In this document: positions 1 to 64,000 of the stretch, piece by piece
Layout of the letters: every line of letters starts with the position of its first letter
How positions within the stretch are numbered: position 1 is the stretch's first letter
From: Bacteroidota bacterium
GTDB taxonomy: Bacteria > Bacteroidota > Bacteroidia > 2-12-FULL-35-15
Direction: 5' to 3'
Assembly: GCA_947466965.1 (NCBI GenBank)
Contig: CANIFU010000003.1
Location: 23,151 to 87,150, forward strand
Length of the DNA stretch: 64,000 bases
The notes under the pieces: generated by a model
Database searches by the model: none
What the model saw: only the letters and a program-made list of their open reading frames with translations
Told to the model about the DNA's origin: nothing
Translations under genes and position numbers: made by a program

Positions 1-162
1 AAATCGTAAAACGCTCAGGTGTTTTCCTGTGTCCATGTTTTTCCAAATATTCAGAAAAAATTTGTTTTACAGTTTCTTTTGTATCAGTTTCTGACATTCT
101 CTTTTTTTGAAATTGAGCTATAAAATTACGATTTTTTTTGGTTCAGAACCTGAAAAATAGTC

Positions 163-205
163 ACAAAAAAAAACGACTCAAAAGGCTTGCAAATGAGTCG
201 TTTTT
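163..205 (-). terminator. Bidirectional rho-independent terminator downstream of relA/spoT
   Basis: Perfect inverted repeat 'acgactca' (173-180) / 'tgagtcgt' (194-201) with a 13-nt loop. It is flanked by an A9 tract (165-173) and a T5 tract (201-205). Read on the minus strand this gives a hairpin followed by U9, directly after the relA stop at 228. Confidence 0.8.
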
Positions 206-227
206 GGATAGAGGAAAGCTCTTGTTT

Positions 228-2447
228 TTAATTATTGCCGTCAATTCGGCTAACACTCAATACACCGTTTACCTTTTTTAGTTTTTTCATTAATTCTGTC
301 AGGTGATTTGTATCGTGCACAAATACCATTACGGTGCCTTCAAACGTTCCATCATTGGTATCAAAACTAATAGAACGCATATTCACATTTAACTCATTAG
401 AGATAATTTTTGTAATGTTATTTACTAATCCCACTTCATCAATTCCTGTAATTTTTAATCCCGACAAGAAAGAGATCAACTCTTGACTTGTCCATTTTGC
501 TTTTACCACACGATATGCATAGTTTGAGAGCAATTGAATGGCATTTGGACAGTTTACACGATGAATTTTTATTCCTTCGTTAATCGTGATAAAACCAAAT
601 ACATCATCACCGGGAATAGGAGTGCAGCAGGGTGAAAGTTTATAATCAATTTTTTGTAAATTTTCTCCAATCACCAGCAAGTCTGATTTCCCTCTTGCTG
701 CAGTAACCATTTGTTCTAGCGATTGAGTCGTATCTGTTTTTTTAATGTTTCCGGATTTATGAACGATTTTACCATGTTCCTGACGGAAATCTTTCAGATG
801 TTTTAGATTAATGTTTCCAACAGCAACTCTGTAGAATAACTCCTGGCTACTTTGTAATTTAAAATAATTCGTTAATTCATTGATGTTTGAAACAGTAAAG
901 TCTATTTTTAGATGATTGAATTTCCGTTGAAGCATTTCTCGTCCATCTTCAGCAATTTTTCTTCTTTCTTCTTTGAGAGCATTTTTGATTTTCGATTTAG
1001 CTCTTGCTGTAACAACATATCCAAGCCAATCTTCCTTTGGCGTTTGTTTATTTGATGTAAGTACTTCTACCTGATCACCACTTTTTAATTTGTAACTGAG
1101 TGGCACTAATTTATGATTCACTTTGGCCCCGATACATTTTTCGCCCACTTTTGTATGAATGTCAAAAGCGAAATCCAGTGCTGTTGCGCCTATTGGTAAT
1201 GTTTTCATTTCTCCTTTAGGAGTAAATGCAAAAATCTCTTCAGCAAAAAGGTTGAGTTTGAAATCATCCAAAAATTCCATTGCATTTTCTTCCGGACTTT
1301 CAAGTATCTCTCTGATCTTTCTTATCCAGTCGTCAAGTTGACTTTCATTTGCACTGTCTTTATACTTCCAATGAGCAGCATATCCTTTTTCAGCTAATTC
1401 ATCCATCCGAATGGTTCTAATCTGAACTTCCACCCATTTACCATCCGGACCCATAACAGTTGTATGTAAGCTTTCGTATCCATTGGCTTTGGGTGTCGAA
1501 ATCCAATCTCGGAGGCGATCAGGGCTTGGATGATAAAAATCGGTAACGATAGAGTAAACCCTCCAGCAGTCTGTTTTTTCATTTTCTGCGGGTGTGTCAA
1601 TAATAATTCTGATGGCAAATAAATCGTAAATTTCTTCAAAGGGAACACCTTTGTATTTAATTTTATTATTAATTGAATAGATAGATTTTGGTCGTCCGAT
1701 TATTTTTGCTTTCAGACCTTGTTCTTCTAATATTTCTTTGATCGGAACAATAAATTTGCTGATGAACTTTTTTCGTTCTGGTTCGGAATCTCGCAAACGT
1801 TTTTCAATATCTTCAAAAACTTCCGGCTCAGTAAATTTCAACCCTAAGTCCTCTAATTCAGTTTTTATTGCATTTAGTCCAAGGCGGTGAGCAAGCGGTG
1901 CATATAAATAAAGTGTTTCGGATGCTATTTTTAATTGTTTATCGCGTTTCATGCTTTCTAAGGTGCGCATGTTATGTAGGCGATCGGCTAGTTTAATAAG
2001 GATTACACGTACATCATCAGAAAGAGTAAGCAACATTTTTCTGAAATTCTCTGCTTGTAAAGAAGAGCTTTGATCAAATACACCTGAAATTTTTGTGAGT
2101 CCATCAATAATTTTAGCTTCCTTTTCTCCAAATAATCCTTTTATATCTTCAAGCGTAAGATCGGTATCTTCAACCACATCGTGAAGTAAAGCACAAACAA
2201 CTGATGTTGTTCCCAAACCTATTTCTTCGGCGCAGATGTGAGCAACAGCAATCGGGTGATAGATATAAGGTTCTCCTGATTTTCTGCGCATGTTTTTATG
2301 CGCCTCAAGTGAAATGTCAAATGCTTTTCGGATAAGAAGCTTGTCACCTTTTTCAAGCGTACGTTTACAGGCATGTAAAAGAGCACGATAACGTTTTAAT
2401 ATCTCTTTTTTTTCGTCTTCTAAATTAATAACAGGTTGTTCTTGCAT
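228..2447 (-). CDS. relA: Bifunctional (p)ppGpp synthetase/hydrolase, RelA/SpoT family
   Basis: 739 aa. N-terminal HD hydrolase region (HPIAVAHI...HDVVEDT), RelA/SpoT synthetase core (RPKSIYSI, DLFAIRII), then TGS- and ACT-like C-terminal regions. Length and domain order are typical of Rel/SpoT. Confidence 0.95.
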   Translation of the reverse strand: MQEQPVINLEDEKKEILKRYRALLHACKRTLEKGDKLLIRKAFDISLEAHKNMRRKSGEPYIYHPIAVAHICAEEIGLGTTSVVCALLHDVVEDTDLTLEDIKGLFGEKEAKIIDGLTKISGVFDQSSSLQAENFRKMLLTLSDDVRVILIKLADRLHNMRTLESMKRDKQLKIASETLYLYAPLAHRLGLNAIKTELEDLGLKFTEPEVFEDIEKRLRDSEPERKKFISKFIVPIKEILEEQGLKAKIIGRPKSIYSINNKIKYKGVPFEEIYDLFAIRIIIDTPAENEKTDCWRVYSIVTDFYHPSPDRLRDWISTPKANGYESLHTTVMGPDGKWVEVQIRTIRMDELAEKGYAAHWKYKDSANESQLDDWIRKIREILESPEENAMEFLDDFKLNLFAEEIFAFTPKGEMKTLPIGATALDFAFDIHTKVGEKCIGAKVNHKLVPLSYKLKSGDQVEVLTSNKQTPKEDWLGYVVTARAKSKIKNALKEERRKIAEDGREMLQRKFNHLKIDFTVSNINELTNYFKLQSSQELFYRVAVGNINLKHLKDFRQEHGKIVHKSGNIKKTDTTQSLEQMVTAARGKSDLLVIGENLQKIDYKLSPCCTPIPGDDVFGFITINEGIKIHRVNCPNAIQLLSNYAYRVVKAKWTSQELISFLSGLKITGIDEVGLVNNITKIISNELNVNMRSISFDTNDGTFEGTVMVFVHDTNHLTELMKKLKKVNGVLSVSRIDGNN

Positions 2448-2595
2448 ACGGGTAGCATAATTTGGAGTAAAGTTAGCAATTTATGGTATTTAATAAAAAT
2501 GTGTTGAAAGTTAAATATAAGAGGTTTAAATATGTTTTTTGTTGAAATGAAAATTCTAATTTTATATCGCATCCCCTGCACATTGAAATATTAAA

Positions 2596-3012
2596 ATGAA
2601 TAAAGTAATCACAACGGTAGCAGAAATGTTTATCGATGAGCATGGTATTTTACAGATTAAAATATTACCCAATGCTCAGATAACAATAGAATCTGTTCGA
2701 GCGTATTTTTCAGCAACATTAGAAATGTTATCCGGAAAAAAAGCTCTTATTTTATTTGACGGGAGCGAAAATTATTTCATTACTGAAGAAGCAAAACGAT
2801 TTGGATCTAGCCAAGAGGTTACAGATACGCGTATTGCTATTGCCTATGTAACCAATTCAATTTCTAATAAACTGATTTTTAATTTATATATGAATATTTA
2901 TAAACCTTCGGTTCCTTCCAAAATGTTTTCTTCTAAGAAAGCTGGTTTGGAGTGGCTTAAAAAATTTTATATTATGCCGGGTGAAAAGTATATTTTAAAT
3001 AAGAAGAAATAG
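2596..3012 (+). CDS. Hypothetical small protein (138 aa)
   Basis: Intact ORF transcribed divergently from relA. I see no recognisable catalytic motif. Composition is coding-like and the stop abuts the next gene. Confidence 0.45.
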   Translation: MNKVITTVAEMFIDEHGILQIKILPNAQITIESVRAYFSATLEMLSGKKALILFDGSENYFITEEAKRFGSSQEVTDTRIAIAYVTNSISNKLIFNLYMNIYKPSVPSKMFSSKKAGLEWLKKFYIMPGEKYILNKKK

Positions 3013-3924
3013 CTATTCAATCTTTCTTAACCAAACGCATAATTGCATCCCCGTATTTGTCATTTTCATATATGGTTTTACAAAAAAATCAACGAATTTA
3101 GGCATGTAGGTATTGCAAACATGATATTCATGAAAGATCACTTCATATTTATTTTGTTTTCCATGTAATTCAAAAGACTTTAACCCAAATTCATAAAGGT
3201 GAAACGGAGAATGCATCGGACTTATATTTCCAACATAATCCGTACAAATTAACTTGTAAAAAAAATTTATTATTTTGTGAATAAGCCAATGCGATGATGG
3301 AATTTCAATTTGAATAATACCATTGGGTTTAAGCCATTTTAAAGCTTTCACAATTGATTCTCCAGGTGAGTATAAATGTTCCAAAACTGCTCCAAATGTT
3401 ATAAAATCAAATTCATTCTCAGGGTAATCGATTTCTTCAATCATCCCCAATTTTAATTTTTCTGGATTAATTTTCATTTTATTTATTGCATTTTGATAAA
3501 ATGGTTCAGATGGCTCTAGGCCATATGTATCAAATCCTACATTGTTAAGCGCAATCATACACTTCCCTAATCCAGCTCCTATATCCAATGCTTTAGCCCC
3601 TTTTTTTATAGGTGCAAGATGTTGTAATGTTTTTATTTCATTTGCAAAATAATGATCGTTCAACAAAAAGTATTCTTCTTTCCAATAATTTTCAGGAGGA
3701 ACGCCATAGTGATCCTGAATATCGAAAGGTATTGGTTGAGGATTTGCAAATATTAAACTGCAAATATTACATTTCATAATAGTTGTAGTTATTCCGGTTT
3801 TTGACCTAGGTTTTTTCCCTTGCGCTGTATTCAACCGTTTTCCCAATATAAGATGGTTGGAGTTTGCAGCCCCACACATATTACAGTTTGTTATATTCAA
3901 AAAACGATATTTTAGTTCTTTCAT
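3013..3924 (-). CDS. Class I SAM-dependent methyltransferase with N-terminal Cys4 zinc ribbon
   Basis: Glycine-rich SAM-binding motif I 'LDIGAGLGKCM' and a downstream acidic motif II (ITFGAVLEHL). N-terminal CNMCG...(x)...CNICS pair of CxxC. Confidence 0.8.
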   Translation of the reverse strand: MKELKYRFLNITNCNMCGAANSNHLILGKRLNTAQGKKPRSKTGITTTIMKCNICSLIFANPQPIPFDIQDHYGVPPENYWKEEYFLLNDHYFANEIKTLQHLAPIKKGAKALDIGAGLGKCMIALNNVGFDTYGLEPSEPFYQNAINKMKINPEKLKLGMIEEIDYPENEFDFITFGAVLEHLYSPGESIVKALKWLKPNGIIQIEIPSSHWLIHKIINFFYKLICTDYVGNISPMHSPFHLYEFGLKSFELHGKQNKYEVIFHEYHVCNTYMPKFVDFFVKPYMKMTNTGMQLCVWLRKIE

Positions 3925-3925
3925 A

Positions 3926-4963
3926 TTAATTATCTTTTTGTTGCTCTAGTTCCCATTTCCAAGCCGAGCGCATCATATCCTCCAAATTATATTTAGGCGT
4001 CCAGCCAAGTATTTTTTCTGTAAAGGAATTGTCAGAATAAATAGCACCCACATCGCCTTCTCTTTTTTTACCGATTTCGAATTTTAATTTCAATCCGCTA
4101 ACTTTTTCAAAAGCGGAAATGGCTTCTAATACACTTACTCCATTTCCTGATCCCAAGTTTAAAATAGAAAAGTGTAATTTGTTTTTGTTTTCAATCAATA
4201 GGTCTAACGCTTTTATATGAGCAATGGCAATGTCTGTAACATGCACATAGTCGCGGATACATGTCCCATCTCGGGTAGGGTAATCGTTCCCAAAAACGGT
4301 CATTTGAGCGATTTTTCCAATTGCTGTATTTGTAATAATCGGAACCAGATTATTGGGTTTATTTATTGGTAATTCACCGTTAAGTCCGGATACATGAGCA
4401 CCTACTGGATTGAAATATCTTAATGCAATAGTTTGAATATGACTGTATGCTTTTGCATAATCTTTAATTATTTCCTCTCCTACTTGTTTTGTGAATGCAT
4501 AAGGAGATTCGGCTTTGCCAATTGGAGATGTTTCTTTAACAGGCAGCTCTTCAATATTACCATAAACAGAACAGGATGATGAAAAAATAAAGTTTTTTAT
4601 TTTATATTTTTCGCTGCAATCTAGAATGTTTAGGAGTGAGTTAATGTTGTTATAGTAATATTTTTGAGGATCTGAGACTGATTCTCCAACGGATTTGAAA
4701 GCAGCAAAATGAATAATTCCGACGATGTTATTGTATTGCTCAAATACCTTTTCTAATTCAGATTTATTGCAAATGTCAATTTGATAATTCAGAATTCGTT
4801 TGCCTGTTATTTGTTCAATTCTATCAAATGTTTTATTCGTTGAATTTGAATAGTTATCAATGGATACAACATTGAAACTTGTTGTTTGAATTAATTCTAT
4901 AATAGTATGAGAGCCTATATAACCAGCACCACCTGTTACAAGTATTGTTTTTGAAGAATTCAT
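3926..4963 (-). CDS. galE: NAD-dependent sugar-nucleotide 4-epimerase (GalE family, UDP-Glc/GlcNAc 4-epimerase)
   Basis: Rossmann motif 'ILVTGGAGYIGSH'. Catalytic SxnYxxxK context (SSSCSVYG...SPYAFTK). 345 aa, typical GalE length. Confidence 0.85.
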   Translation of the reverse strand: MNSSKTILVTGGAGYIGSHTIIELIQTTSFNVVSIDNYSNSTNKTFDRIEQITGKRILNYQIDICNKSELEKVFEQYNNIVGIIHFAAFKSVGESVSDPQKYYYNNINSLLNILDCSEKYKIKNFIFSSSCSVYGNIEELPVKETSPIGKAESPYAFTKQVGEEIIKDYAKAYSHIQTIALRYFNPVGAHVSGLNGELPINKPNNLVPIITNTAIGKIAQMTVFGNDYPTRDGTCIRDYVHVTDIAIAHIKALDLLIENKNKLHFSILNLGSGNGVSVLEAISAFEKVSGLKLKFEIGKKREGDVGAIYSDNSFTEKILGWTPKYNLEDMMRSAWKWELEQQKDN

Positions 4964-4969
4964 TTTTCT

Positions 4970-6238
4970 TTATCTAGTTATTTTTTTTGAACTTAGTTTT
5001 GCATAAATACGATCATATATTTCTATTCCTTTTTCAAGGGAAAAATATTTTTTCGAAGCATCGGTTATAGTTCTGTTATCAATATTCAAAAATACATCAA
5101 TTTGACTAATTATACGATTGTATTCCTCTATAGTAAATTCGTTAATAAGCATTCCTGCTCCCGAATCTGTAATTATTTTATCACTATCGCCAATTCCTGT
5201 GTTGGTTATAATTGGGATCCCCAATGACAGTATTTCTCCTGTTTTAGTTGGGGAAGAAGCTTTTTTTGAGTACAGGGGTTTGATAAAATAAATAGAGATA
5301 ACTGAAAGGCTTAAATATAAAGGAACTTCATTTCTGCTTGCGGAATGAATAATTAATTGGTCCTTAGATATACCTTTTGCAACGGCCTTAGATATGATAG
5401 TATTTTTGTCGTCAGGAGTTATGAATAGGAATTTTGCGTTTACCTTTTTTTCTAATAGACACTGGAAGAAATCCAACATTTCGTCTAGTAGATACCATGT
5501 TCCAATGGATCCCAAATAGCTTATTACGAAGTTATCCTTATTTAATTTTAGATCTGATCTTAATTCTTCTTGTTTTTTTAAATCAATGTTTTTTTGTGTA
5601 AATAAATTTAAGTCTGCACAACAGGGAATTACTTCTATAGGAATCTCTTTTGTTAGAAATGGTTTCCACGAGAGTATCTCTTTTTTAGCGTTTTCGGTTA
5701 AGCTGATTGTGTAATCTGCAGTATTAAGGAATTCAAGTTCTTTTTTTTTGAAAAAGCTATACAAGCTTTTTTGGATAGGGTTTTTAATATTCCAAATATT
5801 GCCATCAATACGTTCATCGGCCCAAAAACCACGCATATCAAAAATAAATTTGATACCCAATTTGTTTTTCAGTTTTAATCCGATTAATGCGGCCATGTAA
5901 CTTCTGCAATGTATCAATTCTATTTTATTTTCACTGCAAATATTTTTCGATACCCCTTGTATACGTATTAAATTAAGCTGTTTTGAGAAGATGGAAGGTA
6001 ATTCTGAATATGGCACTGGATGCCAACTAATACTATTTGCCTCTAAAAGTTGTTTAATAAAATCAGCAGATTTCTTGAACCGCTCTGATTTTTCACAGCT
6101 GACAATTGAGATAGAATGGCCTTTCTTGGATAGCCCAATTAAATAAGGTATTACCTGAGATTGACCAAGTGGATCAGTCATTCCATCATATGAAATATAA
6201 AGTGTGTTCATCCAGTATAATGCATAATTTGCATGCAA
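4970..6238 (-). CDS. Glycosyltransferase, GT4-like (GT-B fold)
   Basis: 422 aa. N-terminal 'ISYDGMTDPLGQSQVIPYL' acceptor-domain pattern. C-terminal region with E-x7-E-like donor-binding segment (GIPIITNTGIGDSD). It sits inside the polysaccharide locus. Confidence 0.65.
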   Translation of the reverse strand: MHANYALYWMNTLYISYDGMTDPLGQSQVIPYLIGLSKKGHSISIVSCEKSERFKKSADFIKQLLEANSISWHPVPYSELPSIFSKQLNLIRIQGVSKNICSENKIELIHCRSYMAALIGLKLKNKLGIKFIFDMRGFWADERIDGNIWNIKNPIQKSLYSFFKKKELEFLNTADYTISLTENAKKEILSWKPFLTKEIPIEVIPCCADLNLFTQKNIDLKKQEELRSDLKLNKDNFVISYLGSIGTWYLLDEMLDFFQCLLEKKVNAKFLFITPDDKNTIISKAVAKGISKDQLIIHSASRNEVPLYLSLSVISIYFIKPLYSKKASSPTKTGEILSLGIPIITNTGIGDSDKIITDSGAGMLINEFTIEEYNRIISQIDVFLNIDNRTITDASKKYFSLEKGIEIYDRIYAKLSSKKITR

Positions 6239-6308
6239 GTTTAAGATATTATTTGGAACAATGTGTTACTTTTGTCTTAATTACACCTTCTAATTTGAAT
6301 AAGCGGTA

Positions 6309-7643
6309 ATGGTACTTACTATTTTCGATTTTCTATTAATTCCGATCTACTTGCTGGTGATTTATTATTTTGCAAGTAGAATTCAGCATAAGAATATAAA
6401 AGATAAGCCTTTGTATAAATGGTATACCAAAGGGTTGATGGTGAAGATATTCGGAGCAATCGCAGTTTGTCTTATTTATCAACTTTATTATACAGGTGGT
6501 GATACAACTAACTACTTTGAAACATCCAAAGCAATCGCTAATCTTTTATATAAAGACAGTTACATTTTTTGGGATGTGATTACTGGTAATAATTCATCTG
6601 AAAATTACAGCTATTTTGATTCGAATACTGGAATACCAGTTTATTGGCGTGACGATAAAACAGTTTATGCTGCGCGTTTATTTGTCCCTTTGTTTTTTCT
6701 TTCTTTCCAAAGTTTTGTTGTAATGGCAATTTTACTTTCTTGGATTTGTTATACAGGTATTTGGCGGTTATTTTTATTGTTCAATGATGTGTTTCCAGCA
6801 TTAGAAAAACAATTTGCAATTTCTTTTTTATTTATTCCATCTGTTGTTTTTTGGGGCTCCGGTTTGTTGAAAGATACGATTACACTTTCTGCTGTTGGTT
6901 GGTATACCTATCACTTTTATTACTTTTTTATTAAAAAGAAATATAACATTAAAAGTGCAATTTTCATTTTTGTTAGTTCGTATTTACTCATTGGAATTAA
7001 GCCTTATATTCTTTTTGCATTGCTTCCGGGATCCATTATTTGGTTGTCAAACGAAAGGTTAAAAAAGATACAAAGTAAAGTGTTGAGATCAATTGCAGCT
7101 CCTTTTTTTATTTCAATAGGAGTTGGCTTGGGCTTCTTTGTACTTTCTCAGATGGGTGATGTTTTAGGCGTTTATTCTGTTGATAAAGTGCTCGATAAAG
7201 CAGTAGCATCAAATATGGATCAAAAGCAAGAATATTATGGTGGTAATAGTTTTGATATTGGAGATTTTGATGCAACAGTATCAGGAACAATGAGTAAAGC
7301 TCATTTGGCAATTACGGCTACTTTATTTAGACCCTTTCTATGGGATGCGAAGAATCCGGTAATGCTTTTATCAGCGTTCGAAAACACTTATATCTTGCTA
7401 CTTACTTTATTTCTATTGTTTAAACTTAAATTTCTAGGATTCTTTGCTTTAATAGGTGAAAATCCTTTATTACTTTTTTCAGTTTTATTTTCACTTTTCT
7501 TTGCTTTTTCCGTAGGACTTGCGACTTCAAATTTCGGCTCCTTAGTTAGACTCAAGATTCCTTGTATTCCATTTTTTGTTTCTAGTCTTTTCGTTTTAAA
7601 ATATTTATACGAAAATAAGGTGAAAATTAAACCTCGTTTTTGA
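6309..7643 (+). CDS. Polytopic membrane protein, candidate O-antigen/EPS polymerase (Wzy-like)
   Basis: 444 aa with at least 10 predicted hydrophobic helices and a large loop. It is the only plus-strand gene in the glycan locus. No ATPase or enzyme motifs. Wzy-like is an inference from context and topology. Confidence 0.5.
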   Translation: MVLTIFDFLLIPIYLLVIYYFASRIQHKNIKDKPLYKWYTKGLMVKIFGAIAVCLIYQLYYTGGDTTNYFETSKAIANLLYKDSYIFWDVITGNNSSENYSYFDSNTGIPVYWRDDKTVYAARLFVPLFFLSFQSFVVMAILLSWICYTGIWRLFLLFNDVFPALEKQFAISFLFIPSVVFWGSGLLKDTITLSAVGWYTYHFYYFFIKKKYNIKSAIFIFVSSYLLIGIKPYILFALLPGSIIWLSNERLKKIQSKVLRSIAAPFFISIGVGLGFFVLSQMGDVLGVYSVDKVLDKAVASNMDQKQEYYGGNSFDIGDFDATVSGTMSKAHLAITATLFRPFLWDAKNPVMLLSAFENTYILLLTLFLLFKLKFLGFFALIGENPLLLFSVLFSLFFAFSVGLATSNFGSLVRLKIPCIPFFVSSLFVLKYLYENKVKIKPRF

Positions 7644-9510
7644 TTAACCATTTATGCAAAACAATAAGCAGCCATAAACGGTTGTATAAATAACTTTGCT
7701 TGTGTTTTAAAAAATCTTCCTTTAATTTTTTAACGTATTTATAATCAACGTAATTAAATTGTTTTATTACCTTTTCAGAAAGAAAGTCTTCGATAAGAAA
7801 CAACAATTCTTTATTAAGCCATTTTTCTAATGGAATTGCAAAACCTTGTTTGGGGCGATCAAAAAATTTAGCAGGAACATATTGATATAATATTTCTTTC
7901 AAAAGATATTTAGTGACGCCATTTTTATATTTCAAATCCGGGGACAGGTTCAAAGCAAATTCAATTATTCGGTGATCAAGAAAGGGAACACGCGTTTCCA
8001 ATGAAAAATGCATACTTGCCCTGTCGACTTTTGTTAATAAGTCATCTTGAAGATAAAAGTTCAGATCAAAAACAGCCTGCTTTTCCATCGCATCTAAATT
8101 CCTGGATAAATGATTGATTTCAATACCAAAATTATTTAATGATTCAGCATTTTTAGATCCTTTTGTATTACTGAAATCTTCTGTGAGCAAATGATCAAGA
8201 TCTTGTAATGAGAAATAATATTGTTCCTGAGAAAGAATATGACTGTATTGAAGAATATTATTGGGATATTTAAAATAATCCGCATGACGGCTAAATCTTG
8301 TTTTAGAATTGGATAGAATAGAAGAAATGGGTTGACGAAATGCCTTTACCAACGGTTGATTTAACCGTTGCGCCCATTTATATGCCCCATAGCCTAAAAA
8401 TAATTCATCTCCTCCTTCACCTGAAAGGGTTACTGTGACATGTTGTTTTGCTAATTTAGATACAAGTAGCGTTGGAATTGCTGATGAGTCGGCAAATGGC
8501 TCGCTGTATGTATCAAATATTGGTTCAATTAAGTCTATCGCATCTTTATATGAAACAATAAATTCATGATGATTGGTTCCTAAATAATTAGCAACCGCTT
8601 TAGCATAAATGGATTCATTAAATCGATTTTCTTCAAATCCAATCGAAAATGTATTCACTTTCACTCCAGAAATATTTACGGCATTTGCTGTAATCAAACT
8701 AGAATCAATACCCCCACTTAAAAAAACTCCAAAGGGAACATCGCTTTTAATCTGATATTGAACAGAGCTCATTAATAAATCACTTAACTTAACCAATGCT
8801 TCTTTTTCAGAAGTAATAATTTTTTCTGAAACTTGTTTATTCACTGACCAGTATTTGTGTGTTTCACAATTGTTTTTTGAAATCTTCAACCAGGAACCAG
8901 ATTCTAATTTTTTAATCGACTTGTATATGGATTGAGGTGTGGGAATAAATCCTAAATGTAGAAATTGATAAATAGCATTTTTATTTATTTCTAAGGGTAT
9001 GGCTGCCAATTTTTTTAGTGCTTTTAATTCAGAAGCAAATGCAAAATTTGCGCCATCCCAAAAATAATAGAATGGTTTTATTCCAATTCTATCGCGACAA
9101 ACAAATAGTTCTTTCTTTTCTTTATCATAAATTGCTATTGCAAACATTCCATTCAGTTTTTGAACGAAATCAGGGCCATACCATGCATAAGCTTCTAAAA
9201 TTACTTCAGAATCAGAAGAAGTTCGGAAATCTATTTTTTTATTTTGTTTGAGTTCAGTTGAAATTTCTCTGTAATTATAAACTTCTCCATTGTATACCAT
9301 TACATATCTGCCATCCAATGAATGCATTGGCTGGTTGGCGTTCTCAGATAGATCAATAATACTCAATCTTCGATGTCCCAATCCTATTGTTTCGTCTTTG
9401 AAATATCCACAAGCATCCGGACCGCGATGAGCAATTGAATTGGTCATGTCATGAAGTTCGTCCTCACTAAATTTATTACTGAAAGAGTAATATCCGGCTA
9501 TTCCACACAT
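7627..9510 (-). CDS. asnB: Asparagine synthase (glutamine-hydrolysing), AsnB/WbpS-like amidotransferase
   Basis: Starts 'MCGIAGY' (Cys2 nucleophile of class-II glutamine amidotransferases). PP-loop 'SGGIDSS' in the synthetase domain. 627 aa. Confidence 0.9.
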   Translation of the reverse strand: MCGIAGYYSFSNKFSEDELHDMTNSIAHRGPDACGYFKDETIGLGHRRLSIIDLSENANQPMHSLDGRYVMVYNGEVYNYREISTELKQNKKIDFRTSSDSEVILEAYAWYGPDFVQKLNGMFAIAIYDKEKKELFVCRDRIGIKPFYYFWDGANFAFASELKALKKLAAIPLEINKNAIYQFLHLGFIPTPQSIYKSIKKLESGSWLKISKNNCETHKYWSVNKQVSEKIITSEKEALVKLSDLLMSSVQYQIKSDVPFGVFLSGGIDSSLITANAVNISGVKVNTFSIGFEENRFNESIYAKAVANYLGTNHHEFIVSYKDAIDLIEPIFDTYSEPFADSSAIPTLLVSKLAKQHVTVTLSGEGGDELFLGYGAYKWAQRLNQPLVKAFRQPISSILSNSKTRFSRHADYFKYPNNILQYSHILSQEQYYFSLQDLDHLLTEDFSNTKGSKNAESLNNFGIEINHLSRNLDAMEKQAVFDLNFYLQDDLLTKVDRASMHFSLETRVPFLDHRIIEFALNLSPDLKYKNGVTKYLLKEILYQYVPAKFFDRPKQGFAIPLEKWLNKELLFLIEDFLSEKVIKQFNYVDYKYVKKLKEDFLKHKQSYLYNRLWLLIVLHKWLIKNEV

Positions 9511-9514
9511 ATAG

Positions 9515-10420
9515 TTATGCTTTAATGATTAATTGTTTTATAAATAGAAACGGATTGTAATACAATGCTTTTAATGAATATATAACACAAGGAAAAAACT
9601 GCTTTAAACGAAGAGAACTTCCTGCAAAAATATAATTGGTTTTGAAATTGAACTCCCCGATTAATTTTTTTGGAATCCGATTTATTGTCAGTACTTCTTT
9701 ATGAAAAAGTATATTATCACTTAGCAGACTTGGTGTGAAGTTGTTAGACATGCTTTTTTTATGAACACGGTAATATAAAAAGTTGTCATTAATCAATATT
9801 CCTTTTGTAAAATTTGAAACTTCCACTAAGAAAAATCGATCAGCACTGCTAGATAATTTAGTGTTAAAAAAAACAGCATTGTCCAATAATATTTTTGTAC
9901 GGAATATATAATTAGAAGGGCAAGTGATGATTTCTGAACTATAATTTAACACATCTTTTAAGATGTCTGTACTTGTGCCTTTCCAGATTTTTTCTGAAAG
10001 TTTGTTGCTTTGTTCGTTAATCTTAATCACGTAAGATGTACAAAATCCATATCCGTTGTTACGTTTTAATGCCTGAATACTTTTTTCAATATAGTGTTCA
10101 GATAAAACATCATCGGCATCTAAAAATAAAACAAATTCACCTTTTGCATTTTTTAATCCTTGATTTCTTGTATCAGAAACTCCCGTGTTTTTTTTGAATA
10201 TATAATTTAATCTTTTGTCATTTATCTTTTTAATGATGCACTCCGAATTGTCAGTAGAGCCATCATTGATGCAAATTATTTCAATGTTAGAATAGCTTTG
10301 TTTAAGAGCCGATTCTATAGTTTCAGCAATAAATGCTTCCGAATTATAGCAAGGAATAATAACGGAAACTAGCGGTTCTGAAGTTATTTCTTCTTGCATA
10401 TTGCCAAAAATGTTTTGCAT
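9515..10420 (-). CDS. Glycosyltransferase family 2
   Basis: 'VSVIIPCYNSE...' N-terminal GT-A signature, DxD ('LDADD'), about 300 aa. A real start at the second Met (MQEEI) is possible, which would shorten the overlap with the upstream MTase. Confidence 0.85.
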   Translation of the reverse strand: MQNIFGNMQEEITSEPLVSVIIPCYNSEAFIAETIESALKQSYSNIEIICINDGSTDNSECIIKKINDKRLNYIFKKNTGVSDTRNQGLKNAKGEFVLFLDADDVLSEHYIEKSIQALKRNNGYGFCTSYVIKINEQSNKLSEKIWKGTSTDILKDVLNYSSEIITCPSNYIFRTKILLDNAVFFNTKLSSSADRFFLVEVSNFTKGILINDNFLYYRVHKKSMSNNFTPSLLSDNILFHKEVLTINRIPKKLIGEFNFKTNYIFAGSSLRLKQFFPCVIYSLKALYYNPFLFIKQLIIKA

Positions 10421-11139
10421 TTTAATAGTTCACTTTTCTCAGTAACAAGTTCATAATCATCAGGAGAAGGATACATATCTTTTTGTATGATACTTTGTAT
10501 GAAAAAATTTTGTATTGATAATGGTATTTTTCTGATCCCTCTTAAATAAAATACATTTTCAATCACGTTACCAATTTTATTTCTTAGTGTTTTTTTATTG
10601 TAACGTGCATATTTTTGACCATATATTTTAACATCATCAAATGTATTATTTAACAAATCGGAGAGTTCATCTAGTGTAAATTCCTGGGTATGGAATGGAT
10701 TTATAATTACACCTGTTGGGCTATTTATAATATAATTTGGTGTTGATATAAATGCTATACCACCGTTTTTTAATGTTCTATAGAACTCAATTACCATTTC
10801 TTTATATTGGGTTGTATGTTCTATCGTTTCAAACGAAACAATTTTATCAAAATAATTGTTGTTAAATGGAATATTAGTTCCATCTATAAATTTGAATTCT
10901 AAATTCTTTAAATCAGTAAATTTTTTAGAGCAATAGTCGATCGTTTCCTGTGAAATATCTCCACCTATGACTAGGTTATCTGTTTTTTCACTTAGGATAG
11001 ATGAGCCAAAACCATTACCGCAAGCAATATCTAAGATGATATCGGAAGGCGATAAGTATTGGAAAGTGCTGTTGTAGCGATGAATGTGTTCGCCCCACCA
11101 TGGAGTATTTTTATTGTGTTCTTGACGTTCTGATGACAT
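10384..11139 (-). CDS. Class I SAM-dependent methyltransferase
   Basis: Motif I 'LDIACGNGFGS'. Motif post-I 'GGDIS'. 251 aa. Confidence 0.8.
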   Translation of the reverse strand: MSSERQEHNKNTPWWGEHIHRYNSTFQYLSPSDIILDIACGNGFGSSILSEKTDNLVIGGDISQETIDYCSKKFTDLKNLEFKFIDGTNIPFNNNYFDKIVSFETIEHTTQYKEMVIEFYRTLKNGGIAFISTPNYIINSPTGVIINPFHTQEFTLDELSDLLNNTFDDVKIYGQKYARYNKKTLRNKIGNVIENVFYLRGIRKIPLSIQNFFIQSIIQKDMYPSPDDYELVTEKSELLKCKTFLAICKKK

Positions 11140-11141
11140 GA

Positions 11142-12260
11142 TTATTCCAGTTTTTTATACATATCTATTATTTTATCTGCATTAGAAATGTCAAATTTTA
11201 ATAGAACATCTTTTTTTAATTTTGTCCCCATGTTTTTTAATTTAACAGGATTATTATATGCGTCAATAATAATTTCTTTTAAATTATTTTCACTGTCTTT
11301 TAATGAAATTAAATAACCATTTACGTTGTTTATTACATAATCATTGTAATCGCCAACGTTATCCGACACTACAATTGCTTTTTCAAATAATGCAAACTCT
11401 TTGGCTGCACTATTACTAGCATCTGTTAAAGATGGCTGAATTAATAAATCAGCGGCAGCCATAAAGTTAATAAAATCTGTTCTGAAACCGAGCATTATAA
11501 TGTGATCTTTTAAATTGAATTTTAAGATGTAAGCTTCAAGGTTTTCTTTTTCCGGGCCTTCATCAAGAACTATTAGTTTTATATCATAGCCTGAATCAAT
11601 AAGATCTTTTACTATTGGAAAAACAATGTGATGCCTTTTTAATTTTATTAATCGTGAAACCATTATTAATCTTAATTTGCAAGGGTATTGAAGTTTTATT
11701 TTTTCAATTTCAGTAGGTTCGGGTTGTTGGTATTTTGAAAAATCATAAATATATGGAATGATGCACATTTTGTTGATATCCACTTTTTCATAATTTTTTA
11801 TCCCTTCGTAAACTCCTTTTGATGGAACAACAATTTTTTTAGCTAAAAAATTAATGATTTTATCAAATCGTATTTCATTTTTATTAATACGAATAACTTC
11901 TTTTATATTTTCTATAAACCGGAAATGATGTCGGAAGACGATTAATTTAGATGTAATAAAGTATTGAGCGATTACTGCAATTATATTTGCATGTTGAAGA
12001 TGGGAATGAATAATGTTGATTTTTTTTTCTTTACAAAATCGGATTAAAAAAATAATTTGTTTAATGTAATATACAAACCCAGATGTGTTGATTTTATTGG
12101 AAAACGTTTGAAAGCCAATTGATTCCATATAAAAATGGAATGCTCCTTTTGAGCAAGTAGTTAAAATAATGATTTCAAAATCTTTTTTTCTAAGTTCAAT
12201 CAATAACGTTTCTAGGGCTATTGTTCTCTTATTAGATGGGTAGTAAAATAATATTTTCAT
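11142..12260 (-). CDS. Glycosyltransferase family 4
   Basis: 372 aa, GT-B architecture. The C-terminal half has conserved E...E donor-site spacing (AKEFALFEKAIVVSD). Stop/start overlap (ATGA) with the downstream GT. Confidence 0.7.
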   Translation of the reverse strand: MKILFYYPSNKRTIALETLLIELRKKDFEIIILTTCSKGAFHFYMESIGFQTFSNKINTSGFVYYIKQIIFLIRFCKEKKINIIHSHLQHANIIAVIAQYFITSKLIVFRHHFRFIENIKEVIRINKNEIRFDKIINFLAKKIVVPSKGVYEGIKNYEKVDINKMCIIPYIYDFSKYQQPEPTEIEKIKLQYPCKLRLIMVSRLIKLKRHHIVFPIVKDLIDSGYDIKLIVLDEGPEKENLEAYILKFNLKDHIIMLGFRTDFINFMAAADLLIQPSLTDASNSAAKEFALFEKAIVVSDNVGDYNDYVINNVNGYLISLKDSENNLKEIIIDAYNNPVKLKNMGTKLKKDVLLKFDISNADKIIDMYKKLE

Positions 12261-13345
12261 TATTTAAATTGAAAGTCTTTTTCTAATTGGTTAAATTGTT
12301 TTTTAAAGTATTGTATTGCATTTTCTTCTGTGTAGAGTTGTCCTATTTCCATACATTTTTGTGAAAGTTTTTTCTTTTCGGTATCAGTTAATCCAAAAAA
12401 CCAATTTATTTTATTAGCAATAATTTTGGCATCAAGTGGAGAAATTAGTTCTTTACTAACTTTTTCAACAACTTCTTTGGTGCCTGTCCATTCAGAAATG
12501 AGAGGGGGGATTCCATAAGACATTGCAATAAGCACTGTTAGTCCATAAGCTTCACCGCGAGCACAATGTAAATAGAATGAACTTTTGTTTAAAAAAATAT
12601 CAAGCTTTTCGGTGTTTCCAATAAAATGTATTGCTTTTTGTGTTTCTATTGAATATAGGTTAAGAAGTTCAACCTTCAGTTTATCTTCCCAATCGCCAAC
12701 AATTGTGAATGTTAATTCAGAATCTTCTTTTAAAGCAATAGAAAAAGCTTCTAACATTAGATCAAGTCCTTTATACCACAATCGGTTTTGACCTGGCCCT
12801 TGACCTATAAATAAAATATTTTTATGATTATCTATTGAAGTGATATTTTGCTGTTTAGGAAAATGATTAGAAGGTATTCCATTTATTACAGTATATAATT
12901 TAGGCGTTTTTTCACCTAATATATTTTTCACGAGCATTTCAGCCATTTCACCTTCGCATATAAGAGCATCATAACGTTTTAGTGCCTGAATATGAAGATA
13001 TTCAGTAAAGCGGGAAAAACGATGTGTATATATGAAATAAAGGGTGTGGCTTCCTAAATGTGCTACAATTTTTTGTTTTTTTGAAATCAATCGGAATGAT
13101 TTCATAATTACAGGCATGAAATGAAGGTTATCAACTAGAAAAATTTCATATTTTCTTTTTAAAGGAAATGTAATTGCGCAAACAAACCAGCTAATTATTC
13201 TGTATAAAATAAATTTATTCTTATCCTGCCATCTCATTTTGAAATCCACAAAATGAAATGTTGCATTCACTGATTCAGCAAATTTCCTATGCATTGGATG
13301 TGCACAAGGTCTCCCTTGAATGTATGCTACCTTAATTTGCTTCAT
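12260..13345 (-). CDS. Glycosyltransferase (GT4-like)
   Basis: 361 aa. C-terminal 'GEAYGLTVLIAMSYGIPPLISEWTG' matches the GT4 nucleotide-sugar binding segment. Confidence 0.7.
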   Translation of the reverse strand: MKQIKVAYIQGRPCAHPMHRKFAESVNATFHFVDFKMRWQDKNKFILYRIISWFVCAITFPLKRKYEIFLVDNLHFMPVIMKSFRLISKKQKIVAHLGSHTLYFIYTHRFSRFTEYLHIQALKRYDALICEGEMAEMLVKNILGEKTPKLYTVINGIPSNHFPKQQNITSIDNHKNILFIGQGPGQNRLWYKGLDLMLEAFSIALKEDSELTFTIVGDWEDKLKVELLNLYSIETQKAIHFIGNTEKLDIFLNKSSFYLHCARGEAYGLTVLIAMSYGIPPLISEWTGTKEVVEKVSKELISPLDAKIIANKINWFFGLTDTEKKKLSQKCMEIGQLYTEENAIQYFKKQFNQLEKDFQFK

Positions 13346-13366
13346 TTAAAAATTGTAATTAGGGAT

Positions 13367-14272
13367 CTAACTATTTTTCCCAACGTAAATAAATGTATTA
13401 CCCCAGCGATTGTTAATCGAACTAAGTAAAATACTGGTTTTGCCAATGAGTAGCTTTATTTTTCCTCCAATACCCTTTGCTGAATTATAAGAGGCAGGGT
13501 ATGGCCATGCAGCTTCACTGATTTTATATTCTAATGTAGTAAGGTTGAACTTTTCAAAAAAAGTCAATTGATTTGTGGAGTTAGTAAATGTAATGTGAGT
13601 AGGAGTGTGGTTAGAAATGTATCCATTTCTATATTTGTTCATCAATTTGAAGTATGTCTTTCTTGATAAAAAAGCGAAGTTGAAATTACATTCTATTGGG
13701 CCTTCAACAATTAGAATCCCATTTTTATTTAGTTTAGTTAATAATAGTTGCATTGTTTCATTTGGCGAATCCAGGTGCTCTAAAACATTGCTTAATCTTA
13801 TTATATCATATTTAATGTCGGGGTTTTGCAAGATTTCGTTTGTAGTGTAAAAATTGCTTGCAGAATACTCTTTTTTTAATATTTCAACATGTTCAGCGTT
13901 ATATTCAGCACCATCGCATTTTATTCCTGAAACAGTTGCATTAACAATGAAATTTGCATTTCCACATCCATAGTCCAAAACCTTTGGACTTCCTTCAAAA
14001 TGTTTTTTTATTAAATCAAATTGAACGCCATAACTAAAGCGAAGTCCAAGGAGTTTTTTATATTTGTCTGATTGAATAGTTTTATCTACGCCATTTTGAT
14101 AATAAGGAGGATACATCTTCAGATAATCATTGGAATTAGGCATTGGTGTAATATAAACAACTTCACAATTCATACATTTAATGTAACTAAACGTTTTACC
14201 GTTGAAAGTAGTGGAAGGTAAAAATGTTTTACTATAATGACTTCGTGAACAATAAGGGCAAGACATAAACAA
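13367..14272 (-). CDS. Class I SAM-dependent methyltransferase with N-terminal Cys4 zinc ribbon
   Basis: N-terminal 'CPYCSRS...CMNCEV'. Motif I 'LDYGCGNANF'. 'LSNVLEHLDSP' motif II/III. 301 aa. Same architecture as the 3013-3924 product. Confidence 0.8.
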   Translation of the reverse strand: MFMSCPYCSRSHYSKTFLPSTTFNGKTFSYIKCMNCEVVYITPMPNSNDYLKMYPPYYQNGVDKTIQSDKYKKLLGLRFSYGVQFDLIKKHFEGSPKVLDYGCGNANFIVNATVSGIKCDGAEYNAEHVEILKKEYSASNFYTTNEILQNPDIKYDIIRLSNVLEHLDSPNETMQLLLTKLNKNGILIVEGPIECNFNFAFLSRKTYFKLMNKYRNGYISNHTPTHITFTNSTNQLTFFEKFNLTTLEYKISEAAWPYPASYNSAKGIGGKIKLLIGKTSILLSSINNRWGNTFIYVGKNS

Positions 14273-14310
14273 GATCTATTAATTACTCTTTCAATGGCAG
14301 CAAATTTATA

Positions 14311-15465
14311 CTAATCTTTTTTTGAATGCAATACTTTCTCATAAAATATCTCATTTGGCATGGCTATATTTTTACTTCCATAGTTTTCCAATATAGTTTT
14401 CCGGGCTTTGTGTCCTAATTTTTTTCTTAATTCAATGTTTTCAATTAAAAGCGATATTTTAGCTGCTAAATCATCTGTGTTACCACATTTGAATACAATT
14501 CCATTTACATTATCTTTTACGATGCTGGTTAATTCAGGAATATCTGAAACGACTATAGGCAACTCCATGGCCATTTTTTCTAATAGTGCAATGGGTAATC
14601 CTTCTTGGTATGAAGGGAAAACAGCAAAGTCGCATTCATTTAAAATATCAGTAATTTGATATTGAGTGCCCATAAATACAACAGAATTGTCAAGAATTAG
14701 TTTCTTTGTGAGGTCTTGAATTTTATTATTTAATCCATCAGGTCCAACAAGAATAAGTTTTTTTTTGTGTTTACTATTGATTTTACTCCAGGATACAATT
14801 AGATCTTCATGTCCTTTAGGATAATCTATTCTTGCAACGTACACGACTGAAGTATATTCCCTTTTTATTTTAGGTTTTGGCTTATACAGATTGATATTCA
14901 ACTTGTTTTCAATACGTGTTAATTTTTTATCTTTTCCTAAAAGTTTATGATTTATAATTTCATCATAAGTCCCCTTAGAGATTGCAATTATATTGTATTT
15001 TTTAAATACAATACGGTAGATTACACCTAAAATATTTAATGATAATGATTTTTGGTTCAGTCTTAAAAGATGTTGAGTGAATACTAATTCACAATTGGTT
15101 TTCTGTTGGATCAATATTCCAATCCTTAGTTCTCGCGGATGGATGTGAAGATGCAAGATATCGGGTTTTTCACCTATGATGTCATTTATCAATTGTGCAC
15201 CATTTCTTTTTACAAACTTAGTAAAAAGAAAATGTTTAAAATAGCTCAATAGAGAATAGTTTAAGCTGTATTGATAGGTATACGTTTTAATCTTAATTTC
15301 AGGAGAAAGCTGATACGTAGATAATAATTCAATGTCTTTATTTAATGTATAAATAGAAACATCATATTGATTTAAATTTGCGGAAGAGCAGATATCGAGC
15401 ACAACTTTTTGTGTACCTCCAACTCCAAGATCAGGAACAAGGTGAATTACTTTTGTTTTTTTCAC
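14311..15465 (-). CDS. Glycosyltransferase family 4
   Basis: 384 aa. N-terminal 'HLVPDLGVGGTQKVVLD'. C-terminal 'PSYQEGLPIALLEKMAMELPIVVSD' (EX7E-like). Confidence 0.8.
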   Translation of the reverse strand: MKKTKVIHLVPDLGVGGTQKVVLDICSSANLNQYDVSIYTLNKDIELLSTYQLSPEIKIKTYTYQYSLNYSLLSYFKHFLFTKFVKRNGAQLINDIIGEKPDILHLHIHPRELRIGILIQQKTNCELVFTQHLLRLNQKSLSLNILGVIYRIVFKKYNIIAISKGTYDEIINHKLLGKDKKLTRIENKLNINLYKPKPKIKREYTSVVYVARIDYPKGHEDLIVSWSKINSKHKKKLILVGPDGLNNKIQDLTKKLILDNSVVFMGTQYQITDILNECDFAVFPSYQEGLPIALLEKMAMELPIVVSDIPELTSIVKDNVNGIVFKCGNTDDLAAKISLLIENIELRKKLGHKARKTILENYGSKNIAMPNEIFYEKVLHSKKD

Positions 15466-15482
15466 TTTTATTAGTAAAATGG

Positions 15483-16175
15483 TTACTGGTTGTTGTCTCT
15501 GATTTTTCTGATTGTATAACTGATATGTCGATTATTTTCGTGAGTTAAGTATAGAAATTCCCAATTATGCTCAACACAGAATTCGTTTACAGCCTCTACA
15601 ACACCATATCTTGTGAAATTATTATAGCAACGAGTTACATAATCATGCCCAGTAATTAGTCCATCTGTTTTAACTTTTTTTAAACAACTATTTAATTCTT
15701 TTTTAGTTGTTTCATATGAATGGTCCGTATCAATGTAAACCCAATCAAAATAATGATCTTCAAATTTTTCTAATTCTATGTATGAAAATCCTTTATGAAA
15801 AACAATATTGTTGTCCATGAGTTCCATTTTTAGATTCTGCTTGGTAGTTTCCATTTTTTCTATGGTGTATTGCATGCTATCCCATGCATCAATTAAATGT
15901 AGTTTTTGGGGTTTACATTTGCTTATAATTTCTTTTGAAAAAAGTCCTTCATCAACTCCCAACTCAGCAATAATTCCGTTTTTGGGTAATAAATTTAACA
16001 TTGCATCTCTGTCAGAAATTATTTTCAAATTTCTCAGGTGTATATCGGTTAATACGGGAGAGGGGAAACGTTTTTGATATTCTTTTTCTTCCTTTTGCAT
16101 CTGAAGCATGGTCATCCAATTAAATTTTAGTTTAATGGAATAAGGAATAAAATTATTATAAAAGAATCTGAACAT
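15483..16175 (-). CDS. Class I SAM-dependent (O-)methyltransferase, TylF/MycF-like fold
   Basis: 230 aa. Motif I 'ELGVDEGLFS'. Acidic 'IDAWDS' and 'YIDTDHSYE' motifs resemble the small sugar/macrolide O-MTase family. Family assignment is tentative. Confidence 0.6.
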   Translation of the reverse strand: MFRFFYNNFIPYSIKLKFNWMTMLQMQKEEKEYQKRFPSPVLTDIHLRNLKIISDRDAMLNLLPKNGIIAELGVDEGLFSKEIISKCKPQKLHLIDAWDSMQYTIEKMETTKQNLKMELMDNNIVFHKGFSYIELEKFEDHYFDWVYIDTDHSYETTKKELNSCLKKVKTDGLITGHDYVTRCYNNFTRYGVVEAVNEFCVEHNWEFLYLTHENNRHISYTIRKIRDNNQ

Positions 16176-16218
16176 GGTATTATTTTTTAAATTTTAAAAA
16201 CGAATTAATTCTTGTAAA

Positions 16219-17988
16219 TTAATTATTTGCTATTAATCGCCCCTCCTCTAATTTGTAAATTACATCACAATATTTTAATGTTTGAATTCTATGGGCAACA
16301 ATGATAATTGTAAGTTCCTTATGTGAAATATTATTTATAGATTCTGTTAGCATTTCTTCAGTTTCTGTATCGAGTGAGCTGGTTGCTTCATCAAATATTA
16401 AAATTTGTCCTCCATGATATAATGCTCTTGCTATACCAATTCTTTGTCGTTGTCCTCCGGATATTTTTATACCTTTTTCTCCAATTTGGGTTTGAGATCC
16501 TTCGGGAAGTAAATTTACAAACTGTTCCAATTGTGATTGAACAATCACTTGGTCTAATAAATTATTATCAATCTCATTTACCGGTATTCCAAATGCTATA
16601 TTTTCACTAATTGAACCGTCTAACAGCGTAATATTTTGAGGAACATAACTTACCAATTTGTACCAATCGAACAAATTTGATTTATCAATTTTGATGTTAT
16701 CAACAAAAATTCCACCACTGCTTTCTTGGAAAAGCCTTAATAGAATATTCAGTAAGGTTGTTTTTCCTGCGCCTGATGTACCAATTATTCCAATTGTTTG
16801 TCCTTTTTGAATAGTAAGATTAAGGTTTGTTAATACGTTCGCTGTATTATTTTCAAAGCTGAAAGCAAGATCCTTGATTACTAAATTTTCTTTAAATTCT
16901 AATGCGCTTGTATTCTCATTCTTGCTTCTTTTATTTGAATCTCTCGTTAATTCTTCAACTTCCATATTTTTATCGAAATGCTGGAAAATATATGTATTCG
17001 TTTTGATATAATTCGATGTTAATATGATTTTATTCATTGAAGGAATAAGCCGAAATGCTGCAATCGCAAAAATGATTAAAAATTGCGCCAATACGGCTAA
17101 GTCTTTATTTAATAAATATCCTGAAATAAAAATGGAAAATATCGCTAAAACTGCCACTGTCTCTACAAATTTCGGAGAAAATGAATTCATTAGAAACGTT
17201 TCAGAAACGGACTTGCTGTATTTGTCCACAGTCTTTTTAAATAATGGCTTAAAATAATTTACTTTATTAAAAATCGTAATTTCTCTGAATGCTTCCATAG
17301 ATTGAAGCCCTAATTTAAACATGTATGCACTTTCTGCATCTCTTCGTTCTGATATTTCTCGTAATTTCTTTTTATAAATTTTGTTATAAACTAGTAAAAA
17401 TGGAGCGGTGAAAAGTATAAGTGACCAAAATAATAATGGGTCATAAAATATAATAATGGAAATAATTAAAATCAAGATAAATAATTCATTTACTAATGCT
17501 ATAAATGGAAGTATCATGTAATTTATTAGTTCAAAAGGTATTTGAGTAAAGTTTCTTAATAATACTGCAGTATTATTATCGGAGTGAAAGCTATAGGGTT
17601 TTTTAAAATAGGAATAATACTTTTCAATGGATAGTCGACAAGCTAAATTAAATGCTACTGTAATTTGTTTTTTTGAAATGATATAGAAAAAAAAATTTTT
17701 AAGAACAAACAAAATCGTAATTGAACTGAACAAGAATAATACAAAACTTATATTGTTTTTGAAATGAAGAGAAGTATAAAGTAAATTAACATACTTGTTT
17801 TCCTGAATAATAGCTGGCTCAATAATAATTCTTATAACAGGAAAGAGAACAAAAAGTCCGAAAATTTCAAAAAGAGACGTTACAAGATAAATCGGGGCGA
17901 GCCTTATAATTGCTTTGAATACATAAGGTGGCAGCTTATCCTTAATGTTATAATATGTATCAACTAAAAAAAAACGATTCCTACTCAT
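16219..17988 (-). CDS. ABC exporter, fused permease-ATPase (MsbA/type-I exporter-like)
   Basis: 589 aa. N-terminal about 6 TM helices. C-terminal NBD with Walker A 'GTSGAGKTT', signature 'LSGGQRQR', Walker B 'ILIFDEATS', and H-loop. Confidence 0.9.
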   Translation of the reverse strand: MSRNRFFLVDTYYNIKDKLPPYVFKAIIRLAPIYLVTSLFEIFGLFVLFPVIRIIIEPAIIQENKYVNLLYTSLHFKNNISFVLFLFSSITILFVLKNFFFYIISKKQITVAFNLACRLSIEKYYSYFKKPYSFHSDNNTAVLLRNFTQIPFELINYMILPFIALVNELFILILIISIIIFYDPLLFWSLILFTAPFLLVYNKIYKKKLREISERRDAESAYMFKLGLQSMEAFREITIFNKVNYFKPLFKKTVDKYSKSVSETFLMNSFSPKFVETVAVLAIFSIFISGYLLNKDLAVLAQFLIIFAIAAFRLIPSMNKIILTSNYIKTNTYIFQHFDKNMEVEELTRDSNKRSKNENTSALEFKENLVIKDLAFSFENNTANVLTNLNLTIQKGQTIGIIGTSGAGKTTLLNILLRLFQESSGGIFVDNIKIDKSNLFDWYKLVSYVPQNITLLDGSISENIAFGIPVNEIDNNLLDQVIVQSQLEQFVNLLPEGSQTQIGEKGIKISGGQRQRIGIARALYHGGQILIFDEATSSLDTETEEMLTESINNISHKELTIIIVAHRIQTLKYCDVIYKLEEGRLIANN

Positions 17989-18072
17989 TTATAATTTATA
18001 TCTTTTCAAAGATAACAAATAGGGTTATATCTACTCATTTTTTATATGTAAATTTGTACAATATTTTAGATT

Positions 18073-18651
18073 ATGAAACTCGTCTTCGCAACCTCCAATC
18101 AAAATAAAGCAAATGAAATTCAATCTTTGATTCCGGATGTAATACAAATATTAAGTTTACTCGATATTCAATGCAACGAAGAAATTCCCGAAACTCAACC
18201 TACTATTGAAAGGAATGCATCTCAAAAGGCTTTTTATGTTTACGAAAAGTACAATAAAAATTGTTTTGCCGATGATACGGGTTTAGAAGTGGAAAGTTTA
18301 GACGGGAGTCCAGGTGTGTTTTCTGCTCGTTATGCTGGTGAAAGCAGAGATGCGAATCAAAACATGGATAAAGTTCTACAGGAATTGGAGCTGAAAGAAA
18401 ATCGTAAAGCCCGTTTTAAAACAGTTATTTCATTGGTAATTAATGGAAATGAGATGCAGTTTGAAGGCGTTGTCAATGGTGTGATTTTGTCAGAAAAAAG
18501 AGGTGAAAGTGGGTTTGGATACGATCCCATTTTTCTTCCTGATGGATACGATCTTTCATTTGCCCAAATGGATCTTCTTACAAAAAATAAAATATCTCAT
18601 AGGGCCAAGGCTGTGAATAAACTTGTTGAATACTTGAGGACGATTGTCTGA
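18073..18651 (+). CDS. rdgB: Non-canonical purine NTP pyrophosphatase (RdgB/HAM1/ITPase)
   Basis: 'KLVFATSNQNKANE' N-terminal motif. 'FGYDPIF' and 'SHRAKA' C-terminal motifs. 192 aa. Confidence 0.9.
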   Translation: MKLVFATSNQNKANEIQSLIPDVIQILSLLDIQCNEEIPETQPTIERNASQKAFYVYEKYNKNCFADDTGLEVESLDGSPGVFSARYAGESRDANQNMDKVLQELELKENRKARFKTVISLVINGNEMQFEGVVNGVILSEKRGESGFGYDPIFLPDGYDLSFAQMDLLTKNKISHRAKAVNKLVEYLRTIV

Positions 18652-18756
18652 AATGGCCTTTCCTTAAGTTTAAATTTGTACATTATAAGGTACGTTTCCT
18701 TATTCTTTTTTTATTAAAATCTTTGCGGACTTTAAGTCATTGCGAGAATAAAGCAA

Positions 18757-21468
18757 TTGTACATGAAAATCAAAATAGGAATTATTTTTGGCGGTTTTTC
18801 TAAAGAACGTGAAATATCTTTTGCTGGTGGACGTACGGTTTATGATAATCTCAATAAATCATTGTTTGAAGCAGTTCCAGTGTTTGTGGATAGTTTTGGA
18901 AATTTTGTTTTGCTAAACTGGGAATTCGTTTATAAAGGCAGTATCCGTGATTTTTATCCTCCAGCAGAATTTATCCCTAATAAAGATGGGGATTTTCAAA
19001 TTTATGCCGAGCAAATTGGAAAATTATCTGATAAACAGCAGCTTGAACTCATCAATAAAATTGGTAGTAAGCTAGAACCGAATACTTTAAAATCACATTT
19101 TGATTTTGCTTTTTTATGCTTACATGGTGCTTTTGGTGAAGATGGAAAGATTCAAGGTTTGTTAGAATATTTGGGAATCCCTTATTCCGGATCCGGTATC
19201 TTACCTTCGGCAATAGGTATCGATAAAAGTGTTCAAAAACGATTGATGGTGAATGCAGGATTTAATAGCCCTAATTATTTTACTATTGAAAGGGCAAGTT
19301 GGATGAATGGAACTCTTAAAAATATATTTGAAAAAGCAAAAAAAGAAATAGGTCTTCCCTTGGTTATTAAACCTGCTAATCAAGGTTCTTCCATTGGTAT
19401 AAGTATTTTGCATGAAGATGATAATTTAAAATTTATGGAGGCTGTTGAAAAAGCCTTTTTTACTAAATGGCAAGATGCATCCGAATGGAAAAAATTATCT
19501 GCTGCTGAAAAAAATAACTTTGTGAGAACCCTTGCCGATATCCGTGAAGGTATTGGTATGCCTATAAATGTATCAACTTCAAATTTTAAAATAAAGCATG
19601 TTGTATATCATCCTCAGGATTTGATAATTTACTTAGATGAAATTTTTGAAACAGAAAAAGAGGGTGCTGTTTTTGAAGCCTTGGATGGTGAAAGTAAAGT
19701 GTTAATCGAAGGTTTTATTGAGGGAAAAGAATTCTCTTGTATAGTTGCACAAGATGAAAATGGAAAAGCTATTGCTCTTCCTCCAACCGAAATCCGTAAA
19801 GGAAAAGAATTGTTTGATTACCGTTCAAAATACTTACCTGGTCTTTCCAGAAAAATCACACCAATTGATTTGCCAAATGAGCAAATTCAAGCTATTCGAA
19901 AAGAATGTGAACGTTTGTTCTATGCCTTGAGTTTTGATGTATATGCCCGCATCGATGGATTCATATCAACTGAAGGAAAGGTATTTTTAAACGATCCGAA
20001 TACTACTTCAGGTATGATGCCTTCTTCTTTTTTCTTTCATCAGGCGGCAGAAATTGGTTTAAATCCGTCTCAATTTCTTACTTATATTATCCGTACTTCA
20101 TTGGCTCAACGTTTAATCGCAACTAAAAATAGTGGTGTATTTGATTCTTTATTAACTAAATTGGATGCTGCTATTCAGTCGGATCAAAACGCTATAACCA
20201 ATAAAATTAAAGTTGCAGTGATTCTTGGGGGATATTCTTCCGAGCGTCATATTTCTGTTGAAAGTGGAAGAAATATTTACGAAAAATTAGCTTCTTCATC
20301 CAAATATGAGCCTATTCCCGTTTTTCTAACTGGCAATAATGATGAACATCTGATGTATCAGATTCCTGTAAATGTTTTATTGAAAGACAATGCCGATGAT
20401 ATAAAAGATAAAATCAATCATTATAAAATTCATGATCTTGTCAAAGATATTATTACTGAGTGTAATCCTATCACTTCTAAATATTCAAATAAAGACAATC
20501 TAGCAAAACCCAAACAAATTACATACGAAGATTTAGGAAAGATGGTGGATTGTGTTTTTATCGCTCTTCACGGTCGTCCAGGCGAAGATGGCGCTGTTCA
20601 GGCCAATTTGGAAAAAGTAGGCTTGCCTTATAATGGCTCTGGTGTAGATAGTTCTCAAATTACAATCGATAAATATCGTACCAATGAAATTCTGAAGCAA
20701 AATGGATTTCTTGTTGCAGATCATTTACTTGTTTCTGAAGCCGAATGGACTTCAGATTATTTGAATGTATTGAAAAGGATCAAAGATGAAATTCAATATC
20801 CTTTTATTGCAAAGCCGGTGGATGACGGATGTTCTTCCGCAGTAAAAAAAATAAAAACACCTGAAGAGTTTGAAGCTTTTGCAACGTTGATTTTCCGTAA
20901 ATCGGAAACATTAGATCCTGCTGCTGCCAAAGTGTTACATATCAAAGAAAAAGAGGAGTTTCCTCAAAAGCAGTATATTCTGGTTGAAGAGTTAATTTCA
21001 AAAAGAGATGCAGTACATTTTTTAGAAGTAACAGGGGGTATGCTAACGAACTACGATGCAAACAATAATGTTTCCTACGAAGTTTTTGAAGCATCTGAGG
21101 CATTGAGTGAAGGGGAGGTTTTATCATTAGAAGAAAAATTTTTAGCTGGACAAGGCCAAAATATCACTCCTGCGCGTTACTCCCTTGATGCGGAAGTGCG
21201 TCAGCAAATTTCTGATCAGGTGAAACTTACCTTGGGTGCTGCTGCCAAATTATTAAATATTAACGGGTATACTCGGATTGATGCCTTCGTTAGAATCTAT
21301 AGTGTGAATAGGGTAGAAGTAGTATTTGTAGAAGTAAATTCATTGCCTGGCATGACGCCAGCAACTTGTATCTTTCACCAAACGGCTATTAATGGTTATA
21401 AACCGTATGATTTTATTGATCGTATTTTAGATTTTGCTTTTCAAAAACGAAAAATATTGCTAAACTGA
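18757..21468 (+). CDS. ddl: Tandem (duplicated) D-alanine--D-alanine ligase-like ATP-grasp protein
   Basis: 903 aa with two complete Ddl-like modules. Module 1 starts 'IGIIFGGFSKEREISFAGGRTVY' and has 'PLVIKPANQGSSIGISIL' and 'ARIDGFIS...VFLNDPNTTSGM'. Module 2 starts 'VAVILGGYSSERHISVESGRNIY' and has 'PFIAKPVDDGCSSAVKKI' and 'TRIDAFV...VFVEVNSLPGMT'. Each module has N-terminal, central and ATP-grasp segments. Confidence 0.8.
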   Translation: MYMKIKIGIIFGGFSKEREISFAGGRTVYDNLNKSLFEAVPVFVDSFGNFVLLNWEFVYKGSIRDFYPPAEFIPNKDGDFQIYAEQIGKLSDKQQLELINKIGSKLEPNTLKSHFDFAFLCLHGAFGEDGKIQGLLEYLGIPYSGSGILPSAIGIDKSVQKRLMVNAGFNSPNYFTIERASWMNGTLKNIFEKAKKEIGLPLVIKPANQGSSIGISILHEDDNLKFMEAVEKAFFTKWQDASEWKKLSAAEKNNFVRTLADIREGIGMPINVSTSNFKIKHVVYHPQDLIIYLDEIFETEKEGAVFEALDGESKVLIEGFIEGKEFSCIVAQDENGKAIALPPTEIRKGKELFDYRSKYLPGLSRKITPIDLPNEQIQAIRKECERLFYALSFDVYARIDGFISTEGKVFLNDPNTTSGMMPSSFFFHQAAEIGLNPSQFLTYIIRTSLAQRLIATKNSGVFDSLLTKLDAAIQSDQNAITNKIKVAVILGGYSSERHISVESGRNIYEKLASSSKYEPIPVFLTGNNDEHLMYQIPVNVLLKDNADDIKDKINHYKIHDLVKDIITECNPITSKYSNKDNLAKPKQITYEDLGKMVDCVFIALHGRPGEDGAVQANLEKVGLPYNGSGVDSSQITIDKYRTNEILKQNGFLVADHLLVSEAEWTSDYLNVLKRIKDEIQYPFIAKPVDDGCSSAVKKIKTPEEFEAFATLIFRKSETLDPAAAKVLHIKEKEEFPQKQYILVEELISKRDAVHFLEVTGGMLTNYDANNNVSYEVFEASEALSEGEVLSLEEKFLAGQGQNITPARYSLDAEVRQQISDQVKLTLGAAAKLLNINGYTRIDAFVRIYSVNRVEVVFVEVNSLPGMTPATCIFHQTAINGYKPYDFIDRILDFAFQKRKILLN

Positions 21469-21607
21469 TTTTGCCCGAAAGTCATTTACCGAAATAGTTT
21501 TTTCAGTTGCCTTTAGTCTATAAATATTGAATTTTATGGCATAAAAAGCAATTATTTACTATTTCTTTCGTTTCCTTAAAATTCGTACATTCGTAAACTA
21601 AATCCGA

Positions 21608-22453
21608 ATGCCATTAGTTATGTTCAAAGAACTATTACAATTCATAAAAAGTAAAACATTCTTAATTCATCTGTCCATTTACTTGGTATCTGTTTTTTTG
21701 ATATGCTGGTTGATTATTTCTTGGTTAGGCAGAACTACAAATCATAATGAAACAGTTGTAGTTCCTGATTTTTCAGGTATCAGCATCAAGGAATTAGATC
21801 AGTTTGTTGCGGATAAAAATTTGCGCTATCTTGTAATCGATTCCTTGTATGATCTGAAAGCTAAAAAAGGAGTGGTTGTTAAACAAGAGCCTGAAGCAAA
21901 TGCCGAAGTGAAGGAAGGAAGAACCATTTATTTATATGTTACTTCCGTTTTGCCACCAAGTATTCAAATGCCTAAGTTGGTTGATCGCTCATTGAGACAA
22001 GCCGCTGCAATGATTACAACCTTTGGATTAAGGTTGGGTAAAACCAAGTTTGTAGCTGACCAATGTGCTAATTGTGTATTGGAACAACTGGTAAAAGGGA
22101 GAAAAATTGCCGCAGGTGAAAAAATTGAAAAAGGAACGATTATCGATTTAATTGTTGGTAAAGGACTTAGTGAAGAAGAAATTGACGTTCCTTGCTTATA
22201 CGGACTAACACGTAAAGAAGCACTCTTAAAACTGACGGAAGCTTCATTGAGTATTGGAGCAGTAAGTTTTGATTTTGCAAAAGATTCGGTTAATGGAAAA
22301 GTATATCGTCAAATTCCAAATTGTAGTAAGGATACAAAAATTAATATGGGAGGAACAATCGATTTATATTTTACAAATGATAAAAATAAATTGTCTTCTG
22401 TACCTGATACTTCAAGTGTAAAAAATAATGATGATGAAAATTTTGATGAATAA
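21608..22453 (+). CDS. PASTA domain-containing membrane-anchored protein
   Basis: N-terminal TM helix followed by three PASTA-like repeats (VVVPDFSGISIKEL..., IQMPKLVDRSLRQA..., IDVPCLYGLTRKEAL...). Its position between ddl and rluD is typical in Bacteroidota. Confidence 0.75.
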   Translation: MPLVMFKELLQFIKSKTFLIHLSIYLVSVFLICWLIISWLGRTTNHNETVVVPDFSGISIKELDQFVADKNLRYLVIDSLYDLKAKKGVVVKQEPEANAEVKEGRTIYLYVTSVLPPSIQMPKLVDRSLRQAAAMITTFGLRLGKTKFVADQCANCVLEQLVKGRKIAAGEKIEKGTIIDLIVGKGLSEEEIDVPCLYGLTRKEALLKLTEASLSIGAVSFDFAKDSVNGKVYRQIPNCSKDTKINMGGTIDLYFTNDKNKLSSVPDTSSVKNNDDENFDE

Positions 22454-24299
22454 AATACTAGTGGTTGTTTGTGTTTTGTTTTATTCAACCCTCAGTTTTT
22501 CCCAGGGTTTGGTAGAAAATGAATTAAGCACGAATCCTAGTATTATCAGTAAATATAATCAACTTAAAGTTTCATATAAAGCCGCATCGATATACGATAC
22601 ATTGCGCTTGGGTGTTAAAGGTATCTTAGACGACTTTTCTGCCGAAGGACCATATCCCGATACTTCGTTATGGTTGGATAATAAAGTATTTATTAACCGC
22701 GATTTTGCAAAAGCACCAATTACCCTTGGAGTAGCAACGTTTGAAGGATTAGATTATAATGGTTATCCCTACGATTTCACAGCAGGATCAACAAGTTCTG
22801 CTGTTGCTGATTTTTTGACATCTAAGCCTATTCATCTTAATAATCTTTTAAGTGATTCAATTTATTTGAGCTTTTATTATCAACCTCAAGGCAATGGCAA
22901 TGCTCCTGAATATCCGGACTCCTTGGTTGTGCAATTTAAGAATGGAACATTGGGCTGGAAAAATGTTTGGGCCAAAAGAGGAAGTACACTTACTTCTAAT
23001 GATAGTTCATGGTCATTAGCGATGATTCCAATTAACGATACCGCTTATTTGAAAGATGGTTTTCAATTCAGGTTTTATAATCGTGCAACCATAAGTGGGA
23101 ATACGGATCATTGGAATATTGATTATGTTTATTTGAATAAAACCAGAAATATAAATGATACCACTTTTGAAGATGTAACCTTTGTTTATAATACTCCTTC
23201 GTTGTTAAATACCTATTCTGCAATGCCCTGGAAGCAATACAGTGCATCAGATATGAAACTGAATTATAATACATCCATACGTAATAATCATACTGTTACA
23301 AAAAATGGAAGCTTTATTTATAAAATATTTAATGATCTTGGTGTTCAGGTGAATACTACTTATTCCGGTGGTAGTTTTAATATCGACCCGTTTTCTTCAA
23401 GTGGCTATATGAATTATGCGGCATTCACCAATCCAGCACTTAATTTTACAATACCAATTCTTACAGCAGCCTCTCGGTATTCAATAGAAAGTACAATCTC
23501 TTCTACTCCTGATAATGATCGTGGTAATGATACAGTACGTTTTGTTCAAGACCTTACCAACTACTTTTCTTATGACGATGGTACAGCTGAAAATTCATTT
23601 GGACTGAGCACACTTTATGCCCAACTTGCTGAGAAATTTACATTAAATATTGCCGATTCATTGCAATATATTGATATTTATTTTAATCCGTTTTTAATAA
23701 ATTCATCCATCTATTCTTTTAATATACATGTATGGACCGATGGAGGTGGAGTGCCGGGAACTGCCATATATATAAGTGCTTTACCCGATAGTCCTGAATA
23801 CGGAATGGTGATGCCAAATCAATTTATCCGTTATAAGTTAGATGCACCTTTGTATTTGAATCCCGGAACATTTTATGTTGGTTTCAAGCAAAATACAAAT
23901 CAGTTTTTAAATGTTGGAGTGGATAAAAATACGAATACCCAATCAAAAATATTTTACAATGTTACAGGCTCTTGGAATGCTTCTCCCTTTGTAGGTTCGT
24001 TAATGCTGCATCCTGTTTTTGGTTCTGCATCAGAGTTTACGGATATTTCTGAAGAAAGAAAATCCGAAAATATAGGAGTAGTTTATCCAAACCCCGCAAG
24101 CGATCAATTATTTATTGATGGTTTTTCCGACACACAAAAAATCAGTTTTACTATTTTTGATTTGTTGGGTAACGTTGTAATTCATAATTCAGTTTATGAC
24201 AATTTTATTGATATTTCAAATTTAGGAAGTGGCGTATATTTTATTCAAATGAATGACGAAGAAAATAGTTCTACACTTAAATTTATTAAACTAAAATAA
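22428..24299 (+). CDS. Secreted protein with T9SS type-A C-terminal sorting domain
   Basis: Signal peptide (MMMKILMNKILVVVCVLFYSTLSFSQ). The C-terminal about 80 aa, 'VYPNPASDQLFI...FTIFDLLGNVV...GVYFIQM...KFIKLK', matches the Por/T9SS CTD pattern. Confidence 0.75.
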   Translation: MMMKILMNKILVVVCVLFYSTLSFSQGLVENELSTNPSIISKYNQLKVSYKAASIYDTLRLGVKGILDDFSAEGPYPDTSLWLDNKVFINRDFAKAPITLGVATFEGLDYNGYPYDFTAGSTSSAVADFLTSKPIHLNNLLSDSIYLSFYYQPQGNGNAPEYPDSLVVQFKNGTLGWKNVWAKRGSTLTSNDSSWSLAMIPINDTAYLKDGFQFRFYNRATISGNTDHWNIDYVYLNKTRNINDTTFEDVTFVYNTPSLLNTYSAMPWKQYSASDMKLNYNTSIRNNHTVTKNGSFIYKIFNDLGVQVNTTYSGGSFNIDPFSSSGYMNYAAFTNPALNFTIPILTAASRYSIESTISSTPDNDRGNDTVRFVQDLTNYFSYDDGTAENSFGLSTLYAQLAEKFTLNIADSLQYIDIYFNPFLINSSIYSFNIHVWTDGGGVPGTAIYISALPDSPEYGMVMPNQFIRYKLDAPLYLNPGTFYVGFKQNTNQFLNVGVDKNTNTQSKIFYNVTGSWNASPFVGSLMLHPVFGSASEFTDISEERKSENIGVVYPNPASDQLFIDGFSDTQKISFTIFDLLGNVVIHNSVYDNFIDISNLGSGVYFIQMNDEENSSTLKFIKLK

Positions 24300-24319
24300 G
24301 TTAATTAATTATTATCCTG

Positions 24320-25411
24320 ATGAACGAAGAAGAAATTGAAGTTGAAGATGATGGTGATGATCAGGAATTATTTGAGCACCTCCGCATAGTTGTCGATAAA
24401 GGTCAAGGCCTTTTACGCATTGATAAATTTATTATGAACCGTACAGAAAATGCTACGCGTTCAAAAATTCAACAAGCAGCCGAAAGTGGTAATATTCTGG
24501 TGAATGAGAAGCCGGTAAAGTCAAACTATAAAGTGAAACCGTTTGATGTTATTACGGTTGTATTTGCTCATCCTCCCCGAGAGATTGAGTTGATTGCTCA
24601 AAATATTCCTTTACAAATTGTATTTGAGGATGATGATTTAATTATAATCAATAAAGATCCAGGTATGGTTGTTCATCCCGGCTACGGTAATTATTCTGGA
24701 ACCTTGGTCAATGCGTTGGTTTATCATTTTCAGCAATTACCAACTAGTAATTATGCAGCCACCACTAAGGCCACAAAAAAATCCAAAGAACAAGCGTTGC
24801 TTCGTCCGGGATTAGTTCATCGAATCGACAAAAATACCAGCGGGATCATGGTTGTTGCAAAAAGTGAAACCGCAATGGTTAAATTAGCAAAAGATTTCTT
24901 TGACAGAAACCTTGATAGAATATATTACGCCTTAGTTTGGGGCGATTTTAAAGAGGACGAAGGAACAATCACTGGAAATATTGGCAGACATTTAAAAGAC
25001 AGAAAAAAAATGGATGTTTTTCCTCCCGATAGTGAAGAAGGAAAGCATGCCGTTACGCATTATAAAGTTCTTGAACGATTTGGCTATGTAACATTGATAC
25101 AATGTAAGTTAGAAACTGGCCGAACGCACCAGATTCGCGCACATTTACAGCACATAGGACACTCCTTATTTAATGATGAAACGTATGGTGGAAATCGTAT
25201 TTTAAAAGGTACAACATTTGCAAAATACAAGCAGTTTGTAGACAATTGCTTTGATATGTTACCGCGTCATGCATTACATGCAAAATCATTAGGTTTTAAT
25301 CATCCTTTAAGTGGTAAGTATGTTCATTTCGATTCTGAATTGCCTGATGATATGCAATCCGTTATTAACAAATGGAGAGGTTATTCTGTTTCGATGGCTT
25401 TGGAAGAGTAG
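24320..25411 (+). CDS. rluD: 23S rRNA pseudouridine synthase, RluA/RluD family
   Basis: S4-like N-terminal region. Catalytic 'HRIDKNTSGIMVVAK' motif with the conserved Asp. 363 aa, including an acidic N-terminal extension. Confidence 0.9.
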   Translation: MNEEEIEVEDDGDDQELFEHLRIVVDKGQGLLRIDKFIMNRTENATRSKIQQAAESGNILVNEKPVKSNYKVKPFDVITVVFAHPPREIELIAQNIPLQIVFEDDDLIIINKDPGMVVHPGYGNYSGTLVNALVYHFQQLPTSNYAATTKATKKSKEQALLRPGLVHRIDKNTSGIMVVAKSETAMVKLAKDFFDRNLDRIYYALVWGDFKEDEGTITGNIGRHLKDRKKMDVFPPDSEEGKHAVTHYKVLERFGYVTLIQCKLETGRTHQIRAHLQHIGHSLFNDETYGGNRILKGTTFAKYKQFVDNCFDMLPRHALHAKSLGFNHPLSGKYVHFDSELPDDMQSVINKWRGYSVSMALEE

Positions 25412-25486
25412 TTTGATTTTTATATATCTTTTTTATAATTTAGTAGCTATGTTATCATTTAAGTTTAATAGTTAATCATTCAGATT

Positions 25487-26518
25487 ATGGAATTCTCTGC
25501 TCAACAAATTGCGGGTCTATTGCAAGGACAAATAGAAGGCGATGAAACAGTTAAAATAAGTAAATTATCTAAAATTGAAGAGGGAATTTCTGGTTCCATT
25601 TCTTTTTTAGCAAATCCCAAATACACCCAATATATTTATACTACTAAAGCATCTATAGTAATAGTAAGTAAAGAACTTGTTCTTACTTCAGCTGTTTCTG
25701 CAACGTTAATAAGGGTAGATAGTCCTGAAACCGCATTTTCAAAATTATTGGAAATGTATAATCAGGTAAAGCTTAATAAAACTGGAATTTCAAAGCATGC
25801 ATTTATTTCTGAAACGGCAACGGTTGGTTTAAATATCTATGCTGGTGAATTTGCAGTGATAAGCGATAATGTAAAAATCGGGAACAATGTAAAAATATAT
25901 CCTCAGGTTTTTATAGGAGAAAATGTAGTGATCGGTGATAATACAACACTTTTTGCAGGAGTAAAAATATATTCAGAAACACAAATTGGCAGCGATTGCA
26001 TCATCCATTCCGGTTCCGTGATTGGTAGCGATGGTTTTAGATTTAATCCTCAAAACGACAATCAAAAAATTCCTCAAATAGGAAACGTTATCATCGAAGA
26101 TAATGTTGAGATTGGAGCGAATTGCGCTATCGACAGAGCAACTTTAGGATCTACAATTTTACGAAAAGGTGTGAAATTTGACAACTTGATTCATATTGCT
26201 CATAATGTTGAAATTGGTGAAAATACATACATCGCAGCTCAAGGTGTTGTTGCTGGCTCAACAAAAATCGGTAAAAATTGTATGTTTAGTGGACAGGTTG
26301 GTATAGTAGGTCATCTCGATATCGCAGATCAGACAATCATTACGGCTCAATCAGGTATTTCAAAAAACATTACTAAAAAAGGGGAAGTTTACATGGGTTC
26401 TCCTGCTTTTGAAGCTGGTAAATACCGTAAAGCATATATTCATTTTCGTAATCTGGATGCAATTGTTCAACGCTTAGATAAAATTGAAAAACAAAGCAAG
26501 ATTGCCGAAAATAGTTAG
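25487..26518 (+). CDS. lpxD: UDP-3-O-acylglucosamine N-acyltransferase
   Basis: N-terminal LpxD-specific domain, then left-handed beta-helix hexapeptide repeats (IGNNVKIYPQVFIGENVVIGDNTT...). 343 aa. Confidence 0.9.
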   Translation: MEFSAQQIAGLLQGQIEGDETVKISKLSKIEEGISGSISFLANPKYTQYIYTTKASIVIVSKELVLTSAVSATLIRVDSPETAFSKLLEMYNQVKLNKTGISKHAFISETATVGLNIYAGEFAVISDNVKIGNNVKIYPQVFIGENVVIGDNTTLFAGVKIYSETQIGSDCIIHSGSVIGSDGFRFNPQNDNQKIPQIGNVIIEDNVEIGANCAIDRATLGSTILRKGVKFDNLIHIAHNVEIGENTYIAAQGVVAGSTKIGKNCMFSGQVGIVGHLDIADQTIITAQSGISKNITKKGEVYMGSPAFEAGKYRKAYIHFRNLDAIVQRLDKIEKQSKIAENS

Positions 26519-26556
26519 AATTTTTGCGCTCAATTAATACATAAGTTAATTTAAAT

Positions 26557-26589
26557 TCGTCAGGCAGAATATGTCTGGCGAATTTTTTA
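26557..26589 (+). terminator. Intrinsic terminator after lpxD (convergent with the desaturase stop)
   Basis: 9-bp stem 'tcgtcaggc' / 'gtctggcga' (two G·U pairs), 7-nt loop, then 'ttttttatttgg'. Confidence 0.6.
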
Positions 26590-27573
26590 TTTGGATGGAT
26601 TTATTTCAGACAATCCAATCATCCTATTTTGTTCAGAATCCCATAATTTAAGACGCAAACAAGAGATAATATCAGACAATTTAAAAGTTGTAACAGTTGC
26701 ATTCTGAAGTTCTGTAATACTTTTCATGGCTTCAGGTAAACGGTAAAAAGGGATTCTTGAGTTTAAATGATGAATATGGTGGTAGCCAATATTAGCAGTA
26801 ATCCATGTTAATACTGGATTCATTTTTAAAAAACTAGAAGAATCTAATGCTGCATTAGCATAAGTCCATTCTTCATTACCTTTGAATATTACTCCCGGAA
26901 ATGTATGTTGCGCATAAAACAAATAAGCACCAATCATATGTGAAATAAAAAAAGGTAAAAAGAATGCGAGAAACCATGTTAATGGACCAGCAAAAATAAA
27001 TAATGATACCGCAATTGAAACATGAATAATCAAAGTTGCCAACGAATCCCAATGTCTTTTCGGGCTACTAATAAAAGATTGAATGCACATACCGTATATG
27101 AACATCGTTACATAAGCAAAAATCATGTTAAAAGGGTGGCGAATTGCAAGGTATATGCGTCTCTCACTTTTTGTTGCTTCCATGAACTTTTGTTTTGTCA
27201 TAATTGGAAAAGACCCAATGTTTGCGCTAAATAGTTTCGCATTATTATTATGGTGAAAATCATGCGAGCGTTTCCAGATACTAGGAGGAGTTAACATGTA
27301 TATTCCATAAATTGTAAAGATGAAGTTTGCTATATAAGATTTTTGAAGAATGGAATGGTGTTGGTAATCATGAAAAATCATGAAGAAACGTGTTAAAAAT
27401 ATTGCACTGAATATACTGGAAATGATTTTACCGTATAAGGTGGGTATAAAATAAGTACCAACTAAGGATGCTATTAAAAAAATGAAGGCAGTAAGGGTAT
27501 AAAACCAACTTTTCCAACGAATTTCTTTAGCAAATGGTTTTGTAGCAAGAATAAGTTCTTTTCCTTGAAGCAT
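26587..27573 (-). CDS. Membrane fatty-acid desaturase (di-iron, histidine-box family)
   Basis: Three His boxes 'HDYQHH', 'HDFHHNN' and 'HHIHH' in the canonical order, with hydrophobic spans between them. 328 aa. Confidence 0.85.
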   Translation of the reverse strand: MLQGKELILATKPFAKEIRWKSWFYTLTAFIFLIASLVGTYFIPTLYGKIISSIFSAIFLTRFFMIFHDYQHHSILQKSYIANFIFTIYGIYMLTPPSIWKRSHDFHHNNNAKLFSANIGSFPIMTKQKFMEATKSERRIYLAIRHPFNMIFAYVTMFIYGMCIQSFISSPKRHWDSLATLIIHVSIAVSLFIFAGPLTWFLAFFLPFFISHMIGAYLFYAQHTFPGVIFKGNEEWTYANAALDSSSFLKMNPVLTWITANIGYHHIHHLNSRIPFYRLPEAMKSITELQNATVTTFKLSDIISCLRLKLWDSEQNRMIGLSEINPSK

Positions 27574-27726
27574 AAGTGCAAAGATAACAAGAATTTAGAA
27601 TAAAAAAATTAAAATAGTAAGCATTTATTTGTGTATTCCCTTGTTTTTAAGTTGATTAAGTTAAAGTATAAAATTTTAAAGTTGACTATTAAATTATAAG
27701 AATTTGAATGTATTCTTATCTTAAAT

Positions 27727-28383
27727 CTAATGTTTAAGTTTGTCATTAAACACTTTTTTAAATTTTTCTACTTTGGGCTGAATTACAAATTGACAATAGG
27801 ATTCTGAACCATTTTGATTAAAGTAATTTTGATGGTAATCTTCTGCTTTGTAAAATGGTCCAATCGGACTAATTTCAGTTACAATTGGTTTTTGAAAGGC
27901 CCCTGATTCATTGAGATCTTTTTTATATTTTTCTGCAAGTCTTTTTTGTTCTTCGTTGTGATAATATATAACAGATCTGTATTGTGTTCCAATATCATTT
28001 CCCTGTCTGTTTAACTGAGTTGGATCATGGGATTGCCAAAAGGCAGCTAATAGTTCATCAAATGAAATTTTAGATGAATCATATGTTATTTGACATACTT
28101 CTGCATGACCGGTTGTACCATTACATACTTCACGATAAGCCGGATTTTTTATTGTTCCTCCAGAAAATCCGGATGAAACGGAGTGAACACCCTCTAACAT
28201 TTGAAATTGTGCTTCTACACACCAAAAGCATCCTGCTCCGAAAGTTGCTGTATCCATAGTTGCAATTTTTGTATTTTCTGTTTGTATGATTTTTTTTTCA
28301 GACAGAAGTTGTTTATCTGTTTCATTCTGATTACAAGATGTGTTTACATTTGTAAGAAACAAAATTAGTATCAGTTTGTTCAT
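27727..28383 (-). CDS. msrA: Peptide-methionine (S)-S-oxide reductase, secreted/lipoprotein form
   Basis: Catalytic 'GAGCFWCVE' motif. N-terminal signal with a Cys (lipobox-like 'NTSC'). Confidence 0.9.
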   Translation of the reverse strand: MNKLILILFLTNVNTSCNQNETDKQLLSEKKIIQTENTKIATMDTATFGAGCFWCVEAQFQMLEGVHSVSSGFSGGTIKNPAYREVCNGTTGHAEVCQITYDSSKISFDELLAAFWQSHDPTQLNRQGNDIGTQYRSVIYYHNEEQKRLAEKYKKDLNESGAFQKPIVTEISPIGPFYKAEDYHQNYFNQNGSESYCQFVIQPKVEKFKKVFNDKLKH

Positions 28384-28408
28384 TCGTTGGTATGATTTAT
28401 AAATAAAA

Positions 28409-28429
28409 AAAGAGGTACTTATCCTCTTT
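28409..28429 (-). terminator. Intrinsic terminator following the 117-aa gene
   Basis: 7-bp stem 'aaagagg'/'cctcttt' with a 7-nt loop. On the minus strand it is followed by 'ttttttattt'. Confidence 0.55.
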
Positions 28430-28782
28430 TAATAGTTACTATTGTTGTTTTTTTTAGGAGGTTCAGTTGCTGCAGGAGTATAAGACGCTGATTTTTTATT
28501 TTTATTTCTTTTCGGGATTCCTTGTTCTTTAATGGACATTTTAGTTGATCCTATTGTGTCGTTCTTAGCATCATTTATTGATTTTGAACTTTTCGCACCC
28601 TTAATACTTTCCGCTCTTTCTTGTTTAACTGTTTCTTTTGGAGTTTCTTGTTTATAGGAAACGGTATCCAGATCTTTTTTGATTACCTCTTGAGCCCCAA
28701 TAGAATTACTTAAACTTATTCCTATAGTTAAAAAGGATAGTTGTAGTATGTTTTTCATTTGTATTTTATTTTTACGAAGCAT
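28429..28782 (-). CDS. Small secreted Lys-rich low-complexity protein (117 aa)
   Basis: Signal peptide. K/S/N-rich, with no recognisable domain. It has its own terminator hairpin downstream. Confidence 0.45.
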   Translation of the reverse strand: MLRKNKIQMKNILQLSFLTIGISLSNSIGAQEVIKKDLDTVSYKQETPKETVKQERAESIKGAKSSKSINDAKNDTIGSTKMSIKEQGIPKRNKNKKSASYTPAATEPPKKNNNSNY

Positions 28783-28808
28783 AAAAAAGATAATGCTACA
28801 GGGTAAAA

Positions 28809-31082
28809 TTAGTTCTTTAAAAGTTCAAGTGCCTCCTGAATTGTAATGTATTCACCATTAAAGAATGCTAGAATAAATGCATCATCAATTCCGTTTTTTA
28901 CTAAGTCGTTTTTTGCTGATTGTGCAGTTACATAATCATGAAATGGACCTACTGTATAACGATTTAAGCCTGTTGGTGTAATTTCTTTTGTTACCAGCCC
29001 TTTCACTGATTGTAATTTTGCAGCTTTATCGGGAGGAGGTTCGTTTTTAAATACACCAACTTGAATTTTAAAAGTAACCAATTTTTTATTAACGCCATTA
29101 ACTGCAGCGTTATCTGAAGTACTTTGTTCTATTAGATCTTCTTTCTTTTGAGGTGTTGCACCCGCTTCCGTTAAAGTAACTCGTTTTCCATCTTTGTAAG
29201 CTGTTATAAAAGCACCTTGGTAACCTTTTAATAGTAAATCTACTTTGTGTTTTGCGGCATCCTCAAATGTTTTAAAAGAACCGGTCATGTATTTATAAAG
29301 ACCATCTTCAGTTTTTATTTCAATCAAATCATTTATGTCTTTAAAAACATTTTTAGATAATCTATTTTTATATGCACCCAATTGAACTCTCAGAACTATT
29401 CCCTTTGAATCAGCTGCAGAAATAGAAGTGGATATATTGTTCGAATTATTCAAGTTGTTATTCGTATTTGTAGAGGAATTACTTGTTGTATTTGTTGAAC
29501 TATTATTTGTAGTTGTTGATTTTATTGAAGTATTTATTGCTGAATTAGTTGCAGGATTTGTATTTACAGCACTGTTAGTTGCGGCTGCCGTTGAATTATT
29601 AGATAGTTGTGTTGAATATGCCGGAGCATTATAAAATTTACCATTTTGTTTGTAAACAACTTTTGCATCTGTTAATCCTTGCTCGACTAATTGCTTTTTA
29701 CGTATTTCGGCATCCAATAAATTGTTGAATTTTCCAGCAGTGTATGTTGTAGTGGAATCATCAATGTTGAAACTTGATATATCACCGATACTTAAAAATT
29801 TAGTCATTAATTCAGGTGGAAGACCTTTTTTGAAGGTGCCTATTTCTACACTGTACTCTTTTTGATATAAATTACTATAAAGTTCTTTCCCATTGTGATC
29901 ATGTCTCTCAACTGTTGCAAATGCACCTGTTGAATCCATATAAAAACGATATTTATAGTCAATAATCGAGTCGTTTAGTTGCACACCTTTAGCGTCAACA
30001 AAGGAATCTTTAGGCGAATCTAATTCATCATCTTTGTAATTTGGAACATTATCATTGTCATCATCCAAAGGACACCCTTTGATGTCAACAGGTACACCTT
30101 CTGGAGTGCCCTGACAGGAATCATTCGCATCACTAACCCCATCTTTATCTATATCAGAAAGATCAAGTGCAAAAAAATCGACATCATTAAAGGTATCATC
30201 ATCCATTTCTCCTTCCTTTTCTTTCATCCCAAATTTGTAATGCAATGAAAAAGAACTCATCATAAATTTATCATTACTTTTTTTACCAACACGATTTCCT
30301 ATACTTTCGTTAGAAATTCCATCAATATAGTCGGTAAGAGTAAAGTGCATGGTTGCACCAATTTTAAAATCCCAAAAATCGTTGATTTTAAAAATCACAC
30401 CGGCACCAACAGGAAAAGCCCAAGAACGTTCGGCGTATTTTCCGAATCCATCAAGATTCATTTCACGGATATCAGATTCGTATTTATAGTCGCGCTGAAT
30501 TTCGATTGCCATGTTTGCTGTTGGAGCACTTTGGTCAATATTACGGATTGTGCCATCAGACCAGTAGTAATAACGATTTCCGTTTCCATCAAAAATGTCA
30601 GTTTTAGAAAGGAACTCAAACGATTCGAACCCCAATGAAATATAGGGACTAGCATCTCTTGATGCTGGTAAAAAATTATCGAAATTATAAAGTAGATTGA
30701 TTCCCCCTACTCGAATCTCAGATTCAAAATTTAAGTTTCTATTATTCGGTTCGGCTCGCTCATTAGCACCTAATTTGCCAAATAAAGCATAAAAATTAAC
30801 GTCCAAATAATCAGTTAATCGTTGAGCAATACTTAGGTCATAACCTATTCGGCTAACCATTGGTGCTTGAAAATGTTTAACGTAAAGATCCCCGTAAAAA
30901 GAAAACATTCCAGTGCCAATACCTATGGCAGGTTTGAAAATGAATTCTTTTTTATCTTTTAATTTATTGGAATATGATGAAGGGGAAGTTGCACTATCAA
31001 CAATGGAGGAAGTTTCTGTTTGAGAATATAAAACAGAGTTGAAAAATAAGAATAATAGTATGATTTTTATTCCTTTAACCAT
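28809..31082 (-). CDS. Outer-membrane beta-barrel protein with TSP3 calcium-binding repeats and two C-terminal SPOR domains
   Basis: Signal peptide. N-terminal about 280 aa of alternating-hydrophobic beta-strand pattern. Thrombospondin type-3 repeats (DKDGVSDANDSCQG...CPLDDDNDNVPNYKD). A long N/S/T low-complexity linker. Two SPOR-like modules (RVQLGAYKN...GAFITAY and FKIQVGVFKN...DAFILAF). Confidence 0.7.
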   Translation of the reverse strand: MVKGIKIILLFLFFNSVLYSQTETSSIVDSATSPSSYSNKLKDKKEFIFKPAIGIGTGMFSFYGDLYVKHFQAPMVSRIGYDLSIAQRLTDYLDVNFYALFGKLGANERAEPNNRNLNFESEIRVGGINLLYNFDNFLPASRDASPYISLGFESFEFLSKTDIFDGNGNRYYYWSDGTIRNIDQSAPTANMAIEIQRDYKYESDIREMNLDGFGKYAERSWAFPVGAGVIFKINDFWDFKIGATMHFTLTDYIDGISNESIGNRVGKKSNDKFMMSSFSLHYKFGMKEKEGEMDDDTFNDVDFFALDLSDIDKDGVSDANDSCQGTPEGVPVDIKGCPLDDDNDNVPNYKDDELDSPKDSFVDAKGVQLNDSIIDYKYRFYMDSTGAFATVERHDHNGKELYSNLYQKEYSVEIGTFKKGLPPELMTKFLSIGDISSFNIDDSTTTYTAGKFNNLLDAEIRKKQLVEQGLTDAKVVYKQNGKFYNAPAYSTQLSNNSTAAATNSAVNTNPATNSAINTSIKSTTTNNSSTNTTSNSSTNTNNNLNNSNNISTSISAADSKGIVLRVQLGAYKNRLSKNVFKDINDLIEIKTEDGLYKYMTGSFKTFEDAAKHKVDLLLKGYQGAFITAYKDGKRVTLTEAGATPQKKEDLIEQSTSDNAAVNGVNKKLVTFKIQVGVFKNEPPPDKAAKLQSVKGLVTKEITPTGLNRYTVGPFHDYVTAQSAKNDLVKNGIDDAFILAFFNGEYITIQEALELLKN

Positions 31083-31149
31083 AGTTGCAAATATAATAAA
31101 AAAATCAGTCTAACCGAAGTATAAATGCGCTTTTAAGGCGTTTCTAAAG

Positions 31150-32574
31150 TTATCTATACCATTTCTGGCTAGTAATCATAATTGCTTCCTGAACTGTTAT
31201 TCTTTTTCCGCTGCTATAAGCAGTTACAAAAGAGTCAGCAACACCTTTATTTCGAATCTCTTCACGTGAATCACGAGCTCCTTTATAATCATTATGAGAA
31301 CCTACTATATATTTTGTAAATCCTTCCGCCATTTCAGTATTTACTTTATCATTGATATTATATCTTGCTGCAAGGATATTTGCATCAATAGCGTTGTGTA
31401 AAGCAGCAATCTGAATGCGATAATTCACATTGGTTTGAGCTGCAGGTATAGTACTTGCTGCCGACAGGGATTTAGAACTTGAAGCTGTTGTATTTGTTTC
31501 CGTTGTATTTACAGGTAAAGTTGTTGAGGTAACAGAAGTAGTTGAAGTAGTCGGATTTGTTGTTGCTTCAGCTGTTGTAGTTTTATTGGGAGTAGTAGAA
31601 GTAGGGGAAGTAGTAGCAGTTACAAGCGGATTTGAATCACTTACAATAGCGAAAGTACTTGTTGGAATGATGTATTTTTTGGTTTCATCATTTTCAATAT
31701 AAGAGAAAACGCCATCAATGTTTTGATTGCCAGTTACTCCGGAAGGAACAGTTACTTTGTAAGAGATCGTGAATTCTGTTTGAGAGGGCATCGATACCCA
31801 TACAAATTTTACTTTTTGTGTTTTAGTATCGAAACTAAAAGATGCTCCTTGAACATTACCGGCAGTTGCAGTAAATCCTATAGGGAGTGCTTCCACTAGT
31901 TTTGCAAATCCGGTTATATTTCCTTTATTCACTAGTATTTCAACTATAAAATTGTCAGTAACATTACTCGGTACTGTTCTTGTGGAAATAATTGAAGATG
32001 GCTCAGTACTACTTGATGAAGGTGAAGAGGTAATCGGTTGAGTTGTATTTGTTGTAGTTTCGTTTGTTATAATTCCATTTGTTGAATTTTCTGGTGTTGT
32101 AGTTTGAGCAGTTGTTGTTACTAATGTGGTAATTTCAGGTTGAATTTTAGAATCAACAGTAATTGTTGATGCTGCAATTACAATAGTTTGTTTTACGTTG
32201 TCAGAAACATATGAAAACTTGCCTGCAATAACTTTTTCGCCATTGATACCAGCAGCAACTTTTACTTTGTATTTTATTTTAAATTCTTTATCCGTGGGGA
32301 GAGACATCCATATGAATTTTACAGATTGGTTTGTAAATGTGAATGAAGCTCCGTTATTTTCATCTTGAACGGCTGTAAAACCTTCAGGCAAATCTTGTTG
32401 TAGTTTCGCAAACCCTCCTACAGAACCTTTATTGACGGTAAGTTCAACAGTAAATTCGCTATCAGATTTTACCGATGAAGGAATGTTTTGTGTTACGGTA
32501 ATACCCTCAGCGAAGAAAAACTGATAAATCAACAAGGCTATTGTATTGAAAAGAAGAGCTGCGTATTTTAACAT
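31150..32574 (-). CDS. Secreted/membrane-anchored protein with an internal duplicated ~100-aa domain and a C-terminal SPOR domain
   Basis: N-terminal hydrophobic anchor. Two homologous modules (...VELTVNKGSVGGFAKLQQDLPEGFTAV...KFIWMSLP... and ...VEILVNKGNITGFAKLVEALPIGFTAT...KFVWVSMP...) separated by Thr-rich linkers. C-terminal 'YRIQIAALHNA...DSFVTAY' is a SPOR-like fold signature. Confidence 0.6.
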   Translation of the reverse strand: MLKYAALLFNTIALLIYQFFFAEGITVTQNIPSSVKSDSEFTVELTVNKGSVGGFAKLQQDLPEGFTAVQDENNGASFTFTNQSVKFIWMSLPTDKEFKIKYKVKVAAGINGEKVIAGKFSYVSDNVKQTIVIAASTITVDSKIQPEITTLVTTTAQTTTPENSTNGIITNETTTNTTQPITSSPSSSSTEPSSIISTRTVPSNVTDNFIVEILVNKGNITGFAKLVEALPIGFTATAGNVQGASFSFDTKTQKVKFVWVSMPSQTEFTISYKVTVPSGVTGNQNIDGVFSYIENDETKKYIIPTSTFAIVSDSNPLVTATTSPTSTTPNKTTTAEATTNPTTSTTSVTSTTLPVNTTETNTTASSSKSLSAASTIPAAQTNVNYRIQIAALHNAIDANILAARYNINDKVNTEMAEGFTKYIVGSHNDYKGARDSREEIRNKGVADSFVTAYSSGKRITVQEAIMITSQKWYR

Positions 32575-32603
32575 AAAGTTTGTATTTGTGTTTACTTATA
32601 TAC

Positions 32604-33914
32604 TTATTGTTCAAAGAAAAAGTCAATTAAATCATTTAATTTTTCTACTGTAAAATTTGATTCACCTTGAAGAAACATATCAATTGCCGAAGTAATTTCT
32701 TCTGTTGAAATAAATCCATCATTATTTAAATCTGCTGTTCTTATTGCATACGGTATTGAATTGGCAGCAGCTGGATTTGATTTTCTTGTTTCAGTGGAAG
32801 CAGCTTCAACGTTTTTAAGATAAGATAAACTTGGATTTTCATTAAACAGCTGGCTCCTTTCTGTTGCAAGTGAATCAAATTGATTTTGTTTGTCAGCAAT
32901 CATTTTGTCAGTTATTGTAACTCCTTGCTCATCAACTATGGCATTTATTTTTGTCATTAATTCCTTATCTAGATAGTCTGGAATTCCATCTTCATCATTG
33001 TCATCAGGGCATCCTCTTTCGTTTACTTTAATGTCTTTAGGTGTTCCAGGACATTTATCGTCAGCATCATTAACACCGTCAGCATCATTATCAAGCTTTT
33101 CTAAAGCCGAAAAATCTACATGGTTATAGATTGGGTTACTTTCCTCTTTTTCTTTTCCAAAGTTGTATTGTATTGAAACATTAGCGAAAATATATTTATC
33201 ATTTTTACCTTCTTTAAAATTATCTATCCAATCAGAAAAACTTAAGTAATAAGTAGCACCAATATTTACAGAAAGACTGTTAAGAATTTTAAGATTAAAA
33301 CCTCCACCGATAGGAACCGTAAGTGAAGATCTTCCATAGGAATTAACCGAATCTACTAATTTTGTTTCGTAAGTATAATCTCTTTGTATGATTATGGATG
33401 TTGAAGCCAAAGGGTCAGATTCTGCTCTGTCATGTATAGTTCCATCGCTCCAATAATTATATTTTATATTATTTTTATCAGTAAGATCACCATGAGGATT
33501 AAATTTTAAATAGCCTATCCCTACAAACAAATAAGGAGCAAAAACACTTGTTCTGCTAAAAATTAAGTCATTATCAAAATGCAATACAATGTTTAAATCA
33601 CCTTGCATTATTTCTGATTCAAAATTGAGACTTCTATCTTTTGTTCTTTCACTATCAGATAATTTTCCGTAGAGGCCATTGAATGATATTGCTAAGTATT
33701 TTCCAATGCGCTGCTCAATTGTAAAATTGTAACCTGCTCTAATTTTCGACAAAGAACTCAAGTCAGCGCCATTTCCTATGTCACCATTAAAGGAGAGTAT
33801 TCCAGCACCAATTGCAACAGAAGGAAATTGTTTTACTTTTGCCGTTTTTTGGGCAAAAATACTGCTTGTTGCCCAAAAAAATAACACAACAAATAGTAAA
33901 CGTATGTTTTTCAT
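32604..33914 (-). CDS. Outer-membrane beta-barrel protein with TSP3 repeats and a C-terminal EF-hand
   Basis: Paralogous to the N-terminal half of the 28809-31082 product (GAGILSFNGD.. / YNYWSDGTI.. / IIQRDYTYE..). TSP3 repeats (DNDADGVNDADDKCPG...CPDDNDEDGIPDYLD). Canonical EF-hand loop 'DLNNDGFISTEE'. Confidence 0.7.
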   Translation of the reverse strand: MKNIRLLFVVLFFWATSSIFAQKTAKVKQFPSVAIGAGILSFNGDIGNGADLSSLSKIRAGYNFTIEQRIGKYLAISFNGLYGKLSDSERTKDRSLNFESEIMQGDLNIVLHFDNDLIFSRTSVFAPYLFVGIGYLKFNPHGDLTDKNNIKYNYWSDGTIHDRAESDPLASTSIIIQRDYTYETKLVDSVNSYGRSSLTVPIGGGFNLKILNSLSVNIGATYYLSFSDWIDNFKEGKNDKYIFANVSIQYNFGKEKEESNPIYNHVDFSALEKLDNDADGVNDADDKCPGTPKDIKVNERGCPDDNDEDGIPDYLDKELMTKINAIVDEQGVTITDKMIADKQNQFDSLATERSQLFNENPSLSYLKNVEAASTETRKSNPAAANSIPYAIRTADLNNDGFISTEEITSAIDMFLQGESNFTVEKLNDLIDFFFEQ

Positions 33915-34244
33915 GTTGGTTTTAATAATAATAACTACCTATGCATATATATTTTAAGAAATATTTCAGATATAGTAATTCATTAAAATAAGCTCTTAAC
34001 AAAACTATTGCAGTTTGTGGTGTATTTGATGTAACATTAATTGTAATTACAAACAGAACTTTGTTAATAACCGTGTTTAGGATTGCTTTTAATTAATAAA
34101 TGAATAAATGCTAGGAAATACTTAGTGTATTGAATGGTTGTTTTTTGGGGAGGGCTTACAGTAGTCTATTTTTTTTCAAAACGTAATCTATGAAAATTTA
34201 TTTAGAATCAGAAAAACAGTATATGTTGAAATTAAATTGCTTCC

Positions 34245-35348
34245 TTAATTCGAACGGGTAGTGAATTCGTATATTTTCCCTTCATACAAAAATCCAATCG
34301 TATTGTTGTATTTGAATACCGGAAGATCCTGATTTAAGTTGATTGTATATGGTTTTTGAACATAGAAATTTTCAACTATTTTACCTTTGTAAAAATATTT
34401 TGGTCGGTTGATATTACTAAAATAAACAAGTGAATTGTTGCCAGTAATAATATTTTTCTGTTCAATAAGTGGCTCAGAATATATTTGCCCATCATAGATG
34501 ATTTTTAATTCAGAATCAAACGCATAGAAAAGGATGTTGTTTTTAGAAAAATAATAGTCAGGCTTTCGAGAATCAATTTTTGTAATAGCGCCATCATAAA
34601 AAATGTAAAAATTATCTTTTGTATCCGTATATGCTACCATGTCATTTGATACTTTGAAATCTTGAATAATTTCTTTACTGATTACTTTAAATTCTCCATT
34701 ATAAAAGACATTGAATGTATTTTTGTATTCATCAATGAATGCAACAATATTGTGTCCACATTCATAACTATTGATTCTTATGCCTTCGGTGTCATAAATT
34801 TTTCCTTTGAAGTAAATTTTTAGATTGAAATCAAGGTCATTGAATGCCATAATGTTATTTTCTACTTTGTAATCGTAAATTACACTAGCGTTTGTTGCAT
34901 AAATGATTGTTTTAATCTCGCCATTTTCGTATGACATGTAATTCATGCTGGGTAAAGCTTGCCAAACAATTAAAGAATCTCCGGCTGCAAATTTATCAGC
35001 ATTTTTTGAAAGTAATTTTTTTTCTCCTTTTTCGAAGATCATAAGTCGTTGTTGCATCTTATAAATAAGCGCCTTAGGTGTTGCAACAACTTGATTCGGA
35101 AAATTTTCTTCTAGAACTTGCTTTTCTCCGTTATAGTAGGAAATAAAACTATTTTTTGAGTCGGTATAAGCAATGTAGTCGTTTCCAATTTTTATATTCG
35201 TAACGGGGTAGTTTTCAATTTGTCGTTCAATGCCTTTGTCGAAAACATGAAAATTATTCATATAGTCATGAAACACTCCCAAACCACTTTGTGAATATAC
35301 ATTTGATAGTGTAGCCAGAAATAGTAATGAAAAATAAAATTTAGCCAT
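34245..35348 (-). CDS. Secreted repeat protein (about 8 short beta-rich repeats, likely a propeller/solenoid)
   Basis: Signal peptide. Recurring about 40-45-aa units marked by 'F.VF..G', 'YYNGE', 'FYNGEF', 'FYDGAI', 'IIYDGQI', 'FYKGKI' and 'LYEGKIYEF'. Confidence 0.55.
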   Translation of the reverse strand: MAKFYFSLLFLATLSNVYSQSGLGVFHDYMNNFHVFDKGIERQIENYPVTNIKIGNDYIAYTDSKNSFISYYNGEKQVLEENFPNQVVATPKALIYKMQQRLMIFEKGEKKLLSKNADKFAAGDSLIVWQALPSMNYMSYENGEIKTIIYATNASVIYDYKVENNIMAFNDLDFNLKIYFKGKIYDTEGIRINSYECGHNIVAFIDEYKNTFNVFYNGEFKVISKEIIQDFKVSNDMVAYTDTKDNFYIFYDGAITKIDSRKPDYYFSKNNILFYAFDSELKIIYDGQIYSEPLIEQKNIITGNNSLVYFSNINRPKYFYKGKIVENFYVQKPYTINLNQDLPVFKYNNTIGFLYEGKIYEFTTRSN

Positions 35349-35351
35349 TCA

Positions 35352-36065
35352 TTAAAAATTTGGCTTCAATAAATATTTAGAATAGAATTCGTTTATGATT
35401 GCAACAGCTTCATCGGAAGTATCAACGATCTTAAATAATTCAAGATCTTTTTCGCTGATATTGTGCTCTTCGTGAAGCATTGTTTGTTTTACCCAAGTTA
35501 TTAAACCGTCCCAATATTTTTTTCCAACCAATACAATAGGGAAGTGTGCTACTTTATTGGTTTGAATCAATGTAATGGCTTCAAATAATTCGTCCAGCGT
35601 TCCGAAGCCACCTGGCATTGCAATAAATCCTTGAGAATATTTTAAGAAAATAGTTTTACGAACGAAAAAGTAATCAAAATTTATATTTTTGTCATTATCA
35701 ACAAAAGGGTTTGAACTTTGCTCAAAAGGTAAAACAATGTTTAGGCCAACCGATTTGCCTCCTCCATTTTTAGCACCTTTATTTGCAGCCTCCATAATTC
35801 CAGGTCCTCCGCCACTGATTATTCCATAACCTTCACGTGTTAATTTATATGCAATTTCTTCAGCCAATAAATAATAGGGGTTAGTTGTCTTAGTTCGAGC
35901 AGATCCAAAGATTGAAACGCAGGGGCCGATGCGGCTCATTTTTTCAAATCCTTCTACAAATTCGCTCATAATTTTAAATATTTGCCACGAATCGGATGCT
36001 TTGATATCGTTCCAGTCTTTTGCAGCAAACGCTTTTCTTATTTTGTCTTCTTCTTGATTGGTCAT
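35352..36065 (-). CDS. LOG-family (TIGR00730) cytokinin riboside 5'-monophosphate phosphoribohydrolase-like protein
   Basis: 'GGGPGIMEA' and 'PGGFGTLDEL' signature motifs. 237 aa. Confidence 0.8.
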   Translation of the reverse strand: MTNQEEDKIRKAFAAKDWNDIKASDSWQIFKIMSEFVEGFEKMSRIGPCVSIFGSARTKTTNPYYLLAEEIAYKLTREGYGIISGGGPGIMEAANKGAKNGGGKSVGLNIVLPFEQSSNPFVDNDKNINFDYFFVRKTIFLKYSQGFIAMPGGFGTLDELFEAITLIQTNKVAHFPIVLVGKKYWDGLITWVKQTMLHEEHNISEKDLELFKIVDTSDEAVAIINEFYSKYLLKPNF

Positions 36066-36113
36066 TCTATAACTATAATTTGTTACTATTTTTTTATCAG
36101 GACTATTCTTTTT

Positions 36114-38972
36114 TTAACGGTATTCTTCTTTTAAAAATTTTGCTGTATAGCTTATTTTGTTTTTGATAATTTCTATTGGTGTACCCTGACATAAAATTTC
36201 GCCTCCTGCATTTCCTCCTTCAATTCCTATATCAATTATATGATCAGCTACTTTGATAATATCCATATTATGTTCAATGACTAAAACTGAATTACCATTA
36301 TCAACCAGTTTGTTTAATACTTCCAATAAAATGCGGATGTCTTCAAAATGCAATCCTGTTGTAGGTTCATCCAAAATATAAAAAGTATTTCCAGTATCTC
36401 TTTTTGATAATTCGGTTGCAAGTTTAACGCGTTGAGCTTCCCCTCCTGATAATGTAGTGCTTTGTTGTCCCAGTGTAATATAACCTAATCCTACATCTTT
36501 TAATGTTCTTATTTTTTGAATAATAGATGGAATACTACTAAAAAATTCAACTGCATTATCAATAGTCATATTTAAAACATCGCTAATTGATTTTCCCTTA
36601 AATCTGATTTCTAATGTTTCTTTATTGTATCTTTTACCATTACACGTTTCACATTTAACATAAACATCAGGCAGGAAATTCATTTCTATTGTTCTTAATC
36701 CAGCACCTTGACATGTTTCGCATCGTCCTCCCTTAACATTGAATGAAAATCTTCCAGGTTTATATCCACGTATCTTGGCTTCAGGAATTTCGGCAAACAA
36801 GGTTCTTATGTCTGAAAATACATTGGTGTATGTTGCGGGATTACTTCGTGGAGTTCTGCCAATAGGAGATTGGTCGATATCAATTACCTTATCGATGTAT
36901 TCCAATCCTGATATTGATTTGTAAGGCATTGGTTTCTTTTCAGAACGATAAAAATGTTTATTCAATATCGGGTAAAGAGTTTCATTTATGAGTGTTGATT
37001 TACCACTTCCGGATACACCGGTTACACAAATTAATTTTCCTAGTGGAAATTCTACAGAAACATCTTTTAAGTTATTTCCTTTAGCACCTTTTAATACAAG
37101 TGATTTACCATTTCCTTTTCTGTATACTTTTGGAATAGCAATTTCTTTTATTCCATTAATATAGTCTGAAGTAAGGGTATGAAATTTTAAAATTTCTGAT
37201 GGTGTTCCTTGTGCAATTATTTTACCACCGTGAATACCTGCTGCTGGACCTACATCAATTACGTGATCTGCAGCTAGTATCATTTCCTTGTCGTGTTCAA
37301 CAACAATTACTGAATTGCCGATATCTCTCAGGTTTTTTAGTGCGTTTATTAAACGAACATTATCGCGTTGATGTAATCCAATGCTAGGTTCATCCAAAAT
37401 ATACAAAACTCCAACAAGTTGAGAGCCTATTTGTGTTGCTAACCGAATACGTTGTGCTTCACCTCCGGAGAGTGATCTTGAACTTCTGTTCAGTGAAAGG
37501 TAATCCAAGCCAACATCCAATAAAAAAGTGATTCGTGTTCTTATTTCTTTTAGAACTTCTTTGGCAATTGTATTTTGTTTTGAGGTTAATCGCGCTTCTA
37601 TATTTTTAAACCATTTATTTAATTCAATAATACCCATTTCGGATAGTTCTGCAATATTTTTATTGTCGATTTTAAAGTGAAGTGATTCTTTCTTTAATTT
37701 TGTTCCACTACATTTTGAACAAGTTACTTTATTCATAAATCCTTGAATCCATTTCTCTGTTGTAGGTGAACTTTGTTCATCGTTTTGTTTGATGATAAAG
37801 TTTGCAATGCCTTCAAATGCTAAACTGTAACTCGTTGCCGCACTGTCGGTATATTGTTTGATTTTAAATACTTCATCAGATCCGAACAGTATCGTGTTCA
37901 TCGCTTCATCAGAAATATCTTCAATCGGAGAATCAAGTGTAAATCCATATTTATCACCTATGGCTTCTAATTGTTTGAATATCCATGTAGATTTATATGC
38001 TCCAATGGGAGCAATTGCTCCTTTTCGTATGGTTGATTTTTTATCTGGAATAATTTTGTTGATGTCCACTTCCGAAATCATTCCAAGTCCTGTACAAACA
38101 GGACATGCCCCATAAGGTGAATTGAAGGAAAATAAATTTGGTTGAGGTTCATCATACGAAATACCAGAAGTCGGACACATTAAATGCCTGCTATAATATT
38201 CTACTTTTCCGTATTCTTCTTCCAGTTTTCCCGACTTAAAAGGTTGAACCATACTGATTCCTTTTCCTTGTTTCATAGCCAGTTGTATAGATTCTGATAT
38301 GCGTGGACGGGCATCAGCATTTACTTCCAGGCGGTCAATTACAATCTCAATGTCGTGAACTTTGTAGCGGTCAAGTTGAATACGGCTTGTTAATTCAACA
38401 ACTTTCCCATCAATTCGAACCCGAAGATACCCCCACTTTTTTATTTGTTCAAATAATTCGCGATAGTGACCTTTTCTCCCTTTTACTACCGGTGCTAGTA
38501 GTACTATTTTTTCTCCTTGAAATTTTTCCAGAATCAAATGAATGATTTGATCATCGGAATAACGAACCATTTTTTCTCCTGTTACATAGGAATAAGCATC
38601 CGAAGTTCTTGCATATAACAATCGCAAAAAATCATAGATTTCTGTAATTGTTCCAACTGTTGATCTGGGATTTTTATTGACTGTTTTCTGTTCTATAGCA
38701 ATAACAGGGCTTAATCCTGTTATCTTGTCAACATCTGGCCGTTCCATGTTTCCAAGAAATTGTCGGGCATATGCTGAAAAACTTTCTATATATCTTCTTT
38801 GGCCCTCAGCATAAATTGTATCAAAAGCAAGAGATGATTTTCCACTGCCGCTTAAACCGGTAATAACTACTAATTTGTTTCGTGGAATGGTTACATCAAT
38901 ATTCTTAAGATTGTGCGCTCGTGCTCCAATAACTTCCAGGTAATCTATTTCACTATTACTTGCACTAGACAT
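36114..38972 (-). CDS. uvrA: Excinuclease ABC subunit A
   Basis: 952 aa. Two ABC ATPase modules ('[10 protein letters not shown]' and '[10 protein letters not shown]' Walker A; two 'LSGGE(A)QR' signatures). Zinc-finger CxxC pairs. Confidence 0.97.
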
Positions 38973-39158
38973 TCAGTTGGTATTTATTATTCTATTTTGT
39001 AAGATATTCACTTTTACAAATGTAAGGAACAATCAATTAAGTACAAGTTGATTACATTAATTTAATGGAGAATATTTTCTATTGTTGGTTTTGATTGAAA
39101 TGGAATTGGTGAAAGGATTTTCCAAGGAAAAATAATTAAAAAATAATAAAGAACATTT

Positions 39159-40241
39159 TTATTCTTTTACAGGTGTTTTTATTTTTAATGAGTCTGTTAC
39201 TATTGGAATTGTTGATATTAAATTTACAGAATCCTTTGGTATTAACTTACTACTGTCATCATAATTTCCATCCATATCGTATATATTTATGCTTCCTATA
39301 GGGATTTCAATAATATATTTTTTTTTACTTTCGTTGTTTAGCGAATTTGATCTTAGCCATGGATTGAATAGTTTTAAAATTTTGTAATTTACTCCTTGTG
39401 CAATTGCAAAATCGGCTAAATTATGAATGGTTGTATCAAGAGTAACATTTTTTTTGTTCAACGTTGGATAAAGGTCTTTTTTTCGAAGGAGGTATCCATA
39501 GACTTTTGGTCGAGAAATTATTTCTTTCATTGCAAGTATACGATATACATATCTTGCTGTTTCTTCTGTTAAAGCTAAATCGTAATAACTTTTCACTTTT
39601 TGTTTATCTAATTGTATTTTTAATCCCCCCATTCCTAAATTATAGGATGCAGCTACTAATGTCCAATTATTAAAAATTTTGTATGCTTCTTTAAAATATT
39701 TACAGGCAGCTTCTGTTGATTTTACGACATGATATCGTTCATCTACCTCTTCATTTATTTCCAATCCGTAGTTTGTTGCTGTGGATTCAATGATTTGCCA
39801 AAAGCCAGTTGCACCTTGAGGAGATATTACATTTGTTAATTGACTTTCTATTAAAGCGATATATTTAAAATCGTCAGGAATATCATTTTTTTTAAGGATC
39901 GGTTCTATAATAGGAAACCATCGGCTTACACGCTTGTGTAATAATAGGGTTTGAGATTGCCAATAGGTGTTAATAACAAGTTCTTTTTCTGCAGATTCTT
40001 TCACACTAAAATCTGTGATGGGTGTTTTTTCACCTGCAAAATTTAAATTTTTAGGTACACGAATACTAAATGTTTTATAACTAGCATTAAAGTAATCCTC
40101 GTAATCGGAGTCGGATAAATTGTCGGATAAAGAGTATGAAAATAGTTTAACGATGCTTATTAAAAGAAGGGCAGTAGCAAATGCAACGAAGAATTTTTTT
40201 GAAGATTTTAAAAAAATAAGTATGTTTTTTAAAGCTTTCAT
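39159..40241 (-). CDS. Lytic murein transglycosylase (SLT domain, MltD-like) with N-terminal membrane anchor
   Basis: SLT catalytic region 'ALIESQ...GATGFWQII' with the catalytic Glu in the 'ES' motif. C-terminal region may be LysM-like. 360 aa. Confidence 0.7.
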   Translation of the reverse strand: MKALKNILIFLKSSKKFFVAFATALLLISIVKLFSYSLSDNLSDSDYEDYFNASYKTFSIRVPKNLNFAGEKTPITDFSVKESAEKELVINTYWQSQTLLLHKRVSRWFPIIEPILKKNDIPDDFKYIALIESQLTNVISPQGATGFWQIIESTATNYGLEINEEVDERYHVVKSTEAACKYFKEAYKIFNNWTLVAASYNLGMGGLKIQLDKQKVKSYYDLALTEETARYVYRILAMKEIISRPKVYGYLLRKKDLYPTLNKKNVTLDTTIHNLADFAIAQGVNYKILKLFNPWLRSNSLNNESKKKYIIEIPIGSINIYDMDGNYDDSSKLIPKDSVNLISTIPIVTDSLKIKTPVKE

Positions 40242-41311
40242 TTATTAATATTTCTTAAAGTAGGAATGTAAAGAAATCGGAATAAAAGAAGAAAATAAAT
40301 GGAAAATAAAATGATGTGAATATAACTCCAATCTTTAATATATGTTATTATTAAGAAGTTAAAAAACATCGAAACAAAAGCAATCCCTGCATACATCAAT
40401 GCAATTCTTTTTTCTGTAACTCCACTAAAAAAGAAGCTATGCGTTGTGTGGTCTTTCCCACCAATAAATGGAGACTTTCCGCTTCTCAAACGATTTATAA
40501 CAACAGCTGTGGTATCAATAATTGGAATCGCGAAAGTTAAAATTGTTACAAAAAATTGTTTAGATTGAATCAGGTTGCCATTTACATCTGGAGTATTCCA
40601 GAAGTATTTTATTCCCATTGCAGCAAGGAATAGGCCTAAAAACTGACTTCCGGTATCTCCCATAAACATTTTAGAAGGGTGCCAATTGTAGAACAAAAAT
40701 CCAATTAATGCCGCCATAATTCCTATTAAGATAGTCGTATTAATACTATGTCCGCTTTTATTAATATAAATGATAAATAAAGCACTCATAATAATTGAAA
40801 TAGAAACAATTGTTGTAATTGCATCCATATTATCGAGCATATTTATTGAGTTCATTAGGGCTACTATCCAGAATAAAGACAATGCATAGTTGAAATAAAT
40901 ATTGGAAAAGATTGAAATATAGGTTCCTGTTGAAATTAAAATCAGGGCGCAGCAAATTTGAATTGTAAGTTTTAATAATGGTCTGGTATTGTAAGCATCA
41001 TCAGATAAGCCAAGCAAAAAAGCAAGTGTACATGCTGCAAGAAGGCCTAGTATTTGTTTGTTTATTAAAACGCTTGTTTGTTCAAAAAACATAGAATAAC
41101 AAGTTATGGAAATGAGGAAAATTAAATAAAATGAAATTCCACCTAATGATGGTTTTGCAGCTGGGCTCCATCGTATAATAGATTCCGTTTTATTTCTGAT
41201 TCCCCAATTAGATGCAAATTTCAAAAACAATCTATTTATCAAAAATGATAATAGAACGGTACCCAAAAAATAGGACGAATAGATTATAAATAAGTTAATA
41301 CTATGTTTCAT
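40238..41311 (-). CDS. wecA: Polyprenyl-phosphate sugar-1-phosphate transferase (MraY/WecA superfamily, GT4 membrane family)
   Basis: Multi-TM protein with 'LGLSDD' and 'MFMGDTGSQFLG' motifs diagnostic of WecA/MraY-type transferases. Confidence 0.8.
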   Translation of the reverse strand: MKHSINLFIIYSSYFLGTVLLSFLINRLFLKFASNWGIRNKTESIIRWSPAAKPSLGGISFYLIFLISITCYSMFFEQTSVLINKQILGLLAACTLAFLLGLSDDAYNTRPLLKLTIQICCALILISTGTYISIFSNIYFNYALSLFWIVALMNSINMLDNMDAITTIVSISIIMSALFIIYINKSGHSINTTILIGIMAALIGFLFYNWHPSKMFMGDTGSQFLGLFLAAMGIKYFWNTPDVNGNLIQSKQFFVTILTFAIPIIDTTAVVINRLRSGKSPFIGGKDHTTHSFFFSGVTEKRIALMYAGIAFVSMFFNFLIITYIKDWSYIHIILFSIYFLLLFRFLYIPTLRNINK

Positions 41312-41390
41312 AATAAAGAATAAGAAATTATTTTTAATTCTATAATCAATATTTTTACGAAGTATATTTTTTTTCGATCAATTTTAAAAT

Positions 41391-41933
41391 TCAAAACATA
41401 CTCTGGAAGTCTTTAAACGTGTTCGATTTTTTATCTTTTTCTGAAAGTATTGGATCAGTTAATCCCCAATTAATTCCAATTGTAGGATCATTCCAGATGA
41501 TACTCTTTTCTGAGTCCTTGTTGTAAACGTTTGAACATTTGTAAGAAAATATTGTCTCATTTGAAAGTGTTAAAAATCCATGCGCAAAGCCCGGAGGAAT
41601 CCAAAGCATTTTTTTATTTTTTTCATTCAATTCGATATCAAAATATTTTCCATATGTTTCAGACGTTTTTCTCAAATCAACAGCCACATCTAATATTGCA
41701 CCTTTAATAGCACGAACTAATTTACCTTGTGCAAATGGCGGATTTTGAAAATGTAGCCCTCTTAAAACACCTTTTCCTGAAAGGGATTGATTATCCTGAA
41801 CAAAATCAGCAAAAATGCCGTAATTTTCGAATGCTATTTTACTATATGATTCATAAAAATATCCTCTATCATCTTCAAAAATTTTTGGTTGAATGATCAA
41901 TAAGTCAGGAATTGGAGTAGTAATAAATTCCAT
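41391..41933 (-). CDS. rfbC: dTDP-4-dehydrorhamnose 3,5-epimerase
   Basis: 180 aa. Cupin-fold motifs 'DDRGYF', 'RGLHFQ' and 'KLVR...G...DVAVDLR' are typical of RmlC. Confidence 0.9.
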   Translation of the reverse strand: MEFITTPIPDLLIIQPKIFEDDRGYFYESYSKIAFENYGIFADFVQDNQSLSGKGVLRGLHFQNPPFAQGKLVRAIKGAILDVAVDLRKTSETYGKYFDIELNEKNKKMLWIPPGFAHGFLTLSNETIFSYKCSNVYNKDSEKSIIWNDPTIGINWGLTDPILSEKDKKSNTFKDFQSMF

Positions 41934-41944
41934 AAGTAATAGTA

Positions 41945-44446
41945 TTATTTTTTAAAAAAAGATTTTTTTGTAATAGTTTTTGTTCCTTCATCATAATACC
42001 CGTATCCGTATCCGTATCCGTATCCGTATCCATACCCGTAATTATATCCATAGCTTTTGCGTTCGATGTCTACACCGTTTAGAATTACAGATAGTTTTTT
42101 TATATTCACTTCATTGAATAGTCTATCCACGTTCTGGATGAAGTTACGTTTAGAATATTCAGATCTGAAAATATAAATGGGATAATCAGCTTTTTGAATC
42201 ATTGATATACCATCACTTACTAATCCAACAGGAGGGTTATCAATAATAATAACATCATAAATTGTTTTAAGATGAGCAAGTATTTCATCCATTTTAACGC
42301 TGATGATTAACTCTGAAGGATTGGGAGGTATTGGTCCTGCAGTTATGAAGTCAAGGTTCTCTAAATTACTTTGTTGAACTGCTTCATTTATTTCACCTTT
42401 CCCAATGAGTAAGGTGCTCATTCCTTTCGAATTGGGTGCATTAAAACCTATATGAATTTTGGGTTTGCGCATGTCCAAATCGATAATAACTACTTTCTTT
42501 CCTGAAAAGGCAATGATACCACCCAGATTAATTGCAACAAAGGTTTTTCCTTCACCGGAAATAGTAGATGTTAAAGCAATTGTTTTGGGTCCGGGGGTAT
42601 TTGAAATAAACTGTAAGTTAGTTCTTACGGATCTGAATGCCTCGGCAATAAGTGATTTAGGACTTTTGTCAACTAATAGTTGTGAAACCGGAATAGCTTG
42701 CGTACATTTTGGAATGATTCCCAAAATGCTGATAGATGCATTTGTATATTTTGTTATTTCGTTTAATGAATTAATTTCATTGTGAGACAAATAGCGGAAA
42801 AGAATCAAGAATAAACTTAATAAAAAGGCTACTAAAAGATAAGATATATAAGTTATTTTTCTGTTAGGAGAAACTGGGCTTCGAGGACTGTCAGCCTTTT
42901 CAAGGATAATATTTTGAGAAACAAAACCGGCTTTGGAAATTGAAAATTCGGTCTTTTTTTCTAAAAGTAGCGTGTAATATTTTTCACGAATAGAGAACAA
43001 TCGCTGTAGGCGGGAATATTCAATTTCATTTATTGGAAGTTTAAATGTTTCTGCAAATTGCACTGCTTTTTTTTGAAGTTCCTGTTTTCGTATCTTTTGG
43101 TTAACGCGAACAGATTTGATACTTTCTTTTAACAATTTTTTCTGAATATCAATTTGAAAATCGATGGCTTTAATCGCTTCACTGCTGGGGGTAACTTGAT
43201 AAAGCATTTCTTCTTTTTGAATGAGTAAACGGTGCAATTCTGAGATAACATCGCTTGTGTTTTTTTCTGTCTCAGTTCCTGCAAGCATCGCTAATAAATT
43301 GTAGGAATCAATGCTTTTTGATGTGTTAATGTCATTTTCTATTTTATTTAAAATATTTTCTTCTAGTTCTAGAGCAATTATCTTGTCCTCCAGGCCGTTC
43401 AACCGAATTGTGTTCGTGTTCTTCAAATCAGGATCTTCGCTAACTTTATTATCTTTTTTAAAAAGCTGTATTGAGTTTTCAGATGCTTTTAATTGTTCAT
43501 AAACAACATCTAATTGTTTGTCGATAAATTCGATAACACTTTTTGAGCTTTCTCCTTTTCGTTCGATATCAAAAAATTTGTATTCTTCTGTCATTGAAGT
43601 AACAATATCGTTAGCTTTTTGAGGATTGAGATCTTTAAACGAAATTGAAATTGTTTTTGCTTCCTCATTGAGTAATTTAACTTCAAGAAAAGAAAAGTAA
43701 TTATTAACTAATGAGTTTGTATCGTTGATTGTGAAATAATATGCATTTTCTTTAACTGAATTTTGTTGCCTCTGAATATCTGAATAATTATTAATTAATA
43801 TTTTAAGGTCACATTGAGGAAGGTGAAGCCATTTGCCTGCTGAGAAGTTCTCAGAATATTTTTTTCCGTCTTTTATGAAATTTATTTCTCCGCTTGAAAC
43901 ACTGTTTACTGATACATAAATTTTTGTACCTAAAATAGAATTGTCTTTGTAATTTATTTCAACTTTAAACGGAGAGCTGGTGTATAATTCATTATTTAAT
44001 AAGGTTCCTTCTGAATAATAACCAATAGATAGGGGCAATTTTGATAATACACGTTTTAGGAACACTTTTGACCGGAGAAGTTCAACTGCTTCAGCTAATC
44101 CATTGGTGTTTTCTACGCCATAAAGATTTTCTACATTCAATAATTTATTTGCCTGATTACTAGTTTGTACTTGAATTACACTGGATGATTCAAATACAGG
44201 TGGCGTATATCGGAGATATAATTTTGCAGCTACAAATGCGAATAGAAAAAATAAGAAAATCCAGATCAGGCTTTTTTTTGCAATAAATAAAAATAATCCC
44301 AATTCAAATTCACCGCTAAAGTTTGAGATCCGCTCTTTGTAGCGATCAAAATTATCGTTTGTTTTTGATATGTCTTCCTGTAGCATTTTCTTTTCAGGAT
44401 TGGGTTTATTTACTAGATAATGCGCTCGTATACGTAATAAGAACAA
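41945..44446 (-). CDS. wzc: Polysaccharide co-polymerase / tyrosine autokinase (Wzc, PCP-2a BY-kinase)
   Basis: 833 aa. N-terminal TM, then a periplasmic chain-length-determinant coiled region, then a second TM. Cytoplasmic P-loop ATPase with 'STISGEGKTFVAINL' and Walker B 'VIIIDNPP'. C-terminal Tyr cluster 'YGYNYGYGYGYGYGYGYGYY'. Confidence 0.88.
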   Translation of the reverse strand: MFLLRIRAHYLVNKPNPEKKMLQEDISKTNDNFDRYKERISNFSGEFELGLFLFIAKKSLIWIFLFFLFAFVAAKLYLRYTPPVFESSSVIQVQTSNQANKLLNVENLYGVENTNGLAEAVELLRSKVFLKRVLSKLPLSIGYYSEGTLLNNELYTSSPFKVEINYKDNSILGTKIYVSVNSVSSGEINFIKDGKKYSENFSAGKWLHLPQCDLKILINNYSDIQRQQNSVKENAYYFTINDTNSLVNNYFSFLEVKLLNEEAKTISISFKDLNPQKANDIVTSMTEEYKFFDIERKGESSKSVIEFIDKQLDVVYEQLKASENSIQLFKKDNKVSEDPDLKNTNTIRLNGLEDKIIALELEENILNKIENDINTSKSIDSYNLLAMLAGTETEKNTSDVISELHRLLIQKEEMLYQVTPSSEAIKAIDFQIDIQKKLLKESIKSVRVNQKIRKQELQKKAVQFAETFKLPINEIEYSRLQRLFSIREKYYTLLLEKKTEFSISKAGFVSQNIILEKADSPRSPVSPNRKITYISYLLVAFLLSLFLILFRYLSHNEINSLNEITKYTNASISILGIIPKCTQAIPVSQLLVDKSPKSLIAEAFRSVRTNLQFISNTPGPKTIALTSTISGEGKTFVAINLGGIIAFSGKKVVIIDLDMRKPKIHIGFNAPNSKGMSTLLIGKGEINEAVQQSNLENLDFITAGPIPPNPSELIISVKMDEILAHLKTIYDVIIIDNPPVGLVSDGISMIQKADYPIYIFRSEYSKRNFIQNVDRLFNEVNIKKLSVILNGVDIERKSYGYNYGYGYGYGYGYGYGYYDEGTKTITKKSFFKK
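41996..42040. repeat. Hexanucleotide tandem repeat (cgtatc)x5 plus degenerate flanks inside the wzc 3' end
   Basis: 'cgtatc' repeated perfectly five times at 42001-42030, with degenerate copies either side. On the minus strand it encodes the (Tyr-Gly)n tail of Wzc. Confidence 0.9.
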
Positions 44447-45173
44447 AGATGCTTGTTAAAATACTAACAATTGGTGCAACCTCCTGTATGAATCTGCTAG
44501 CATATTTTTTTCTAGGCTCAACATAAATGATGTCGTTCGCTTGTAAGACCATGCTACCTTGCTTAATTCCCTCAATTTTTGAAAGGTCAATCAGAAAAAT
44601 ATCATGTTTGTCGTTGTTTTGACGAATCAATTTTACCATTTTGGCTTTTCCATCATCTGCAATCCCTCCAGCTAGCGCTATTGCTTCAATTAAAGTCGTG
44701 TTGTTGTTTTGAAGTGGTATAACTTTAGCATCTCCTGCACTTCCTGGAAATACAATAACACGTTTATTTGATACAGACATAATTACATATGGTCTAACAT
44801 AGAAACTAGCATACTTTTCTTCTAACAAACTTTCTGCTTCTCTAATCGTATATCCGATTAGTTTCATCCTCCCTAGCACCGGTAGTTTAACTGTACCATC
44901 TGATTCTACTAAATATTGAATATCGGTTTCGAAGCGATAACCAACATTCGCGGAATTTAAGGATGTTAAATCAACCAATTTAAATCCGTCATTTGAATAC
45001 ATGCTAAATTCCAAAATATCATTTGGAGATATTTTATAATTTGAAGCCTTCGAGGAATCAGGATTTTGAGAATATTTATATTCCTTTCCTGTTTTCAACA
45101 TAATGCTGGGATTGATCCATCCGCAACTGGATAAAAACAAGACTATTCCAACTAAAAAGAGAAGTTTACGCAT
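44406..45173 (-). CDS. wza: Polysaccharide export outer-membrane lipoprotein (Wza/ Poly_export family)
   Basis: Lipobox-like 'LSSCG' after the signal. Poly_export-like 'PNDILEF' region and SLBB-like C-terminal part. 255 aa. Overlaps the wzc start by about 40 nt. Confidence 0.75.
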   Translation of the reverse strand: MRKLLFLVGIVLFLSSCGWINPSIMLKTGKEYKYSQNPDSSKASNYKISPNDILEFSMYSNDGFKLVDLTSLNSANVGYRFETDIQYLVESDGTVKLPVLGRMKLIGYTIREAESLLEEKYASFYVRPYVIMSVSNKRVIVFPGSAGDAKVIPLQNNNTTLIEAIALAGGIADDGKAKMVKLIRQNNDKHDIFLIDLSKIEGIKQGSMVLQANDIIYVEPRKKYASRFIQEVAPIVSILTSIFVLITYTSALSSK

Positions 45174-45321
45174 ATAGGTTTATTGTTTTGTAACATACAA
45201 AGTTAAAAAATATTCTGTAACTGCTATTTACTTTCAAGTATAAAAGAAAATGCCTCTAAATGGCATGCTTAGGTTGAATTGTTTCTACAGATAAGTTTCT
45301 AATCATACTGTTAAAAGCTTT

Positions 45322-46512
45322 TTACTGGTTTTTTAGAAGTTCTTTGTACAGTTGTTCCATATCTTTTACTAAGCGGGTGAAATGAAATGTATCTTTTACA
45401 TGGTTCCAACCTTTTTCTGACATCGAATTACGCATATTTTCATCTTCAACCATGCGTAAAAGACCTTCAGAAAATTGTGTTAAATGATTATTCTCACAAA
45501 GTAAGGCTGTTTCATTTTCAATTACTACATTTTTTATTCCTCCAACATTGGTTGCAACAATCGGTTTATTTGCAGCTTGTGCTTCGATCAAACTAACTGG
45601 TGTTCCTTCATTGAAGGATGTTAATGCAATAATATCGCTTCCTGCCAAAACCACATCTATTTCTTGTATCCACGATGTGAATGTTAAAAGTGTATTTTCC
45701 TTCGTATTGCTTCCATCAACAAAATTTATATTCAACTCCGTTGCCTTCATTTCAATTTTTTGACGACCTTCTCCATCACCCACTATAAATCCCCGAATTT
45801 TTTTTCTTGTTTTTAATGAAACAATTTTTAATGCCTCTAAAAATAAAGCATGATTTTTTACCGGAACCAATCTGCCTATAATTGAAATTGCAATTTCATC
45901 TTCAGCTAAGTTATATTTTGTTCGAAAAGATTTTCTCTTCTCTTCCATATTTTCATTAAATTTTGAAAGATCAAATCCTAATGGAATAACGAAGACTTTC
46001 TGTGCAGTACAAATTTTATGTATTTCTACTAATTCTTTTTTTTGAATTTCACTTATTGCAATAATTGCGGTTGATTTTTTTGCCAGATATCGTTCTATGT
46101 TTTTATAAAAACTGGTTTTAAATTTACCAAAATAGGAGTGAAAAATATGCCCGTGAAAAGTATGCACAACTATTGGTACACCACAGGATGCTGCTGCAAG
46201 TCGGCCTAATGTTCCCGCTTTTGAAGCATGCGTATGAACGATGTCGGGTTTGAATTCGCGGATTATCTTTTTTAATTTCCTATATGCAATAAAATCATTT
46301 TTAATATCAATTTCACGAAACATTTCCTCCACAATTACAGGTTTTAATCCAAGATTTTCAAGGATAAAACTTGAACTTTCTTCTGTAATATCTTTTGCTC
46401 CTCCAATTAATAAAGTTTCAAACTCCTCCGACATATATTTACTTAAATAAGCAACATTGTAGGTTGGGCCTCCAAGATTAAACCGATTAATGATACGTAA
46501 TACTTTCGTCAT
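45322..46512 (-). CDS. Glycosyltransferase family 4
   Basis: 'LRIINRFNLGGP' N-terminal GT4 motif. C-terminal 'TSFNEGTPVSLIEAQAANKPIVATNVGG' (EX7E). Confidence 0.8.
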   Translation of the reverse strand: MTKVLRIINRFNLGGPTYNVAYLSKYMSEEFETLLIGGAKDITEESSSFILENLGLKPVIVEEMFREIDIKNDFIAYRKLKKIIREFKPDIVHTHASKAGTLGRLAAASCGVPIVVHTFHGHIFHSYFGKFKTSFYKNIERYLAKKSTAIIAISEIQKKELVEIHKICTAQKVFVIPLGFDLSKFNENMEEKRKSFRTKYNLAEDEIAISIIGRLVPVKNHALFLEALKIVSLKTRKKIRGFIVGDGEGRQKIEMKATELNINFVDGSNTKENTLLTFTSWIQEIDVVLAGSDIIALTSFNEGTPVSLIEAQAANKPIVATNVGGIKNVVIENETALLCENNHLTQFSEGLLRMVEDENMRNSMSEKGWNHVKDTFHFTRLVKDMEQLYKELLKNQ

Positions 46513-46586
46513 AAAATTTAATTAATAAGACAAAATAGGTAGACTGGTTTTATTTTCTAATGCTGATAACAGTGAGGATTTTTTTA

Positions 46587-48476
46587 TTAAAAGATTTTTT
46601 TCCACCAATATTGAAAAACAATAATAGCCCATACTTTTTCCACAGCATCATTCGGATTGGTTGAAAATAATTGTGCTTTTAATTTTTTTATTTCCTCAGA
46701 ATTGAAAATGCCTTGTTGTGTTATAAACTCATCATCCAATAATTCATTTGTTATCATTGATTTTAGATCTGTTCTAAACCATTTTAAAAGGGGAACTTCA
46801 AAGCCTTGTTTTTTTCTTGATAGAAGCTCAATGGGTAACATTTCTCTGAAAGCATCCTTCACTATTTTTTTTCGATCATACTTGTCAATTTTGAAATCGG
46901 ATGGTAATGAAAAAGCAAAATCTACAATTTTGTGATCAAGGAAAGGTACTCTTACTTCTAAACTCTGACTCATGCTCATTCGATCCACTTTAACAAGCAT
47001 ATCATTCTCCAAAACCAGATGCATATCGGTAAGTAAAACCGTATTGTAATCTTCAGTTATATTTTTAAGTAATTCGAATTTTCTTTGTTTGTGTGAAACG
47101 CTATTTATATCCGCTGAATAGGTATCTAAAAAAAGCTGATCAGCCGAATACCCTGACCATTTGGCCCATTCCCAATAGCGTTCCTGCGGACTTAATTTCA
47201 TTCCTTCTGCAAATTTTTGGAGTTGCCGAATTTTATTTCCTGTTTTGCTGTTTCTAGATTTAGGTAGTTTTTTTAATAAAGCATGACTTGATTTTACCAG
47301 ATTAGCCTTCAGACCTCCTGTTCTTACTTTTAACTCCGCAGCATGTTTGTTATATCCTGCAAAAAGTTCATCTGCGCCATCGCCTGAAAGTGCAACAGTT
47401 ACATGCTTTTTTGTGTGCATGCTTAAAATATTTACTGCAAGAGCAGATGAATCAGCAAATGGTTCATCCGTATAATCAAGAACGTGCTTGAGATTTGCAA
47501 ACAGATCATCGTTACTTAATTGAAAAGCGGTATGATTTGTTTTGTATTTTTTTGCTAATAACGCTGCAAATGGTGTTTCATCAAAATGTGGTTCATCTTT
47601 AAAACCTATAGAAAAAGTATTTAAATTTTTTGTATGCTGCGCGGCAATTGCTGTTATAATTGACGAGTCGATTCCTCCGCTTAAAAAGGTTCCTAGCGGA
47701 ACGTCTGATATCATTCGGTTTTGAACCGATTGTTCCAATAGGTTTCTGAATTTTAATTTTGCGGTATCGTAACTGATATTGTTCTCAATTCGGTCGGAAT
47801 AAGGAATGGAATAATATTTTTTTTTATTTTTTATTCCTCTTAAATTTACGCTCATATAGGCACCGGATTCTAGTTTTTTTACGTTTTCAAAAATAGAGTA
47901 GGGGCTCGGGATATAATTTAAATGAAAATATAATTGTAATGATGTTTTGTCAATCACCTTGGGTATATCAAAAGCAAGCAAGGCCTTCGTTTCAGAGGCA
48001 AAAGTAAATCGTTCTGTATCTAAATAGTAAAACAAAGGTTTGATTCCAAATCGATCACGAGCTAAAAAAAGTTCTTCCGTTGTTTGATCATACACTGCAA
48101 ATGCAAATTCACCATCTAATTTATCAAGACAATTTTCTCTTTCAGCAATAAAAAGTTGTAATAAAACCTCTGTATCGCTTTGTGATCTAAACTGAATGCC
48201 TTTTACTTCAAGTTCTTTACGAAGCTGTTTGTAGTTAAATAGTTCGCCATTAAAAACAATTGTAAACCTTTCTGAAGAATCTGTAAATGGTTGGTTTGCA
48301 TTAGAAGAAGTATCTATAATTGATAATCTTCTGTGTCCTAAAGCAACATTTTTATGATAAAAAAAACCTTCTCCATCAGGGCCACGGTTTATCAATGTTC
48401 GCGTTGCAGCTTGTGTTTTTAGCAAATGCTGTTTTCCATTATCATTGAATGCCAGTATTCCTGTTATCCCGCACAT
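46587..48476 (-). CDS. asnB: Asparagine synthase (glutamine-hydrolysing), second paralog
   Basis: 'MCGITG' N-terminal Cys nucleophile. 'SGGIDSS' PP-loop. 629 aa. It is a paralog of the 7627-9510 gene. Confidence 0.9.
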   Translation of the reverse strand: MCGITGILAFNDNGKQHLLKTQAATRTLINRGPDGEGFFYHKNVALGHRRLSIIDTSSNANQPFTDSSERFTIVFNGELFNYKQLRKELEVKGIQFRSQSDTEVLLQLFIAERENCLDKLDGEFAFAVYDQTTEELFLARDRFGIKPLFYYLDTERFTFASETKALLAFDIPKVIDKTSLQLYFHLNYIPSPYSIFENVKKLESGAYMSVNLRGIKNKKKYYSIPYSDRIENNISYDTAKLKFRNLLEQSVQNRMISDVPLGTFLSGGIDSSIITAIAAQHTKNLNTFSIGFKDEPHFDETPFAALLAKKYKTNHTAFQLSNDDLFANLKHVLDYTDEPFADSSALAVNILSMHTKKHVTVALSGDGADELFAGYNKHAAELKVRTGGLKANLVKSSHALLKKLPKSRNSKTGNKIRQLQKFAEGMKLSPQERYWEWAKWSGYSADQLFLDTYSADINSVSHKQRKFELLKNITEDYNTVLLTDMHLVLENDMLVKVDRMSMSQSLEVRVPFLDHKIVDFAFSLPSDFKIDKYDRKKIVKDAFREMLPIELLSRKKQGFEVPLLKWFRTDLKSMITNELLDDEFITQQGIFNSEEIKKLKAQLFSTNPNDAVEKVWAIIVFQYWWKKIF

Positions 48477-48479
48477 ATA

Positions 48480-49265
48480 TTAATTAATCTTAAATACAAC
48501 CCAGTTGCATTGTTTATCGGTTTGCGTTTTCATTCTTCCTATGGTAATAATTTTTTTATCAGAAGGATTTCTATACCATCCCTCATCCCAAGCTCCCATA
48601 TCTGTATATAATGCATCAATTACGCCTAGCTCAAGCATATCAGATGTAAAAGAAGATAAACTGATATTTTCATAAGACTCTATTACAGCTGTAATATTGT
48701 CTTTTAGTTTTACAATAGCTCTGCGTTGAAATAATTTTTCATCTTTATACTTTGCTCCTTTGCCTTTTTCAATCATTTGTATTTGTTGAAAAAGAGATCC
48801 TTTTTTTGAAACCAAAAAGTTGATGGTTGAATCGTTCAGTATTTTTCCTTTGCTAGTTGGAAAAATTTCAAATTCACCATTTATTATTTTTATTGCCCCA
48901 CCAAGTGAATGATTTACTTGGTTTTTATTTACTACTATACCATTGTTAATATAAAGTCCGTCTACTGAATTTTTTTTTAAATCGGTGAATGCTCCAGGAA
49001 AGCAAAGAAGAATATTGTTGTCCGCTTTGTTGGGTCGTATCAATGAAACATCGAGTTTTAAATTATTTTTATAAAATATCGTGTAATTGTAACCTGATCT
49101 TGTTTTTTTCTTTTCAATTGTTAAATCATTCTTTTCAATTTCCACGTTTTTAAATGCACATATCGAAAAGAAGATTGCAGCTGCAATGAGAGAAAAAATA
49201 GAATTAGTATAAAAATATCTTTTTGTTATCATTTTAAAAGTGTGAAAAACTTTGTTAATATACAA
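48480..49265 (-). CDS. Phosphodiester glycosidase-family (DUF2233-like) protein, membrane-anchored
   Basis: N-terminal TM. 'LCFPGAFTD...DGLYINNGIVV...GGAIKIINGE' resembles the NAGPA/phosphodiester glycosidase family often found in EPS loci. This is a recollection-based family call. Confidence 0.5.
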   Translation of the reverse strand: MYINKVFHTFKMITKRYFYTNSIFSLIAAAIFFSICAFKNVEIEKNDLTIEKKKTRSGYNYTIFYKNNLKLDVSLIRPNKADNNILLCFPGAFTDLKKNSVDGLYINNGIVVNKNQVNHSLGGAIKIINGEFEIFPTSKGKILNDSTINFLVSKKGSLFQQIQMIEKGKGAKYKDEKLFQRRAIVKLKDNITAVIESYENISLSSFTSDMLELGVIDALYTDMGAWDEGWYRNPSDKKIITIGRMKTQTDKQCNWVVFKIN

Positions 49266-49356
49266 AAAATGAATGAGGTGGAATACTGCTAATATTTCTT
49301 TTTCTTTGTTATAGCTTCCGAAATAGTTGGACGCTTCAACTAAATTCTAAACAATT

Positions 49357-50820
49357 ATGTCTTCATCTATCATTTTAATCTGTGTATTTGCTTATTCCTT
49401 GTTGTTATTCTATGTAACCTGGTGGACATCAAAAGGAGCGAATAATGAAAGTTATTACGTAGGTAATCGCTCTTCAAAATGGTATTTAGTAGCTTACGGA
49501 ATGATTGGTGCATCTCTTTCAGGAGTTACATTTATTTCTGTTCCAGGAGCTATAGGTACCGCCCAGTTTGGCTATCTCCAAGTAATTTTAGGCTATTTAG
49601 TGGGATATATTGTAATTGCTTATGTGTTACTGCCTCTTTATTATCGATTAAATCTGACTTCAATTTATAGTTATCTGAAGCATCGATTTGGCAACTATTC
49701 TTATAAAACCGGTGCGTTTTTTTTTATATTTTCCCGTGTTGTAGGAGCCGCTTTTCGGATGTATATTGTTGTGAATGTATTGCAAGAATTTGTTTTTGAC
49801 GATTTGCATGTTCCATTTTTTTTAACAGTTGCGGTTTTCATTTTGCTGATTTTATTATATACCTATCAGGGCGGTGTAAAAACAATTGTTTATACAGATA
49901 CGCTTCAAACGACATTTATGATAGTTTCCGTAGTGCTTTCAATTGTATTTATAATGCAGGATATGAATCTGAGTATTTCAGATGTATATCATAAAATATC
50001 TGATAGTCAGTATTCAAAAATATTTTTTGATGATTGGCATCAAAAATCTTTCTTTCCGAAGCAGTTTTTTGGAGGGATGTTCATTGCTATTGCTATGACC
50101 GGATTAGATCAGGAAATGATGCAAAAGAATATCAGTTGTAAAACATTAGGTGACGCACAAAAAAATGTATTGACATTTAGTGGGATTTTATTAATCGTTA
50201 ATATTTTATTTCTTGTACTTGGTGCTTTACTTTACATATATGCAAATCAGGATAGTATACCTTTGATGGTGGATGCGAAAGGGAAAATTATTTCCGACAC
50301 TGTTTTTCCATCAATTGCTTTGCATCATTTTGGTACATTATCTGGTGTTTTCTTTATTCTAGGACTAATATCTGCTGCTTATCCAAGTGCTGATGGAGCT
50401 TTGACAGCTTTGACCAGTGTTTTTTGTCTCGATTTTTTAGGTTTAAAAGAAGATGAAACAAAAACGGAAGAAGAAAAAATTAAAATCCGTCATCGTGTTC
50501 ACATTGCTTTTGCTACCATACTGTTTGTCGTTATCATTATTTTTAAACTTATAAATAATGATGCAGTAATAAATGAGTTATTTACATGGGCTGGCTATAC
50601 ATATGGGCCATTACTCGGTTTATATGCATTTGGTTTATTCACTAAATTGCAAGTAAAAGATAAGTTTGTTCCTCTTATTTGTATTATTTCTCCAGTTATA
50701 TGTTATACCCTGAATAATTATTCGAAGGAATTGTTGAATGGATATAAATTCGGATTTGAAATGATAATACTAAATGGAATAATTACTTTTTTTGGATTAT
50801 GGCTGATCAGGAGGAAGTAA
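49357..50820 (+). CDS. Sodium:solute symporter family transporter
   Basis: 487 aa, about 13 TM helices. The N-terminal 'YYVGNRSS...GASLSGVTFISVPG' pattern is characteristic of the SSF family. Confidence 0.8.
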   Translation: MSSSIILICVFAYSLLLFYVTWWTSKGANNESYYVGNRSSKWYLVAYGMIGASLSGVTFISVPGAIGTAQFGYLQVILGYLVGYIVIAYVLLPLYYRLNLTSIYSYLKHRFGNYSYKTGAFFFIFSRVVGAAFRMYIVVNVLQEFVFDDLHVPFFLTVAVFILLILLYTYQGGVKTIVYTDTLQTTFMIVSVVLSIVFIMQDMNLSISDVYHKISDSQYSKIFFDDWHQKSFFPKQFFGGMFIAIAMTGLDQEMMQKNISCKTLGDAQKNVLTFSGILLIVNILFLVLGALLYIYANQDSIPLMVDAKGKIISDTVFPSIALHHFGTLSGVFFILGLISAAYPSADGALTALTSVFCLDFLGLKEDETKTEEEKIKIRHRVHIAFATILFVVIIIFKLINNDAVINELFTWAGYTYGPLLGLYAFGLFTKLQVKDKFVPLICIISPVICYTLNNYSKELLNGYKFGFEMIILNGIITFFGLWLIRRK

Positions 50821-50965
50821 TTTTGTCTTCCGTATTTTTATTTATAAAATAAAGATCGCAGCTAAAATCATAACAATAATTACAATGAGGTATTGCCACA
50901 TATCCGGAAAATAGATTTTAACATATTCCCATGTACTCTTTTGTTTTCCTTTTTTTTCTTCCATC

Positions 50966-51763
50966 TTATTTAAAGTGTGTTTTAATGTTGTCTAAAAATT
51001 CATCAAAAAACAGATTGTTACCAGCAACGATTTCTCTATTAAACAGATAGTTTCCTTCACCTTTAAAATCTGTTACTTTTCCTCCTGCTTGCTGAACAAT
51101 AAATGATCCGGCAGCAACATCCCAGGGTTGAAGGCAGTATTCATAAAATCCATCAAAGCGTCCACAGGCAACGTAAGCTAAATCTGTTGCAGCAGAACCT
51201 AGCCTTCGCAGTCCTCTCGTATTTCGCATAAAGTATTTAAATAGCTCCATATATTCATCTAGTCGGCTGTAATCATAATATGGGAAACCGGTTGCTAATA
51301 AAGCATCCGATACTTTTGATGTGTTAGAAACATTTATTTCTTTACCATTTAAGTATGATTTACTTCCTTCCCATGCATAAAAACATTCATCCAAATTAAT
51401 TTCATAAATCACTCCAAGCACTAATTTTTCATTTCTCATTAAAGCGATACTTATTGCAAAAGATGGAATGCCATGAATGAAATTGGTTGTACCGTCTAGA
51501 GGGTCAATAATCCAATTGTATATATCCCCTTTTTTTGATGATGTTCCTTCTTCAGCAATAAATCCGGCTTCAGGGAGTAAAATGGCTAATTTGTCTATTA
51601 TTCGTTTTTCAGATGTTTTGTCAACATAAGAAACAAAGTCGTTTTTCCCTTTTACTTCGATTTTTTCTGACGTGAATTTATTTCGTTCCGATCTTATAAA
51701 AACGCCAACTTCTTTTGATAAAACGCAAACTTCTTTGCAAAGTGTTTGTATGTCGATCGTCAT
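50966..51763 (-). CDS. Inositol monophosphatase family protein
   Basis: 'WIIDPLDGTTNF' metal-binding motif and a C-terminal 'WDVAAG' motif. 265 aa. Confidence 0.88.
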   Translation of the reverse strand: MTIDIQTLCKEVCVLSKEVGVFIRSERNKFTSEKIEVKGKNDFVSYVDKTSEKRIIDKLAILLPEAGFIAEEGTSSKKGDIYNWIIDPLDGTTNFIHGIPSFAISIALMRNEKLVLGVIYEINLDECFYAWEGSKSYLNGKEINVSNTSKVSDALLATGFPYYDYSRLDEYMELFKYFMRNTRGLRRLGSAATDLAYVACGRFDGFYEYCLQPWDVAAGSFIVQQAGGKVTDFKGEGNYLFNREIVAGNNLFFDEFLDNIKTHFK

Positions 51764-51840
51764 AATTTTAGTTTATAAACAAAGTTACGTTTAAAACACT
51801 ACAATTTATTAGAAAATGGGAAGCAAATATTTGATTAAAT

Positions 51841-52686
51841 TTGAGTATGATTATTAAAAATTATACGAACAGTTATTTAAAACAGAATAGTCCCCATCTA
51901 TTTATAGGCATTCTTATGCTGTTCTTTTCATTTATAGGATTAGCTCAAACTGTTCCTTTGTTTGGTATTAAATTGAAATTTTCGGTTCAGCAAGGTGGTT
52001 TGGAAAATTCACTCATTACCATTACTCGCGATGGCAAACCCTATCGCATTATTGATCCCAGTAAAGGGAAATATTTTATTGATTTGGAATTGGGTTCCAA
52101 TTTTGTTTTTACGTTTAGTAAACCGGGACATATAACCAAGCAAGTAATTATAAATACTGTTGTTCCAAATGGCAGAGAGAAAGAAGATTTCGCCAAATTT
52201 ACAGCCGAGGTTGGTTTGGAGTTGCAGCCAGAAGATAAAATAGTGACGTATACCCAACCCGTTGGTAAAATAAAATATAGCGGAAATGACGGGGATTTTA
52301 ATTTTGATAAAGATTACACCCAAACGGCAACTGAATTACAAAAGAAAGATAAAGAAGCAGCAAAACCAAAACCGAAAGAACCTCCTCCGCCACCTCTTGT
52401 TGAGCCTAAATCGATTGTTCAATCTCCAGCTCCCAGCAACCCTATTCCTGAGCCCCCTAAACCTAAGCCTGCTGTTGTTGAACCTGTTTTCGAATATAAG
52501 CCTGCAGTGAAAAACAAAGAGGAAAAAGTAATTCAAAAAGATCGATTGAAAATTACAATTATAATTGTAAAGATTAACGATATTGATTTTGAATACAAAA
52601 AGGAAGAGTATACTTGGGGTGGAACATATTATTATCTGAATGGAAAAAACATAACCCAACCTACATTTGAAAAGGATACAGAGTAG
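51841..52686 (+). CDS. Secreted/anchored hypothetical protein with Pro-rich linker
   Basis: N-terminal hydrophobic segment. A beta-rich domain. 'KPKPKEPPPPPLVEPK...PEPPKPKPAVVEP' linker. About 60-aa C-terminal domain. Confidence 0.55.
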   Translation: MSMIIKNYTNSYLKQNSPHLFIGILMLFFSFIGLAQTVPLFGIKLKFSVQQGGLENSLITITRDGKPYRIIDPSKGKYFIDLELGSNFVFTFSKPGHITKQVIINTVVPNGREKEDFAKFTAEVGLELQPEDKIVTYTQPVGKIKYSGNDGDFNFDKDYTQTATELQKKDKEAAKPKPKEPPPPPLVEPKSIVQSPAPSNPIPEPPKPKPAVVEPVFEYKPAVKNKEEKVIQKDRLKITIIIVKINDIDFEYKKEEYTWGGTYYYLNGKNITQPTFEKDTE

Positions 52687-52712
52687 GTAATCCTTGGAAC
52701 GAAGCCGTCTGC

Positions 52713-52780
52713 ACATTCCCCTTCGTAAAAATGAAGTTAATTAGCACTCATTCCCCCTTAGTAAAAGGGGGTTAGGGGGA
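52713..52780. terminator. GC-rich direct repeat plus hairpin between convergent genes (candidate bidirectional terminator)
   Basis: Two copies of 'cattcccc(c)tt(c/a)gtaaaa', 35 nt apart. The second forms the stem-loop 'ccccct-tagtaaa-aggggg' (52753-52771). It is followed by 'ttaggggga'. It lies between the stop of the Pro-rich protein gene and the stop of lgt. Confidence 0.45.
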
Positions 52781-52915
52781 TTTGCTATTCTAGTTGTTTC
52801 GAATTTACTTTTTTAATGCGAATATATTATTAATCACTTGGATCCCTTTGAAAAAAGGAGGGCATGGGATTGAAAATTAACTCTAAATAGTACTTTAAGA
52901 GGAGTTATGATTTAA

Positions 52916-54079
52916 CTACTTAATTTTATGTTCTAATTTTTTGAAATAAAAAATTCCTGCCAATCCAAGAATAAACAAAATAGTTGAAATTAATTCAGCT
53001 TGTGTAAATCCAAAACCATTAACATGGTATAATGTGTTAACACGTATTTTTTCTATAAGAAAGCGCTCAGTACCATTGAAAATAAGGTAAATGGAAAATA
53101 AAACACCTGGTGTTTTTATTCGTTTTCTGATATTCCAAATAATAATAAATAAAAAAAGACACATTAATGTTTCATAAAATGGAGTAGGAAAAACTGCAGG
53201 AACTAAGTGGTTGCAATATTTATCAGCATTGCAATTCAAAATAGGTTCCCCGTAATTTACAACATTATGAGGGTAATCATAACTCCATAGCCAATCTGGA
53301 GACCAACTTAACCAATTTGGTTTCGGACTCACATTGTCTATACCCCAGTCACCATCACCGGAAAGGTGGCAGCCAATTCGACCAACAGCATATCCAATCA
53401 TTAGTGATGGAGCAGCTGAATCTATTAAATGTGGAATAGAGATGCTGTTTTTTTTGCCGTAATATATTAAAACAATTGAAGCAAGAATTAATCCCCCATA
53501 CATCGTTAATCCATCAAATGAAAGCAATGCACCAACGGGATCTGAAATAAATGTATCCCAGTTTTCTAGGTTATGGAAAATTTTTGCTCCCAACAGTCCT
53601 GCAAAGGCTGCAATAAGTGTCATGTTGCCAACATGCTGGTATGGATGTATCTTTTCTTCGTTCCAAATTGGTGTAGCTAATTTTGATTTTTCTTTTTCAC
53701 GATATTTCATGTAAATCGATATTCCTGCAAGAATGATACCTCCCAATAGATTACCTTTTGAAGAAAGCAGATACCCTTGCGTGTTTTCGGTGAAAGCGGA
53801 GAAATTAAAAAGTATGTAAAGTAATTTGTATCCGATTAAAAATCCAATTAAGCCAGATGAAAATAATTCGCCAATTGTTGCTTTTTGACCTTTTAGAATT
53901 TTTACTGTCGTAGTTTTTAAAAGCCCTTCTTGTTCTTTTCGTTTTAATTCTTTTATCCAGAAATAAGCAGCGATTAAGAATGAAATGGCAACAAAAAAAC
54001 CGAACATCTGTACCATTTTCAAAAAAGGAAGGTCGATGCCTAGCAAATCTTTTATAGCGTAATATAGTGAAGGGTACAT
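52916..54079 (-). CDS. lgt: Prolipoprotein diacylglyceryl transferase
   Basis: 'MYPSLYYAIKDLLGIDLP...FGFFVA' N-terminus. 'GxxxGRxGC' equivalent 'GYAVGRIGCHLSGDG'. About 7 TM helices. 387 aa, a long form with a periplasmic insert. Confidence 0.85.
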   Translation of the reverse strand: MYPSLYYAIKDLLGIDLPFLKMVQMFGFFVAISFLIAAYFWIKELKRKEQEGLLKTTTVKILKGQKATIGELFSSGLIGFLIGYKLLYILFNFSAFTENTQGYLLSSKGNLLGGIILAGISIYMKYREKEKSKLATPIWNEEKIHPYQHVGNMTLIAAFAGLLGAKIFHNLENWDTFISDPVGALLSFDGLTMYGGLILASIVLIYYGKKNSISIPHLIDSAAPSLMIGYAVGRIGCHLSGDGDWGIDNVSPKPNWLSWSPDWLWSYDYPHNVVNYGEPILNCNADKYCNHLVPAVFPTPFYETLMCLFLFIIIWNIRKRIKTPGVLFSIYLIFNGTERFLIEKIRVNTLYHVNGFGFTQAELISTILFILGLAGIFYFKKLEHKIK

Positions 54080-54243
54080 AGATTAGGTATAATAAAGTTG
54101 ATGCGAATTTACGAATCTTTACTTGAAGCAAAGTTTCTTTTTAATTCTACCGGCGTAGTCATTCTATATTCACTCACATCTGATTTTTAGACAAAAAAGC
54201 ACTTTGTTAGTAGTATGTATTTAATACTAATAAAGAAATTAAA

Positions 54244-54771
54244 TTATCCTTCTTTTTCTGTGTTTTCATATTTTACAATGTCAGTAGCAAAATCAACAAA
54301 AAACTTATGTGCTGAAGTAAATACGAAGCGGTTATCACCTGTTTTTTCGATAATGTTTCTTCTGTTTAATGTGTTGATGAAGTTTTTTCGAGCATCAGCA
54401 TCTTTTAGTTGTTTGTTTGAAAGAATCAAATCGATGTATGACGAATTTGTAAAATAGTTTTCTATTTCTTCCATTTCAAATTCACTGAATTGGATTCGTT
54501 CAAGGAAATTTTTCCCATCTCTATCTAACTCGTAACTCAAAAGAGCAATGAAAATACAGATATCACGAGATAACATTTCTGCGGACTCTTCAGAAACAAC
54601 ATAAGCGTAGTCCTGTGTTAAACGCAATTCATAATTGAACGATGCTTTAAAAAAGTAGGTATAGGATTGCTCATTATCTTTCACAGTTTGATAGGTGCGT
54701 TCATTGGGCAGCATAAATTTACCTGCCATTAGATCTTCTACAATTTGTCGGTGGTGATTAGGAAATTCCAT
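54244..54771 (-). CDS. Small component (175 aa) of three-gene SMC-like ATPase operon; possible MukE/JetB-like or ABC-3C third component
   Basis: Its start overlaps the upstream gene by 14 nt, suggesting translational coupling. It is acidic with mixed alpha/beta character. The C-terminal 'RRNIIEKTGDNRFVFT' could be a winged-helix. I recognise no catalytic motif. Confidence 0.55.
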   Translation of the reverse strand: MEFPNHHRQIVEDLMAGKFMLPNERTYQTVKDNEQSYTYFFKASFNYELRLTQDYAYVVSEESAEMLSRDICIFIALLSYELDRDGKNFLERIQFSEFEMEEIENYFTNSSYIDLILSNKQLKDADARKNFINTLNRRNIIEKTGDNRFVFTSAHKFFVDFATDIVKYENTEKEG

Positions 54772-55978
54772 GATTTGGATCGATTAGTTGTGATTGTTGA
54801 TTGATAGTTACTTTAGGTACCGTTAATGTGAGGTCGTTGATTTTTATTTTATCAAACTGTGGCTTAGCACCGTATTCACGTTCGATATCTTCATCAAATG
54901 CAAGGGTTGTTAGCGCAAAGAATTTTTCAATTTCTACTTTTTTATAATCTTCTTTCAATGTTTTGTTACACCAACTAAAAAAATTATCAACGGGTAAATT
55001 GTCTTTTAATTTTTTTGTATAATGATCTTTGTCAAAGATCCATTTTTCAGCTTCATTTTCTTCCTCTTCAAAATAAACATCTGTTTCATTTTTGAATTGT
55101 TCAAATATTTCAGATGCATTGAAGAATGTATCTTTTGAATAGACAGAAACTTCTTTTCTCTTCAGCAGTTTTGGTGCTTTACGTTTGTATGGATTCTTTA
55201 AGTAGGTGATCCAACCTGTTAAAATAATAGATTCTGTTCTGATACGCTCAATCAATGGAAGTAATTCGTTCGTCAGAATCTTTGATTGACGAAGCAAATT
55301 ATCATTTACCTGAATTAATTGAAAATAAAGTTTTTCAAACTGAATGCGAGCATTTTCATCATCAAAATTTAAACGATATTTATTAGATAACTCTGAAATT
55401 TCATATAATTTATTTGCAACAGATGTCGAGTGATTAATGTCAAGAATCTTATTCAGAGGGATAATATATTCATCGATCCAACGGGAAGCTCGAACAATTT
55501 TTTCACGATAATCAATTTTCTTAACATTCGCTTTTAATTCACGTGTTTCCTGTAATAAACTCTGTGTGTTACGCTCTACCATTTCATAGAAAGAACGAAC
55601 TTCAATTGCAAGATCGTTTAATCGTTGGCTTAATGTAACTTTATCACCATTGATATTTTCTCTGATCTTTCTGAACAGTTCAGCAATTGAAGTGTGATAT
55701 TTTTCAATTGTTTCGGGCAACATTGGTTTAAATTCACTCAAAATGAACTCAATTAAGTTGAAATAAACCGTACGTATTTCGTAATTGTCGTTTACGGGAC
55801 TCAATATTTTATATTCAATCAATTGTGAACGGATATCACTTTCGTGTTTCGAGACAATTTGATTCAATACTTCGAACTTTATGATCCCTTCATTGGATTG
55901 GGTTTCAAACAATTCAGCGATTACATCATAATGTTCTAGTAAAAATCGGAGTATTGTTTTTGGTTCTGCCTTCATCAT
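54758..55978 (-). CDS. Middle component (406 aa), all-alpha/coiled-coil; possible kleisin-like (MukF/JetA-like) or ABC-3C middle component
   Basis: Predicted almost entirely helical with heptad-like stretches. N-terminal about 90 aa could be a winged helix. It starts 16 nt after the ATPase stop. No nuclease or ATPase motifs seen. Confidence 0.55.
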   Translation of the reverse strand: MMKAEPKTILRFLLEHYDVIAELFETQSNEGIIKFEVLNQIVSKHESDIRSQLIEYKILSPVNDNYEIRTVYFNLIEFILSEFKPMLPETIEKYHTSIAELFRKIRENINGDKVTLSQRLNDLAIEVRSFYEMVERNTQSLLQETRELKANVKKIDYREKIVRASRWIDEYIIPLNKILDINHSTSVANKLYEISELSNKYRLNFDDENARIQFEKLYFQLIQVNDNLLRQSKILTNELLPLIERIRTESIILTGWITYLKNPYKRKAPKLLKRKEVSVYSKDTFFNASEIFEQFKNETDVYFEEEENEAEKWIFDKDHYTKKLKDNLPVDNFFSWCNKTLKEDYKKVEIEKFFALTTLAFDEDIEREYGAKPQFDKIKINDLTLTVPKVTINQQSQLIDPNHGIS

Positions 55979-55993
55979 TTATACTATTTTTAC

Positions 55994-58687
55994 CTAGTTC
56001 AAATCTTTTAAATTTTTCTTTCCAATTTTTTCAACTACTGCGTTTCTTTCAACAATCACAGCATTTTGTTTTTCGTTGATATTGATCTTTCCTTTAGAAG
56101 GGTAAATAAAATAGTATTTATTAAATCCTTCAACAGCATCTGGTGCAGCAAAAATAGGAATGAAGTTGTGCGCATTACAGAATTTTACAAGTTCTGGTCG
56201 GTTTTGTTTATCGATTGTTGCAACCTCATCAATAAACAATGTTATTTTATTTTGTTCATCAGTAATTGCTAAACGATTTATTATTGCCATGATGATTACC
56301 AATCGGATCATTCGATCCGTACCATCAGATTCAACCTGATTTGCTAAGTCTACTCGTTTTTCTGTTCCTTTTATTTCCAATAATAATTCGATATTGAACA
56401 ATTCATCAAAATGAACTTTTTTACCAGTATCCAGATACGTGTTCAGGATTTTCAGGTTTTCTGATTGGTCAAAATCAAAACTCATTTGACCGTTAAATTC
56501 CTGAATGGAACTGATTTGCTTTAGTTCACTGATGATACGTTCATTATCAATTAAATCAATTTTTAGAGACTCTATATTGGAGATACGAGTGGTCGCTAGC
56601 TTTGTATTGAATTTGTCGTAAACGAATTGTTTAAACTCTTCATAACGCTTTAGTAGCGTAAATGCAGGATTCGCAAATTGAGTAGAAATACTAGACAATA
56701 AACCATCAATACTTCTTTCTTTATCGCTAAGGCATGCAATTTCTTCTTCTACGAAATGGATAAACTCTTCTTCATCAGCTATATTGCTTCTTAAGCGGTA
56801 TTTTAATCCTTCAAAAGCAACATCTTTGTTTGCTTTAATGTCATGACGGTCTTTTTGATGAATTTGAATTTTAGAATAGATATAATCTAAATTGTCGTTT
56901 GTTTCGTATTCTCGAGGTTCCACTTCTATGGATTCCATTTCCATTTTACGGTCTTTCAATTCTTTAACACGAAGTTCAAGATTACGTTTTTCTTCGTTTA
57001 ATTTATCAAGCATAATTTGTTTAGAAGCGATTTCTTTTACTAAATCATTCAAATGCAATTCTAAATCTTTCTTTTCTTCATTGTATGATTTGATTTCATC
57101 AATAATGCCTTTAACGGCTCTTTCCAATTGCGGTTTTGTTTCAATTCCTTTGATTTTTTCCTTGATTACTTCAAGTTCACCAAGAATACTTTTTAATTTG
57201 AAATCGGTTTTTTCTTTGTCAACAACTGTTTTTAATAATTCTTCAGTTATTTTCTTTTCAGAAAGTAGCACTTTTAGTTCATCCTTTAATTCCTTAACAG
57301 ATCTGAACTCAGTCAGTTCTAATCCTTTGGAGATATCAATTTCCCCATCAAAAATAGTCATCAGTTTGTCTGATACTTTTTTGATTTGTTTTTTGATTTG
57401 TTTGCTTGGTAAACTTAATACCTGTTCAGAAAGTATTGCGTTTAAAAGTTGCTTTGTTTTTTCGTCATCAGAAATTTTGTGAATCAATAAGTTGTTGTAA
57501 TTGTTGATCTGGTTTTCAACAGATGCAATTTTATCATTTACTTTTTCCAAGCGGAATTCAAGGTGCTTGCTAGATAATTTCTGACTTTCAATTGTTGTGA
57601 TACGATTCTCAATTTCTTTACGTTCCTTATCCAGATTTTTCATGGATTCCTGGAGGAAATCGATTGTTTCGTATTTATTGATTTCATCTAATTCTCTTTG
57701 CTTTTCGTTCAGATAATTAGTTTTGTTTTTTATTTCAGCATTTTTTTCACCTATGTATGAAGCGTAATTTAATTCCTTCGGTTTTAAAATTTCGTTGATT
57801 TCATTATGAATGGCTGCTATGTGTCTGCCTCTTTCAACGGAAGAAATTTCTAATTCCGGTATGGCAGCTGTATAAGCAGTGTTGAAAGCGTAAAGCAATT
57901 CACTCACAACGGTTGTTTTTGAGCTGTGCATTTTTACCAATTCTCTGAAATCCAGAAAGTCGGTACGAACAGCTTTAATGCTTTTTATTTCTTCATTGAT
58001 CCTCAAAAGATCTGTAATGTCTTTCTTATTTTTCTGAGAGAAATTCAATCCTTCATTTTCACGATTATCTGCTATAATCAAGGATTCTTTTAATGTTTTA
58101 TTGGTGATCAATTTGGAGTTGATCAGGTAGCGGTATACTTTTGAAAAGTTATTACTTAAGCCATCAGCCTTCACTGTATCTTCTAGCCAAACAACCGCAT
58201 TGTTTTTTGTTCCTCTGTGATATACATGATTGAAAACATCTGATTTTGTTGCGAATTTGCTATGCAAAACACCTTTTTTATTCAAGGTCTCAATTACTTC
58301 ATCAAAGCTCAATAAACGTTGGTGAGTGCCTTCGTTTTCGAAGAAAAATTCTTCATTATATTCATTGTCGATCTTATAATATTCTAGTTCTCCGTCAGTA
58401 TTTCGTTTCACCAAAATGCAATAATAGCCCATTTTATTAATTTCGAAAATCAAAAAACTCTTATTATGAGTAGGGAAGTAGTGATGAATCGTTTCTTTAT
58501 CACCTTTACGCTGGCCGCTGAATGACATTTTTTGGCCGTCAACAACAAATAGGAAATTCAAGGCATAAATCAGCGTCGATTTTCCAATATTGTTTGGTCC
58601 CACCAACTGAATTGAATCACAATTATCGAGTTTCATTTCGGCTTTGCCGTAACCTTTTGAGTTAATTAAGGATATTCGAGTAAGCAT
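55994..58687 (-). CDS. SMC/MukB/Rad50-like ABC ATPase with long coiled-coil (897 aa)
   Basis: N-terminal Walker A 'VGPNNIGKSTL'. About 450 aa of K/E-rich heptad coiled coil in the middle, with no hinge domain and no CxxC zinc hook. C-terminal degenerate signature 'ESDGTDRMIRL', then Walker B/D-loop 'ITLFIDEVATID'. Confidence 0.75.
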   Translation of the reverse strand: MLTRISLINSKGYGKAEMKLDNCDSIQLVGPNNIGKSTLIYALNFLFVVDGQKMSFSGQRKGDKETIHHYFPTHNKSFLIFEINKMGYYCILVKRNTDGELEYYKIDNEYNEEFFFENEGTHQRLLSFDEVIETLNKKGVLHSKFATKSDVFNHVYHRGTKNNAVVWLEDTVKADGLSNNFSKVYRYLINSKLITNKTLKESLIIADNRENEGLNFSQKNKKDITDLLRINEEIKSIKAVRTDFLDFRELVKMHSSKTTVVSELLYAFNTAYTAAIPELEISSVERGRHIAAIHNEINEILKPKELNYASYIGEKNAEIKNKTNYLNEKQRELDEINKYETIDFLQESMKNLDKERKEIENRITTIESQKLSSKHLEFRLEKVNDKIASVENQINNYNNLLIHKISDDEKTKQLLNAILSEQVLSLPSKQIKKQIKKVSDKLMTIFDGEIDISKGLELTEFRSVKELKDELKVLLSEKKITEELLKTVVDKEKTDFKLKSILGELEVIKEKIKGIETKPQLERAVKGIIDEIKSYNEEKKDLELHLNDLVKEIASKQIMLDKLNEEKRNLELRVKELKDRKMEMESIEVEPREYETNDNLDYIYSKIQIHQKDRHDIKANKDVAFEGLKYRLRSNIADEEEFIHFVEEEIACLSDKERSIDGLLSSISTQFANPAFTLLKRYEEFKQFVYDKFNTKLATTRISNIESLKIDLIDNERIISELKQISSIQEFNGQMSFDFDQSENLKILNTYLDTGKKVHFDELFNIELLLEIKGTEKRVDLANQVESDGTDRMIRLVIIMAIINRLAITDEQNKITLFIDEVATIDKQNRPELVKFCNAHNFIPIFAAPDAVEGFNKYYFIYPSKGKININEKQNAVIVERNAVVEKIGKKNLKDLN

Positions 58688-58975
58688 CTTTTTTTTCGGA
58701 TTATAAGATTTATGCTCAAATATAACTTAATGCTTTGGGGTATTTATTGGTACCTATTCCTGTTAATAACAATTCCTTTAAAATATGGGGTGCTAGAGCT
58801 TCTTTGTTAAAAAAAATAAAGTTTTTAAAAGTTTTAACTGGCACTTGATTCTTGTCAAAAAAAAGGTTATAATAAATTATTATAGAAAGGATGCAAGCAT
58901 TATTTTTGTATTCTTTTACATTTTTTTTAGTGGGAGTGGCAATTGGTTTATTCACTAAAATGTATGTGTAATTTT

Positions 58976-58997
58976 ACAGAACGTATACACGTTCTGT
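58976..58997. promoter_or_regulatory. Perfect 9-bp palindrome with 4-nt loop upstream of the three-gene operon
   Basis: 'acagaacgt-atac-acgttctgt', followed on the plus strand by 'gttttatt'. It sits between the mtaB stop and the ATPase gene. Confidence 0.4.
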
Positions 58998-59038
58998 GTT
59001 TTATTGGCAATAATTTTTGTATTAATAAGTATTTTTAA

Positions 59039-60376
59039 TTAGGGATATATTGGTTGTTCAATAGATTCAGCTATTGTTACAAGCATAATACCATCGGCAT
59101 CCAATTCTTTTAATTCAACTTCTTTAAGTTCGTTGATAAGTATAGGATCATAAGGTGTTTTTACTTTTATGTAATTATCCGTAAAGCCGTGCATGAACCC
59201 TTCTTTATTATCTGATTCGAAAAGAACTATTCTTGTTTGTCCAATATGTTGTTGGTAAAAAAGACGAAGTTTTTTTGCTGATAAAATACGAAGCATTTTA
59301 TTTCGTTTTTTTCGTATTGTAAGGGGGATGCTCTCTTTTAAATGAATGGCATCTGTATTGTCGCGCTCAGAATATGTAAATACATGCAAGTAGGAGATAG
59401 GCAAGTCATTTATAAAATTATAGGTATCCAAAAAATCTTCATTCGTTTCTCCAGGAAATCCAACAATTATATCCACACCAATGCAACAATGTGGCATTAA
59501 CGACTTTATTTTAGCAACACGTTCGCTATACAGCTCACGAAGATAACGTCTTCGCATTGCCTTTAAAATTTTATTGCTTCCAGATTGAAGAGGAATGTGG
59601 AAATGTGGGACAAATCGTTTTGATTTAGAAACAAATTCTATCGTCTCATCTTTTAATAAATTAGGTTCTATAGATGAAATCCGAAAACGATCTATTCCTG
59701 TCACTTTATCAAGTTCTGTTACCAGATCAAAAAATTGCTCCTGTTTTTTATTCCCTTCTTTTGTTTCATTGTTTCCGAAATCTCCTAGGTTTACACCTGT
59801 CAATACAATTTCTTTGACATTTTGTTTCGCAATATCATTGGCATTCTTGACAGCATTCAGAATACTGTCGCTTCGGCTCTTTCCTCGGGCAAGCGGGATG
59901 GTGCAAAAGGAACAATTGTAATCACAGCCATCTTGCACTTTCAAAAACACACGCGTTCTGTCCCCAAAGGAATAAGAATCTATAAAAAAATTGGCTTCTT
60001 CTATTTCGCAACTGTATATTTCTGCTTTTGTTTTTTTAGTTAAATCACTCATGTAATTCAATAATTTGAATTTTTCTGAGGCACCTAAAACTAAATCAAC
60101 ACCTTCAATGTTGGAAATTTCTTCTGGTTTTAACTGTGCATAGCATCCAACAATTACTACGTAGGCATCTGGAGAAACAGATAATGCCGCTTTTACGATT
60201 TGTTTACATTCTTTATCTGCATTGGCTGTTACAGAACATGTATTTATGACGTAAACATCGCTGGGTTCTTTGAAATCAACTTTCAGATATCCTTGCACCT
60301 CGAATAAACGCGCAATAGTGCTTGTTTCCGAAAAGTTGAGTTTGCAACCCAAGGTATGAAATGCTACTTTTTTCAT
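59039..60376 (-). CDS. mtaB: Radical-SAM methylthiotransferase, MiaB/RimO/MtaB family (MtaB-like)
   Basis: N-terminal UPF0004 domain 'HTLGCKLNFSET...INTCSVT'. Radical-SAM cluster 'CDYNCSFC'. C-terminal TRAM-like region. 445 aa. Subfamily assignment (MtaB vs MiaB/RimO) is tentative. Confidence 0.8.
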   Translation of the reverse strand: MKKVAFHTLGCKLNFSETSTIARLFEVQGYLKVDFKEPSDVYVINTCSVTANADKECKQIVKAALSVSPDAYVVIVGCYAQLKPEEISNIEGVDLVLGASEKFKLLNYMSDLTKKTKAEIYSCEIEEANFFIDSYSFGDRTRVFLKVQDGCDYNCSFCTIPLARGKSRSDSILNAVKNANDIAKQNVKEIVLTGVNLGDFGNNETKEGNKKQEQFFDLVTELDKVTGIDRFRISSIEPNLLKDETIEFVSKSKRFVPHFHIPLQSGSNKILKAMRRRYLRELYSERVAKIKSLMPHCCIGVDIIVGFPGETNEDFLDTYNFINDLPISYLHVFTYSERDNTDAIHLKESIPLTIRKKRNKMLRILSAKKLRLFYQQHIGQTRIVLFESDNKEGFMHGFTDNYIKVKTPYDPILINELKEVELKELDADGIMLVTIAESIEQPIYP

Positions 60377-60623
60377 TTTTAGAATGCGAAGTTACAAAAT
60401 TATCCTTTTCAAGCTGTTTATTTGCTTGTTAGGATTCAACCTGTTTTATAGAAATAGTTCATTAATAAGGTTAATGATGAATTGTTTTGTTACTTTAGTT
60501 TTGTTTAAAAAGGTGTTGATAAGTGAAATGATACATTTTGTGTTTAAGTAAAAGGATTTCTTAAACTTGATGATAATTATAGTGTGTTAGTAGGTATTGT
60601 AAAATCAGAAATTAAAAAGATTT

Positions 60624-62267
60624 ATGAAAAGAACGCTTTTATATATTTCAATTTGTGTTTTTGTATCTGCTTGTTCTTCTGTTGAAGAAAAAGTTGTTGA
60701 CGAACGAACTGTATTTAAGTATAATGATATGTCGGGTGTTAATTCACTTGATCCTGCTGCTGCAAGAGATTTTGAAAATATTCTTGCTGTAAATCAATTG
60801 TTCAACGGATTAGTTGAAATGAATGATTCATTAAAGATAAAACCTTCAATTGCAAAATCCTGGGATATCTCAGAAGATGGACGGACGTATATTTTTCATT
60901 TAAATTCAACTGTTAGTTTTCATGATAACGAATATTTTGATGGTGGCATTGGCCGCAAAGTAACAGCTACTGATTTTGTTTTTAGCTTTAACCGACTACT
61001 TGATCCCAGCGTTTCAAGTGCAACAACACTTTTAACGCATGTCAATAAAAAAAAATCAGGTGGATTTCAAGCAATCAATGACTCAACGTTGGCTATCTAT
61101 CTCGACAAGCCCTTTACACCTTTCCTTGGAATATTAACAATGAAATATTTTTCTGTAATTCCTAAAGAAGTAGTGGAGCATTATGGTACTGATTTCAGAA
61201 GAAATCCAGTAGGAACAGGTCCTTTCAAATTTAAAATGTGGAACGAGGGATCCAAATTAGTTTTTGTAAAAAATGAAAATTATTTCGAATATGAAAATGG
61301 TAATCGATTACCCTATTTAGATGCCGTTTCTTTTTCTTTTATCAAGGATAAAGAAACGTCATTTCTTGAATTCCTGCAAGGTAATATAGATATGGTTTCT
61401 GGTATCGATGCAATAAATACGGATGAAGTTTTAACCGTAGAAGGTGTATTGAAAGAAAAATACAAAACCCTCTTTCAAATGCAGACGCAACCTTATTTGA
61501 AGACAGATTATTTAGGCTTTTTAGTAGATGAAAATATGCCGGTTCTGAAAGATTCTCCTTTAAAATTAAAAGCAATTCGTCAGGCAATCAATTATGGTTT
61601 TGATCGAAAAAAAATGGTAAAGTATTTACGTAAGAACTTGGGTACTCCTGCTACTGCTGGTTTTATTCCTCCAGGTTTGCCTTCCTTTGATGGCAAGAAA
61701 GTAAAAGGGTATGATTACAATCCCGATAAAGTAAAGGAACTTTTATTTCTTGCAGGTTTCCCTGATGGAAAAGGTCTTCCTGAAATTTCTCTCGCTACAA
61801 CAGAACAATACTTAGAGTTAGCAGAATACATACAATCACAATTGGCTGATTTTGGAATAAATATTAAGATTGATGTTCAGAAATCTTCAGTGTTATCTGA
61901 TGCGATTGCCAATTCTAAACTTAATTTCTTCCGAAAGTCATGGGTGTGTGATTATCCTGATGAGGAGAATTTTCTTTCTCTTTTTTACAGTAAAAATGGG
62001 AGTCCGAAAGGGTTTAACTATACCCACTTTATCAATCCTCAATTTGACATTTTGTATGAAAAATCGCAATCCGAATTAAACGATTCAATACGTTACGAAT
62101 ATTACCAGCAAATGGATCAATTGTTAATGGATGAAGCCCCTGTTGCTCCTTTGTACTATGATCAGGTTGTTCGTTTGGTTCACAATCATATCTCTGGACT
62201 TACCTCAAATCCAATGAACCTGCTTTCTCTAAAAAAAGTTAAAAAGTTGAAGCCTAATTCGAAATAA
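60624..62267 (+). CDS. ABC transporter substrate-binding lipoprotein, family 5 (peptide/nickel type)
   Basis: Lipoprotein signal 'ISICVFVSACSS'. 547 aa. SBP_bac_5-like motifs (VNSLDPA, FHDNEYF...). No cognate permease in the window. Confidence 0.75.
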   Translation: MKRTLLYISICVFVSACSSVEEKVVDERTVFKYNDMSGVNSLDPAAARDFENILAVNQLFNGLVEMNDSLKIKPSIAKSWDISEDGRTYIFHLNSTVSFHDNEYFDGGIGRKVTATDFVFSFNRLLDPSVSSATTLLTHVNKKKSGGFQAINDSTLAIYLDKPFTPFLGILTMKYFSVIPKEVVEHYGTDFRRNPVGTGPFKFKMWNEGSKLVFVKNENYFEYENGNRLPYLDAVSFSFIKDKETSFLEFLQGNIDMVSGIDAINTDEVLTVEGVLKEKYKTLFQMQTQPYLKTDYLGFLVDENMPVLKDSPLKLKAIRQAINYGFDRKKMVKYLRKNLGTPATAGFIPPGLPSFDGKKVKGYDYNPDKVKELLFLAGFPDGKGLPEISLATTEQYLELAEYIQSQLADFGINIKIDVQKSSVLSDAIANSKLNFFRKSWVCDYPDEENFLSLFYSKNGSPKGFNYTHFINPQFDILYEKSQSELNDSIRYEYYQQMDQLLMDEAPVAPLYYDQVVRLVHNHISGLTSNPMNLLSLKKVKKLKPNSK

Positions 62268-62312
62268 AGAAATTATATTAAAGGTTGCTTCGAAATGAAT
62301 AAAAGCAATTTT

Positions 62313-63452
62313 TTATTGTTTTTCTAAATAACAAACAATCGGATAATGATCCGATAATGCTTCATTGATTGTTCGAAACTTATATGCTTTATATTCTTTG
62401 CTATAAAGGATATAATCGATTCGGAAGGATGGAAATTTCCCGATGTATGTTCTTCCAAACCCATTCCCGCTTTCAACAAAGGCATCCGACAAATTCGTTG
62501 CAATTTTATTTTTTGCATAGGAAGCCGGAGTGTCATTGAAGTCTCCACAAACAATTACCGGATATGGGGATGATGCGATACTGGCACTAATAAGGTCGGT
62601 TTGATGCGCTCTTTTTATAAAAGCAAGTTTCAATCGGTTTAAAATACTTTTTGAGTGTTCAACATCTTCGGTCTCCATATCCTTTTGCAGGTCATCTATG
62701 TATTTATAATCATCTTTTGAAAAAGCGATAGACTGTAAATGCATGTTGTAAATTCTCAACGTATCTTTTCCCCACTGGATGTCAGAATAAATACACACGT
62801 TATTGCTTTTATATCCAAAATCGACTTTGCCTTTATTGAGGATCGGATAATTGCTGAATGTGGCGATTCCAAAATGCTGTTTGGGTTTTACAGTTGTTGT
62901 ATATTCAATATGGCTATACTTGAATTTAGTATACTTCATAAGTGAATCGGTATTGGAATATTTACTGCTGTCGCGATGAAAATATTCTTGAAAGCAAGCC
63001 ACTTCAGGTGATTCATTATTGATGAGCTGAAACATTTTGTTTCTCGTTTTATTATTGTTGCTCCAATTGTAAAGGTCAAATACTTTTACATTATAGGACA
63101 TTATGCTGATCATCTTTTTTGTGCCATTGGGAGTTTCATTAAACGTGAACTGAAAATAGCTGTGGAGGTTTGTAAATCCTACAATGATAACTACGAAGGA
63201 ATAGAATGCACGTTTTTTTATCTGGATTGCCCAGTAGAAAAGAAATAGAATATTGATGATCACCAGGATTGGATAGGCTAATCCAAAAAAGGCAATGATC
63301 CAGAATTTTTCAGGGCTGACGTGGGGTGCTAAATAGGAAATGAGCAGTGCAATAACAGCAATATGGTTGCAGAACATCGCAATCTGATTAAAGAAATAGC
63401 CCTTCCCTTTTCGTTTTTTCTTTTGTTCTTGTATTGTCTTTTGTTCTTCCAA
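62313..63452 (-). CDS. Endonuclease/exonuclease/phosphatase (EEP) family membrane protein
   Basis: N-terminal 3-4 TM helices. C-terminal domain with EEP-like motifs (MSYNV..., 'CGDFNDT', 'DYILYS', 'SDHYPI'). Confidence 0.7.
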   Translation of the reverse strand: MEEQKTIQEQKKKRKGKGYFFNQIAMFCNHIAVIALLISYLAPHVSPEKFWIIAFFGLAYPILVIINILFLFYWAIQIKKRAFYSFVVIIVGFTNLHSYFQFTFNETPNGTKKMISIMSYNVKVFDLYNWSNNNKTRNKMFQLINNESPEVACFQEYFHRDSSKYSNTDSLMKYTKFKYSHIEYTTTVKPKQHFGIATFSNYPILNKGKVDFGYKSNNVCIYSDIQWGKDTLRIYNMHLQSIAFSKDDYKYIDDLQKDMETEDVEHSKSILNRLKLAFIKRAHQTDLISASIASSPYPVIVCGDFNDTPASYAKNKIATNLSDAFVESGNGFGRTYIGKFPSFRIDYILYSKEYKAYKFRTINEALSDHYPIVCYLEKQ

Positions 63453-63527
63453 TTTCTAACTTTCGGTTTCTGTGACACATCTTTGGTCATCACACATGTT
63501 TCTGCTCCGGACTTTTAGCTTAAAAAA

Positions 63528-64000
63528 TTACTTTTTCCCGCTGGCTTTAAATAAGATCTCTTTTTCACTTTTTGATAAACTTTCGTACCCTGATTTTGAA
63601 ATCTTATCCAAAATTCTATCTATATTTTCCTGTTCTACTTTCTTAATGTAATTATACTCTTCATCTGTTACTTTCCTTTTGTAAGCAACTTTCATTTTGC
63701 TTTTAGGCTTTATGCTAAGAAGTCCGGATATCCAATCGAAAAAACGATTAATTCCTTTTGAAAAATCAACACCTCTTTTGTACTGAAAAATGAACAAATA
63801 TCCCATAAGTGCTCCACCGAGGTGAGAAATATTCCCTCCTATATTATCATAGGACGCAACATTCAATACATCAATAAAAATAACAAATAAAGCAACATAA
63901 ATTAATTTTACCGGACCGATAAACATCATATTCATGTTTACGTTAGGAATAAGAGTTGCAGTTGCAACTATAATTGAAGTAACACCGGCAGATGCCCCGA
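63528..64000 (-). CDS. Rhomboid-family intramembrane serine protease (partial; 5' end beyond window)
   Basis: The reading frame stays open upstream of the first Met to the window edge. It encodes 'GASAGV' (GxSx catalytic Ser motif) followed by a TM helix with 'HLGGALMGY' (catalytic His motif). The C-terminal cytoplasmic tail is K/E-rich. Confidence 0.6.
   Translation of the reverse strand, partial: GASAGVTSIIVATATLIPNVNMNMMFIGPVKLIYVALFVIFIDVLNVASYDNIGGNISHLGGALMGYLFIFQYKRGVDFSKGINRFFDWISGLLSIKPKSKMKVAYKRKVTDEEYNYIKKVEQENIDRILDKISKSGYESLSKSEKEILFKASGKK

Follow-up and report, generated by a model that had tools for sequence, protein, structure and literature searches.

The 64-kb window, by which we mean the whole stretch of DNA that was analyzed, contains an uninterrupted forward-strand open reading frame at positions 18757-21468 that encodes two Ddl modules (for D-alanine--D-alanine ligase) in one chain. 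The first-pass annotation read it as a 903-residue protein. The ORF is real, but translation likely starts at the ATG at 18763 rather than the TTG at 18757, giving 901 residues, because a database entry identical to it (P0001) has 901 residues, as do its relatives, and these begin MKIKIG. The gene order is Ham1 / ddl-ddl / PASTA / T9SS-tail protein / RluD / LpxD, the cell-envelope neighborhood (ddl, PASTA, rluD, lpxD) that had been described for it. A large cluster of glycosyltransferase, methyltransferase, and ABC-exporter genes lies just upstream on the opposite strand. A promoter and terminator scan of 17900-22600 gave nothing above chance, and tblastn searches with both halves and DdlB found no second ddl in the window. 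Within the ~41 kb of the window whose ORFs were scanned with Pfam, neither VanH- or VanX-like genes nor alr or murF turned up, and no genes for D-lactate dehydrogenase or D-Ala-D-Ala dipeptidase.

Table 1. Coordinates of the tandem ddl gene, its parts, and the adjoining PASTA gene within the window
Feature	Position	Strand	Description
Tandem ddl gene	18763..21468	+	901 codons plus TGA
Module 1 (aa 1-445)	18763..20097	+	Complete Ddl N, central, and ATP-grasp set; canonical Glu15-Ser209-Tyr357 triad
Module 1 central-domain insert, ~74 aa (aa 232-305)	19456..19677	+	Least conserved part of module 1
Module 1 omega-loop Lys356-Tyr357	19828..19833	+	Equivalent to DdlB Lys215-Tyr216
Module 1 Mg2+ motif Asp411-Pro-Asn413	19993..20001	+	Asp for DdlB Glu270, invariant in module-1 sequences
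Inter-module linker (aa 446-480)	20098..20202	+	Two predicted helices; least constrained segment, dN/dS 0.139
Module 2 (aa 481-901)	20203..21465	+	Complete Ddl N, central, and ATP-grasp set; all catalytic residues
Module 2 Cys690-Ser691	20830..20835	+	Equivalent to DdlB Ser150-Ser151; Cys in 19/21 sampled module-2 sequences
Module 2 omega-loop Lys792-Phe793	21136..21141	+	Equivalent to DdlB Lys215-Tyr216; Phe in 21/21 module-2 sequences
Module 2 Thr868-Cys869	21364..21369	+	Equivalent to DdlB Ser281-Leu282, D-Ala2 carboxylate site
Downstream PASTA gene	21608..22453	+	281-aa protein, one N-terminal transmembrane helix, PASTA repeats

Pfam placed Dala_Dala_lig_N in two stretches of the protein (E = 3e-51) and Dala_Dala_lig_C in four (E = 1e-57), and the precomputed domain order is N-C-N-C. 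NCBIfam Ddl models match both halves, and each half alone matches solved Ddl structures (E-values up to 1.4e-43 for the first and 2.4e-22 for the second), bearing out the earlier claim of two complete modules in one ORF. That the modules are clearly diverged also proved correct, with the halves only 27% identical (E = 4e-35). The curated NCBIfam Ddl cut-offs are passed only by the sum of the halves: the whole protein scores 388 bits against 246 for TIGR01205, 387 against 262 for NF002528, and 384 against 243 for NF002378, while module 1 alone reaches 231.5, 238, and 232 bits, and module 2 alone 163 (TIGR01205 cut-off 245.65), 155, and 159 bits. The module 1 insert is absent from E. coli DdlB and VanA, and tandem forms of ~790 residues have no match to query residues ~215-310, the region of this insert. 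An AlphaFold2 model of the whole chain (pLDDT 92.2, pTM 0.91), in which the linker is modeled with high confidence, indicates a defined inter-module arrangement; from the pTM, we infer that the two modules may pack like a Ddl dimer.

Using E. coli DdlB as the reference for residue numbering, we located the Ddl signatures in both halves: GGFSKEREIS in module 1 and GGYSSERHIS in module 2, the nucleotide-binding segments KPANQGSSIGIS and KPVDDGCSSAV, and RIDGF and RIDAF, respectively. The GG.S.E, nucleotide-binding, and R.D.F motifs given in the first-pass annotation are present, but its NE.N..PG.T block is only loosely right, since the C-terminal block of module 1 reads NDPNTTSGM, with Asp rather than Glu, and that of module 2 VEVNSLPGMT. 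The equivalents of DdlB K97, K144, E180, E187, K215, R255, D257, E/D270, N272, and G276, and likewise of E15 and H63, do not vary in either half among 120 relatives, and the catalytic residues are kept down to ~30% identity in ~67 cluster representatives. The ATP-grasp Lys, Arg, Glu, and Asn residues singled out for checking are thus retained in close and distant relatives alike. Among 39 ordinary Ddls, S150 and E270 are each found in 39/39 and Y216 in 38/39; in this alignment, the Glu270-to-Asp replacement in module 1 is a conservative change at a position that is otherwise universally Glu.

The two substrate sites differ. Module 1 is canonical at E15, S209, Y357, and S422, with F423 in place of DdlB Leu282. 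Module 2 departs from the DdlB triad, with E494, C690, and F793 accompanied by T868 and C869, and module-2 sequences carry Cys or Val at the Leu282 position. Whether DdlB makes a dipeptide or a depsipeptide depends on its Tyr216-Glu15-Ser150 triad, and mutation of Ser150 or Tyr216 gives depsipeptide activity (PMC3378904). Because its second-substrate pocket is remodeled, module 2 probably differs from module 1 in specificity or kinetics, and it possibly tolerates D-lactate or another D-2-hydroxy or D-amino acid. The earlier suggestion that the modules differ in specificity is therefore plausible, with Phe at Tyr216 and Cys at Ser150 in module 2.

Dozens of 50%-identity clusters show the tandem architecture; carriers include cultured members of Pontibacter, Rufibacter, Adhaeribacter, and Nibribacter as well as many uncultured Bacteroidota, along with Dependentiae and Patescibacteria. 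The module order and signatures are the same in all three phyla, and both modules are present in metagenome-assembled genomes (MAGs) of Dependentiae and Patescibacteria, lineages known for small genomes. The fused form is not new to the databases: a survey of relatives showed that it is already the standard annotated Ddl of the lineage, the 900-residue form being named "D-alanine--D-alanine ligase (family protein)" in RefSeq and UniRef in many cultured Hymenobacteraceae, and the tandem ddl gene itself is ordinary for its lineage. Many tandem Ddls are labeled "UDP-N-acetylmuramate--alanine ligase" by JGI; this MurC-type name is a mis-transfer. A full-text literature search for tandem, fused, or double Ddls, or for Ddl in tandem-carrying taxa, found nothing relevant.

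Related loci also carry altered versions of the pair. In Haliscomenobacter and Phaeodactylibacter, the same syntenic slot is occupied by Ddl-Ddl-PASTA proteins with both active sites destroyed, whose only database name is "PASTA domain-containing protein"; another Ddl must therefore be present in some genomes, and the tandem protein may also have a non-catalytic role. Cardinium carries a stand-alone module-2-type gene upstream of PASTA, and other Cytophagales (Rhodoflexus, Arcicella, Bernardetiaceae) have an intact module 1 followed only by a dead module-2 N-domain. Since Cardinium keeps module 2 alone and these Cytophagales keep module 1 intact, each module type looks able to act as a ligase. 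Cardinium is reported to be able to make peptidoglycan, and its table of peptidoglycan genes lists murA to murF and mraY but not ddl (PMC3486910 and supplement).

Gene context links the tandem protein to the cell wall. Across Bacteroidota, a PASTA gene adjoins the tandem ddl, with loci running Ddl-Ddl, PASTA, and T9SS-tail protein, and in some relatives PASTA is fused to the tandem Ddl. Among the 120 matches listed in our homologue search with the PASTA protein, all are close relatives (at least 59% identity). One relative encodes a Ddl-Ddl-Mur-ligase fusion, whose gene cluster also contains MurL, a Mur ligase, and a Mur-ligase-alanine-racemase gene, and an alanine racemase lies near a ~790-residue tandem form (contig L087). 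The conserved PASTA gene, the PASTA and Mur-ligase fusions, and the alanine racemase neighbors make a role in peptidoglycan synthesis plausible, as had been proposed.

Both modules share the three-domain ATP-grasp fold of E. coli DdlB and other single-module Ddls (EC 6.3.2.4; PDB 2DLN, 1IOV), with Foldseek TM-scores of 0.8-0.92 for the predicted modules when normalized to the PDB chain. The full DdlB catalytic set is found in both, and module 1 also retains the Glu15-Ser150-Tyr216 triad and Ser281. The protein differs from DdlB in carrying two modules per chain, with inserts (~445 and 420 residues, compared with 306), in the Asp for Glu270 and Phe for Leu282 of module 1, and in the Cys150, Phe216, Thr281, and Cys282 of module 2. 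It differs from ordinary Ddls in that each half alone scores under the family cut-offs, and in an F-H-Q motif after position 282 that both halves have and ordinary Ddls lack. Only this shared motif hints at a common origin of modules 1 and 2.

Among known ligases, module 2 resembles the D-Ala:D-Lac ligases LmDdl2 of Leuconostoc (Phe261) and L. reuteri Ddl (Phe258), as it has the Phe at Tyr216 that marks the LmDdl2/Lactobacillus depsipeptide type (Lys792-Phe793, 21/21). This residue adjoins the conserved omega-loop Lys, like the change in the DdlB Y216F mutant (PDB 1IOW). The change to Phe confers depsipeptide synthesis on DdlB Y216F and is the basis of the vancomycin resistance of L. reuteri (PMC3378904). 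Module 2 differs from L. reuteri Ddl, which keeps Ser186, in also having Cys for Ser150, and from the lactic-acid-bacterial D-Ala:D-Lac ligases in being fused to a canonical module. VanA/B/D (D-Ala:D-Lac) and VanC/E/G/L/N (D-Ala:D-Ser) ligases share the fold and chemistry, and NCBIfam Van models match partially. We rejected the VanA/B/D type on scores of 219 against a cut-off of 550 (D_ala_D_lac), 167 against 775 (VanA), and 150 against 750 (VanB), and the VanC/G type on 274 against 495 (VanG) and 158 against 650 (VanC). The omega loop is not VanA-like, and the Leu282 position, where VanA has Arg317 and VanC/G-type ligases also have Arg, is occupied by Phe423 and Cys869. The chlamydial MurC-Ddl protein (NF011171 / PRK14573) likewise joins a Ddl module to a second peptidoglycan-precursor enzyme; this type was also rejected, as the tandem protein has no Mur ligase domain and scores 187 bits against a cut-off of 1015. 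Carbamoyl-phosphate synthetase, in whose large subunit an ATP-grasp unit was duplicated internally long ago and whose halves are both catalytic with diverged roles, offers a precedent for such a duplicated unit. Its substrates are unrelated to those of Ddl, and its halves perform successive steps, a two-step logic not evident for Ddl.

We propose, with a probability of about two in three, that the protein is a covalent "heterodimer" of two anciently diverged Ddl modules that supplies D-Ala-D-X for the peptidoglycan stem peptide. Both modules would bind ATP and Mg2+, generate D-alanyl phosphate, and ligate it to a second substrate. Module 1 would provide a canonical D-Ala:D-Ala site, and module 2 would use the same catalytic machinery with a remodeled pocket for the second substrate (Ser150, Tyr216, Ser281, and Leu282 replaced by Cys, Phe, Thr, and Cys/Val, respectively). 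The analysis shows the architecture, the conservation of residues, purifying selection on both halves, the ancient origin, and the peptidoglycan gene context; the catalytic activity of both sites, and any substrate difference between them, we infer. Weighing against this reading are the sub-cut-off scores of the separate halves, the Asp at the Glu270 position of module 1, the Haliscomenobacter and Phaeodactylibacter proteins with destroyed sites, and the lack of VanH- or VanX-like, alr, and murF genes in the ~41 kb scanned with Pfam. A bolder version, speculative and on balance improbable, is a two-product machine in which module 1 makes D-Ala-D-Ala and module 2, as a natural Y216F/S150C-type site, makes either D-Ala-D-lactate or some other D-Ala-D-X. 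Stem peptides in Cytophagales, Chitinophagales, Patescibacteria, and Dependentiae would then have mixed termini, and in Bacteroidota the membrane PASTA partner would couple periplasmic muropeptide sensing to cytoplasmic dipeptide supply.

The proposed heterodimer of old, diverged modules has to be weighed against more recent or trivial origins of the fusion. Two homologous modules adjacent in one ORF at a conserved locus could mean that the housekeeping ddl was duplicated in tandem and fused recently, within this lineage, but the modules are only 27% identical. In a neighbor-joining tree, which does not show whether the two modules are sister groups, all module-1 sequences fall in one clade and all module-2 sequences in another, and the branching of the two is congruent. 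The distance matrices of the two modules correlate with r = 0.96, and order and signatures are shared by three phyla, so we rejected a recent event as very unlikely. Mean pairwise identity across relatives is nearly the same for the two modules (40.3% and 40.2%). Because of this correlation, the congruent clades, and the span of Bacteroidota, Dependentiae, and Patescibacteria, the comparisons place the fusion as ancient, not local, with both modules co-diverging since; the same evidence contradicts the first-pass view that a housekeeping ddl was locally duplicated and fused. That two neighboring ddl genes were wrongly joined in assembly or gene calling has next to no probability and can be ruled out: the ORF is uninterrupted, contigs from three samples, assembled independently, encode the identical 901-residue protein, more than 120 full-length clusters are at least 76% identical to it, finished genomes of cultured species carry the tandem form, and the linker is modeled with high confidence. 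The fusion that had been flagged as a possible artefact is therefore genuine.

Another explanation, which we consider quite improbable, is that one module, module 2 or else module 1, is a non-catalytic pseudo-ligase that does no more than stabilize or regulate its partner. Of the two halves, module 2 is the more diverged (163 bits against the TIGR01205 cut-off of 245.65) and has neither the Ser nor the Tyr hydroxyl of the triad, the dead module-2 N-domain that follows intact module 1 in Rhodoflexus, Arcicella, and Bernardetiaceae suggests a structural role, and dead Ddl-Ddl-PASTA proteins are known. However, the ATP, Mg2+, and catalytic residues of module 2 are all invariant from Bacteroidota to Patescibacteria, Cardinium keeps this module alone, and truly dead relatives lose catalytic residues quickly, showing how decay looks. 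Both halves are under purifying selection at an equal rate (dN/dS 0.058 for module 1 and 0.054 for module 2). None of the essential catalytic residues has been lost from module 2, a point raised for checking, and residue invariance together with dN/dS rules out a decayed second module. The regulatory pseudo-ligase entertained earlier is thus unlikely for this gene, though dead versions are found in the Haliscomenobacter and Phaeodactylibacter relatives. It is also improbable, in our judgment, that the two ATP-grasp units make a different D-amino-acid product, for a surface polymer or signaling, while a canonical ddl elsewhere serves peptidoglycan. Such a role would fit halves that score under curated Ddl thresholds, the upstream glycosyltransferase/methyltransferase/ABC-exporter cluster, and dead orthologues at the same locus, which imply another Ddl in some relatives. 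Yet the D-Ala1 anchor (Glu15, Arg255, Gly276, Ser/Thr281) is kept in full, relatives have the Mur-ligase fusion within a mur/alr cluster and an alanine racemase neighbor, MAGs of Patescibacteria and Dependentiae still carry the tandem form, and the best PDB and NCBIfam matches are all Ddls.

As an antibiotic target, Ddl is essential and has been studied intensively; it is what D-cycloserine acts on, and vancomycin resistance operates by way of it. To our knowledge, structural and kinetic studies of Ddl have so far all dealt with single-module homodimers. A large group of bacteria, including cultured Hymenobacteraceae as well as many uncultured Bacteroidota, Dependentiae, and Patescibacteria, instead carries a fused pair with two different active sites, the second of which has the very substitutions by which E. 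coli DdlB becomes a depsipeptide ligase. For annotation, the halves fail curated Ddl thresholds singly, some pipelines call the tandem protein MurC, and its dead relatives are named for PASTA only. Should the sites prove different in product or regulation, genome-based prediction of peptidoglycan termini, intrinsic glycopeptide tolerance, and D-cycloserine sensitivity would change for these bacteria.

The tandem ddl gene lies in an ORF (18757-21468, forward strand) that stays open without interruption. Its earliest in-frame ATG is at 18763, and because P0001, an identical database entry, begins MKIKIG and has a length of 901 aa, as do its relatives, we took the gene to start there; the ORF of the first-pass annotation thus holds, and its start and 903-aa length do not. 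Pfam detected two stretches of the Ddl N-terminal domain (E = 3e-51) and four of the C-terminal ATP-grasp domain (E = 1e-57), the precomputed domain order was N-C-N-C, and NCBIfam Ddl models matched both halves. When each half was searched separately against solved structures, the only matches were Ddl or Van ligases, and module 1 (aa 1-445) aligned to module 2 (aa 481-901) over the full length at 27% identity (E = 4e-35). Since these results agree, the observation of two Ddl modules in one ORF is confirmed. The C-terminal block previously quoted as NE.N..PG.T is in fact NDPNTTSGM (module 1) and VEVNSLPGMT (module 2).

An AlphaFold2 prediction of the full chain, made with an 88-sequence alignment, had a mean pLDDT of 92.2 and a pTM of 0.91 and showed a pair of long helices (aa 435-480) where the modules join. 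Confidence was lowest in both omega-loop regions, as expected because omega loops are mobile lids. This pTM for a two-module chain implies that the predicted inter-module arrangement is fixed, and we infer that the modules may pack like a Ddl homodimer. Foldseek against the PDB matched single Ddl or Van chains only (TM-score 0.8-0.92 target-normalised, ~0.33 query-normalised), with no solved tandem Ddl among the matches.

We aligned each half to E. coli DdlB (identical throughout to PDB 2DLN/1IOV) and VanA (PDB 1E4E). Both modules keep DdlB E15, H63, E68, K97, K144, G149, S151, E180, E187, K215, R255, D257, N272 and G276. They differ at S150 (Ser209 in module 1, Cys690 in module 2), G153 (Gly212, Ala693), Y216 (Tyr357, Phe793), E270 (Asp411, Glu857), S281 (Ser422, Thr868) and L282 (Phe423, Cys869). 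None of the compared positions, module-specific substitutions included, varied in either half across 120 close relatives. Among 150 distant representatives, both signatures recurred in ~67 intact tandem proteins (module 1, E-H-K-K/R-S-S-G-E-E-K-Y-R-D-D-N-G-S-F/L; module 2, E-H-K-K-C-S-A/G-E-E-K-F-R-D-E-N-G-T-C/V/A). These are real departures from the norm, because ordinary single-module Ddls (drawn from the retrieved loci, together with DdlB and VanA) have S150, E270 and S281 in 39/39 cases and Y216 in 38/39.

Constraint is equal on the two modules. Mean identity of close relatives to the query was 82.8% for module 1, 81.6% for module 2 and 63% for the linker (aa 446-480); Nei-Gojobori dN/dS against one 92%-identical relative was 0.058, 0.054 and 0.139, and mean pairwise identity among 88 tandem proteins was 40.3% and 40.2% for modules 1 and 2. 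The reading of module 2 as a decayed duplicate is rejected, as its catalytic residues are invariant and its dN/dS matches that of module 1. We conclude that both active sites are under purifying selection.

An assembly artefact is likewise rejected, as the identical protein occurs with the same neighbours on contigs of three different samples. A word-indexed search returned >120 full-length clusters (885-951 aa, 76-100% identity), all from uncultured Bacteroidota or Bacteroidia and named "D-alanine--D-alanine ligase", and an exhaustive search of 50%-identity representatives gave, among the matches listed, dozens more (780-930 aa, 30-60% identity, end-to-end query coverage). Scanning GTDB species genomes, we found the two-module gene in Hymenobacter, Pontibacter litorisediminis KCTC 52252, Cytophagaceae, Cyclobacteriaceae, Roseivirgaceae, Saprospirales, Lewinellaceae, Chitinophagales and Sphingobacteriales, and also in Dependentiae/Babeliales (~730 aa, 33-36% identity) and Patescibacteria (~790 aa, ~30%), including Saccharibacteria, Peribacteria, Uhrbacteria and Gracilibacteria. 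RefSeq/UniRef already carry the 900-aa form as "D-alanine--D-alanine ligase (family protein)" in cultured Pontibacter, Rufibacter, Nibribacter, Adhaeribacter and Botryobacter, finished genomes among them. The fused form is thus already the standard annotated Ddl of the lineage, an outcome that the first-pass annotation had named as refuting its proposal. The tandem ddl is therefore real and ordinary for its lineage. In a neighbour-joining tree, all module-1 sequences formed one clade and all module-2 sequences another, with parallel internal branching, and the module distance matrices of the 88 tandem proteins correlated at r = 0.96. Rather than a local duplication and fusion of the housekeeping ddl, as first proposed, we conclude that a single ancient fusion preceded co-divergence of the modules. 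We did not find the architecture described in the full-text literature searched, a scope that excludes most subscription journals; the tandem Ddl is ancient and widely annotated, and apparently uncharacterised.

Tandem ddl genes also occur on MAG contigs labelled Bifidobacteriaceae, Rhizobium, Solirubrobacteraceae and Parachlamydiaceae (loci L011, L017, L043 and L044). L011 has ~54% identity to the query, as in Bacteroidota loci, L017 has PASTA and T9SS synteny of Bacteroidota type, and L043 and L044 have ~27-29% identity, as in Patescibacteria forms. The taxonomic assignments of these contigs look like errors of binning.

Scored as a whole, the protein clears the cut-offs (243-262 bits) of three curated NCBIfam models for Ddl subfamilies, with ~384-388 bits. 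Module 1 alone (231.5-238 bits) and module 2 alone (155-163 bits) fall under all three cut-offs, so the database name depends on adding up two sub-threshold modules. JGI/IMG labels many tandem Ddls (e.g. P0032-P0034, P0056, P0076) "UDP-N-acetylmuramate--alanine ligase"; these contain no Mur ligase domain, and the name is probably a mis-transfer from the chlamydial MurC-Ddl orthology group.

Coordinates of the tandem ddl gene, its surroundings and related loci
Feature	Location	Strand	Details
Surface-polysaccharide-type cluster	window 3013-17988	-	directly upstream of tandem ddl
Ham1-type NTP pyrophosphatase	window 18073-18651	+	first in order, before tandem ddl
Tandem ddl	window 18763-21468	+	901 aa
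Cys690 codon	window 20830-20832	+	module 2
Cys869 codon	window 21367-21369	+	module 2
PASTA gene	window 21608-22453	+	281 aa, one transmembrane helix + PASTA repeats; after tandem ddl
T9SS-sorted protein	window 22428-24299	+	623 aa; after PASTA gene
SPOR-protein region	window 28429-33914	-	757-aa protein, then 474-aa and 436-aa ORFs
Mur-ligase fusion cluster	L088 485-9939		
Ddl-Ddl-Mur-ligase triple fusion	L088 3509-7297		P0270, 1262 aa
Module-2-type gene, Cardinium endosymbiont cBtQ1	L026 9992-12051; also L034		PASTA gene next
590-630-aa form	L089 5272-7161		P0176; relatives P0395-P0511
Dead Ddl-Ddl-PASTA fusion	L091 1954-5664		P0169, P0173, P0177, P0179, P0183, P0197, P0218, P0259

Downstream of the T9SS-sorted gene, the forward-strand order closes with RluD and LpxD. 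The order ddl-ddl, PASTA, T9SS-tail is shared by at least 15 Bacteroidota loci of different families. Three relatives (P0123, P0124 and P0126; 1244-1285 aa), catalytically intact by their residues, join Ddl-Ddl to PASTA repeats through the same transmembrane helix and so provide Rosetta-stone evidence connecting the window's tandem ddl with its PASTA gene. The triple fusion P0270 lies in a peptidoglycan-precursor super-cluster ordered MurL-like epimerase, Mur ligase, Ddl-Ddl-Mur ligase and an 876-aa Mur ligase-alanine racemase fusion, and an alanine racemase is close to the ~790-aa tandem form at locus L087. Through these fusions and neighbours the family is linked to the synthesis of peptidoglycan precursors.

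As listed, the T9SS-sorted ORF begins within the PASTA gene and shares its last 26 nt (22428-22453), which suggests either that the two are translationally coupled or that the ORF truly starts further downstream. The surface-polysaccharide-type cluster encodes at least four GT1/GT4-type and one GT2 glycosyltransferases, five methyltransferases, an NAD-dependent sugar epimerase/dehydratase, an asparagine synthase and an ABC exporter. In the SPOR-protein region, the 757-aa protein has a C-terminal SPOR (peptidoglycan-binding) domain, and Pfam gave nothing for the 474-aa, 436-aa and adjoining 117-aa ORFs.

Natural partial forms separate the modules. Cardinium endosymbionts, reported as peptidoglycan-capable with murA to murF and mraY present (PMC3486910), have only a 443-aa module-2-type gene with the Cys150/Phe216 signature (KPVDDGCS, EEKFLAGEG), the PASTA gene still downstream and no module 1 in the 21 kb of locus examined. 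Stand-alone module-1-type and module-2-type genes also occur, P0230 beside ftsZ and P0221 beside a Mur/FolC-like ligase. In Rhodoflexus, Bernardetiaceae, Arcicella and Thermoflexibacter, a 590-630-aa Ddl keeps module 1 intact and continues through the linker into a catalytically dead module-2 N-domain, in which Glu15 and His63 are gone; the second ATP-grasp is absent and no PASTA gene adjoins. Haliscomenobacter and Phaeodactylibacter have a ~1200-aa Ddl-Ddl-PASTA fusion in the same syntenic slot, with a T9SS-tail protein downstream and the catalytic residues destroyed in both modules; some related genomes must therefore encode another Ddl. NCBI names these fusions simply "PASTA domain-containing protein", and they look like pseudoenzymes kept with a periplasmic sensor domain. 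Together, these forms suggest that either module type can serve as a ligase on its own, that the module-2 N-domain is structurally important, and that the protein has a PASTA-linked role able to outlast catalysis.

Hydrogen bonds link Tyr216, Glu15 and Ser150 into a triad in E. coli DdlB, where Y216F confers depsipeptide (D-Ala-D-Lac) activity (PMC3378904, citing Park, Lin & Walsh 1996; Park & Walsh 1997); the opposite substitution, F258Y in Lactobacillus reuteri Ddl, was intended to turn that enzyme into a dipeptide ligase and thereby bring about vancomycin sensitivity (PMC3378904). Module 2 has a natural Phe216/Cys150 site that retains Glu15, Lys215, Arg255, Gly276 and the position-281 hydroxyl. 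It is unlike VanA and VanC/G ligases, with NCBIfam scores far under their cut-offs and no Arg at position 282. It is reasonable to propose that module 2 may have a changed or more permissive pocket for the second substrate. Neither a D-lactate dehydrogenase gene nor one for a D-Ala-D-Ala dipeptidase turned up in the Pfam-scanned part of the window.

In this protein the predicted second-substrate pocket of module 2 is bordered by two cysteines: Cys690, conserved family-wide, and Cys869, at a position that holds Val or Ala in other members. A redox effect at this site is conceivable.

The sequences show conservation of both active sites together with consistent differences in the second pocket. 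Module 2 could make a product of its own; that the protein makes two products in a PASTA-coupled manner, the fullest reading, is improbable. The tandem Ddl would most plausibly be a covalent heterodimeric peptidoglycan D-Ala-D-X ligase (probability roughly 0.68).

Follow-up and report, generated by a model that had tools for sequence, protein, structure and literature searches.

Muk-like SMC complexes of the MksBEF type, so named, reportedly, in the nomenclature of Petrushenko et al. 2011, are scattered across bacteria in roles that extend from chromosome management to plasmid restriction. Kleisin and KITE partners are what define SMC-kleisin complexes, and in E. coli the order of the genes is mukF-mukE-mukB. 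Conserved gene order in Mks operons is mksFEB(G) (PMC10123090). In Shewanella, a nuclease-less triad containing a DUF3584 protein is needed for cisplatin resistance (Price et al. preprint, 10.1101/072470), and "currently unidentified SMC complexes" have been invoked for Hi-C patterns observed in Bacteroidetes (PMC10197239). We describe here a three-gene operon from a Bacteroidota bacterium, whose product is probably a diverged SMC complex of the MksBEF (Muk-like) type, serving most plausibly in chromosome organisation, segregation or DNA-damage tolerance.

Gene layout and promoter

The window analysed, a 64,000-nucleotide stretch of DNA (GCA_947466965.1, CANIFU010000003.1:23151-87150), carries three co-directional ORFs on the (-) strand at 54244-58687, in the order ATPase (897 aa; 55994..58687), kleisin (406 aa; 54758..55978) and MksE (175 aa; 54244..54771), or B-F-E. 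The first two are separated by 15 nt (55979-55993), and the kleisin and MksE ORFs overlap by 14 nt (54758-54771). The triad is flanked on one side by an LGT gene, and on the other by a gene of MiaB/MtaB type with UPF0004 and Radical_SAM domains. The original prediction had given the same ORF sizes, spacing and lgt/mtaB flanks, all of which were reproduced, and its claim of a non-canonical gene order holds when B-F-E is set against mksFEB(G) (PMC10123090). The kleisin-KITE-ATPase order (mksF-mksE-mksB) was encountered neither in the window nor in any related locus; that order is an organisational convention, with no functional requirement behind it.

The operon also has a candidate Bacteroidota -7 promoter element, TATATTTG (58717..58724, (-) strand), some 30 nt ahead of the ATPase start codon. 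The motif TAnnTTTG, which we take to be the -7 consensus of Bacteroidota promoters, is present in the 120 nt preceding the ATPase at 37 of 55 loci, versus 8% of random windows; 29 of its occurrences fall in the 30-39 nt bin. This enrichment suggests that the triad may be served by its own position-conserved promoter motif of Bacteroidota type.

Identity of the three subunits

The AlphaFold monomer of the ATPase (pLDDT = 71.8) has a split head and two helical arms, comprising an N-head (1-215), an arm (218-391), an apical segment (392-470), a second arm (471-697) and a C-head (700-865). With Walker A at its N-terminus, Walker B and signature towards its C-terminus, and a long antiparallel coiled coil connecting the heads, the protein is SMC-like. 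Walker A (GPNNIGKST, residues 30-38; 58574..58600, (-) strand) and the Walker B, catalytic Glu and D-loop tract (LFIDEVATID, residues 817-826; 56210..56239, (-) strand) are located as originally predicted; Walker A and Walker B, catalytic Glu included, do not vary among 48 homologues, and the same holds for a candidate H-loop His. Alignment of homologues further reveals an invariant E786-S-D-G-T-D791 within the signature-like motif VESDGTDRM (residues 785-793; 56309..56335, (-) strand), to which IESTGTTMM corresponds in the Ralstonia Mks ATPase, both having an unusual ES-x-GT form.

In Foldseek comparisons of the model, MukB provided the best four matches (E about 1e-18), followed by Rad50 as the second-best structural class (7zr1_C, E=8e-13), JetC (E about 2e-11) and LmuB structures (E about 4e-5 to 7.5e-5). 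BLASTP against the Ralstonia Mks-type ATPase aligned both the C-head (E=2e-18) and the N-head (E=1e-11), and a phmmer search with the Ralstonia protein recovered 87 triad-ATPase ORFs, at E-values down to 3.6e-32. None of the curated NCBIfam equivalogs or PADLOC models for Mks, Jet and Muk proteins matched the ATPase, nor did Pfam MukB, MukE or MukF match the window proteins; Pfam SMC_N reached 13.7 bits over the P-loop only, and AAA_21 gave a weak P-loop match. The triad is set apart from Smc-ScpAB by the absence of Pfam SMC_hinge, ScpA and ScpB matches in its proteins and of an NCBIfam SMC_prok_B match to the ATPase. Some sources call ATPase homologues "SbcCD ATPase subunit", and precomputed PF12128/DUF3584 matches exist for some of them.

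That label, together with the rank of Rad50 among the structural matches, could be taken to indicate a repair ATPase of the Rad50/SbcC or RecN type lying beside two unrelated genes. We consider this highly improbable, however: MukB matches about five orders of magnitude better than Rad50, the ATPase sequence lacks a CxxC zinc hook (as had been predicted), no SbcD/Mre11-like gene occurs near the triad, the three genes keep together from locus to locus, with the kleisin/MksE overlap retained in nearly all, and the partners are identifiable as a kleisin and a KITE.

The original description of about 450 aa of continuous, hinge-less coiled coil requires revision, in that a conserved segment of about 80 non-helical residues (392-470; 57278..57514, (-) strand) interrupts the arms. 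Its entropy is 1.09, versus about 1.5 bits for either arm, and it includes the invariant residues LLI400-402, N416, FDG446-448 and I450. No match was found between this segment and sequences of solved structures, known hinges included. It is a candidate small hinge or dimerisation domain, a reading suggested by its position in the model and its conservation, although in the monomer model the segment is unfolded and of low confidence.

The 406-aa protein has the architecture of a MukF/MksF/JetA-type kleisin. Its model consists of an N-terminal winged helix (residues 9-82; 55733-55954, (-) strand), a helical bundle (87-261), a disordered linker (262-315) and a C-terminal winged-helix-like domain (317-393; 54800-55030, (-) strand), such that the earlier designation "all-helical" is roughly correct, save for beta elements in both terminal domains. 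The proposed check for a kleisin-like winged helix was borne out by these domains and by the best Foldseek matches, the kleisins JetA (top) and MukF. The protein scores 22.8 bits against the NCBIfam Mks kleisin model, with its cutoff of 750; distant relatives do match that model, and provide a transitive sequence link.

The acidic 175-aa protein (pI 4.84, in keeping with the prediction) matches Pfam PF21980 (MksE) at E=3.9e-21 over profile positions 2-161 of 163, its 76.6 bits lying well above the gathering score of 27, and by this sequence criterion is assigned as a KITE subunit of MksE/MukE type. One member of its 90% cluster bears the NCBI name "condensin complex protein MksE", and no NCBIfam Mks equivalog matched the protein itself. 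All three subunits having thus been assigned, the suggested resemblance to MukBEF/MksBEF is substantiated, and the operon probably encodes an MksBEF-type SMC complex in the order B-F-E.

These assignments also effectively refute the suggested affinity with Lamassu/ABC-3C abortive infection systems, in which an LmuB-like coiled-coil ABC ATPase acts with middle and small components. The comparison is invited by a superficial three-gene layout opening with a coiled-coil ABC ATPase, and by weak P-loop matches to AriA in PADLOC and AAA_21 in Pfam; but this ATPase is partnered by a kleisin and a KITE of the MksE family, LmuB structures match it about 13 orders of magnitude less well than MukB, and neither an LmuA-type effector domain (Pfam) nor an LmuB or LmuC model (PADLOC) was matched, leaving this explanation with a negligible probability.

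Genomic context, selection and probable role

No Toprim, HNH or PD-(D/E)xK domain was detectable in the three proteins, and about 80 related loci have neither a recurrent fourth gene nor a linked nuclease in the 4 kb on either side of the triad, which agrees with the earlier view that a recognisable effector is absent. Specifically, the operon and its neighbours have no Toprim (TopoVI-A-like) nuclease domain of the JetD/MksG kind, and no homologue of a DUF7281-like protein was found in the window or related loci; PADLOC recognised no Lmu, Jet or Mks model in the triad, returning only weak P-loop matches to AriA and HEC-01A. These results weigh against a second interpretation, that the operon is a Wadjet/MksBEFG derivative directed at plasmids or other mobile elements, either nuclease-less or dependent on a nuclease in trans, which would sense small circular DNA by loop extrusion and then silence it or recruit a nuclease from elsewhere. 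Such a role is conceivable, if unlikely. The best structural match of the kleisin is JetA, from the plasmid-restricting JetABCD, and the nearest identifiable relatives of the triad, on a megaplasmid of Ralstonia and a plasmid of Persicobacter (the latter adjoining a relaxase and a HigB toxin), comprise four genes, with a DUF7281-like protein taking the place of MksG/JetD.

The distribution of the block offers this interpretation some further encouragement. More distant relatives have mtaB immediately beside lgt; as suggested, the block is therefore an insertion relative to those genomes, and probably an old arrival that is now fixed in the clade of the window. Its absence from that junction, and from the 8 kb around mtaB in two genomes at 80% mtaB identity, makes accessory-type gain and loss possible; in a second clade the triad sits in other contexts. 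On the other hand, no composition anomaly or flanking repeats were found at the triad, and searches of plasmid and viral collections turned up neither close relatives on plasmids nor real ones in viruses. Every hit comes from a MAG or a metagenome, and as far as seen the triad is confined to uncultured Bacteroidota.

The triad and its order are kept in all sufficiently long related loci (80 GTDB species genomes), and this recurrence of the same three genes argues that the arrangement is not due to chance. Protein lengths are uniform across the family. In an example from close relatives, the triad shows 98-100% identity versus 87-90% for mtaB and lgt; omega in close relatives is about 0.002-0.035 for the triad versus 0.03-0.08 for mtaB/lgt, values that are rough because dS is near saturation. 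In the most divergent mtaB-linked loci, triad identity (72-75%) is lower than that of mtaB (80-83%). Purifying selection stronger than that on housekeeping neighbours, and uniform lengths, are unlike typical defence genes. The notion of a rapidly changing or patchily distributed defence island, which had been raised for this block, is not supported, given its fixation in the clade, its slower change than its neighbours, its unremarkable composition and its absence from plasmid and viral collections.

The last alternative of the original prediction, a non-canonical chromosome-organising complex, is thus better supported than a defence module. Since the triad is without a linked nuclease, under stronger purifying selection, stably chromosomal and apparently equipped with its own promoter, chromosome maintenance is its most likely role, rather than nuclease-based destruction of plasmids or phage. 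By analogy with MukBEF, JetABC and MksBEF, two ATPases would pair via the conserved apical segment, with their heads pairing transiently when ATP-bound. The kleisin would bridge the heads by contacting one ATPase at the neck, through its helical N-terminal part, and the second at the cap, through its C-terminal winged helix; its N-terminal winged helix is the probable site of kleisin dimerisation, and MksE dimers would sit on its central region. DNA entrapment and loop extrusion would follow, powered by ATP binding and hydrolysis.

A bolder proposal gives the triad the part of principal chromosome-organising condensin in an uncultured Bacteroidia lineage, where a domesticated Mks/Wadjet-type ancestor, minus its DUF7281-like subunit, would have replaced Smc-ScpAB or displaced it functionally, in an independent, MukBEF-like takeover outside the gamma-proteobacteria. 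We think this quite improbable; if true, it would make the triad a concrete candidate for the SMC complexes invoked in Bacteroidetes (PMC10197239). The clade is in any case unusual in its extreme divergence from modelled Mks, Jet and Muk proteins, its very strong purifying selection and its loss of the fourth gene of mobile relatives, and hence provides an instructive natural example in which a defence-like SMC module was apparently domesticated for a core function, or the reverse. In addition, two of the three subunits are missed by ordinary annotation, appearing as "hypothetical protein" in every source, so that surveys reporting "no condensin homologue" in Bacteroidota may under-detect such complexes.

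Comparison with described SMC complexes

MksBEF resembles the triad in having three subunits of near-identical size (about 900, 400 and 180 aa), a small subunit in the same family (PF21980), a kleisin with the same domain layout, and arms that are short compared with MukB or Smc. The reference Mks operon of the Ralstonia solanacearum megaplasmid (404/185/909 aa, in canonical order) has ATPase heads alignable with those of the triad, the ES-x-GT motif included. The two differ in gene order (F-E-B versus B-F-E) and in the DUF7281-like fourth gene, present in the Ralstonia and Persicobacter relatives and lacking here. Among the curated NCBIfam Mks equivalogs (NF040857/8/9), only the kleisin gave a score, and that below the cutoff, which places the triad as a distant Mks branch, too diverged to be an equivalog.

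Wadjet/JetABCD (= MksBEFG/EptABCD) shares the core of SMC-like ATPase, kleisin and KITE, with both JetA and JetC among the structural matches, but differs in its linked JetD/MksG nuclease and its gene order; the triad escapes PADLOC Jet recognition and behaves like a core gene, not an accessory one. E. coli MukBEF is, like the triad, chromosomal and without a nuclease, and supplies the best ATPase match and one of the top kleisin matches; MukB, however, at about 1,470-1,490 residues (1,467 in the full-length matched chains), has far longer arms and a defined hinge. The Shewanella DUF3584 module (Sama_0594/0593/0592), likewise without a nuclease, combines an SMC-like ATPase with two hypothetical proteins of small or medium size, though its numbering implies that the ATPase comes last (F-E-B-like); it is to this module and to P. 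aeruginosa MksBEF that we would liken the triad in role. Overall, the triad is no new type of machine but a highly diverged branch of the known MksBEF/MukBEF family, with an ATPase-first order and no nuclease partner.

Layout of the operon and its flanks

The triad consists of three co-directional minus-strand genes lying between mtaB and lgt, which encode an 897-aa ATPase (55994-58687), a 406-aa middle protein (54758-55978) and a 175-aa small protein (54244-54771). As originally noted, the first two genes lie 15 nt apart and the last two overlap by 14 nt. Translation bore out the Walker A (GPNNIGKST, 58574-58600, minus strand) and Walker B/D-loop (LFIDEVATID, 56210-56239, minus strand) motifs reported for the ATPase, along with its lack of CxxC; with a pI of 4.84, the small protein is acidic as described. 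The flanking genes encode LGT and a methylthiotransferase of the MiaB/MtaB type, with UPF0004 and Radical_SAM domains. A composition profile revealed no difference in base composition between the block and its flanks, and a repeat search found neither flanking repeats nor an insertion footprint at the block junctions.

A sigma-70 promoter/terminator scan gave only background-level signal. The motif TAnnTTTG, which we take to be the Bacteroidota -7 promoter consensus, is present in 37 of 55 loci at a position some 30 nt 5' of the ATPase start, compared with a background of 8%. In the window it is represented by TATATTTG (58717-58724, minus strand), about 30 nt from the start codon. This conservation of position suggests that the triad has its own promoter. 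The mtaB-ATPase intergenic region also contains a perfect palindrome with a 10-bp stem (TACAGAACGT ATAC ACGTTCTGTG, 58975-58998), flagged as terminator-like on the plus strand only and without a T tract on the coding (minus) strand. A 281-aa ORF with no Pfam match (51841-52686, plus strand), located between an inositol monophosphatase gene and lgt, has a proline/lysine-rich centre (…KPKPKEPPPPPLVEPK…PEPPKPKPAVVEP…). Across the window (1-64000), no family reached its Rfam gathering score by cmscan; tRNA, rRNA and riboswitches were not detected.

Subunits of an MksBEF-type complex

Pfam PF21980 (MksE) recognises the small protein along almost the full length of the profile, scoring 76.6 bits where the gathering score is 27, and one member of the protein's 90% cluster has already been named "condensin complex protein MksE" by NCBI. 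The middle protein has no match above threshold in Pfam-A and a weak one in NCBIfam, to NF040857 (E=3.4e-5); its profile recovered just 122 relatives from 1.84 billion representative proteins. NF040857 is nevertheless matched by 15 of 25 distant full-length relatives (best E=5.6e-45), providing a transitive sequence link to the Mks family occupying the kleisin position. In the AlphaFold model of this protein (pLDDT 68.6, confident within domains), residues 9-82 form an N-terminal winged helix and residues 87-261 a long helical bundle; a disordered linker (262-315) then leads to a C-terminal domain of helix plus sheet (317-393). The protein is not purely helical, contrary to the original description, and is predicted to contain a winged helix, for which a structural check had been proposed. 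Foldseek comparison of the model with the PDB placed kleisins at the top, with JetA (8q72_E, E=1e-4) followed in order by MukF (9gm7_C/D), JetA (8dk2_A) and MukF (1t98, 3euh and 3rpu).

The ATPase matched Pfam, NCBIfam and PADLOC models at the P-loop level only, and PDB sequence searches with all three proteins and their family profiles returned only coiled-coil noise. In its AlphaFold model (pLDDT 71.8), coiled-coil arms at residues 218-391 and 471-697 are parted by a non-helical apical segment of about 80 residues, and the continuous coiled coil originally envisaged is therefore not borne out. Conservation is higher in this segment than in the two arms (mean column entropy of 1.09 versus about 1.5 bits), and residues LLI400-402, N416, FDG446-448 and I450 are invariant. 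The segment is a candidate hinge, its profile alone having matched nothing significant in the PDB. The four best matches in a structure search were to MukB (E about 1e-18), followed by Rad50 (8e-13), Smc5/6 and JetC (about 2e-11), with LmuB reaching only about 4e-5. This ranking, together with the kleisin and KITE identities of the partner proteins, leads us to reject a Rad50/RecN reading of the ATPase and also the Lamassu and ABC-3C readings that had been entertained.

A search of plasmids with the ATPase (tblastn) led to the Ralstonia solanacearum megaplasmid, which encodes a 909-aa relative. Both halves of the ATPase head align with this protein (E=2e-18 and 1e-11), the unusual signature-like motif VESDGTDRM pairing with IESTGTTMM, and phmmer with the Ralstonia sequence matched 87 triad-ATPase ORFs (best E=3.6e-32). 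The 909-aa gene sits in a run encoding 404-, 185- and 909-aa proteins, which match NF040857, NF040858 plus PF21980, and NF040859 in turn and thus define a canonical-order Mks operon; the 185-aa product has additional weak matches to MukE and DUF4194. Profile alignment by hhalign gave a weak result for MksE against its Ralstonia counterpart (28% probability) and no link between the kleisin profile and the single Ralstonia kleisin; the connection for these two subunits was made instead through Pfam, NCBIfam and transitive matches. The three genes thus code for an SMC complex of the MksBEF type, made up of ATPase, kleisin and KITE subunits. The ATPase motifs are intact, the architectures are those of an SMC-like protein, a kleisin and a KITE, and the genes are tightly coupled in an operon. 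The original observation holds for the most part, and its interpretation in part.

Distribution and genomic setting

The ATPase and the kleisin each have about 800-900 homologues of uniform length, all from Bacteroidota MAGs or metagenomes, and 283 species genomes in GTDB yielded matches. Overlap of the kleisin and MksE genes is seen at nearly every locus with enough sequence. Spacers of 0.4-0.8 kb are present at the ATPase-kleisin junction in several loci (L018, L072, L076 and L083). One MAG has a 1149-aa gene at this junction (L026:11666-15115), whose product carries a C-terminal sorting domain of the T9SS (Por_Secre_tail) and which separates the ATPase gene from kleisin and MksE, indicating that the ATPase gene can stand apart from its two partners. 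Among 80 loci, the 4 kb around the triad hold no recurrent fourth gene family, and the commonest neighbours are mtaB (31/80) and lgt (14/80). A regex scan of long ORFs in the fetched loci found no second protein with an SMC-kind N-terminal Walker A; the sole other Walker A-bearing long ORF encodes a 935-aa protein with GVSGSGKS and LSGG motifs (in locus L084).

To ask whether the block is an insertion, metagenomes were scanned with the mtaB gene upstream of the triad. Six loci combine mtaB identity of at least 82% with 5 kb or more of sequence downstream, and in all of them mtaB is followed by the triad. In five more distant relatives (mtaB 68-77%; L106, L108, L109, L126 and L135), lgt directly follows mtaB, with nothing between. 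Two genomes with mtaB at 80% identity (L100 and L102) have no triad within 8 kb of mtaB, and in a second clade of triads, with ATPases 55-60% identical, the block occupies other neighbourhoods. The five relatives mark the mtaB-lgt junction as the triad's "empty site", either ancestral or alternative. Either an ancestor of the window's clade therefore acquired the block at this junction, or the block was lost from it elsewhere; it has since become fixed.

In closer relatives, conservation of the triad exceeds that of mtaB and lgt from the same genomes, as in locus L007 (98-100% identity versus 87-90%). In most of the eight closest pairs its dN is below that of the flanks, with omega of about 0.002-0.035 versus 0.03-0.08, although these are rough ratios, dS being near saturation. 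The most divergent loci linked to mtaB show the reverse for this gene, with the triad at 72-75% and mtaB at 80-83%. An attempted calibration of divergence yielded just one usable housekeeping orthologue common to both triad clades.

Possible role and comparison with known Mks systems

By analogy with MukBEF, JetABC and MksBEF, the ATPase would dimerise through its apical segment, the kleisin, with MksE dimers seated on it, would link one ATPase at its neck to the other at its cap, and ATP would drive DNA entrapment and loop extrusion. Pfam annotation identified no nuclease among triad neighbours. Cisplatin sensitivity is the phenotype reported for a nuclease-less DUF3584 triad in Shewanella, which is needed for resistance to the drug and whose ATPase gene shows cofitness with two upstream genes (10.1101/072470). 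This phenotype leads us to favour a role in chromosome maintenance, as do the absence of a nuclease, the strength of the constraint and the stable location on the chromosome. That the triad might instead be a defence system without a linked nuclease seems to us possible but less likely: PADLOC made no defence-system assignment, matches of the family on viral contigs are at the P-loop level only, and its plasmid occurrences comprise the distant Ralstonia and Persicobacter relatives.

Many Bacteroidota encode Smc-ScpAB. A Hi-C study described two Bacteroidetes without recognisable condensin, for which unidentified SMC complexes were proposed (PMC10197239); the triad clade, which is not known to occur in those species, demonstrates that such complexes can escape routine detection. 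We found no description of this clade in the literature on PF21980, Bacteroidota kleisins or MksBEF in Bacteroidetes. Databases cover the triad in part, with PF21980 matching the small subunit, and precomputed annotations assign newer Pfam families, outside the version used in our domain searches, to close kleisin homologues (PF28010) and to one ATPase homologue (PF28007). The triad is a new, very divergent and reordered MksBEF-type condensin-like operon, of modest novelty.

Comparison with the Ralstonia locus (L087) also bears on nomenclature. NF040857 ("condensinMksB", 412 positions) matches the kleisin-sized first gene (L087:4231-5445), and NF040859 ("condensinMksF", 926 positions) the SMC-like ATPase (L087:5977-8706). 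These names appear swapped relative to the literature, in which MksB is the SMC-like ATPase (PMC10123090), and annotations drawn from them would mislabel Mks subunits.

In the nearest relatives with canonical order, the ATPase gene is followed by a fourth gene, which occupies the place of MksG/JetD, both on the Ralstonia megaplasmid (L087:8660-9535) and on Persicobacter plasmid pPP6 (L088:9690-10547), where the system adjoins a relaxase and a HigB toxin. The products (285-291 aa) show similarity to DUF7281 below its gathering score, and may represent an effector subunit, as yet undescribed, in a defence variant of Mks with PF21980-type subunits. The triad, in contrast, has no such gene, and no homologue was found in the window or the fetched loci. 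The two arrangements differ likewise in gene order, as originally noted: canonical Mks operons run kleisin-MksE-ATPase (F-E-B), whereas every triad locus with enough sequence runs ATPase-kleisin-MksE (B-F-E). As the mksFEB(G) order is kept in both Gram-positive and Gram-negative carriers (PMC10123090), the B-F-E order of the triad is a real departure from the known systems.
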